From positions 42,904,001 through 42,968,000 of the forward strand of contig CM060731.1 in assembly GCA_030704615.1 (NCBI GenBank): a DNA stretch of 64,000 nucleotides, written 5' to 3'. The notes beneath the pieces are model-generated. The model was not told where the DNA came from and did not search any database. It worked only from the letters and a program-made list of their open reading frames with translations. Origin of the DNA: Takakia lepidozioides (taxonomy: Eukaryota; Plantae; Bryophyta). Below, in pieces: positions 1 through 64,000 of this stretch; position 1 is the first letter of the stretch, and every line of letters starts with the position of its first letter. Position numbers and translations under genes: made by a program.

Positions 1-294
1 GTCTCTGTGACTAAATGCCGGCCTTGTGACCTCGTGTTCTTGTTTGTTTCGACCTGAAGCGCTTTGCTTCAGGTAAGGTAGTGCATTGGATTTAGTTGGA
101 AAGCTTGGGGCCTTTCCCTCTTTAGAATATGCCTACACGGGCCATTCCCTGCAACTCCCTGGAGTGTGATCTCTGAATGGTAACAAGCGGACTCCTACCA
201 CTTGGGGGCAGCCCCTCCGCCCAAATTGGGCAGTCGTATGCTCTGTCTAGCATACTCGGCACTTGGGCTCGGGTTGGTTCCTGTGCTTAAACTT

Positions 295-3200
295 ATGGCC
301 TGCGAAAACAATCAAAAATTTAGCTCCTATCAACATCAACACTCCTCAGGGTGATCCCTGGGCATTGGTTACTTATGCCAAATCTAGGGCTTCATGTGTA
401 GTTTTTGGGTGAATCCCAGGATGGACGATGTGTCCTTTAAAACTACATGCTCTAGCTTAGGCTTGGATTTCATGGCTAATGGTACCATCTCGAGACTTGA
501 TAACAGGGGTACGTTGAAGGTTGCAATGACCAAAAGTGCTTCTAATAGAGTCCCGCATCAATTCAATCTCAAAGAAGTTCGTCCCTTGACTGGCTGGAGA
601 GCGGTCTTAGACATTGGTGATTCAATGGGGCGCTCTAGGAAGACAATCAAGGGCAACAACTTCAACTTGAGAGTTTCTAATCGGTTTGATGCTTTGGATG
701 AGGTTGAATCCAAACAGCCAGAAGGACAAGATGCCCCTAAGTGTACGGAACCTGAACGTCCTGAATCTGAAGGATTTGGTACTCTGAATGGTTTACCAAT
801 CCTCAAGGTTTACACAAGACGAACAAATTCTATACATGGGGTAATTGTCCCCAAGCCGTCAGATGGACAATCTGTCCCTAAGTGTGCAGAGCCTGAACGT
901 CATGTAACTGAAGGATTTGGTACTCTAAATGGTTTACCAATCCTCAAAGTCTACACAAGACGAGCAAAATCTATACACGGGGTAATTGTCCCCAAGCAGT
1001 CTGACGGACAATCTGCCCCTATGTGTGCGGAGCCTGTGCGTCGTGTAACTGAAAGATTTGGTACCCTGAATGGTTTATCAATTCTCAAAGTTTACACAAG
1101 ACGAGCAAAATCTACACATGGGGTAACTGTCCCCCCTTTGCAGAACGGTTGGCCGTCCAGGAGCAATCACAAGCTACCTAGACAACAAACAATTCACACG
1201 CAAAGGGCTGGCTTGCGGCTGGCCACTTTCAACTTCTCAGGGTTGACCAACCAAAGGAACAACTTGAAGTGGGACAAGTTCTTCGGACTAATGATATTCA
1301 TATCTGTGCTGGGCAAGAAACATGGGAAACGTCGGATAAACTGGTTGGAGATGTCATTGGTTATAAATGGGCAGGTAAGATGTGTACTCTCAAGGCAGCC
1401 TCTGCCAAACGCGGTCAAAAAGGGGTCGGATTCTTTGTCCGTGATTTCTTGTTTGACAATTGTGAAATTATCAACAAGGGTTTGAGGTACGAGCATAGTA
1501 TCTGGCTAAAACTGAATTTGAAGGGCGGCATGAGTACAAAGGACCTCTTTGTTGGTTGTGTTTACATGCCCACAGAGGGGACCCTTAGTGCTGACGCAGA
1601 CAAGGCCTTCGAAGATGTAAAGCTGGACTGTGCTTCGTTCCTTGCCAAAGGTCAGGTGGTACTATTGGGGGACTTCAATGCCCGGGTGGGCAAAGGGATC
1701 CATCAAGACGATATCATTGGACCTTTTGGTGAGGACGAGCTGAATTCTAATGGCAGACGGTTAATTAACTGTCTAGAAGAGCTTCAGCTTTTGACCTTGA
1801 ATAACAGGACAAGAGGTGACCAAGTGCAGTGGACTCGTGAGAAATCCCAAACTGGGGAACGTTCCATTGTGGACTATATCATAATGGACAAAATTTTGTT
1901 CCCCAGTGTGCCAATGTGTTGATCGACAGAACTGATATTGGTACCTCTGACCACTTCCTGGTTTGGACTGAGATCAAAAGGTGTTTTCCCACCACCAAGA
2001 GATCTGTGAAACGTTCGATTCGGAAGTGGCGCATAGAAAAATTCCACAATGAGGAGGTCAAGGCTGAGTACGTCCAGGCCTTGCAAGAGGCTCTCCCTCA
2101 TTTTGTCCAATCACTCCAAGAACTTCAGTCACGCTCTGTTAACGCAAGAAATGAAGTCGAAAGAGCAGTGGACTCTTGGGAGAGTTTCGTTTCCTCCGTG
2201 GCTGACAAGATCATTGGGAGGAAACTAATTGCTGCGGTAGAGCAGTTAATTGGTGGACTAATGAGATTAAACTCAAGATAGCTGAGAGACGAGCCCTCTA
2301 TAAAGAGTGCTGCAATTTGGAAACCAACAGAGAATTGTGGGCGAGGTACTACCAGCTCCGTAAAGATATCAATCAGCTTGTTAGGTCTCAGAAGAAATTA
2401 TACTGGGACAAGTTATACAGTGAAATAAACTCAAACCACCATGGTGGTTATGACAAGAAATTCTGGTTGGCCCTTCATCGTTTGTACAAGCCGAAAAACG
2501 GTCAGCAAGTACAAGCGCTGAAGACTACTAAAGGTGCAGTGGTGACTTCATCGGTTGACATTGTCAAAACCTTTGAAACTCACTACAGTATCCTTGGCAG
2601 AACTTCTAGGTCTAACAGTGAGGGGTGTTCTGCTGAATGGAGGGACACAGTTGGAAAAACTGTACCTATGATTCAAAACAGCCCTGATGAACTGGAGTAT
2701 ATTTCAATGGCTTATAATGCTCCCATTAGTTCTTCTGAGATTGTGGAAGCAATTGAACGTTTAAATGGATATAAAGCTGGTGACCTGATGGTATTGTCAA
2801 CGAGCTTATCAAGCACGGTGGCGATCCCATGATAGAGGCCCTAGTTCTCCTCTTTAACCTTATCTGGAAGACTGAAATGATCCCCTTTCGCTGGCGACAG
2901 GGAAGAACCGGGGAACTACCGTGGCATCACGCTCCTCAATGCTGTTGGCAAGACATTCTGCAGAGTTATAAGTACTCGTCTCGAGGTTGATCTGGAGTCT
3001 AGAGGTTGTTTCCACGAAGCTAAGCTGGCTTTCGGCGAAACAGGGGCTGTGTGGATCATATCTTCACTCTAAGCCAGATTATCCAGGGAAGGAAAAAAGA
3101 AGGGAAACCCACTTATGTCTTTTTCCTGGATGTCAAAAAGGCTTATGACAGTGTGGAGAGATGGCCTATGGTTCCGCCTTTGGTCTTGTGGGATCAAGGG

Positions 3201-4786
3201 AAAGATGTGGAGAAATGTCCACAGCTTGTATGCTCACACCAAAAGCTGTGTCACTGTTAACGGACAGAAGTCCAACTTCTTTGACATAGACCAAGGTGTA
3301 GCTCAAGGATGTACTCTCTCCCCTCTGCTCTTCAATGTTTTCATCAATCAACTCCTCGAGGATGTGGAAAGTGAGGGATTTGGGTTAAGGGTGGGTGATA
3401 CCACCATACCAGCCCTTATGTTTGCGGATGACTTCGCAGGCATAGGGGAGACTCCAACCAATCTCCAGGAGTTGATTGATTGCGTGAAGAGATACTTTGA
3501 TCTTTGGGGGCTAGAGGCTAATGTCAGCAAATGTGCAGTGGTAGCATTCAACGACAGAGGAGAGGGAGGAAGTGATCTTAAGTGGCAGTGGGGTAGTCAA
3601 GAGATCCCGGTCCTCCCTTCCTACACTTACCTGGGCGTTGAGTTCTCCTCCAATTGTAATTGGGATGCACATATCCGGAAAGTTGTTCAAACTGGCAAGG
3701 GCAAAGCTCTGGGGCTCACTAAATTTTTCCACTGCAGAGGGGTCAACTCTGAGGTTAAGAAAACCATGCTTTGTCGCGTTATTAGACCTGCCTTGGAGTA
3801 CGGATCTGCTATATGGGTTGATAACTCCAACCAGGCTAAGTCTCTAGAATCCATTCAAGTGGGGGTGCTTAAGGAGTGTATGTCAGCATGCTCCAAAACA
3901 GCCAATGTGGCTGTTCGGGGTGAGTTTGGCATTCCGTCCTTAAGCTCCCGACGAGATGAATTCAAGGTCTGATGGTGGGGTCAGCTGCAACATATGCCTA
4001 AAACCAGATATCCTAAGTTAATCGACTCTATATCTTGGAAACAGGACCGCCCTGCCAAACAGGCTAAGTCCTGGCAGAAGAGAGTAGAAGAGATCCTCAA
4101 GGACCTGGACCTGGATCTGCAAGTCTTGACCCTGCTGGATAAATCTGACTTAGAGGCTGTAGTGTCCTCAGCCATGTCTGTTGCCATGAGATTGTCTGAT
4201 GAAAATGAAGTTAGGCAGAAAACTTCCCTGAACTTGTTTCCAGTCTGTGACATGGGGGAGGACATCTTGGATGACCTCAAGGGTCTACCCACTCTCGGCA
4301 CTAGACTGAAATTTAAACTCAGGGCAGGAAGCCTACCTTTGAACAGCAAACAGAAGCAGAGAGGAAAGGGAGAGTGCAATTGCCCGTTGTGTGGGCAATC
4401 TGAAGACAGTATTCATTTTCTGATACACTGTCCGGGGTTCTCTCACCAAAGAGACGCTCTCTTCAAATCTATTAAGGGTATTGTGCCTGTACCCCTGTTT
4501 ACCAACTTTGAAAGTCTCGAGGCTGAGCCAAAAGCCCAGGCCCTCCTGAGGCCTAGTTTTTGGGCAAATCACACACAGCAGATTGATGCTTGTGTGAAGG
4601 GATTTCTAGAGGATGTCTGGAAAACCCGGATTAATTCTATATATGGAGGTAAGTCTTACTACCAACGTCAGCCCCTGACAGAGGTAGGTTCTGTCCCTTT
4701 TGTTCCCGCTCAAACTGGGCGCGGGGTCAATGGCCACAAGGCTACGGCAAACAACGTCTTATGAGTACAATCTCTCTCTCTCTCTC
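295..4786 (+). mobile_element. Near-full-length degenerate non-LTR retrotransposon (LINE family A, RTEX/RTE-like): N-terminal repeat region, APE endonuclease, RT, C-terminal Cys/His knuckle, (TC)n tail
   Basis: APE motifs (LATFNFSGL, CAGQETW, VYMPT, LLGDFNARVG, SIVDYI, SDHFLV) at ~1210-1990. RT motifs (FLDVKKAYDSV, GVAQGCTLSPLLFNVFI, FADD at 3421, YTYLGV). Knuckle CPLCGQSEDSIHFLIHCP. Stop at 4762-4764, then gtacaa(tc)n. Several frameshifts and stops. The 5' end may extend to or before position 1. Confidence 0.92.
711..1135 (+). repeat. Three in-frame 141-bp (47-aa) tandem repeats in the LINE N-terminal region
   Basis: ggacaa anchor at 724, 865, 1006; peptide GQ..PKC.EPER...EGFGTLNGLPILKVYTRR..SIHGVIVPK. 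Confidence 0.9.
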
Positions 4787-6903
4787 ATAGCCTGCGAAAT
4801 CAATCACTACACCATACCATGTTGATAACAACACTCCCCAGGGTGATTCCTGGGAATTGGTTACTTATGCCAAATCTAGGGCTTCAGTGTAGTTTTTGGG
4901 GTGAATCCCAGGATGGACGTTGTATCCTTTAAAACTACCTGCTCCAGCCCAGGCTTGGATTACGTGGCTAATGGCTCCATCTCGAGACTTGATAACAGAG
5001 GCACTTTGAAGGTTGCAATGTCTAAGAGTGCCACAAATAGCAAATCAAGCTCAAAGTTTGTCCCTCGCAGTGGCGTGGTGGCTGGGGCCGAGGGAGTGGT
5101 GGGGGGGGGGGAGGCGGGTGGATGGTCAGCGGTCTTAGACATTGGTGATTCAATGAAGCGTTCTAGGAAGACAACCAAGGGTGGGGACTTCAACTTGAGA
5201 GTTTCCAGCCGGTTTGATGCCCTGGATGAAGTTGATACCAAGCAGCCAGACAGACAAGATGGGCCTAAGTGTGCTGAGCCTGAGTGTAATGTGAGGATAT
5301 GGTACTCTGAAAGGTTTGCCAATCCTTAAAGTTTACACAAGACGAGCAAAATCTACATACGGGTTAATTGTCCCCCCTTTTGCAGAACGGTTGGAAGTCC
5401 AGGAGCAATCATAGGCTACCCAGACGGCAAACAATTGGAGATTATGTCGACACGTGGCGATACTCTCAGCATGGACACGTGTCATGTGTCAGTGCTACGA
5501 AATGGATGGAGTGAAATTCAATGACTTCCGAAACCACTTGTTGAGTGATCACAAAATGACTCATAGAGTCATTCTATGAAAACGGAGAATATACAATATC
5601 ACTCACAGAGTGGTTATGTGAGTGGATGACGTCTCTCAGCAGGTCATTGGAATGATTACCCACAGAGTGGTGTGTAAGCTATTTGAGTAATTCATGGTGT
5701 CTCTCTGAGTGGGAACTATGGATTGGAGTGATTACTAACAGAGTGGTGTGTAAGTGATTAGGAATACCACTGGAGGAATTCATACCACTAGTACAGTAAT
5801 ATATCTGTGACTACTTATACCACTATACGAGTGGTAATGTAGGCAATTGTGCAAAGGGCTGGCATGCGGCTGGGCACTTTCAACTTCTCAGGGCTGACTA
5901 ACCAAAGGAACCAAGTTGAAGGGGACAAGTTCTTCAGGCAAATGGTATTCATATCTGTGCAGGGCAAGAGACATGGGAAAAACTGGTTGGAGATGTCAAA
6001 GGGTATAAATGGTTCGGTACGATGTGTGCACAGTGCTAAGGCGGCCTCTGCCAGGCGTGTTCAAAAAGGTGTTGGTTTCTTTGTCCGGGATTTCTTGTGT
6101 GACAATTGTGAAATTATCAACAAGGGTCTGGGGTGCGAGCACAGTATCTGGCTGAAACTGAATTTGAAGGGCGGCGTGAGTACGAAGGACCTATTTGTGG
6201 GTTGTGTTTACATGCCCACAGAGGGGACCCTTAGTGCTGACACAAACAAAGCCTTCGACGTAAAGCTGGACTGTGCTAAGTTCCTCACCAAAGGTCAGGT
6301 GGTCTTATTGGGTGACTCCAATGCCCGGGCGGGCAAATGTCTTCATCAGGATGATACCATTGGGTCTTTTGGTGAGGACGAGCTGAATTCTAATGGAAGA
6401 CGGTTAATAAACTGTCTGGAAGAACTTCAGCTTTTGAACTTGAATAATAGGTCAAAGGAGACCAAGTGCAGTGGACCCGTGACAAAGCCCAAACTGGGGG
6501 TGGATTAATCATAGTGGACAAGAATTTGTTTCCTCAGAGTGCCAATGTGTTGATCGACAGGACTGACATTGGCACCTCTGACCACTTCCTGGTTTGGACT
6601 AAGATCAAAAGGTGTTTTTCCAACACCAACAGATCTGTGAAACGTTCGATTCGGAAGTGGCGCATAGAAAAATTCCAAAATGAAGAGGTCAAGGCTGAGT
6701 CAGGCCTTGCAAAAGGCTCTCCCTCACTTTGTCCATTCGCTCCAAGATCTTCAGTCTTGCTCTGGCAATGCAAGAAATGAAGTCGAAAGAGGAGTGGATT
6801 CTTGGGAGAGTTTCGCCTCCTCTGTGGCTGGACGAGATCATTGGGAGGAAACTAATTGTCTGCGGTAGAGCTGTTAATTGGTGACCAATGAGATCAAACT
6901 CAA
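4787..6903 (+). mobile_element. Second, 3'-truncated copy of LINE family A (N-terminal region and APE), starting directly after the (TC)n tail of copy 1
   Basis: Co-linear homology with 295-2280 (e.g. EHSIWLKLNLKGG, SDHFLVWT). Only one 141-bp repeat unit. Interrupted by an insertion at 5438-5843. Confidence 0.9.
5438..5843. mobile_element. ~406-bp non-coding insertion in LINE copy 2 flanked by a CAATTG direct repeat
   Basis: Absent from copy 1; caattg at 5432-5437 and 5844-5849; internal repeats of cagagtggt. Confidence 0.6.
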
Positions 6904-7066
6904 GCTTACCTGCACGAGCCTTCACCCTTAGACAATCACTCGAGCAATAGTTTTTATTCTTGGCTCTGGTTTTGTTTCCTCTCTCATGTTTTCTTCCATT
7001 TTCTCCCATAAGCTCTATGGGCTTTCCGCGGACGTTATAAAGCACCATTTCATTTCATTTCATTTC
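6904..7066 (+). mobile_element. Short 5'-truncated copy of LINE family B with (CATTT)n tail
   Basis: Matches 10031-10195; ends ttataaagcac(cattt)4c. Confidence 0.85.
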
Positions 7067-7590
7067 TATTTACTTGAATGTGGATACGTTCTTTGTAACA
7101 ACACTCAAGAACTGCCTGGTCCCTCTGGCTCCTTCTCCATCCTTGAACATATAGGACAAACTAATACGTGATTTCCTGTGCTGTGCCCTGTAACAGTATA
7201 TTTGAGTATATGCGTACACCTTCTACATGATTCATTCAATGACATTGCTCTCTTGGCTGGTCTACTGTAGCCAATGCCTTGTATCAGCATTAGGAAACCT
7301 GAAAGTGAGATGCTTGAGGATGTTTTTCCGTCTCTCTCTCTTTCCTGTTGCTAAGATCTTTATAGACAGCACTCAAGAATTGCCTGATCCCGTTGTTCAG
7401 ATTTTTCTGTTTAAAATGGAATGGGGAATCGGATAATGGGATGACTCACTAGGATGACTCATGAGGGTGACTAATTAGGGTTCACCCTAGAGGTCTCAAC
7501 CTAAAGAGGTATCTATTCAGACTCCTTCAACACTGTGATGGTGGCTACTTAGTATGGCAACACAAGGAGAGTTGACACAATGAGGAACTT

Positions 7591-7850
7591 ACATGGACTT
7601 GATTAACCTCTACTCTGAATCTAGGAATACTTTTGCAAAACCAAGGGCTTCTAAACGTGCCCTTGCTTGAGTACTTGCTTTTCCTCTTAGGAAGAGGTGC
7701 TTGTTGTCATGCTTACTTCCATGGACTTGATTAGCTCTACTCTGACTCTTTGAATACTTTTGCAAATCAAAGGCCTCTATGTGTCCCATTGCTTGAGTAC
7801 TTGGCTCTAGTGACACCTTCCTTTTGGGGAATGGGTGCTTAGTGACATGA
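7591..7850. repeat. Degenerate ~128-bp tandem duplication
   Basis: catggacttgatta..ctctactctga..gaatacttttgcaaa..ttgcttgagtacttg occurs twice. Confidence 0.7.
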
Positions 7851-8564
7851 GACCAACCCCTCCCTCCCTCTGGAGCATGGGCTGAAATAGCTGCTACTGA
7901 GTTCTGTACCTATGTTGACTGAAATGGCTGAAAGGACCGCCCTAACCTCTCCTCTCTTTGCTGGTACGACCTGTTGCAGGGATGACATTGATAAAAATTG
8001 TCAAGTGGTTTAAGCCTGGGGTTCCACAGGGATCACTAACCTGTTGGTTGGTTGGTTGGCTGGGATGGATCCAGGTGATGCCACTTCACCTTCTCTTGTT
8101 GCAGGAAATGCTACTAAGGGCAAGAGACTGAGTGAGGCTTTGAGCTTTCTCAAGCCTCAAATCTGTTTGTATGTGTTGATTGTGTACACATACTACTGCT
8201 GCTTTGGCTCTGAATGGTTTGTTGGATCTAAGAGCTTGTACCTACATGGAAAGGAGTCACCTTTAAGGAGACGTTAATGCTCTTCCTACTTCTAGTGTTC
8301 TTCCTATGATATGAAAGTGAGCAGGCTGATCTTGTTTTGAGAAAGGCCTACCTAATGTGCATCTGATTGCCACTTAGTACACCTAAAAACCAGTTTTCCA
8401 GCAAGGATATGTAAAGGGAGGTATGGAGGCAGATCTGGGTAGAGAAAGCTTGATGGTGCCTAAAGTAGGCTGTCGGATGTTGTTAAAAAGAGGCAAACAC
8501 AACGCATTGTGTTTAGTGTTTCCTTGTCTAGCTCTGACATACTATGTAAATTCTCTCATTTTCT

Positions 8565-8640
8565 TTCCGCCCAAACTGGGCGCAGGGTCTATGGCCACAA
8601 GGCTATGGCCAACAATGTCTTATGAGTACAATCTCTCTCT
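8565..8640 (+). mobile_element. ~76-bp 3' end copy of LINE family A
   Basis: ccgcccaaactgggcgcagggtctatggccacaaggctatgg...tatgagtacaa(tc)n matches 4707-4786. Confidence 0.85.
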
Positions 8641-8644
8641 GAGA

Positions 8645-9049
8645 GAGAAAAGAGGATATTGTAGCCCAATGTGCGGGCAGCCTGAAGACAATATCCATTT
8701 TCTGATACATTGTCTGGGATAATCTCACAAGAGAGTGACCCTCAGCACCATCAAGACCATTGTCCCCGCACCTCTGTTTACCATCTTTCAAAATCTTAGA
8801 GTGCCTACTTGGGGTCTAATTGCTGGGCAGCTCACACACAGCAAGTTGATGCTTGTGTGAAGAGCTTTCCAGAGGATATCTGACAAACCCGACCTAATTG
8901 TCTCTATCAAGGTACATCACACTACCTGAGTGAGCCACTCACAAAGGTAGTATCTGTTCCCTTTCGTTCTGCCCAACTGCGTGTAGGGTCTATGGCCACA
9001 AGGCTGCGGCAAACAACGTCTTCTGAGTACATTCTCTCTCTCTCTCTCT
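8645..9049 (+). mobile_element. Degenerate ~400-bp 3' fragment of LINE family A
   Basis: CSPMCGQPEDNIHFLIHCLG knuckle plus the 3' motif and (TC)n tail; homologous to 4360-4786. Confidence 0.85.
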
Positions 9050-9069
9050 GTGTTCACTGTTCTCTAGTT

Positions 9070-10195
9070 ATCCACTCCCCCAAATTCCAGTTTGCAGCAA
9101 CTGCCCTGGACAGATTGACAAAAGGCCAGGCAGCCTCCATCCGCCTTCAGGCCAAATGCAAGCAGATACACCTGCGTCATCTACCGACCAAGAAGTGGCT
9201 GTTTGATAGCATGGTCACCCCAAATGCCACATTTGGTTGTGAATTATGGGCACCCTGCAGTCCCAGTTTCCTGGTGGGAAAAGAATCTGGAACCATTGCA
9301 GTTATCTTTCCTCCAAGCAATACTTGGCGCCAGAGGCACCACTCCATCGCACATACTGAATGCAGAATTCGCCTGCGTGCCACTTCAAACTGAGGCTCTC
9401 TTCCGGCTTACAATTTTTCTGCATAGGTTACAAGCCCTTCCTCCCAAGGGGCTTGTGGCCAGGGCCCTTGCGACATCTATTAGACTCAAAAATGCAGGTT
9501 TCAAACAATCCTGGTATGCTCGGGTGGATACCTTTTTTGAACGCCATGGACTCTCTATTGCTTCACTATTGCCAGTGAACCCAGAAGAGGTGGTCATCAC
9601 ATCCAAGCATGACCGCAACCAACTCATTAGAAAGGAGCTCATGGAGCTACATGTCAGGAGAACTTGGAAGTTACCCAACCTCACGACAAAGCTCCATTTC
9701 TATCGAGAAACATTCTTGGTTCTCCGAGATGATAGAATCTTGCGGCCCAATTACCTTTCGGCATCTTTATCTCCTTCTCTCCTGAGGGCTTTGGGGCAGT
9801 TCAGGGTGGGCTCCCACAACCTACGGATAGAGACTGGCAGCTGCGAAAACCTGCGGCGGGAGGACCACCTCTGTCCAGCTTGCACAGGGCGCAACCAGGA
9901 ATTGAAACTGAAGAACACTTCTTCTTCTATTGCCCTCTGTACTATGAGATCCGTGGGAGATTCCATTGTCTATTCCGTGGAACCCAATCTCTCACTGAGG
10001 TCTTTCACTATGAGGATCAGAAATGCCTGGCAGCCTACCTGCACGAGGCATTCACCCTTAGACAATCACTCGAACAATAGTTATCTTTGACTCTGGTTTC
10101 CTGTTTTCTCTCATGTTTTTCTTTCCAATTTGTCCCATAAGCTCTATGAGCTTTCCGTGGACGTTATAAAGCACCATTTCATTTCATTTCATTTC
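9070..10195 (+). mobile_element. 5'-truncated LINE family B (RTEX-like ORF2 C-terminus) with (CATTT)n tail
   Basis: QLSFLQAILGARGTTPSHILNAEF, LGQFRVGSHNLRIETG, CPAC...ETEEHFFFYCPLYYEIR (frameshifted); tail (cattt)4. Confidence 0.85.
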
Positions 10196-10273
10196 TGTTC
10201 CGCCCAAACTGGGTACGGGGTCTATAGCCACAAGACTACAGCAAACAACATCTCAGGAGTACATTCTCTCTCT
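10196..10273 (+). mobile_element. ~78-bp 3' end copy of LINE family A abutting the family-B tail
   Basis: tgttccgcccaaactgggtacggggtctatagccacaagactacagc...gagtacattctctctctc. Confidence 0.8.
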
Positions 10274-10337
10274 CAGACACACATAAATCTGCAACCTGCA
10301 TACAGCTGCTATGAGCTAGTCTACAATGCCCTCATAC

Positions 10338-11790
10338 CTCATCATAGCCATACTTCTCATGGTACTGGCGCTGAAGAGTGGAGCTCAAATAGAGGGAGGC
10401 ATTATAAATGAGATATGATGAATGTTTGGTGAGGTTGAACACCACAAAATCGAAATTTAGGCCGACCACACTGCACCCGCACAACAACCGGACAAAGTTA
10501 CAGCCAGGCTTACCAACTTCTCTTCTCTGTGTTGTCCTGATTTGAAAAATGGAACCTGACCTAGGTGAAATCATCCCACACATTTTTCTGAAGACCTGCA
10601 ACAAAACCGTACAACGGAGGATATTCTGCAAACTTCTAACTGTATGACCTGACTAATAAATAAGCATATATGGGACAGAAAGACCTTCCCCTCCCCTCCT
10701 TGTCCCATTAAATGCCGATCCATGTAAGATTGTACTCATAAGACGTTGTTTGCCGTAGCCTTGTGGCCATTGAGAGAAAGTGTAAGAGAGAAAGTGTACA
10801 GTTCTACACCCAATGAGGAAACAAATAACGAGTTCCAGCATCTTTGTAGAATGGTGACAGGATTCCCCTTCCTGTCTTTCCATCCTTGTAAGCCATCCCA
10901 GCTAAGCCAGAACTTCCAACAGGGGAATTGCGAATAGCCTCCACAAATAAAAAGATGTTGCAGATCCTTTTGACATTTCACACATAAATAAGCAGCAAAC
11001 ATGTCAATAATATGAAATATGGGAAACATCCTGGTGCAGAATTTGAGGACAGGTTGCACCACACTGTAAATGTCACCCAACTCAAAAATGAATACTTAAC
11101 TCGAAGGAGCCCAAATTTACCCCCTGCCTCCTCAACCATCTCTCTCTCTCCCTCTCTCTCTCTCTAGTTTGCTATCCTTGGCCATCCTCAGTTAAGGATG
11201 GGGCAACAGGAAGACTAACCAAGACTACGATTCTAATTCCCCCTGTATTTGCCCATCTGGAGCAGACCTCGTCCTTCTGACAGAGGTAGCGTAAATCGTA
11301 AAGAGAGATAAAGACTAAGTCTGACCAGGATAATACTGTCGTAAAATTGTTTGGAAGGTCAGAACCATTACCAAAAAGAACAAATATTATGAGGGGCGAA
11401 AATGATTAAGAAGTTGGAACATCCCCTTATATTTTCTCTCTGGGTTCCTCTCCCCAGACTCTTGTTGACCATGCCCTTCCATCTAACTTCTCCGTCTTCC
11501 CACAATGCCAGAAAATGCACAATTGACACCTACAATTCAACTCAATCGTGACCGCAGTGTACATATGAACTATCAGCTAGTGGGACTCACACAATGGAAC
11601 CAAATCTAACCATCAACATCTTGCAAACTGCAAAATTGGAGGAGGAAGGGCTTCAGAGTAACCTTTTGCGACGGTAATTAAGGAGGACCTGTGGGTAAAA
11701 GCTGATCGACCAGACGACAAATGCAAACCAGCCCAAGACCAGGTACAAATCCTGCAATGACCCCGAATGCCACCCAGCCTCGTCGCCCAT
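10338..11790 (-). CDS. Cystinosin homolog (PQ-loop cystine transporter), exons 1-2 only; the remaining exons were not found and probably lie before position 1
   Basis: Exon1 11790-11663 MGDEAGWHSGSLQDLYLVLGWFAFVVWSISFYPQVLLNYRRK; exon2 10470-10338 SVVGLNFDFVVFNLTKHSSYLIYNASLYLSSTLQRQYHEKYGYDE; GT-AG sites keep the frame. Confidence 0.9.
10728..10773 (-). mobile_element. ~45-bp 3' end copy of LINE family A in cystinosin intron 1
   Basis: Reverse complement tcaatggccacaaggctacggcaaacaacgtcttatgagtacaatc is identical to 4727-4772. Confidence 0.85.
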
Positions 11791-13421
11791 CTCTCTCTCT
11801 CTATTTTCTGTCTCTTGTATAATTCTGTCAGCTGCTGGGCAGACGACGTTCACCCTCGTTTCCAGCAACACTCATGGTTGAAGCAGAACTTGGCCGGCAT
11901 TCATGTACAAAAGACTTCCTGCACTTCCTTGCAAACGCCTCTGAATTTTGTGTGGCCTCGTCCACAAGGACTTGACAGCGGGCCCCACTACATTAAAACT
12001 GTCCAAAGTACCCTGTTTCCCTTTATATATGGGAAAAACAACAGATTGTTAGCATGGTGTAGGTTGTGGCCTGGTGGTAGGTCGATGGTGTTGAAGCGAT
12101 ACAGATTTGGGTTCCATTCTTCAAACGCCATCTTCCATAGAGGTAGTTGTAAGTTTCATAAGCCAAAAATAATATGGAGTCCTCAAGGCATGAAGGTGCC
12201 AACAAATACGACCAGGCCAGAGCCCTTGCCAACCACCCATCTTGCCACGTCACCGGCTGATAAATAGACGACCCCAGACACCAGGAGACCGTCAGTTGAG
12301 CTGGCGGCTGGCCAGGTGGGGATTGGAATCTGAGCCAAGTGCACTGCACTGTCCACATGCATTGCACTTGAGTTATTTAAAACAATTGGTTTTCTCTTCT
12401 TTACTGTTCAGAAAAGGCGATTTTATATGGATGTTTACACTTGTCCTGCCACCTGGTAATCAGGGCGACTCTCTTGCTGGAGCTCCCTCACGACTAATGG
12501 CATCACTTCTCTCCACGCGCTCCCTCCCTTACTCTCACAGCTGCCTTCTTACCAGCTGCATTTTCATTGTCAATTGTCAACTCTCAGCTTATGCTCTCTT
12601 TTGTTTTCCAGTCTCCCATCTCTCATTTTCGCTTATTCCCTCTGCTATCTTTCTCTATGGGCCCCAACAGTACGATTCACCAACGCTCTAAAGGTCAGGT
12701 CTGGAGCCACCGAAACCTCCGGTCATTGGTAGGCCCCAGCCTTCCTAGGCACTGGGTTCTTTTTGGCCCACCAGGCACAATCTCTTGCAGGTGGCTTCCC
12801 AGGCCTTCCCAGACAGCACTCTCCCCCCTCTATCATATCCGTGATACATTGCCTGATGGCAGTAGAATCATACTGTCAGTGTCTGATTAACCAATTTGAA
12901 GCAGTGGGAAGAAACATGATACAGTTGATGAGAATGGGGGCATCAAGGGACCATCACAAATTGTTGGGATGAAGTTTCTGAGCATGCCTCTCCTAAGGGA
13001 GAGGATTTGTGGCAGATGTTCACGCTGATGAGCCATATTTTATTAACAAGAATGTGAGGCAAATTCAGTTGCATTACAGTGATTATAGGTTGGAACAAGG
13101 AAGTTTCAGCAGGTGGGGAGGACCTTCCAGCCTAAAATCGCAATTAGACTAGATAAACACCAAACATGGCGGTCTATATCAACCATTTATAGATAAAGCT
13201 GCCGCCTTGGTTTGAAAACCAAGGGTAGCATAGCAGCATTTGACCAAATTTGGTAAATAGGTGACGTTCATGGTTGCCACATGTGTTCCCTGACCTTTCC
13301 CTTGCCAAGCTTATCCTACATAGATTCAATTACTTTTGCTCACCATTAAGTCAAAATGAAAGGTGAGGCTTATAATGAATGATCCCCAAAACTATGTAGA
13401 TAGCTGCCTAGTCTTTTAAGC

Positions 13422-20907
<7,486 letters not shown>

Positions 20908-21859
20908 CTTAGTATCTTATTTAGTGTTAAGGTATTCTAACGTAGTTTCTTAGTATTTTCCGGTTTCTTCTGCAGCCTTCCTCGCCATGGATCCTGCCAT
21001 TGCCCAGCAAATGAAGGAGGCAGCATCGAGGCAACCAAAACTAATAAAGCGGGAGAATCCCACCAGTAAAACTGGGTTCATCTCCAGTAATTAATAAAAG
21101 TGAATCTCACGGTGGTTTATCCCTAGAACCGTCCGTTGTGGACGGCTGACGATGGGCGGGCGTCGACAGTATTCACAGAAAGATGCGAGAGAGATATGGA
21201 GGGATTGAAAAGCAGATTCAAGGCAAGTCTGCCTGCCATTGAATCCTTTCAAGAGTCTGACGAGGAGAGTGGGCTTGTCTTGTGAAGTGGATGGAGGAGA
21301 GGTGATTTTGGGAAGGAATTGCTGTGATTTCTTCGCAGAATCTGATCGTTGCATTTTATAGAAATTGAAGAAGATCCTTTTCTTTTCTACGAGATTTTCG
21401 TTTTAGGTTATCTTAAATGCACTTATCTCCGATGTGTTGGAGCTCCTGATTGGGTCCAAGACATGCCACCTCGGCCATCTCGACCATTTCTACCCTCTCC
21501 TCTCAGATGTATGGTTTTCTTCCTTGTTTTACTGTTTGTGACAGCGGCGCAAGGAAAGACTTCCTCTGGGGAAGAAGCAGAGACGGATCCTCGGGAGTGA
21601 GATGTCCATTGTCCCAAGCTCGTGGTGTGGTGGGAGGACGGTGGTGCTAGGAATTGTTCAAGAAGGTGTTTTCTTTGAGTACGTGGAAGATGTGCACTAG
21701 AAGATTCTGCAAACAGGGAGATTGTGGACATTAGAATTCATTGCCAAGGGCATGTGGAGTCACTTTTGTGCTTGTGAGTCTGGCTGGAGATAGAAGGACA
21801 GAGGACATGAAATAGTATTGAGGACCAGCCACACAGAACAGGCGGCGAGATACATCAAT

Positions 21860-23354
21860 ATGGATAGGATAAGGCGAGGGGCAGAGGATGCACTGCGGCA
21901 GGCCTTCATGTCTAAGGATGACTATGCGTCCCTTCGCGAAGAAGACAAAATGGGGAGGAGGATGCAACGGCCACTGGCTATGGCATTCGTAACTTTTGTC
22001 TGGTGTGCAGTCGTGGTGGCCTTGGCTATTATGATCGACATTGTGTTTGCCGTAACCGGCCAAGACTATCCTTTCTGCCAGAAGAAGCGATTGGAGCACA
22101 TGACGATCAATTTGGACCTTGCCCCTTCTGCGAGTGGGGATTCGAGGCGGTCATATCAGCTCACAGAAGTGGAAGCCGCCCAGTACTTTTGGGCTGTGGT
22201 GTTCCTTCCAACCTCTGTCCTCTTTTCGGTCGCCTTAATCTACCTTTTTGCAGGTCAGTTCCTACGCAGCTTCAATTTGATTTTGCTGGATACATATTCC
22301 TACCAAATGTCCATATACGTGTCACTTCACTCCAAAAATTTGGCCGTCCTAACACTTACCGCATCTGTCCTCTAATCTATGGACAGAGGTGAGGGAAACT
22401 ACAGAAGCGTCTCTGCAATGTTTGTTGACTTGTGGAAAGACTTAAGGATATTTCACACCAAATCATGCATCTAATTGTTAATTAGAGTCGGTCACTTGTT
22501 GAGCAACATTGGCATGGTTGGGGCTGTGATATTGGCAAGGGATAGCGGTGGCATATACTGCTCCGCAGAGGCATGGTTGCCTGAAGGTTGTGGAGAACAA
22601 TTGCTGTGCCTCAAAGCGAGGTATGTGGTGATTCTTCCCTTGAAGGCTGGAAGTTTTATGTTTTTTTTTCATACTATTTTCCAGAAGTGTGATGTTGACA
22701 CCAATAGCACTCTGTGAGCTTCTTCATTAGATGCGCATAGGGCTGCTTGTATTTTAGAGAGAGAGAGAGATCCCTTAAGAAATGTTAAGACTGGAAGATT
22801 AAGGTCAGAAGGGTCAGTCTCAGGTGAGATGAGCTGAGCTGAGCTGAGCTGATGTTCATCTTGATAATTCCTTATGTGGGCATGCAGGAGGGGTGCGCTG
22901 CCTGGCCACATTAAACCTGTCGTTTCTGGCAGTATTTGTATTGCTTGCCCTATTCTTGGGCTCAAGTATTCTGACCCTTGAGACAGATTGTTCCATTGCC
23001 CTCTTCTGGTGCTATGAAGTTGTCTGCTGGGGACTTGTGTTCTTATTGGGTGCAACAGCTTTTTTCTTGCATCGAAAGGCTGCTGTAGTTATGGATGAGG
23101 GTGAATGGTATGGTCATCACACTAGGGGTGTGGAGCTCTTGGAAGCAACAGCAGTGCTTCCAGGCCCAGAAATGGAGGGACGCGTTGCCACAGGATTCAA
23201 GTCATGGCTGGGACCGGCAGAAGTTCTGTCATCGTCAGAGGATGAAGAAAGTGGGGCACACCCTGCTGACGGCGGTTTGGATGACGTTTGGGAAGAGGAC
23301 CCTGGGCAGATGTACGATGCGCCTGAAGCCTTTTCAAGGTCAAGGATAGGCTGA
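21860..23354 (+). CDS. Conserved uncharacterised plant multi-pass membrane protein, 3 exons, 313 aa
   Basis: Exons 21860-22253, 22540-22620, 22888-23354 in frame. Motifs AYTAPQRHGCLKVVENNCCASKRGGVRCL, LFWCYE, GFKSWLG and an acidic tail, recalled from a conserved plant family (resembles Arabidopsis At5g11280; from memory). Confidence 0.85.
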
Positions 23355-24410
23355 GCTGTCACTCTTTGTGAATTTACTACAGCTGGAAACTTAACTCAGT
23401 AGTGGAGAAATGGTGCAAACTTCTCTTGATGTCAAACATCACTCCTGAAAGTTCCTCAGTGTCTTGGTAAAGGGATATCTATGGAGGCTTTTCTCTTGCA
23501 AATCAGGGGAAAGGCATGACAGGGAGAAGCAGGTTCTGGACAATGGAGGGCAGCGGTGACTTATTTCAAGGATGCATAAGTAGATCGGCAGAGAATTTTG
23601 TCCGTAACACTTCAGTATGTTTTTTTGGTGTATCAGATGGTCAATCTCTGTACTTACAAGGGAGAACACGAGAAAACACGTACACGACTTTCACCCGGGA
23701 TTCTTCTCCATCTCATCCAGATCCATCAATTTCTTGTTAATATAGCAGTTTGAGTCCAACAAACTTGTAAATGAAGAAGTTATTCCAGAGCTGACCATAT
23801 GTACAGACTTCAATGGTATTGACTAACTTCTTTTGAGCAACATTTCTTTTTTTGCACTCACACAAGGATTAAATCTATTTGTTGTTGCCTTAAGGTATCA
23901 TCCCTCCCATGTCTTTGTTTCAGGCTGTCTCTCAGAGATGGGTATCTGCATTCAAATTACAAATGGGTGTTCTGGCCACAGTGGTACACTGCATTCAAAA
24001 CATTCAACAGTAGGTAGTTCAGCATGAACAATACAAGAGGTAGGCTCTTATCCTGATACGATCTATTGTTGTTTTCGAAGCCAGTCTTTTCCTTTTGGAG
24101 ACCGAATGTGCTGGATATGCATCCCCTGTCTGTGGTTGGTTCTCCCGGGAGAGAGGCATGTGTAGTCTAAGAAAGCTGCAGGAAGAAGCAAAGTCAAAGA
24201 TTGTTACTCCCACCCCTGCAAGACATGTTTGCACTACAAAGAAATGGAAGCTCAACTGAAAATGTCAATTAATCTGGTGAAAAACATTAAATTGGGCAGT
24301 TTGCACGTCATCTTAGCAAAATCAAAAGGGGTCTGTATAACTTTTGAACGTCCCACGGCTAAAAAACACTCCTAATGGGAGATAACCAAAAGTGAGAGCT
24401 AGGAAGATAG

Positions 24411-24482
24411 AGCCCTCGGCGAGGATCGAACTCGCGACCTTTCGCTTACGAAGCGAACGCACTACCACTATGCTACGAAGGC
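24411..24482 (-). tRNA. tRNA-Thr (anticodon CGT)
   Basis: GCCTTCGTAGCATAGTGGTAGTGCGTTCGCTTCGTAAGCGAAAGGTCGCGAGTTCGATCCTCGCCGAGGGCT: full cloverleaf, A and B boxes, TTTT about 20 nt downstream. Confidence 0.96.
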
Positions 24483-25689
24483 CCTCCTTATCATGACGAG
24501 TATGAACATTGCTTATAGATAGAATAGAAAAATCAGCCGAACCGGCAGGAGTGAGCGGGTTCCGCCCACCAGAACTCCTGCAACTGCTTTGGTTCCACTG
24601 CCTAGTAGAATTTAGACTTTAATACTCTTACAGCCTATTCTCTATTGCCATGTGTTTCAATGTCGGTTTACATGCCAGATCCCTGCCCGGAACCCTGCCT
24701 ATAGCCAACGCAGCACGGCGTACAACATGCCAGCCTGGCAATATGCATGAACCTTGTCTTTTTCTTTTTCTTTTTTTCTTTTTTTTCTTGTTTTTCCTCT
24801 CTAGAAATGCAACTGGATGTCACTAGAAGGCGGAAGCTACTTTCCTAGATTCCTAGTTTATATTTCTATTACAATAAAATGGAACTTCCTGATTTTTAAT
24901 ATTTCAATAATATATTTTATTCAATTGAACTATAATCTGATTTTATCCATATCCTCAGGGTAAATTCGAAAAACAATTGTATTTATATATAGCCAGGAAA
25001 TAAATATAATACATTTTACCTGAACCCGGAGAGTGAGTTAATGTTTTTGAAAAAAATTGTTAACTGGCTCGGACACTGATTGAATTTCAAAAGCCAACTT
25101 ATCCGGACCCGGAGGGCACATTAAAACCCATATACCCACCCAATATTACAATTGACTGTACCCTTATCAAATTGTCACAATTTCTTCAGCTTCTAAGCTA
25201 ATTTCTACGTCCAATCTTTTTCCTAGTTCGATCAGTGATTTTGAGGATTTTTGTGATTGATTTATCCTGGATTGTGTGTTTTCTCTATTTTTATTGGCTT
25301 CTCCCTAAAGAAGAGACCAGTCATCACTATCAAAAAGATATAAATCCATGTTATAGCTTTCCCAGATAAAACATATACTAAATACACATCATTGGTAAAG
25401 CCTTTATCATTTATATCGTAATATTAGATATTTTTTAATAATACAATACATATTTTCATCGTAATAATATATAATTGTATGATTATATTTTTTCTTATTT
25501 TTTCTTTCTCTCTTGTGTTGGTTACCTTTAATATTTTTGGCTAAAAGATGTTTTTGCTGTTGTTTTGGGGAGTTGATCCCACGACTGGTGTCCTTGCTTA
25601 CCAAAACACTAATATGGGTTGGTGCTTTAGTATCCACGTTTTCTTAGATCTCGTGTCCCTTTAAATCTCTTCAGGAGCAATGTTACATA

Positions 25690-26300
25690 TCAATTTTCTA
25701 TTGTTCTATATCCACTATAAGATTATAGATTTGGAAGTATCGATGTGAATATGAGATTTGGGGAATGATTCTTACGGAATTTAACCTCACATGGACCAAG
25801 TATGACATCATTTGCATTGTATTTTCCAAAACAAGAGTTTTATGGCACAACAGTCCAAAACCTTGTAAACAAGAGTCCAAAACCTTGACTGAATGGAATC
25901 AAATAAGCTATTGCTCAGACCAAGAGGGAGTTGAGGGAAGAGTTTGAAAATTTTATGGACTCAACATGGAGGAGATTGACCAACTCAAGAATAATGAGAT
26001 GTTTGTTGGATTTATGGTTAGAGAGAAGGGAGGGGAAGCGGACTTTGAGGGTGCTGAATAAGGTCACTCAAAGTGGGAATGTGATTAGGGACATCAAAAC
26101 CCTACATCAAGCACAAGGAGGAAGATAAGTTGCAGAAAATTCTAACTACCATTGATGGTGTTGATCTGGAGGCAATGGTTTTGTGGATATTATGGGTGGG
26201 TATTTTCGATGCCAACCTACTCATTCATAAGAAGCTGTCAGAAGACGACATAAAAGTTATCTAGGAGAAATGGCGCTTTGGATTGGGGAGACATTTGTGT
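25690..26300 (+). mobile_element. Highly degenerate L1-like LINE remnant
   Basis: ILTEFNLTWTKYDIICIVFSKTRVLWHN aligns with LFAEFDLTWAKGNLVCSRLSESRIVWHD in the L1 remnant at ~53100. Confidence 0.45.
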
Positions 26301-28022
26301 TTTGATTGACCCGGATAATTGTGGACCTCTTGCGATTAGGTGTTTTAAGGAACGTTTGCTTTGAATGCATGTTGTCAATACACAATGCATTGCCTTTTAC
26401 AAAACATGCTTCATGAATTTTGATGAACAGATGAGTTGGAGATTATGTAAAACCTATTTTGCATGCTTTCAACATTTATTATTTCCATTTTTTCTACAAT
26501 AAAAATACATATTTTTTTGCGTTGCAAGACAATGAGGACTATGATTGCGTCCACGTGATGACAAGATCATCATAAAATCATCATTTATTAAGGAAACTCT
26601 ACATCAGCTTTAGATGGTCCATCACCTAATCCAAATAGCAACTACCTCATATCCTTTGAAAACATCTCTATATTGTAAGTACACATCAAATAATTACAGA
26701 GTATCCACAATCCATAGTGGTTGTATTAAAGATCATATCAGCTCAAACAGTGGAAAGATCAATAATTTATGTAATTAGCTGTTCCACTAGATGTACAATG
26801 TAACTCTTGATCCAATATTTTGCAGTCACACCATCAGCCAAGTTGATGTGTAGTTTTTCAAAAGGAAAATTTGGCTGCAAACCTTGTACCATGCGTAACA
26901 ACACTAAATGAAGTACTGAATCAACCCAATGAAAGACCCAAAACTCTATCATGAAGAGCAACAAAGTCTGCTACTTGCAGTGGTTTTATGTGAAAAAATC
27001 AAAACTACAATCTAATTTACACACTCACTACCATACCATGAAGTTTGAGAGGCAGTTTGAAAACCATATCTATTTGTAACATCGACAGCATGCATAAATG
27101 AGTATCCTGGGAAGTCTCACGGGAGTATGTCCAAGTAACTTATACCTACTCAAAACCAAACACTCGAAACTTGTCTACTGTAAGCTTAAAAGGTCGGTTC
27201 TTCCTAATTGTCATCCACATATTTGTCGCATTTGCCTTGCATTTGCAGATGTGAAGCTCTAAAGCGAAGACTTAAACGTGACCGCTTTGGCTCTAGAAAC
27301 CTAATCGGATACCATATGTTGGGATTCGTGAGCTTGTCCTCGTATCCTAATCCCACGAGATCATTACTCTTCTAAGTAAGCAGATGAAAGAAACTCCTTC
27401 CCCCTCACATAAGCTTTTGCGCTACCCAGAAGCTGTGTTCAAGGTCACTCATAATTCAATCCAAAAACCCAAACCTAAAGCATTCGGGTTAAGAATGAAC
27501 AATGAGGATAAGAATGAGCAATGAGGAGAAGGCCTGGCTATGGCTTCTACAATGAATTCCACTCACCGACTAATCCCGGGGTTCTGGTAAATGCTGCCAG
27601 CCCGAACGCCGACATAGCTCCTAATGGGCGCCCTCACCCTCTCACAGAATCCTCCAACTGGATAGTACTACCGTCAACTGTAGAAGAGGGACAGAAAATG
27701 CGCACAAGCGCATAAGAAAAACAACACTAGAGGCAATTGAACTCGACAGAGAAGCTGCAGACTCCTTGACAAGCCCCACTGCGTTCAAATCCACTTATGA
27801 TTGATAATTCAGTGCCAAATTTCCACACTACCCAGTCGCCCTAGATTCAATGACACTACGGCATCCGGAATCTGAGGCTCTCATTCGTCTTCGGAGAAAG
27901 TAAACTCTCGTCTCTAGGTCAAAATATTTAGGGTTAAGTTAACAGGGAGATAATAATCGCGTTTCACGCCACGGGTTGCGAAAATATGAGATTCGTGAAC
28001 CTAGAGCTGCGTTTTTTACGCG

Positions 28023-29149
28023 ACGATGGCGGAATATGCAATGAACCGTGGATCGATTCCAAATTGGGAAATAGATAGCGTGATGCGGTTTGAGCGAAGA
28101 GAGGAAAATGAGGCGAGAACAGAACAAGGCATGAGTGTTGGAATCATGTGTTGCGAATCTACAAACTTGAAAGAATCAAACTGTGGCAGGAATTCCTGCT
28201 TACGTTTCGAACGTCGCGGACTCGATGGGCGACTATTCTTCAGGGTGTCGTCAATCTATGCGCCGCTGCAACGATAGTGGAATATGCGACGAACCGTGGA
28301 TCGATTCCGAATTGGGAAATAGCCCACGTGATGCGGTTTGAGCGAAGAGAGGAAAATGAGGCGAGAACAGAACAAGGCATGAGCGTTGGAATCATGTGTT
28401 GCGAATTTGCAAACTTGGAAGAATCAAATTGTGGCAGGAATTCTTGCTTACGTTTCGAACGTCGCGGACTCGATGAGCGACTATTCTTCAGGGTGTCGTC
28501 AATCTATGCGCCACTGCAACGATGGCGGAATATGCGACAAACCTTGATCGATTGCAAATTGGGAAATAGCCAACGTGATGCGGTTTGAGCGAAGAGAGAA
28601 AATGAGGCGAAAATAGAGCAAGGCATGAGTGTTGGAATCATGTGTTGCGAATATGCAAGCTTGGAAAAATCAAACTGTGGCAGGAATTCCTGCTTACATT
28701 TCGAACGTCGCGGACTCGATGAGCGGCTATTCTTCAGGGTGTCGTCAATCTATGCGCCGCTGCAACGATGGCGGAATATGTGACGAACCGCGGATCGATT
28801 CCGAATTGGGAAATAGCCAACGGGATGCGGTGTGAGCGAAGAGAGGAAAATGAGGAAAACAGAGCAAGGCACGAGTGTTGGAATCATATGTTGCGAATCT
28901 GCAAGCTTGGAAGAATCAAACTTTGGAGAGAATTCTTGCTTACGTTTTGAACGTCGCGGACTCGATGGGCGGCTATTCTTCAGGGTGTCGTCAATCTATG
29001 CGCAGCTGCAACGATGGCGGAATATGCGACGAACCGCGGATCGATTCCGAATTGGGAAATAGCCAACGAGATGCGGTTTGAGTGAAGAGCGAAAAATGAG
29101 GCGAAAATAGAGCAAGGCACGAGTGTTGGAATCATGTGCTGCGAATCTG
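28023..29149. repeat. Tandem array of ~4.5 units of 246-248 bp, CpG-rich
   Basis: Units start at 28023, 28271, 28519, 28765, 29011; palindrome gcaggaattcctgc in units 1 and 3, with variants in the others. Confidence 0.95.
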
Positions 29150-30199
29150 TGCTTCAAAATAAAGATTCCATTGATCAACCATGTCCATGTTGCAATCTCA
29201 ATTTTTGGTTGGTTTTTCTCTAGGTTGAATTGTATTTCCATAATGACTGTTGTCTATTGTATTTTCCGTTTCAATTTGAATTGAGATGGAATTATTTGCT
29301 CTCTCATAGTCTCATCCTTACGTTTCTCCACCCTATACCACCCCGATCCTCTGGGATATAGGCCTTCTCCGAAACTCCTCGTGGGGATTTTTTCAAATCC
29401 AACAACCTCCACTGTTCAGTGGAGGTTATCCTTTGTATGTACAATGTAAGTTCGTTTGGGCAGGTTCATGGAGATGCTGCCGATGCCAACTTCTTGTCGG
29501 AACCTCCATTGGAATCCTCCATGTCAGAAATTCGTCGACAGAGGGACAACATTCACACTATTGTTGAGAATTCTGTCATCGACGGTGAAGCAGCACTTGG
29601 CTTCCGTTCAATTGCACAACCCTCTGCTTCAGTCCATTCATGAAAAGGAAGTTACGTGCCGGTGCACCCTTCCTCCTCGAGGGCTCTCCAACGATATCAA
29701 GTACCTGGGTTGGGGCCCGAAAATAGATAATAAGAATCAATATATGAATCGAGACGTTTGTTTTGTTTTGTTTTGTTTGTAGCGTCGTTGAGATTCACCA
29801 TATATGTGCAATATTTTAATACAAATACATATAGCACATTATATAAATATATATGTACAAATATTAGTACTTGTATTTGTATTAGTATAAGTGTCAAATG
29901 TCCTACACCTATTATGAGCTTGTAGAATCCAAAGATATAGATGATCACATTGCAAACTCGCGTTTCTAGGGATTCTCATACAAATGTGAACAAAACAACT
30001 AGCATTGAGACAATCAAGGACAATTATGATTCATAATTATTTGTGGTCATGGAAAAACAATGCTATCAAACCTACAAAGAGATTGTTAAGCACTATGATG
30101 CCTCTCCTTTGGGTTTCTAAAGCTTGTGTAGAGGTGGTAAACATAGAGATTAAATAGATGTACAAACATCTAGTATCTATCATAGAGTTTGCTGATGCA

Positions 30200-32230
30200 T
30201 ATTAAAAATACATTAATATAACTATATTTTTAAATATCCAAACTATAGACAAGAGAAAAAAATTTAATATTAAGGGATTTGACATTTCATTACCTATTAC
30301 CATTGCCATGTCTAGAATATATATATAATAATATCGTAATATATTAGTACCTTGAACGTGTTTATCACAAAGGGCTGAACTTATGAGGGTTTTAAAAATT
30401 GGGCAAACCATTGAACTTTGTATGGTGGTTTTATCATATTAATATTTAGAAGTGTTATATGCGTTACATTGAATATGTGAAGAAAAAAAAAATAGTATTA
30501 GAGCCGATTTGAGAAAAATGAAAATGTTGAAACTAAATGTGGGTTCTAGAAATATTTTTATAAATCAGTAAAATCAAAATATTTAAACATAAAAACTACA
30601 TAAAGCTACATACATACATCTGGAAAACCCGCAATGGTCTGTACAGGCGTGCCCAAGCAACCTTCTCAGATGGAACACTCCAACCCCAGTAGAGGAATTA
30701 AATGGTCTTTTGAAGCTGTAGAAACAGACTGAAATCTTCCAATAATCCATTGTTCACATAATGAATTCAATGTCAGTGATAGTGCTCCTGTTCTCTAAAT
30801 GGAACATTGTTTGCATTCTTTCAGCAACCTTTCAGTAGAGGTACACCCCATGGTTTTTGACTGACTAGAAGGGAGTGTTGAGAGGGAAAGAGAAAGAGGA
30901 AGATAGAATGCCAAGTGGAAGAGATGAAAGAAAGCCGACCTGCTACAGGTAGGGTCCTCCCCAGAACTGTCACAAACCTGCTCAAACTCATACTGCAGAC
31001 GACCCACAGCAATCTTGAAGAGCCACACCTGCATCAACTTTGATGCATCAATCTCAACAGTCTAACCCAGATAATATTAAGCTGGATGTCAACCCTGTGC
31101 ATCAAGCAAGCAAAATTTAGAATATGTCAGTCGAATACATGATACATGAAGCACACAAACTAGTGCAGTACATATATGTATGAATACATAACTGTACTCA
31201 TGCAAGGACAGACTGATTGCACTATTGACAAACAAAGCCCCTGAAGCAAAAACCAAACCAACCTACCAAGTGTGAACAAAGAACATCAGCAACAAAATTG
31301 CATATAGCCAGTAGCATCTCAATATATGACAAGATTGAGACTCTCCAACTGAATAATCATAGAGACGTTTTTATTTTTATTTTTATTTTTTAAATGGTGT
31401 TTATAATGTATTCATAACTCTATATTCTTAATTATCTAAAATATAGGCAAGAGATAAAAATCCAATATTAAGGATTTAGACATTTCATTAAAACATGCTC
31501 CTCAACTATTTAGAAGTGTTGTAACATTTACATTGAATATGTGAAGAAACAAAAGAAATAAAAGAAATATATATTATAGCAGATTCGACAAAAAAAAAGT
31601 TCATAAGTCAGTATTTTATTTTTATTTTTTAGGCAGCTTAGAAAATATGATGATGATGATGTGGCATGATGATGAATGGTTGACTCTGACATGGCAGCCA
31701 TGACATGTCACTATGGCACCCTATTTAAAACGCAACTGGAATTAGGGCCGCGTGTTGCACCGCACATGACTTCTGAGAGCAATGTTCAAGTTTTTCCAAT
31801 TAATTAATTAACTTTAAAAGGAAAAGGTATTCAAGCAAATAATATTGTTTTTGTTATAGAGAGACAAGACTCCGGCTCACATAGCCATAAACTGTCCTTT
31901 CAAGGGTGGGTTCTATAAAAGTTTTTATAAATCAAAATCTTAACAAGTAAATTTTAAATTTGTTTTACAACATATTAATAGATCTATATTTTTAATTATC
32001 TAGTATATAGGCAAGAGATAAATATCTAATATTTAAATCTCATTAGCTGTTACTATAATATAATATAATATATTTGTACTATTATAATATAATATTAATT
32101 CAAAAACTGGACAAACCATTGAATCCATTTGGGTGGTTTTATCATAAACAATATCTAGAAGTGTTTTAACATTTCTATTGAATGTGTAAAGAAACAACAA
32201 AAAATAAAAATAAAAAATGATTATATTAAT
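30200..32230. repeat. Three related AT-rich repeat segments (~30200-30560, ~31390-31580, ~31960-32220), probable non-autonomous DNA-element pieces
   Basis: Shared blocks caagaga.aaa, aatattaagg..ttt.gacatttcatt, caaaccattgaa, ggtggttttatcat, tagaagtgtt, attgaat.tgt.aagaaa. Confidence 0.65.
30670..31028 (-). pseudogene. Isolated fragment of a class-3 lipase gene (two C-terminal exons plus intron)
   Basis: cag|VWLFKIAVGRLQYEFEQVCDSSGEDPTCS(R)|gt at 31028-30940. Degenerate, frameshifted next exon SVSTASKDHL from 30728. Matches the plant lipase_3 VW...C...GEDPTCSRSV...DHL signature. No upstream exons found. Confidence 0.7.
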
Positions 32231-32404
32231 TTACAAAACATAATTTAAAAATTCAATTTTATTTTTGGCTTTTGGGCAGATTAAAAAATGACGATGACAA
32301 CGTGGTTGAAGAAAGGAATAAAATGATATTAGAGCCCAAAAGAAGCCAGTTGAAATTGGGATGTGTTCTAAGTTGTCCCCAAAGTTCTGTGGTCCTTTTA
32401 TAAT

Positions 32405-35070
32405 TTTTGAGATGTTATAGATCTGTAGCATATCAGCTGGATCTGCAAGCTACTTGGAAAATCCATGACGTCGTTCATGTCAGCCTCCTAAGGAAATATG
32501 TGGCAGACCCTAGTTACATTCTACCTAAACTACCCAAGGTTGTAGCAGAAGGTTGGTTGTTGGCTCCACCTGAACGTGTTCTGGAAACAAGAACAAAACA
32601 TCTTCAAAATCTTCATGTCGTGAACATCTTGTCAAATGGTATCACTATCCAAAATCTGAAGCTACTTGGGAAAAGGAGAGTGACCTACAGTTGGATTTTC
32701 CCCATTTCACTATCATTGCGGACAATGATCAGTATTTTAGTGGGGGAGATTATTATGGCATTCTATATAATCGGAATCAGTTCTGGGTGGAAAAGCCAAG
32801 GGATTGTGATTGAATGACAGGTGGGGGAAACCTGCAATAGTGCCATGTGATGGCCTTGAAAGACAACTGCCAGCTTCAGATGGCCGGTCACCAATTAAGG
32901 AGGTCACCGGTTCATGAACGAGGAAGAAGGCCATTCTGGCAGAAAAAGAGAAGAACAATAACGGACGAGTTCGGGAGATGGCCTAGAGGATAGGAAAGTG
33001 TGATGAGATTATGTACAAGGAATAGTGCACAGTGTGACGGCTGGGTGGACCGGAAGTGGTATCCAGTATTGTGCATTTAGAACGAGTTGATTAGAAATAG
33101 CTATTGGCTTTTGTAGTTTTCAGACACAAGGACTGTGGTTCCTCCCATGTACAAATGATAGTTGTAATACCTGTGAAAATGGTTTCACTAAGGGCAAGGT
33201 TGTAATGATGCAGACTGAATTGGGTTCTTGTCACGATTTGAAAGAAGAAAGAATTGTTATAAGTGGTATCAGAGCCATCTGAGTGATAGGGTAGAAGCGA
33301 GATCAGTTGCGATTTATGAGCCGATTGTCGTTTGGGTCTGAGAACAATGTGCAGTTGAGCTCGTAAGGAAGTTCTGAAGTGATGAAGTGTTATGACGCTG
33401 GTAATTCTCAACGTAAAGAGAGTCAGGTGATTTAGCCCATCTCAAAGGTACAAATGGAGGCTTTGGGCGTTTTGATTCGTTCCGAAGTCCAGAAGCCGAC
33501 ACCTGTCAAATAACGATCTACTATAAAGAGAACCAAAGGGACATCACCTGATAAATCGCGAAGCTACGCCGAATCCCAATCTGACACAAGCTCCTTGGAA
33601 TTTAAGGCAAAGAAGAACAAGGATGTTACTCATGAAATCAAGCAGATGGTGAAGCTACCGGAGTTTGTGGGTAGGACTTCTGTGAAGCCAGAAGAAATTC
33701 TGTCGTTTCTAGAAACACTCGAGGAATTCTTTGAGGAGGATTATCTTGAAGAGGCTCAAATTAGAACGGCAACCCTACAGATCCGAGATGCGGTAAAATT
33801 ATGGTGGTCTTGTCAGAAGAAATAACGTCGTGAACATGACAAACCCCCAATCGATACTTGGGAAAAATTTCGATCGTCGTTCTTGGCTTACTACCTCCTT
33901 GGGAATTACGCTCACAAGGAATGTTGAACTCTTCACACTGAAACAGGAAAATTCAAGTGTGGTTGAGTTCAAGACAAAATTTGAAATGCATGCCAGTTAT
34001 TTCCCAACTCTCAGTGAGGATGACAAGGTAGATTTTTTCATAGATGGCCTGAATGACTCTCTGAAATTCAAGGTCAAGGCCCACAATCCCCGCACTGAGA
34101 AAGAAGAAAGATGGTGGATTGAGTGTGGACTATAGGTGGATGAATAAAATGACAACCAAGAAAAAGTATCCACTTCCCCCATTTTAGATGATCTACTCCA
34201 TCATTTGTATGGGAGTAAATTAGTCTTTTCCAAACTTGATCTGCGACCAGGTTACCACCAGATACAAATTAAAGATTCAGATACACCTAAAACTGGATTT
34301 CGTTCACGCTTTGGCCACTATGAGTACGCAGTAATGCCCTATGGGCTTACCAATGCTCCGGCTACGTTCATGCATTTGATGAACTCTTTGTTTCAAAAAT
34401 ACCTTGGCAAGATGGTTCTTGTCTTTATGGATGATATCTTGGTATTTTCCAAGCATAAACAACATTTGCGAATGGTCTTAGATATCTTAAGATAGAATCA
34501 TCTATTTGCAAAGAAGAGTAAATGTGAGTTCTTTGTGGATCACAGGGACTATTTGGGATTTCATACAAAAATTGACCCAAAGAAGATTAAGGCTGTGGCT
34601 GAATGGCCCAAATCCAAGGATAAAACAGAAGTTAGAAGCTTTGTTGGGTTTGCTAGCTTCTTGCAAAAGTGTGTTAAATCATTCAGCGCCGCTGACTGAT
34701 CTACAGAATAACTCTAGGAGATGGATTGGAATGAAGCCTAAACGCCATATTGTGATATTAGCTTTGAAAAGCTATAGTCTGCATTGACACATGTTCCAAT
34801 GCTGAAATTGATTGATCCTACCAAGGACGAGATTGTGTTTTGCACTGACGCGAGCCATCTCGCTGTTGGAGCAATATTAGTGCAGGTTATTGCCTACGAT
34901 TTTACTCAATCCAGCTCAACAAAATTATCTTGTTCATGAAAAAGAACTTCGGGCTATTATTCACGAAGTGATGATATGGAGGCTTTACATGGTTCATGTG
35001 GACTTTACAATAGAGACCGATCGTGAGAGTTTAAAGTATCTCAGCACACAATCCAACTTGAAGAATATCA
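32405..35070 (+). mobile_element. Degenerate chromovirus Ty3/gypsy remnant in permuted order: integrase C-terminus/chromodomain, PPT, LTR, PBS, gag, RT, RNase H
   Basis: AYQLDLQATWKIHDVVHVSLLRKY; chromodomain HLVKWYHYPKSEATWEKE; PPT agtgggggag ~32739-32748; LTR ~32751-33261; PBS tggtatcagagc at 33264; gag LKQENSSVVEFKTKF; [36 protein letters not shown]; RNase H TDAS..AVGA, HEKELRAII. Confidence 0.88.
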
Positions 35071-36766
35071 CATGAATCATGTCTCTTCAATCTAAGAGAC
35101 ATGATTTCTATTTTAGATTTTCAAAACATGACATATTACCGCTATATCCGTGGATGGTGCTCACACCACTTTTCTTTTTTCATGCTCCCGCCTATTGTGT
35201 TCGCATGCCACAACCAAGTTATTTCAGAGTGGTAATGGGCACATACCACCTCGGTATTTTTCACCAACTAGTATCAGCAGAAGCCCACAGATAAAACTAG
35301 TTTAATATCCCCATAGGCGTTCTTGGTTCCCTAACGTGAAGAATTCCGCCCAGATGGTTCGGAGCTCAAATCCTACATAAGTTAAGTTTGTGTTGTAACT
35401 TGTGTTGTCTCGTGAGATTTTTCTTCAACAAAGGTACTAGGTACTCAAAAAAAGAAAAGCGCGCACAACGAAATAGATAAAAATATCATTGAATAATATC
35501 CGGCAGCGCACAATTCCCGGTACTCAAGTTGCCCGACAGCTCGCGCGTGCCGCAAGTGGGCCAGTTGTCGGTGGCAAAACCGAGGTTTCGCCATTAATGA
35601 TGACGGATAAGACATCCCGGACGGTACAGCGGCGGACGGATGTATGAACATTCCCTGGATGGATAAATTATGCGCTGGCCTGGATTCCCACTGACCAGGT
35701 ATGGCTACAATTGACCCCACCACAGTCAGGTTTTAGGGTTACGGTTCAACCCACAAAAAACAAATCTGATAAATATCCGATAAAATCAATTACTGGAACG
35801 AAATACACCACCCCAACAGAAAAAAAGGCACGGATGGATGAAAACGGCTAAAGCGATGGCGAAACCACGGCAGCATTTACGACCCGCCGTGCGAATGGCG
35901 ACGGTACTTTGCGCGGGACACCGGGCTTGTTTTGCAGGCAGTACGGCGCTTCCGGGAGTGGGCGATCCAGATTCTGCCATGTGAAGGATCGCACGGCGTT
36001 AGAGTCGGAAACGTGGCCGATCAAGATCGAAAACGGTTACGGAAAAGCACTCCGTAGCCTGCCACACGTCACATGGCAACCTTCCCCCGCTGCCCGTACT
36101 GGGGCAGGGTTCGAACCCACGTGGCCCCATGCTGCGCCGTATTATAGTGTTATTTTGAACAGGATGCGATCAACGTAGCGCGCTGGTCGATGCCATATTG
36201 TGGTCTCGATAAAATCGCAGCAGAGATCCATTCTGTACAAACTGCATTCATTGTCGGCCGGCCTGTTCGATTTATCGCGGAAAAAAAAAGTTACGGGACG
36301 GTACCACTTTTGTGTCACTGCGAGGGAGACATTACATTCGGATGTCGGAAGGGAGTAATTCGGGTAAGTAGGCGTCTGCAGGATTCGCAACAAAATTGAT
36401 TGCGGTCGCAGTTGCGGTCAGGCGACGCAAATAATGTCGCAAGACCAAATCATAAGTCGCTGCGATGTGGGAACTCCAACTGATTTTCTGCCTCGCTGTC
36501 AGCCTGCGCCTGCAGCTGACTTGGCAGCTCCTTAAAGCCTACCTGTCCCCTAACTTTCCATGTCAGCCGCTAACTTACGTCAGAGGTTAGGGGAAGCTCT
36601 TGCTAACTGCTAACCTAACCTACCTGCTCTCTGTTCAGTAACTGCTAAGCTAACCAAACCTACTGTGGAATTGGCCGACCGATGACATCCCGGCCGGTAA
36701 GCCACCGGGCTTACCGGCCGAGAGAAGTGGCGAGTGGTTTTCCAAGGCGGGCAGTGTACTGGCTGG

Positions 36767-36963
36767 GCGTAACAGTCAGCAGGTAGTGGATTCTTATATG
36801 GAATAAATGGATTCCATTGCGTAACAGTCGGCAGGTAGTGGATTCTGATAGGGAATAAATGGATTCCATTGCGTAACAGTCAGCAGATAGTGGATTCTGA
36901 TAGGGAATAAACGGATTCCATTGCGTAACAGTCAGGAGGTAGTGGATTCTGATAGGGAATAAA
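36767..36963. repeat. ~3.8 copies of a 52-bp tandem repeat
   Basis: gcgtaacagtc..caggtagtggattct.ata.ggaataaa.ggattccatt at 36767, 36819, 36871, 36923. Confidence 0.92.
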
Positions 36964-37973
36964 GAGCCCCATATTATGCCGACGAGAAAAGGTGACGATT
37001 GTGATTCTGCCGAGTAATAATAAGATATGTTGGCCTCAAATCATGGGTTGGAGAAGGGAACATTGTAATTATTATTGGGATCTAAAAAATGGGGATGGAT
37101 GAATGTTGTACCATGCCAGAGCTAGCATGCATCCATGTGCTTGTTTTTTTTCCTTTTCTCCGTTTCCTTAAGGGGTTGAGTTTAGGGCCATTAGCATGGA
37201 TGAGCAAGTGGTGATAGAGGATGAACAGGTACGTATCATTCATGGACGGGACTGGAATCCATCCCTGAGCAGCCGGCAACGGTGTCAGGGGGAAAGCGCG
37301 GGGGGGAGGAATGACGGCCGCTAGTTTCCCGGGAGGTGCTAGATTCGGCGGCAGTCGCTTTACAGCTCTTAAACCGCGTGACGAGTATTTTAGGCAGCCG
37401 TGTTGATGCGTGTGCGCACACGGATCGACCTCCATAGCTCCACATCACTCGCGTTCATATATCGCTGCAGCGAGACCAGCTTTCGATCCACCTGCAGATT
37501 GGAACCTTGCAGTTCTATCATCATCTCCTCCATGCTTCATCATTGTACATCATTTTCATCATTGGGGGTCAAACATATGTAGAGTTTTTGCTCGCAGTTT
37601 CGTGTGGGGAGATGCTTATTCTCCCTGGCAAGACTTGCGATAGGTATCGAACTTAGAGAATGCTCAAGCATTGAAGCCGATCCGAGTTTCTTAATTAATA
37701 TACACTTGTGTGGCCACCCTGTTGTCCCTATGGCTACCCAGAGTCTTCAGCAAATTCAATTTTTGTTCCTCTCTTGGAGTGGTAGAATGGGGGTAGCTGG
37801 GTTCATATGAGCTCTCATTAATTAGTATGATCTCAGGGCTGGCCATTGTCAATGACAATCACAGGAGGTCTGGCAAGCACAGCATAACTTGTGGGAACTA
37901 GAATAAAATGAAATTGGTAACACCTAGACCGAGTTGCTGATTTTCATAGTGAAGAAACTCCTTTACCGGAAAG

Positions 37974-40306
37974 TCAAGGGGAAGTGATTTTGGAGTACAG
38001 TATCAGCATGATTTCACCGCCATTATCGAACACCCTTTCGAGGTACCTCCTCAAGTCACGTTCCCCAGCACAGAATTTTACTGGGGAATGATTCTTACTG
38101 TCCAGATCAAACCAATCGCCGAGGAATTTCCGGAAGGCGACCCAATGTCCCGATCCGTTGTCTACAATGAGGCCCAGGAGTCTGGGACCATATACCCTCA
38201 AGTTCAATCCTGCAAGACCATTGCGGGGATCCATCTGGACCACCACCATCCCCTTCCCCTCCATAGCTCTAACTAGCACTTGCTCATCATACCATCCTAA
38301 GAATTTGTTATGGTGACTGCCGAAAATCTTGCGTAAGAAGGGGGTTGACTCATCATGCCGTATTGACTCTGCGATACTATCCAGTTCCTTTCGCGTGAAT
38401 GCGGGATCCTGTATCAACACCAATCAGTAATGAAAAAGTGCAAACAAATCTCATATGATTTTGCCATACTGCGTAGAGAAAGAAACAGACAAACGAGAGA
38501 GGGAGAGAAAGAGAGAGCACGAGTTAACTTCCTTCGTGTGGTTAGATGTGGGTTTTTCCCAGAGTGGGTATGGGCAGAGTTTGAGTTTCAACGACGTAGA
38601 GAAAGACTCCCGATACGTAAGGGTGTACGTCCTCTTCCTAATTTAGCAAACAAATAAACAGAAGAAAGAGATTAAGAAACTTTAAACGTCGACACAGGGC
38701 CCAGCCACCAGATAGGAACGAATGTAACAGTCCAAGAGCGCCGTTGCAAATGAGTGATCCTGGTGTGAAGCCCTACAACAGGAAATGAGGCCAAAGCAGG
38801 GACCAGGGTTGCGAGCAACTTCACGCATTTCTCGCCGGGATGTTATGGCTGACAGGCCGTGAAACAAATTTATGTCTTGATCTCCTTTCTGTAGGTGTGA
38901 TCCGGTTAGATTAAAAGATAAGAGGGTGGAAGAGTGAGCCAAATCACGTCCCACCTAAAAGGAGACATTCAAGTGAGAGGGAGGAAGGTTGCAAATTGTG
39001 TCCAAAAACGGCTTCACCTCGATGATCCGCAGCCCGGATTGCAGCAGTAGCCAGCCAAATGGGAAGCCTGCTTTTCAAAGCCTAGGTTGCGAACAAGGAC
39101 ACTATATTATGTTTGCGAGGTGTCGTAGTGGGCTCTAGACAATAGAATCGTCTTCAACCGGAGTGAAAATTCATGAGTCGGTCGTCATCCACAGCAGGAG
39201 CCTTGCTTCTAGTCGCCCTTTTGTCATTACAACTCCGAGTTTGAACTAGATTTGTACCATCCAGCGACGGATAGAATCATAGACCGTCGACCTCTAACCT
39301 ACCGCCAAGAGAAACGCACTGATCATATTCGAATCATATCATCACTACTTCTATCCACAATCTAGATACCGAGAAGTTATTGCAGGTTACGCCCACTTTT
39401 GGACTTTGAATGCCACCGACTCAAACTGTGATAATCAAGTTCGGTTTGCACTCACTACCATTTTGAAGCAGCTGTAATACAACAACATCTGTCTGTTTCT
39501 AAAGCCCTTCTAAAGAAGTATGTCTCCTCGTAGAGATTGATAACTCAGCCAAAGATTTTAATCTTCCTCCCATCATAAATTCCAGACGGTTTTCAATTTT
39601 CAAAGATAAGTTTGTGGCGAGCCTAGTAATGGCGCATCATGTTATTAAAGCAGGAATTTCCATGTCTTAAATTAGGGAGGCTGTTATTAAAGCAGGAATG
39701 GCATCGAAATTGAGTAGATTCTCTTTTTAGGAGAATTGTGGGCCCATCACCAATGATCCCACAACCTTGGCTTTATTCTGGCAGGCACATTCTTCACATT
39801 CTGGTGGCAGGGAAACGCACCTGCAAGAGATTATTCATAGCATGTAGAAGACCTAACTGCAATCGCTGCTTCTCGTGGTAAAGCGTGGCGCAAACAGGTA
39901 ACGGATCCCTGGGCCCCTCTCCCTCTTCAGGAACTTCCTCTCCAGGTCCTAAGTCTTCAAGCTGATATTCATGATTCACACACTGCGCACAACTCCCGCT
40001 CCCTGGCGTATCCCAACCAATGCCCAACTGATACGAGAACAACAACAACGACACAACTCCAATCGAAATTCCTGCAATACAATGCCGCTTCCTCCCCTGG
40101 AAAATGAAACTTCTTTTCGGAACATCTGTCTCTTTCCCCTTTTCAGAATTTTCTACTCTGGTTTTGCTTCTCCGTTCTCTCTTGATTCTCGGACTCCCGA
40201 CTCTCCTCCGCCTCGGCCGTCCTGGACTTCTCCCTCTCTCTACCGTCCTTGGTCGTCTCGATGGGGATCTACTGCCCGACCTCGAAGCCCGCTTCCCAGC
40301 GGCCAT
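37974..40306 (-). CDS. Josephin (MJD)-domain protein with Arg/Ser-rich N-terminus and predicted TM helix; catalytic Cys replaced by Gly; 2 exons, 306 aa (alternative in-frame ATG at 40360)
   Basis: Exon1 40306-39821 ends LYHEKQRLQLGLLHAMNNLLQ|gt. Exon2 38408-37974 DPAFTRKELDSIA...GWYDEQVL...GHWVAFRKFLGDWFDLDSK. Phase-0 GT-AG intron, no internal stops. Confidence 0.88.
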
Positions 40307-40439
40307 GCCCAACCGCCTCCTTCTCTCCCCCTTCTTCACACACCCCCAACACCTCCACATTCATCCATGCTTCATCCACGGAAGCAATTTTCTTTATTTT
40401 CTTTCAATAAAAGAGAAAAACATTTAGTACAATTAAATT

Positions 40440-40794
40440 AGTTTTTTTTTTTTTTTGCTAACAGGGAGAAATTCTTAACTTACAATTCCCTGTTCTCTGG
40501 TGGACGAAATCGCCAAACTTCTCCAAATAAAATATAAATTATGGATGAATTTTCCATATAAATGGATGAAAATACAGAGTATGGAAAATCATTAACTTAC
40601 CTGTTTTCTGATGGATGAAATCGCCAAACTTCTCCAAAAGAAATATAAATTATGGATGAATTTTCCAAATATGGATGATATAAATGGATGAAAGTACAGA
40701 GTAGGATGATTCTATCCAGTGGAAATATGGCTATTTCTTGCAAAACTCAGTAGCCACTCCTGTTATTTTCCAAATTTCAAAAACAAAAACACTG
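40440..40794. mobile_element. MITE-like repeat related to the hAT-type MITE at 56578-56736, with an internal duplication
   Basis: Shares atggatgaaagta, ggatgattctatcc and ttgcaaaactc.gtagccactc.tg.tatttt; ends aaaaacactg. Confidence 0.65.
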
Positions 40795-41272
40795 TCAAGT
40801 CGGGTAGCGACACATCAGGTCAGTAATATGTAGGGACAAAATATAAAAAGAAAAGCTTAAGGGGCTACAAGCGGGGGCGATTGATGTTCGAACCCGGGAC
40901 GGGCCAGCCCGCAGATCGCTAAGTAAAGAGTTAGCGGCGTTTTAATAAGTGTCTAGTGTTATAATACGTCGTATGATACGGTGGTGATGCAAATACGTCC
41001 CGTCGCGCCGCCACGGGCAGTCACTTTCTGGATTTGACGTCATCCATTTTATTACGACAACCAGGCAACCCGTTCGTCTTCCTCTCTCGCTCTCTCTCTC
41101 TTTCTCTCTTTTCTCTCTCTCTCTCTCGACTTGAGAGATTGAGGCTGCGGGCGTGTATTGTTGGGGTCTTTCGGGGATTGTTGTATGTGTTCCAGATGTG
41201 TGGCTTTGGTGGAAAGTCATCCTGCGGGTGTGTCTCATACTTTGGGCCGTGGTTTGTTGTTTCCCTCTTCCA

Positions 41273-42169
41273 ATGGCACCTAGGAAAAATCGGCAGAGGA
41301 AAGCCGTGCCTGAGCTGAAGTTGCCATCTCCACCTTCGGTTCCCTCGTCCGTAGAGCTTCCGTCTCCTCCAGAAAGTGAAAATCTTGGGCCTGATCCACC
41401 TTCAGATAAAATTTCTATAAGATTCCAGATTCTGTACACAGAAGTCTTTCGGGAGCTTAACTTTTCGGAGCTTCCGGTGGACGCAGTGGCTAGGAACCTG
41501 CCTCACTACGCTGGATTTATTGATAGCTGTCACTTGTTGCTGAATCACTACGGGGTTAGCTCTGGTCAGCATTTCGGGGTGAAGTTCATTCCTCAAGTTG
41601 GGGAGAAGATCGCTGCTTCATCATGGTCCAAGATGGGCGGTGCCACTATCATGTTGTATCCCATTACTGAAGCCCAGGTCCCGCTGTACAAGCAAGCTCA
41701 GCATCTGCAGTACATGGAAATCCCTGGGATGGTAGGTGCTCCTCTCTACAAGCAAGCCCAGCACTTACAATCCATGAGCACTAATGAAAAAGTTGATGCC
41801 TTGCTGAAGGTGGTTGAGCCTAAAGCCACGGCAGAGCCCAGCAGTACCGGAGAATCCAAACTTGTTGATAGTTTGACCCAACAGGTCAAGGAGCTGGGAA
41901 GGCTAGTGGCTGCCATGCAGGACGAGAATAGGGAGAGGATGGAGGAATTGTACAGGGAACTTGAGGAGTTCAGGGGGGTCATCGAGGAGCTGAAGAAGGA
42001 GAGGGTTGCAGGAAAAGAGTCTATCGAAAGAGAGCTATTCTTTGAAAGCCGTGCAGGTTTCGCTTCTGCCGGGCCGGAAGAGCTTGATGGGAACTGGAAA
42101 CCAGCCCGCAGTGTCAGGAAGCAGCGGCCCAGCGTCTCTCGGTGCGAGAACTGTGCTCAGCGCTTGTAA
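41273..42169 (+). CDS. Intronless orphan ORF, 298 aa: Pro-rich N-terminus, small globular region, duplicated PLYKQAQHLQ motif, coiled coil
   Basis: ATG in caATGG context downstream of a (TC)n-rich leader; the duplicated motif differs only at synonymous sites; heptad-like LTQQVKELGRLV..MEELYRELEEFRGVIEELKKE. Confidence 0.6.
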   Translation: MAPRKNRQRKAVPELKLPSPPSVPSSVELPSPPESENLGPDPPSDKISIRFQILYTEVFRELNFSELPVDAVARNLPHYAGFIDSCHLLLNHYGVSSGQHFGVKFIPQVGEKIAASSWSKMGGATIMLYPITEAQVPLYKQAQHLQYMEIPGMVGAPLYKQAQHLQSMSTNEKVDALLKVVEPKATAEPSSTGESKLVDSLTQQVKELGRLVAAMQDENRERMEELYRELEEFRGVIEELKKERVAGKESIERELFFESRAGFASAGPEELDGNWKPARSVRKQRPSVSRCENCAQRL

Positions 42170-43899
42170 TTTTGAAGGTTAATCAAGGGAAGCTTGTGCG
42201 TATTCCTGCAGCATGAGAGTGACCGAGAAATACATCATTATCCTATCGGAGAGAGCGAGCGCGCGCGAGAGGTACTCGGTTCACCGCGGCTGTAGTCTTA
42301 GACGACATTGGAGAGTTATCAGTAGAACACTTGTAACTAGTATCTTGAGGGAACCATAGCCATCGACGGGCTTTGCTAGCAGCCCACAAAATTTGTCATT
42401 CAGTTGGCATTCAACCCCAATCTGATAACTTCAAACATCTTTTGCTACACATTTCCAGGCGCTTTTCGAGCAATCCTCCCTCTGTCTCACTCATACTGCT
42501 CACTGTAATTTGCACTGTGCGTCAAGTTAGGATGATGTTTCATGGCTTCACTCTGGGCACTTGTACAGTTTGAGAAGTTGGGACCTTTAACAAATTCGCA
42601 GTTTCGATTTCTCTTTCTCTTTCACCTGCTGCATATGTAATTCGAATTTCCAGAAGTGCTTGAACGATTTTCATGAACACAGACCTCGTCATTCACCATT
42701 AGCCGAGTCATTTGGTTTTTGGTATGGGGGTAGGTGAAGGCCAATCCTCTGGGCGTGGGTTCTTTCACCACCTTTGTTTTGTGAGTACGGGTCGAGTGCT
42801 CGCACCAAATTGATAAAGAGGTATAGAGGAAATGTGCAATGCCATAAGCAGTTTCGGAATGGTTGTGGGCCCTCTCTTGCACTCCACTTCGCCTGCACGC
42901 TGCGTTGATCAAGCACTTGCTTATCACAACCTTTATGCTCCTCCACACCAGGCCCTGTGGTCATTGCACGCTTAAGGCTCCTGCACTGTATATCTCATTG
43001 TGTAAACTACTGCACTCTCTCTCCTCTCTTTTTGCAAATGCCTTTCCTCCCTGACAAAGTGGACGAGGGGCTAATGATCAGAAGGCTGTGGCTGTCTAAA
43101 ACAACTTCCTCGCTCTCTTTCTTCCTCTGATTCAATGCATCGCCCTTCTACATGGGTCTTCTACTTCCGATTATGAGAAAGTGATCTTCGACAGTCTGCA
43201 CATAGCAAAAGGTTGGTGAAAGTTTAGCCCATATTCTCTGCTTTTGTACATGATGCTTCTACGTGTTGTCTATTTTATTTTAGCCAATATGGAACCTCTC
43301 AGGTCGATTCACCCCACTTAATTTTGTTGTGTTGTGGAACACATTGCAGGCAGGACACAAGTGAATGGTGGCCCCCATGAAATAAAGAGATTTCGAAGAC
43401 ATCCAAGCAACACTGTCATGGCCAGTTGTGTCTTCTATCAGCAAATCAGCAAAAGCTGGCTGCAAAGAGCCTGGCCCTATCAAACATGAACCTTACAATT
43501 GGTACTTGAAATTTACTAAGCGCCCACAGGAAAATAATTTCATATCATCAAGCTGTATGTCATTGACTATGAAGCAATGTACCTAAAATAGAGCATATAC
43601 ACACAAAATGATTGTTGTACACTACTCTGCACAGGGAATTGCGCTCCTGGTGTGCACTGATAACAATTTGTATATAACTCTGAAGAATGCAAGCACCTAA
43701 TGATAATTTCCTATTTGACCAAGCCTTGGTTGTGATGGGGTTTCACCAGATGAGAGTTGGAGAGATTGGAAACTTGATTGAATTGCAGATGCCTAACCTA
43801 ACAAAACTGCACCTTCTCCGGACTCTTAGGCAAATGAGAATTACACCACCACTGGGAGAAAAATGATGCTTGTAGCTTTCAAAGGGACAAGTCATTCAA

Positions 43900-46800
43900 T
43901 CAGAATGGTGGAGTGGGGATATAACCCTTGCCAAATGCTGCTATGAGAAGAGCCTCAGCTCGGCCTGCACACCAACCAACCTCATGCTATTAGCCTTTAT
44001 TTTTCAGAACTTGGGCAGTTACCAGGGTCTTCATACATGTCGAGCAAGGGCTGTATGCAGTTCTGAACAAATATATACCCTAGTAGCTGAATGTGCTCAT
44101 TAGGCCTCCAACCATCACTAAAGTATAGTCCAGTGGGGCTTACTTTCAGAAACTAAATTGAATGCAGACAGATCGAGTGCCACATCTTTCAACTTGTATC
44201 CCAGCAAGCGAATGCCGAACCATGAAGAGTGAAAGTATATTTGTGTACTTCTATACCATCAGAGCAGGTTATTATATAAGATTGGGTGACAACTTAAGTA
44301 TGAAATTGCCATACGACTTTTCATGTCAAAGAACATCCATAGAGAGAAGACAGATTTAATACCTCTGAAGGACAAATAGAGAGGATACAACAGCGCCTTG
44401 ACTGAAAGGAAGATCAAACTTACCATGGTCTTTCTTCCGCCGGAGCTGTGGAGACAAAGCCGGGAACAGTGATGACGCCAGGGCCCGACTATCATCCTGC
44501 GCCCTCAACCTCAGTTTTTTCCAATTTAACCCTGCGTACAAGGAATATGTTGACAGCATTGATGTCAAGAAGGGTACCAAAAACTGTTTTACTACTGGTA
44601 GTACGAGATGATCAATACCTTGCTGTACTCTCTACCAGCAATTCCCATGGCAGCCTTCCACGTCTGTGCTCGCACTGGCACCACCCTGAATCCCAAGGCC
44701 ATCAAGATACCAACCCAGACTCCATAGCCAAAGCCTGTGCCATACCATCCCTGCATCACACGGTGCTTTTGGTGACAATGCCTTCATGGAAAGGTCAAAG
44801 TCAATACAACAAAACTCAGGTTTCCAAACAAACGAATCCGAAACAAACTCCTCTGCCTCCTTTACACTTTAATACTTTTCCCTTCCCTTAACCCCTGAGC
44901 AGACACCCTTCTGAGCAGTGCCTCATGAATCTGGGACAACAACACATTCTGCAGTCAGTACAGCTGGATTGTAGCATTTCCAACACATACGTGCACATCC
45001 GCATGCTACTAAGAAAGTAGTTTTGGGTTTGCTTACTGGCCTGCTTGCCATCCTTAGCAAATGGCATGGCCTGTTCCACATATGCCACACTTCCTGCAAA
45101 CTTTGGAACCCTCCATGGTCAAAAAAAGACACAGCATCAACTTCAATACACAGACACATCGAGATGGTGACTCACACACACACAACATGCGTACTCTTAA
45201 AGGAAAAACGTATGCCATCTCCAAAGCTGTGTTACATGAGATAAGTCACAGAGAGTACCCTGGGGTGCATTGAGTTGATGCATCATGGTAACAATTGAAT
45301 GGGCATCATGACGGCGGCGCATGGTTTTGCCAACCATCACTTTCACACATGGCACATCAATTACCTGCTCAATCCATGCCAATTATTTCACTTACATGCA
45401 GGATTTGTGCTGCCTAGACATATTATGAGACCTCATCTCTGACTGAAGGTCACTGTTATTTGCAGAACAGCGTGGAGGTGTTGATCAATCCCCAATACCA
45501 TAATGTCATGCATTGCCAGAGCTATCCAGCAGGAGAGTGGTAGAGCACACCACCCTTCCCCAGAAAAACAAAGGAGGGGAGAGAGTAGAAGCCAGAAGAG
45601 AGCATGTAGACCTTAAAATATGGGAAAGCTCCTACGGGCAATTTACAAGCCTGAAAAGGCCAACCCACACAAAGCTTGCTACAAGTAAAAAGCACCAGAG
45701 GGGAACAAGAATGCCTAGAAGACAAGCTGTACACCAAGTAAAGTGCAGCAGTAGCAAACACAGACTTCTATTTGCAAACTGCCAATATTTGGAGGAGAGT
45801 TGCACCAATGAGGATAATGCACAGTATGCCTTTATTCTCTGCATCTGGTGTGGTTATCATTCCCTGGCCCTGCCAGGGCAGCATTTCTTGGTTGCCAAGG
45901 TTGTGATTGAGGGTTGGGGCTCATAAAGCTTGCTTGGGATTGTTACCCTCTTTCCTCACCAAGAGAGTAGAAAGAAAGAAAGATTGGGTCGGCAGAAGGC
46001 CCAAAGGACCCAAGGGACAGAGAACAAGACAGCGAGAAGAGAGAGAGAGAGAGAGAGAGAGTTCTGACAGAAGTCGTACAGCAGAATAGGGAGGGAGAGA
46101 AAAACTAAGCAGCCTACCTCAGCTTGGGTGCCCTGTTCCTTGAGCACAGCTATCGCACCGGATACATCGGGGTCGATACCAACTACACACACATCTCCTG
46201 GAGTCCCAGCCACCTGAACATCAAGAGTCCAGACCACTGTTTGTTTTCAAGGCTGAAGGAAGAGCAAGCCTAATCCATCACTGGTAAAACCCTGACAATT
46301 AGATCCCACAAGATCCCAGATTCGCCCAATAAACTTTACATGAGTCCTATGTCTATACTCCTAAAGATCGCACTGATACTCAGGAAAGTAGAGCAGCATA
46401 TTGACACCATACGGAAATCGTAGAAGTTCACCATGAAGTCAAAATCGAACGATTTATTTTCACCAAATTCACCATCCGCATGTACCACAAATGCTCCCCT
46501 TCAAACCTCATTGCATTCTTCAAGAAGTCATACCTCTCCATTGGCATTGATAACACCAATAGTTTCCAATTCGAGTGCCACTTCATCATCTTCTGGATCT
46601 GAGCATCCTTCCACATTTTCATTGGGAAGAAACAAGGGCGGAACCTCAACACCAATGACCAAATTGCGGGCAAGTGCGCCATTGGTAATCCCTAAGCTTT
46701 TCTCAGTCCCCTCCACAACGTCAATGCTCTTTGCCTGCAATGGAGATCCCCCCCTCCTTGAAATTTTTCACATCTGCTTAGGAGTTCTTTGTGAATCCTG

Positions 46801-47330
46801 GCTAATAGCTCCAGCTAGTGAAGGTTGAAACACATCACCCTTATTTCCACTCGTAGGCAATCTCATTAAAGGCCACGAGGAACTCAAGAGGGTGGTCGAG
46901 TGAAATTTTTTAGCTTCTGCTTCTTAATGGAATCCAAAGCTTGATATGGAGCCCTCGGATAAAATTTCGGGGGTTGGTAAATGTGCTATGATTTTGGCCA
47001 TAGCATACATGAGAGACAAGGAAGGTGGACACGATCGGGAAAGTCACGGCACTAGCACACCTCGACAGCCTTGAGTCTCCGCGGCTGCTTTGGATTCACA
47101 TTGACACACGCTCTTGCTTCCGAGTGCACCTGTCGTCTGTGGGAGAATCCGGGCTCCAACAATCCAAGCCACCTCTTGTTACTCTTCCATTCTAGAGTTC
47201 TGGAATGCCTTGAACAACACAACTGTACTGTGCTTGACGGGCTGCAGGATTGGCAGACAGCACCCGTTTTCATCATTATCCCTGCCACGCAAGTTCCCAG
47301 CTTGCATTTGAAAGGTGCCACTGCCAACAT
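43900..47330 (-). CDS. MOC1: Organellar Holliday junction resolvase MOC1 (RuvC-like), 8 exons, 331 aa
   Basis: Exons 47330-47061, 46734-46534, 46213-46118, 45364-45259, 45093-45041, 44750-44619, 44496-44424, 43964-43900. Motifs VVGIDPDVSGAIAVL, AYVEQAMPFAKDGKQGW, GFGYGVWVG, DDSR, RKKDHGRAEALLIAAFG. The first two exons (transit-peptide-like) are less certain. Confidence 0.92.
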
Positions 47331-49518
47331 TCTGTATGCCCTCAGGGTGGTGAGCTCACCCCTGCCTGCCCAATGTTATCTACTTTCGAAAGGACACGAT
47401 TGAAAAGTTCTGCATAGACATAGTTCTCGACTCGCTGTTTCATATTTCACCTCTCTCTGTCCCTCTGAGACTCTCTCGCTCTTTGGGGTTTACTGCTACC
47501 AAACTACTCCAACCCATGACTAGTGAGTACATCCCGCTCTCCCACTCCACTCAATGCTGGAAATTCAGGAAGCACTCACGCCATCTCTAGAGCTGAATTT
47601 GATCCGCCACAAGCAACTGATGTGATCAGGTGAAGATTGCTGTTGGGTTGCCTGAACCCATGAAGATGAATCACACCCAAAAGAGAGAGAAGGGCCTGGA
47701 CCAACGAACGAGAAACGGAGACGCTGGAAGAAGGACAAACAGACCGAGAACTAGATCCTCATACATGAGAACGTGAGAACTGCAAGAATGGGAACGTAGC
47801 CAGGCATCCGGAAGGGTCCGAGGCCAATGACCAACGGTCTCCTCTAGGAGGTTATCCACCCCTGTCCCTCCTAGGAATTATGGCTTGCTTTCTCTTTGGT
47901 ATGAGATCCTGAGAGCAGCGCATTGAATCGCTTGGAAGATTGTGAGAGAGGGTTACAGGATCAGATTGAGGATCAGGCTGCAGGAAGCAAGGAGGAAGGG
48001 GGACTGGGGAAACACCTGCTCGGCCGCCTCCACGAGGGTCCGTCCACGAATCCTTTGTTTTTTGTCTCGTGGGTTTTACAAGAGAAACCGATTTTTTCCA
48101 CACTTTTTGCTGTGGAATCAGCCGCAATCCACACCTGACATGAATTCAGGGTTTGATGTAAGGGCTGGAAAGTTTCAGGACACGAAAGTAAGTGGTTATC
48201 CCAACACTGCTGCTCTACAATGCGCGTGGATTGGGCAGTGCTGTTGTAGCCACAAATTCGATTACGGCAGGTGTGTATGCGAGAATGTTTCACTCATTGA
48301 TTCAATGCTTGCAGGGGCTGATCGCAGCTGCGGGCTCCCCAACAGACGTCGAGGCGATTGTTGCTACCGCCTGCCTGCTCTGTCACCCTCATCCAAGACT
48401 CCATCTGGTTAGGTTTTCATGTGTGTGTGTGATATTAGAGAGACAGAGGGAGCGAGGTGCTTCTGTGTGTATGAACTAGTATTCCTGTTTCTTGCTCTTC
48501 TCCCGGTAACTCCAGTATTCCAACTCCCATAAATTGGGTGAGGAAGGATTTTAGGGTCAGGTTTCGAAGGGGGCATTAAATCCCTCACTTTTTGTGATGA
48601 AGGGTCACGACGTCTTCTCTATAAACTCGTGGATTCTTTGTTTCTCTATCTCCAGTCACTGTGTCATTGGTAGAGTGCCTGCAAATTGTCCCCCATTTAT
48701 GTTTCTATGTCATTGTCCAGGAACCTGATTAAAAGCCCCAAACCTTTCTGTGAAGAATGACATGCCCTCAAATCAGCAGCAGGAAAGGTGCAAACATATA
48801 ATTTACGCCAGCAGGCAGCAAATCTCTCTTTCTTTTGTGTCGTGAATGGATTCATACCTGCCCATACTCATTGTGACTCCCACTGCTGCATTGTTAGTAA
48901 CCTGCTGATTATGAACGCATTTTTGAGGTTCTTCTTTATCATTTGTTGTTCAGAATGTGATGGGTATTGCTGAAAGCAGAGTTAGGGAAGTATGTCGATT
49001 TTCACAGAAACTTGGCTCCAGAATGTTCACAAATTTGGGTCACCAGGCCCTTTAAGATGAGTTGATCTGCTGTCTATTACAATGCAATAGGTCTCACTCA
49101 CACCACAGCCCCAAGGTCGTCTCCGATTTCTGGCACCAGTTCATGTGAGGATATTGTTTGTTTTGATTCAAGTTCAACTTCTTGAATACTTTGGTCCGCT
49201 AAGTCCAACAACCACCCACCTGAACTTGGAGTTCTCCAGCTCATCTGAAAGAGCAAAGAGAGATCTTCTTCATTTGTCTATTCAATCTTCCAAGCACAAA
49301 ACAATCCAACCAAATCTCTTCGAGATGCACAGTACAATTAGAAGTTGATGTGGTTTGAACCAAACTATTCAAGTGACTATCCAAGCAGAGCCTAAGAACA
49401 TAGAACGCCCAGAACAAAAATTAAGAATCACTTGTCAATTCTGCTCTTTCTTCCATGTACATGACCTTGCTTACCTTTCCTAATGTTTCACTGCAGTCAA
49501 AGAAACAAGACCAGGGCG

Positions 49519-51729
49519 ATGGTAGTCTCAAACGAAAGGTTGTTGCCGGAGTACTTGTATGGCAGTCAAAGAGCAGTGGCAGCACTAGCAGGATTGAGAC
49601 CTGCTCCTCAAACAAACTCATTTGTTCACGAGTTGTTCACACGGTTCACCGGCGCGAAATGCGTCGCAAGGAACAACAACCATAGACGACTTGCGGACGA
49701 TCAAAGATCCAAGTTCCTAATACCCGCCGCAAGCGAGGCGGGTGGAATTCCAATGTATTCCGCAGAGTTTTATGCTGCATGCACGATTGGTGGCATTTTG
49801 AGCTGCGGCATCACACACACGGCTGTGACGCCTTTGGATATTGTCAAGTGTAACATGCAGGTATACAACATAAATCTCACAATTCTTGCCCCATTGTGAT
49901 CCATTCCCTGCCACAAACTTGTTGAGTCCAGTCACAAATCTCTGCCCATATCGTAATTCTGTTTGACGAGTCTTTCAGATCGATCCGGGAAAGTACAAAA
50001 GCATCGGTGGTGGCTTCAGCACGATCCTCAAGGAGCAAGGTGCAAAAGGGTTGTTCAAAGGCTGGGCGCCGACTCTAGTCGGATACAGCTCGCAAGGAGC
50101 TTGCAAGTTTGGATTGTACGAGTTTTTCAAAAAGTACTACGGAGATTTGGCAGGAGAGCCCTTCGCAACGGATTACAAAACGTTGGTGTACTTAGCAGGC
50201 GCTGCATCGGCCGAGTTCATAGCCGACATCGCTCTGTGCCCCTTCGAGGCCGTCAAGGTCCGCGTGCAGACCAAGCCCGGCTACGCTCGCGGCCTCAGCG
50301 ACGGCATGCCCAAGTTCATCGCTGCCGAGGGTTTTGCCGGGTATCTTTCCATTCCTTTTGCTCTCTTTCTGTCTGTGCAATCAACTCTCAGTGTACATAA
50401 AGAATACACAATCTAAGTATTTGTGGATCAAAACTATAACTGTGCTCTAACTGTAATTTTGCTCTCAAAGAATATGATCTACTGTAACAGAAAGGAGATG
50501 TGGGTATCCCTGAAATCTATCAAATAAAATGGAAGAAGAAGAAGAACCATAGCTTACATCAGTTGTGGTTGTGTACTCAGTCTGTACCAGGGTATTGTGC
50601 CACTTTGGGGGCGACAAATTCCTTGTAAGTAACGGCTTAAAAAAAAATTCTCTAATGAATCCCTTTTCTTATGATCAGAAGATTGTTTGCAAGTATTATT
50701 ACCGTATGGGTTGTCTCTTTTATCAAAAAAAGAGACAACAAAACAGAACAAAACAAAACAAAACCATATTCAATATGAAACTGATGGATTCTAAAGAACT
50801 AACAACATGGGTGGTGTGATGAGTTTTGGAACTAGCTTCAAATAACTGGTTGGTACAAAGTGGGTATCATTTTCTATAATTTTTTACACAATGTTGTATA
50901 TATGCACTTGCTGAAGATTGGCTCAGTTGGCTCAATCTATCAAAGGGTAATGAATGGCCTGAATTGCCTGAAAATCATTCTATGTTGGCCTGAATGGTTT
51001 GTTTTTAAGAAACTTTTGCAGACACAATGATGAAGTTTTCTTGCTTTGAGAGTACGGTGGAAGCATTGTACAAGTATGCGGTGCCCATGCCTAAGGAAAA
51101 ATGTTCCAAGACTACCCAACTGGGAGTCAGCTTTGCTGCTGGCTACATTGCTGGAGTGCTTTGCGCCGTGGTGTCGCATCCAGCTGACAACCTGGTGTCG
51201 TATTTTAACAACAAGAAGGGTGCTACTGTTGGTCAGGTACAAACTACAAACATCATTGAAAACACATTTTATCCTGACCTTCCTTTAATTAATTGAAGCC
51301 ATACCTCTATGTCTTAGAAAGAAAAAAGTACAAGTTAGTTGTCCGTGTATCTCGACTTGTAACGAAAGACGAACGTGCTCCAAGTGTTCTTGCAATATGG
51401 GTGCAGGCAATAAGTGAAATGGGCATGGTTGCTTTGTTTACACGAGGTTTGCCTCTTCGAATTGTGATGGTGGGTACCCTTACTGGAGCACAATGGGGCA
51501 TCTACGACGCTTTCAAGGTTTTTGTAGGCTTGTAAGTCCCCTCAACCGAAAATGTTTCAAGTTAAATGATCATTTGAGGAGGTTAATAATCTTTGAGAGA
51601 GAGTTTCATGAGAAATGATTGATGATTTTGTTCATGTTGTTCAGGCCAACAACAGGTGGTGCTGCACCCACACACGGCAAGCCTGCTGCACATGGTCATG
51701 GAACAACCAAGAGTGGCAAACCATGTTGA
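49519..51729 (+). CDS. Mitochondrial phosphate carrier (MPT/PiC, SLC25 family), 6 exons, 390 aa
   Basis: Exons 49519-49860, 49979-50340, 50581-50624, 51022-51236, 51407-51531, 51645-51729. Motifs [86 protein letters not shown]. Confidence 0.96.
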
Positions 51730-52859
51730 ATTGCAACATTCTGATTATCATATGGAAGCATCACCATGTTTCACTTCTGATTTTAATATATTAACATTTA
51801 TCATGATGTGGTTCAATTTTTTATTTATTTTTCCTCCATAAAAGGAACACCTGTCGGGAGTGATTATTGTGTGAGCACAGCTTGAGCAGGAAAAAAACCC
51901 GCTTGAGCGCAATCCATGATTATAGGGGTCATATGTTTGAAAACGACAATACAAGTCATAAGTGGACAATGGGTACTCCAGCATCAATGGTCACTTTTTT
52001 ATGAATGTGTTTGTATTAATATTTTTAGATTGAATTATTGGAAGGGAAAAAAATTAAATCCCTAAAATAGTACCATGAGGCATCATTATCGTTAAAATAA
52101 AAAATTAATAGTTAATATGATATCAAAATTGGCAACATTCACAAGCAAATGATAAAGGATCACTCAAGTATATTTGAGTTTATGGAGAGTTTCATTAGTG
52201 CAGTGTTTTTTGTTTCTGGCGAAAAATTGCCAAGACCTGGAAAATGGGTTAGCTAATTGTACAAAGGAAATATGGGAAAAAAACCGAAAAAATCGCCAGA
52301 AAGCGCCAGTAGTTGAATTTCAGGAGCCTGATTTGCCTATGTGGGCCCACCTTGTTATTCTTGCTACATGGGCGCTAGGGAGCATTTACATGTGGCGAAT
52401 TAGAAAACGCCAAAAAAGATAAAGATAAAACATAAAAACTGAAATCTAAAACACACTTTCGCTCGCGAACTTAATTTCCATTTTTTTTCCTAGATGGGAT
52501 TATGCAAATAAGTAAGTGTACTATCGTAGTTACGCAATGTTCAAGCGTGAGCATATTTCTGTAGCATGTTCTCTGCATATTTCTAGAATATGTGGAATAT
52601 CCTATTTTGCTCACGTTAGCATACTTAGACAGTTACCCAACCTCTTGGGAGCAACAGCTCACAATGAGAGGAGAAAATACCTCTTTCAAATGAGGTTGGG
52701 TAGCATGTGAGCATGCTCATGTGCCGAGAAAAGGAGATTCCATATATTCTAGTTATATCAAAAGAATATATTATGGTGAAATGAAAATGTGCTTACACTA
52801 GAAAATTGCAAAACGATTACAAATTTGTGGCTCCATTGCCTGCTCCATTGTCACCTTTC

Positions 52860-53588
52860 CTCCAGAATGTGGAGTTATGTGGGACAATGGGACTTCGTGG
52901 GACAAATGCCCAATTTGGGCTACCCTCAGAGGCCACGCTCTATGGTCAGTTTGGAAAGTTAGATGTTCCTTAGTTTTCCAGGGGAAGCGCCCCTGCATCA
53001 GATCACTTCTTGGCAAATTGTATGCTAGTTTGATGACTGAGGGGCGTAAGGCTTGGGTGTCTTTGCTTTCAGCATCCAGCAAGTGCAGTGAAAGAAAGCG
53101 CCAACGGCTGTTCGCAGAGTTCGATCTCACCTGGGCAAAGGGCAATCTCGTCTGCTCTAGGCTCTCTGAATCCAGGATCGTTTGGCACGATGACATCCCC
53201 GGGCTTTGGAAAATCGCCTGCTGACTCCGAGGCACCAGACATCAAGTTGAAGGACTGCCTCATGCCTGCCTACATGCTTATGAGCTTCTTGTTTTGCATT
53301 TCAAACAGTGATCTCTTGCAAGCCTCAGGCTGGTATCTCCTCAATTCCTAGTCTCTCCTCAGTTACTAAATTTTCTTAGCCCAGAACTTTGGCCTCTGCC
53401 TGGCCTCATCCTACTGTTCCCCCTTATCACTGTTTGTTCTGGGTTGTGCCCTATGCAATACGCTTTTATGGCCTTCCTAAGAGATTATTTTTTCCTCCTC
53501 TTTATTTTGTCTTCCACTTTTATTAATAAAGTTTTATCATGGCCACTGTCCCCTGTTGGAAAAAAAATAAAAAATAAAAAATAAAAAA
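52860..53588 (+). mobile_element. 5'-truncated L1-like LINE 3' end with AATAAA and A-rich tail
   Basis: ALWSVWKVRCSLVFQG (plant L1 ORF2 C-terminal WxxWxxRxxxxF motif); aataaa at ~53525; (aaaaat)n tail ~53559-53588. Confidence 0.7.
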
Positions 53589-55859
53589 TGCTTGGGAGCA
53601 TAGTTTTACTTATTTCTTTGCATAGATATCCATTTGAAGAATAACTTTGGAAATGTCCATCTAAGCCCAAGTGTAATATTCTATTCATGTATCCAAATGC
53701 TTCTCCCATGTAGAGGCCCAAGTGCGACCTCCAGCATCCAATGTCATCTAAGCCCAAAGTGCAATCCACTATGCATCCGGAGACCCCGCAGTTTGGGAGA
53801 TCTTCAGGTCATTGTTCCAACAAAGCCCACTTTGCTATTTTTGGCATCTCCCATATCGAGGCTTCATATATTGATATATCCACTTTACTGCTATTTTTCA
53901 TGAATTTCCAGCAACCAAAAGCACTTGAAATTCCAAATCTCCCACCTGAAGGGCCAATCACTACTCCAGGAAAGCCCACTTTGCTAATTTTTCTAGTTCC
54001 TCTACTGACTTGCGTCGGCCCTCAATCTGGACCTCTATCCCTGGTCCTTCAACTATCCCTGCCTATGTACAAATCATGAATACATCCTCAACCTTGCTGC
54101 TAGCAGCTAACACTGACGGCCTGAAGTTCTTCCAGCAAACACCCCAACCCTACTTATTACAGTAGTTCCAATTCTGAATTGCATTCTGCTTCTCTCTGTA
54201 GTCCAATAGGCATTCACCTTTTTTGTCTCCATTGTCCCACCATTGTCTGGGGTCCGAAAAGTGTCCATTCCAAAGCTTCTCCTCATCTCTGTTATCTGTT
54301 TTTGGATACTTTCCTGCTGCCATATCGGCAATAACTTGTCAAAGTCACTCCAAACCACCACAAATCCGCCCAACGAGCTAACTTACAGAATTCAATATGC
54401 ATCTCGAATCTGATGAGAGGGCAAAACAGGCTGAAAATAGGTTGAAGAAGGTGCTCTTCCTTCTGAGTAGTCATGGTACGAAAAATTTGATGGAATTCTC
54501 GGAGGCACGACAAAAATTGAATGGGATTCCTGGAGGTATTGATCAGGGAGTACGCAACAATCTTCCCCAAACCATTAATCTTGATGATGTTGCATTCGTG
54601 TCAAATACACAATTTGATCAATGTCTCATCTACGACATACTCATGTATTTGATGGAGAAACTACTTCTGGAACAACACCAAATGTGACGGCAACCACCAC
54701 ACCCGATGATCCTTCGGCTACACCCGTCACTCCTAAGACGACAACTTACAAGTTGTCGCCACGTTTGATAGCCAAAAACCCAGCAAGACAATTTTCTGTT
54801 ATAAATTTTCTTAACGATTCAAAAAGCTGCATATGGACGTCACATCTTCCTACGCCAACTGTACATAAAACCTCAATGGCTTTTGATGCAATTCTGTCCT
54901 TCGTTGTTGTAAGATTCATAGGTCGCCCCCTCCCTCTCTTCCCACACACTTCTGCTGTTCATTGCCTCCATGTTGGGTTCGTACTTCTCCTTTCATCGCA
55001 TTTTGTATTGCTGACCCCTCGTAGCTCGCCTCTGCTACTGTGCACTACGTTGACCTCTTAAGTTGGTACAGTTATACGCGACTATCGAAACTCCATCATC
55101 TAGAACGTTCTTTATTCTAGAATGGGGGGCAGTAGCCGTAAGGCGAAGTGGCTCTTAGTTACGCCGGCTATGGCCGGAGTCTTCTCTCTTCTAGAATGTT
55201 CGCCAAATCTCACTTGGGCATGGACTGCATATGGGCCCGCATCCACTGGCTATGTGGGGCCCTTGCAACCTACCACATGATTCAGACAAACTTGTAGATG
55301 TCATCTGGCTTTTTTGTCGATTTTATTTTTCCAACGACTAGGGTACATATAGAAATGGATGGAAAAACTGAGGGACTGAAGTACAACACACATGAGGGTA
55401 CGGCCAGGACTGATCAGCCAGAGGATCAACCTTGTGGGACCCAACGGATGTGGGGGCGGACATCCGCCCTTACCTGCATACACATGGGCGGATCAAATCC
55501 CATGACTCATCCACTAGGTGAAATCGGGCAAAATTCACCGTAGCAAGTTGGTCGTCTCTCTCATCTCCACAGCACCCACGCCACTCATCTTAGTGGAAAG
55601 CTTTACATCATGGAGTATTAAACCAGGTCTGAATGAAAGAGATTCGTCATCTTTGCCACTCATTACAGATTACATATTGAAAAAAACGCACAAACTTGTA
55701 GCATAAATTAGATTCATTACAAAAATGGAGAGGCTTTTCATTGGAAATGTCATTTTGGTATGGGTGCTTATGTCTGTGACCTTAGGGAATTGTTTGATAG
55801 TCAAATCAAATGCGAAACTTATTTTCGGAGAGAATGAGGGTTTTCACTGGCATATCGAT

Positions 55860-56400
55860 ACTTGCCAATTTTGGTGGCAATTTGTAGAAAGAAGAGAAGG
55901 CATGCACGCACGTGGTGGAAGGAGCCTAGACAGTACACACTGGGAATTGATAGGAGACACAAGTTTGGTATGTTACCCCAAGTTTGGTCAGAGACAAGAA
56001 ATTTCTACGGAATTATAGAAGACATATGATGCTTTCAACAATTTGGTTGATGAACTTACGCCATTTATTAAGTCCACTGCATTAAATTTTGTAAGACCAC
56101 AAGTGGAGATCCGAAAGATTATAGCAGTTGTTCTCTATCGATTCGAAAATGATATTTCCCAAACCATAATGGCAGACCGATTCAATGTTGGTGCGTCCAC
56201 CATACACAAATATATTGACATTGTTTGTGTTGCTCTCATGACACCCGAATGTCTATTTAGCAAGTACATTGACACACCCACATGAGAATGATTAACAGAA
56301 TTATCCATGTTTTCAAGCAGATTACAGGGTTGTCTAACAACGTTGGCGCCATCGATAAAACCCATATTCTTCTTGCAGAAAAGCCGAACAAGAGGGTCAC
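55860..56400 (+). mobile_element. PIF/Harbinger transposase remnant
   Basis: LVDELTPFI...KIIAVVLYRF..ISQTIMADRFNVGASTIHKYIDIVCVAL (HTH) and VGAIDKTHI (GAIDGTHI-type DDE motif), with stops and frameshifts. Confidence 0.8.
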
Positions 56401-56577
56401 CTTGAGAGAATGAACTATCCCGACCTGTTTGCTAATTACTTTGAAGAATGTGCAAGGTGATTCTCTCTGTCATCGCCATCTTTAGCGTCTCCATCTCTTT
56501 GATCCTCTCACCAAACTCTTAGGATACTGTTTGAAGAATTACGAATGCATTTCAAGTCTTCTAGCCCTAATGTCACG

Positions 56578-56736
56578 CAGCGTTTTTTTAAATATGGATG
56601 ATATCAATGGATGAAAGTATGGATGTGGATGATTCTATCCTAATTTGAATGGATGAACAAAGTATATGCCTAATTTTTGCAAAACTCTGTAGCCACTCGT
56701 GCTATTTTTCGAATTAAAAAAAAAAAAAAAACTCTG
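56578..56736. mobile_element. 159-bp hAT-type MITE
   Basis: TIRs cagcgtttttt / aaaaaactctg; 8-bp flanks atgtcacg (56570-56577) and atgtcatg (56737-56744). Confidence 0.75.
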
Positions 56737-58214
56737 ATGTCATGGTGCATGATATGGAAGAGATAAAAGAAATGAACGCATTATATGGTAGTGCAGAGCT
56801 CAAAAACCGTGTGTGTTTGATGCTAGCAAATTTTTTCAAGAGAGCCATTTATCATCTTCACCAACGGTCTGGAACACAATTAACAGGTACATTCTCAGGC
56901 TGCATGTTAGCAATACTAAAATCGACAAATTTTTTGCATCGTGTACGTTTTTGCGGAAGGGTATGAATCTGGGCATGTGTGAAGCTTTATGACGGACAAT
57001 GCGAATGGCAAAAGAAACCACTATGGAATTAGTGAAAGATATCTTTTTCCATGACGAGGTGAAGCGGGGTCCTTGATATTTTGTTGAAGAGTCGTGTACA
57101 AAAGAGCCACTAGATCTTAATATCGCATGTGTTGATCCGCAGCAGTTATTAATCAAAGAACCGTACATTCTAAAATTCCAAACGCAAGTTTGTTTTGTTT
57201 TGTAGCATCGTTGAGACCTCCAAACCGCGGGGCCCATCCTTGGTGCTTGGTGCCGTTGGAAAGCCCTTGATGAGAGGGGTGCACCGGCTTGGTCTCATAA
57301 TGTTTGGACCTGCGGTGTGGGAGATGTCGAATTTCAAGTACTTTTGGTTGCTGGAAATTTGTGAAAATAGCAAAGTGGGCTTTCCTGGGACAATGATTGG
57401 ATATATGAATATATGAAGCCTCGATATGAGACACACTTGGATACATAGAAGATTGCAAAGTGGGCTTTCCTCGAACAATGACGCGGAGGTCTCCAAAAAT
57501 GTAGGGTCTCTTGATATATAGGGGATTGCACTTGGACTTAGGCCCATGACACACGAGCGGCAGAAAATTGTCGCATTCCAAATACCAAAGGCTAGGAATT
57601 TTGCCTATATATAGGTCCACATCAGCCTACATCAGCGATAAAATCTTGGCTGGCTACCACACGAGAAAGGAGCGGCAGCGGCAATGGTTTCCCACCATAA
57701 TCCAAATCGCGCAGCCAACTCGACACACAGAGCATGCAGGCAGGTTGGGTAGCGCGTGAGCAGCGTGCTCACGCCGCTGTGCGTGTGCTCACGTGAGCAG
57801 TAGACAAAATGCCCGAAACTTCCCGAAAAGATGCTACAGCGAAATTAAAACTGAAAATTTGTGCTCACGGGGACCAAATTGTGCTCACGTGAGCACAAGG
57901 TAGGAAGTTGGGGCATATTAAGCAATATCCGGTTAGTGCCGTCTGCATCAAAAATTTCGTTGTTTAATACCGGGGAATTTAGTCAAGTGCGGGTGACGCT
58001 TGATTATATCAGCAATATGCGAAACTAGAATTATGTCATTCTATTTCGCCCACGAAAGCATGGGTACCGACATACCGCAATAAGCACATAACAACTCATT
58101 AGCGAAATAAAACAATCTCACGTCATCTCTTATATGCAAAACCAAACACAACACATTTTGTTTCGCCCACGAAACCATTGGATAATGACCTACGCAACGA
58201 TACCTAGAAATTTC

Positions 58215-58416
58215 GCTAGCGAAATCTCTTATTTCGATGAAGAAACCCATTATTGGTTGGTGAAATCCATTATTTTGTTGGAGAAACCCATTATTGGCTG
58301 GCAAAATCCATTATTTCGCTGGAGAAATCCATTATGTGTCGGCAAAATCCATTATTTCGTTGAAGAAACCATTATTGGCTGGTGAAATCTATTATTTCGC
58401 TGGAGAAACCCATTGT
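58215..58416. repeat. ~20-bp minisatellite with an alternating ~41-bp higher-order pattern
   Basis: (aa(c/t)ccattat...) units alternating tgg.tgg and ttcg.tgga variants, about 10 copies. Confidence 0.85.
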
Positions 58417-58486
58417 TTGTCTCATTATATTTATAGATATGTGGAACATAGAGCTTGAAAATATACATTAAGGGTGCCTATTTTCA

Positions 58487-58506
58487 TTAGGGTTTAGGGT
58501 TTAGGG
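58487..58506 (+). repeat. Short interstitial plant telomere repeat
   Basis: ttagggtttagggtttaggg. Confidence 0.7.
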
Positions 58507-59170
58507 ACACAGAAATAGGAACACAACTGATATTTTCGCTATTTTGGAACCCTATCCTCATGAATTCTATTTCCGTGAAAACATGTATACCCTATTGCCG
58601 TATTTGTTTTCCTGTGCTCACGTCATTTGTGCTCACTGGTGTGCTCACGTTCTACCAACCCCCCAGTCAGAGGGGAGCTTGGTGTGGCAAGTGGGGGGAA
58701 GGATGAGCTTTCTTCCCGCCCCCATATCATGGCTTGTTTTACGGGTTTCCATGGGCTGATGGCTGGAAGAGCGATAGAGGCGCTGAACCCCACGGTGGCA
58801 GCCACACAAGCTCCGCGTAGGATTTAACATGGGCGTATGTCTAGCCGTGTGGTAGCCGCAGCTTCATCGTCAACCAATAAAATAGCTACACCCTTAGATA
58901 ACACCGGACACAAGTTGGGCCAACTGCACAGTATGGTACCCTAGTATGGTATGGATTCACCCGAGGATGAAAATTAAACCGTGGCGATTGACTTGGAAGC
59001 AATACTCAAAACATAAACTCATCCATCTGTCTCCATGTGCTGATACATCCCAACACAATGTTCATCCAAAACCATCTCATCCATCTAGCTCTCATTCATC
59101 CAGTTACGAACTCATCTATGACGTAGAAAAGGTAACGCAGCCGCAAGAGGAGGACGGTGACGCGACAAAA

Positions 59171-59385
59171 GCCCAATGAAATATCGGGCGAAGTTTCAGG
59201 CTATACACTTGGGCGTGCCATGAACCTGGACCCCTTCCGGCGGCCCAATGAAATGCCGGGCGAAATTTCAGGCTACACTTGAGCGCGCTGTGAACCTGGA
59301 CCCCTTCCGGCAGCCCAATGAAATGCCGGGCGAAATTTCAGGCTACACACTTGGGCGTGCCGTGAACCTGGACCTCTTCCGGCAG
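59171..59385. repeat. Three copies of a 70-72-bp GC-rich tandem repeat
   Basis: gcccaatgaaat..cgggcgaa.tttcaggcta...tgaacctggacc.cttccggc at 59171, 59243, 59313. Confidence 0.92.
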
Positions 59386-59943
59386 TAAGGGTAAGCGTCA
59401 ATTTCGGACACGGTGCCGTGCGACGAGACCGCGCGGGCACGCCACGCTACGCCCCACTCGCCCCGCCCGCGTTCCCCCGCGCTGGCGATACCTTCTCCCT
59501 CAATTCGCCAACGCCCTACTTTCCAACCTCTCTACCCTAGTTCCGCCAGCCCGGGACAACCGGTGTGTGGCGAAACCGGCCCATTCCCACGTCACCGGTC
59601 ACCGGATCCACAAGTTGCCCTACCTTCTGTGAAATGTTTTCATCCATTTGGATGAACAAGTCTCCCCAGCCCGCGAGATCCTACGTAAAAGTAGAAACTT
59701 GCTCTCATTGGAGGATTGTCTTCAACCCTCTGAACGACACGTGGTGGGATTCCTACTGCCCAGAACTCAGCTGCATTAGATCGGGGCCGCTCGGCGAAAA
59801 AGATGGCGGATTGCGGGCAGGGCCACTTGCAGCCATCGCGGCGCCCAGTCTGGCATCCAGTTTTGCCCTGTGATCCCAATCCGTCGCCCTGGTAAAACTC
59901 TTCTACTTTCACCACCGACAAACTCAATTTACTTTATACAGTA

Positions 59944-60520
59944 CCCTAGTGGAAGGGTAGATTAGACATAAATTAAATTAAAACAAAAAGTGCCTAAGCA
60001 AATCTGTGATTTTTCAATATTTATGCTTAAAAGGGTGGAAAAATAACATGAAAGTGCCTAATTCAATAAATATTCTCTAAACTCTATATAATTTCTATTG
60101 AATGCAAAAAAAACAATCTCCATAAATGTTCGCGCCAATTCCCTAGGTCCATACAACCTCCACAAGACCTTCCAATGCGTCTCGAACATCCTGCAAATGT
60201 TCATCATTGAATTCTTGATCACCATTCAAGTTAGGTATTGGATGTGCAATATTCCAAGGCAGTGACTCATGCTCTCCAGTACCTCAACATCAAGATAAAA
60301 GTCTGGTATGGGAGGTGTGAAGGACGCTAAGGTTGGTTTGTCTTGGGAAAGGAGGGGATGAAAGGAGAGAGTTCCTCGGGATGAAAGGTGCCTAAACATG
60401 AGAAATCATGGATAACATGTGCCTAATGTATATAAATTCTTTTTAAAAGTGCCTAAAGAGAATATTTCAAATTTAATAATTATAAGGCACTCAAGTGCCT
60501 AATCTGCCCTTCCATTACGG
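59944..60520. mobile_element. 577-bp Tc1/mariner-type (pogo-like) MITE
   Basis: TA|ccctagtggaagggtagattagaca ... tgcctaatctgcccttccattacgg|TA: ~25-bp imperfect TIRs with TA TSD; internal repeated gtgcctaa. Confidence 0.82.
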
Positions 60521-61074
60521 TATTTTATTTTTTATTTTTGAGGGATTAGTGGCCCTGGAAATTTTATTAAAAGCTTATTGAAGGGAAAAAAACTAAAACT
60601 AATATTTTTTTAATTCTTAATATCAAAACTAATATACCTTTATGTGCAAGTTAGTATTGTTTTCCTTTTTTTACACTGGACCATTTTGGTGTGTATCTAT
60701 CTAATGAAAAATTTGTACCTACATAAAAAGACAAAAAAATAAGAATAAAAAAAAGAAGAAAAAGGAAAGGAAAAAAGACAAAGCGTTTACGGAAAAGAGC
60801 CTTAAGAGTATCAGTAAAGTAATAAAGGATAAAATTTGGGTCTGACTAACCCTGGTTGGGTTCTGAACTGCAGTAGGCGGTGGACTCGTATTTACGAGAA
60901 ATAGTTACGAGGGTGCAGAGTAAGAAATAGTAACCCTGGTAGCGCGGGCTATATGTACCACCTCTCTCGCTCGTCGCTTCTCAGAGGGCCTTGTGGTGCG
61001 CTTGGATCTGGTCCGTGGGAGGGGCGCCTGGGAAGCGTCACTTCTTGTGAGGATCCCTTCCTGTTCGTCATACA

Positions 61075-61480
61075 TTGGCAATGTTGTAGCACAGATTTGA
61101 TTTCTTCTCTTTCCTTACAGTTTTTCGATCTCTCTGTGTCAGGGGCGGTGTGGGACGAGTGTTGTGAAAGCATCATTTCTTGTAATGATTTCTGTCTTTT
61201 CGTCAGTATCTTGCAATGTTGTTGGAGCAGTGGATTCGTTTCTTCTCCTTCTTTCCGATGTTTTCTGTGTGTATTTCACGAGCGGTGTTGGACGAGAGCC
61301 TCTGTAATAAGTGTTTGGGAAGCATCGGTTGCGGTAATGTTCGTCGTTTATTTGCAGTGTTGTAGCAGCGACTCGATTCTTCTCTTTCAGTCGAATATTC
61401 TGTGTGTGTGCCTCACGGGCGTTGTGGGAGAGGGCCTTCGTAGGTAATGTTTGGTGTGCAGTGTTGGAGGAGAGAGGTAG
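61075..61480. repeat. Three degenerate ~135-140-bp tandem units upstream of the protease ATG
   Basis: t.gca.tgttgt...ttcttctc...tctgtgt..., units start at ~61075, ~61211, ~61351. Confidence 0.6.
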
Positions 61481-61610
61481 GTATGGCGGACTCTGTTTCT
61501 TCCCCTGTGAAAATGGGGAATGGTTTGTCTCTCTGCAGAAGGATTTTCTAATAGGTGCAGCACAGAGGAGGACGGAACAAAGGGCAGGGAGAAAGGGGCC
61601 GAAAGGAGCT

Positions 61611-64000
<2,390 letters not shown>

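Follow-up and report, generated by a model that had tools for sequence, protein, structure and literature searches.

A Predicted Membrane-Anchored Pseudo-Josephin of Takakia lepidozioides and Its Conserved, Probably Bryophyte Subfamily

A two-exon gene of the moss Takakia lepidozioides encodes a Josephin domain in which the cysteine nucleophile is replaced by glycine and which is preceded by a predicted membrane anchor. Sequence comparison identifies it as a likely member of a conserved subfamily of pseudo-Josephins with a membrane anchor, which probably belongs to the bryophytes. The gene lies within a stretch of 64,000 nucleotides that was analysed at its full length, hereafter the window. 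The subfamily is real, conserved and apparently undescribed. No dead or transmembrane (TM) member of the Josephin (MJD) family was found described in the searchable literature outside subscription journals. A review of 2014 (PMC3928566) counted plant Josephins among the proteins without functional characterisation. Database searches, within their limits, retrieved no annotated full-length member of the TM-type family, so that plant deubiquitinase inventories probably miss members.

Its lineages can be read as successive steps of enzyme death, with the Cys lost in all and the catalytic His in some, and would thus offer a natural series for the study of pseudoenzyme evolution. The combination of a Cys-to-Asp exchange and a membrane anchor in plants parallels animal OTULINL. 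If the domain were luminal, a fold of the ubiquitin system would be at work in a place free of ubiquitin, which is rare.

Gene Structure and Genomic Context

Exon 1 (39821..40306, minus strand) comprises 162 codons and encodes a basic tail, a TM segment, a CxxC motif, an acidic stem and the N-terminal Josephin box; it ends in phase 0 at a GT donor. Exon 2 (37974..38408, minus strand) adds 144 residues and a TGA stop and supplies the remaining Josephin domain, in which the helical hairpin is shortened and the loop that precedes the catalytic His has a deletion of nine residues. The phase-0 intron between them (38409..39820, minus strand; 1412 nt, GT..AG) occupies a position that the homologues and canonical Josephin genes of plants share. 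Both exon frames are open in the window sequence, and the uninterrupted spliced reading frame described by the initial annotation is thereby confirmed in the assembly. The two exons were searched and folded separately.

The 140 codons ahead of the domain would be open in just 0.05% of base shuffles. The start codon at 40306 has the context GGC-ATG-GC, matching that of the L001/L006 homologues, and a further in-frame ATG at 40360 stands in a poorer one. A hidden intron or a later start within exon 1 was ruled out, there being no in-frame internal ATG ahead of the domain box. Transposon or UTR read-through as the origin of the N-terminal extension was also ruled out, since the neighbouring high-copy repeat stops upstream of the ATG, the homologues carry the same motifs and, among the filtered read-contig records, no other contig with 80% or more likeness covers 40192-40385 or reaches deeper into the gene. 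The same records contain neither exon a second time at that likeness. This repeat (40386..40790, no strand assigned) is short and MITE-like, reaches about 1000 times the single-copy contig depth, begins roughly 80 nt upstream of the ATG and constitutes a non-coding context. It recurs at 56584-56640, contains a 122-nt internal duplication and is present in presumed-RNA ('RNA?') runs.

Host genes are represented elsewhere in the window by exons of a GH1 glycosidase (16563-16994, minus strand), a membrane protein with no Pfam match (21818-23354, plus strand), a mitochondrial carrier (49483-50400, plus strand) and an I29/papain protease (61404-62231, plus strand). The stretch at 45956-46237 (minus strand), also without a Pfam match, is presumably a host exon resembling the start of MOC1 resolvase. 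Head-to-head with the Josephin gene lies an open frame of 338 aa (41153-42169, plus strand), with a Pro-rich start, a coiled-coil-like end and no convincing Pfam match; a diverged second copy exists elsewhere in the genome, and it is possibly transposon-derived. Repeats comprise at least two decayed LINE-like copies about 4.6 kb apart (394-10273), with 141-nt internal tandem repeats and a common 3' end followed by CT runs; Ty3/Gypsy fragments with RT-like and other pol pieces that contain stops (32407-34787, plus strand); and long imperfect inverted repeats about 3.6 kb apart (53757-57533), possibly a decayed DNA transposon. Tandem arrays at 28020-29149, 36767-37015, 58212-58451 and 59204-59415 have units of about 247, 52, 20-21 and 70 nt, respectively.

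The Josephin Domain and Its Catalytic Residues

Exon 2 matches the Pfam Josephin family (PF02099) with an E-value of 8.7e-17 and 61.8 bits, against a curated cut-off of 26, and human JOSD2 (PDB 6PGV) with an E-value of 1.6e-6. The AlphaFold model of a canonical liverwort Josephin confirmed the JOSD2 fold. As for features of ataxin-3, Pfam reports no UIM match in the window protein, whose reading frame stops directly after the domain.

The nucleophile position is held by Gly152, encoded by GGT (39851..39853, minus strand), and the assembly sequence thus agrees with the initial annotation on this codon. The oxyanion-hole residue Gln147 (39866..39868), the triad His (38145..38147) and the triad Asp (38100..38102), all on the minus strand, are retained in the window gene as had been claimed; Asp103 of exon 2 follows His88 by 15 residues. 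The Asp is kept in all homologues. Retention of the His holds for the window and the L005 lineage but is no family trait, since two of the four lineages have lost it, carrying Thr/Met or Leu instead.

The initial annotation had noted that the GGT codon is one base from TGT. It is equally one base from the GAC or GAT that encode Asp in the homologues, and a recent origin from TGT does not have to be assumed. Canonical genes have TGT or TGC (TGY) at this site, and the series TGY, GGT, GAY makes Gly a one-step intermediate.

The retained Gln, His and Asp could conceivably activate water and confer a Cys-independent ubiquitin esterase activity on the window protein, an explanation to which we give very little credence. 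In its favour, such activity is reported for some deubiquitinases, with OTULINL weakly active (2026 preprint, 10.64898/2026.10.20.760496); the same preprint reports that JOSD1 with Cys changed to Ala is inactive. The absence of the His from two of the four lineages further means that esterase activity cannot be the conserved function of the family.

Other changes distinguish the clade from active Josephins. In all clade members the loop before the His falls nine residues short of its length in canonical plant Josephins, and several residues invariant in canonical proteins are lost across the clade: the Asn of YDxNV, the Trp equivalent to JOSD2 W86, the Arg of W-x-D-R-R and the Asn before the loop. 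In JOSD2, Trp86 contacts ubiquitin via water and backbone atoms (PMC7337049). Most of the H-x-N..G-x-Y-D stretch beside the ubiquitin-tail groove is preserved, and active ataxin-3 likewise has a tight pre-His turn; the clade may therefore still bind ubiquitin.

Two extra cysteines flank the domain. Cys139 (39890..39892, minus strand), four residues ahead of the YHE motif, is present in all TM-type homologues and absent from the canonical Josephins retrieved. The second, ten residues past the triad Asp, belongs to a family-specific [FY]C motif (38070..38072, minus strand). The pair occurs in every TM-clade sequence that covers both sites and in none of the canonical matches.

The Region Preceding the Domain

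The initial annotation had noted a basic tract, a hydrophobic segment, a CAQC motif and an acidic Pro/Glu linker within the approximately 140 residues that precede the domain, and all four are indeed present in the window sequence. The Arg/Ser-rich N-terminal tail (aa 1-75; 40082..40306, minus strand) has a net charge of +22 and is predicted to be disordered; its basic character alone is common to the homologues. It is followed by a single hydrophobic segment (aa 76-98; 40013..40081, minus strand), whose last residue is a family-invariant Trp. The TM call is based on hydropathy and AlphaFold: Kyte-Doolittle hydropathy averages 1.9 over 19 aa within a run of 23 uncharged residues, and AlphaFold, given exon 1 alone, predicts a helix at 73-96 with a pLDDT of 89 over residues 81-90, the most confident helix in a model of otherwise low confidence. 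On these grounds, the window protein is predicted to have a single signal-anchor helix.

The Trp also opens the family motif W-x5-G-[GS]-C-x2-C (aa 98-109; 39980..40015, minus strand), whose spacing is identical in all exon 1 homologues. The motif arose in 15 of 1,000,000 shuffles of the window pre-domain region (chance 1.5e-5), and it has one match across the six frames of the window. An acidic Pro/Glu/Gly stem follows (39896..39979, minus strand). Outside the motif, pre-domain similarity between the window protein and its homologues is weak (5.5 bits; p 0.002-0.012 against shuffles).

Homologues, Phylogeny and Selection

Neither exon 2 nor the exon 1 reading frame gave a match in word-index searches, and the ESM Atlas contained none for exon 1 and only ordinary Josephin clusters for P0002. 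An exhaustive search with exon 2 produced 51 matches, consisting of Cys-bearing canonical Josephins, Riccia foremost, and the fragments P0002, P0007 and P0015, which have the short pre-His loop of the window protein and a Phe-Cys motif. In contigs of the P0002 cluster, an exon 1 lies about 3.5 kb upstream, and the intron position is that of the window gene. This exon encodes a basic Ser-rich tail, a TM segment, the Trp, CxxC, an acidic stem, Val-Cys and a Josephin box with Asp at the nucleophile position. A profile built from the P0002-cluster exons led to a further lineage, L015/L016, which repeats this layout and has Asp at the nucleophile position and Leu in place of the His. The full exon 1 layout together with the Cys-to-Asp exchange was seen in L001/L006/L007 and in L015/L016; for the L005 lineage, exon 2 only was recovered. 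The initial annotation had proposed a search for orthologs with a TM segment and a Cys-to-Gly exchange; the TM-bearing homologues recovered, from two further deep lineages, have Asp and not Gly at the nucleophile. The sources include environmental assemblies and the contigs are unannotated plant sequences; the homologue lineages are probably mosses. No relatives were found among viral contigs and bacterial genomes.

In the exon 2 tree, the window, L005, L001/L006, L015/L016 and P0015 share one branch (support 91/93, unstarred; 93% of bootstrap trees). An AU test did not reject a placement of the window exon 2 with the canonical liverwort Josephins of Riccia and Calypogeia (p 0.20). Given this result and the weak similarity outside the motif, membership of the window gene rests mainly on shared derived features, which we consider strong evidence. 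The clade is nested among plant Josephins in the exon 2 tree and shares its intron position with plant genes, and the window gene descends from plant JOSD-type genes.

P0015 (L017 464-931) is a clade member that has also lost the G-x-Y-D groove motif and is possibly further decayed or frameshifted. Exon 2 of L001, L005, L015, L016 and P0015 closes with a Pro-rich linker and about 12 residues of Trp-rich tail, an ending absent from the window protein. The canonical Riccia fluitans Josephin (L024 10001-10702) is intronless, unlike that of Calypogeia and the other plant genes examined, and possibly a retrocopy; it has a hydrophilic N-extension of 55 aa.

A gene for a DAO-family oxidoreductase lies tail-to-tail with the pseudo-Josephin in L001 (7458-8420), L005 (2021-2926), L015 (12723-13697) and L017 (2537-3271), each on the minus strand, and is a usable synteny marker. 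It is about 66-68% identical among L001, L005 and L015, and the shared neighbour indicates that the four are orthologous loci of well separated lineages. The 64-kb window does not contain it, and no synteny with canonical liverwort Josephin loci was found.

The ratio dN/dS, for which the initial annotation took a value near 1 as the mark of a young pseudogene, points to purifying selection in the homologues, with exon 2 values of 0.14 for L015/L016 (dS 0.73) and 0.19 for L001/L006. From the TM segment onward, exon 1 gives 0.20 for L015/L016, the best-resolved pair, and 0.42 for L001/L006, where changes are few. The TM-type Josephin family is old and has been maintained as protein despite the lack of the Cys nucleophile. 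The earlier proposal of an undescribed repurposing holds in that the TM segment, CxxC, acidic stem and nucleophile loss are common to two other deep lineages; shared architecture and purifying selection in the homologues show that the repurposing is conserved and no recent one-base knockout.

The window copy itself might nevertheless be special, either through an assembly error at GGT, in which case it would be an active TM-anchored Josephin, or as an unexpressed pseudogene of the family. We consider this improbable. In its favour, the read-contig records, which are filtered, have no contig across 37282-40385 except a low-depth patch at 38446-38639 and hence do not show GGT. Two presumed-RNA runs of the species contain none of the sampled words of the gene, the terminal branch of the window in the exon 2 tree is long (1.11), a high-copy repeat occupies the promoter, and the Trp-rich C-tail of the homologues is absent. 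Against it, the homologues also lack the Cys, and the 306 codons, the two splice sites, the start context and the family motifs have all stayed intact, even though synonymous sites have diverged from those of the homologues to saturation or close to it. Furthermore, 0.98-0.99 of the sampled gene words are present in four DNA runs, which derive from one sample, possibly the source, and in which a single wrong base would escape. Editing of the transcript offers no way back to cysteine, G-to-U changes in nuclear mRNA being implausible.

Membrane Topology and Candidate Function

In all members the N-tails are net basic and the stems net acidic, around hydrophobic cores of 19-23 aa. The type II topology that the initial annotation predicted is favoured by the flanking charges of the window protein (difference C minus N of -6) and of the L001 clade (-2 to -3) but slightly disfavoured in L015/L016 (+2). 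N-glycosylation sequons show no conservation across the clade.

Our leading reading, put forward tentatively, is that of a type II protein of the secretory pathway with a dead domain that is crosslinked by disulfides and engages a protein or peptide partner in the lumen or apoplast. The gene is an ancient duplicate of the plant JOSD-type Josephin gene, as intron position and exon 2 tree show; its exon 1 acquired the basic tail, the signal-anchor helix, CxxC and the acidic stem, and its nucleophile was lost, as is seen in three lineages. The codons may have passed stepwise from Cys (TGY) through Gly (GGY) to Asp (GAY), with loss of the His later; if the window branches first, as it seems to, stepwise decay would be the simplest history, given that the window gene keeps the His. 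The tail would face the cytosol, and the stem and Josephin domain the lumen or apoplast, at the ER, Golgi or plasma membrane. The four family-specific cysteines (those of CxxC, one before the domain and one near its end) may form disulfides; an oxidising compartment would select the gain of paired cysteines together with loss of the catalytic one. With catalysis lost and no ubiquitin at hand, a protein or peptide could bind in the conserved substrate groove, and the molecule would act as a membrane-tethered pseudoenzyme scaffold or receptor. It is conceivable, with the same reserve, that bryophytes early in their evolution sent a cytosolic ubiquitin-processing fold into the secretory pathway, where new disulfides stabilised it, and that it has persisted for hundreds of millions of years as a dead anchored binder in the lumen or cell wall.

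In the main rival reading, which is rather less likely, the protein would have the opposite orientation (N-out/C-in) and act as a cytosol-facing, membrane-tethered pseudo-deubiquitinase, an MJD counterpart of human OTULINL/FAM105A, with its extra cysteines Zn-bound or S-acylated; it would bind ubiquitin or ubiquitinated cargo, or scaffold membrane contacts. OTULINL combines a Cys-to-Asp exchange with an N-terminal membrane motif and ER localisation (PMC7862380). The flanking charges of L015/L016 favour C-in, the groove motif is mostly kept and the Trp-rich C-tail of the homologues could lie on a membrane surface. This orientation would require a net-basic N-tail of 30-75 aa to cross the membrane and conflicts with the charge difference of the window protein, and several of the canonical-invariant residues lost are near the ubiquitin site. 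As OTULINL itself lacks ubiquitin binding, a cytosol-facing topology need not imply a ubiquitin reader.

Alternatively, the tail might direct the protein to an organelle and the helix act as a stop-transfer segment, which would place the dead Josephin, with CxxC oxidised, in the mitochondrial intermembrane space or the plastid envelope. The tails of the window protein and the L001 clade begin with Met-Ala, are rich in Arg, Ser and Thr and, as we take it, resemble transit peptides. In L015/L016 the tails measure only 32-39 aa and open with an RKRR cluster, and tail sequences are not conserved, which renders this destination doubtful at best.

Comparison with Known Systems

The closest relatives by sequence are JOSD1/2-type Josephins such as those of Riccia fluitans (KAL2644054.1) and Calypogeia fissa (CAM6100882.1), which share the domain and the Gln, His and Asp positions with the window protein at 35-45% exon 2 identity; the genes of Calypogeia and other plants also share its intron position. 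In contrast to them, the window protein lacks the catalytic Cys and has an extension of about 140 aa with TM segment and CxxC, two extra cysteines, a pre-His loop nine residues shorter, a shorter hairpin and the loss of several invariant residues. None of the canonical Josephin matches that could be scored has a hydrophobic N-terminal segment. JOSD1 is targeted to membranes yet active, and consists of the Josephin domain only (PMC7337049).

OTULINL/FAM105A is likewise an inactive paralogue of an active deubiquitinase, with the nucleophile changed to Asp as in our homologues and a membrane motif at the N-terminus; neither CxxC nor paired cysteines are reported in the available portion of the source (PMC7862380). 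It belongs to the OTU family, whereas the window protein is a Josephin by Pfam and PDB sequence search, and the likeness would be one of convergence.

For a luminal domain, the nearer likeness is to inactive papain-fold proteins outside the cell. TINAG and TINAGL1 derive from secreted cathepsin-type proteases, whereas the ancestor of the window protein would have been a cytosolic ubiquitin enzyme. Their non-catalytic papain-like fold is active at the cell-matrix interface (PMC10318531) and provides, by description, a precedent for the luminal reading of a dead papain-like fold. By analogy, the TM-type pseudo-Josephin may work most like OTULINL; were its domain luminal, inactive papain-fold proteins outside the cell, TINAG among them, would be the closer model.
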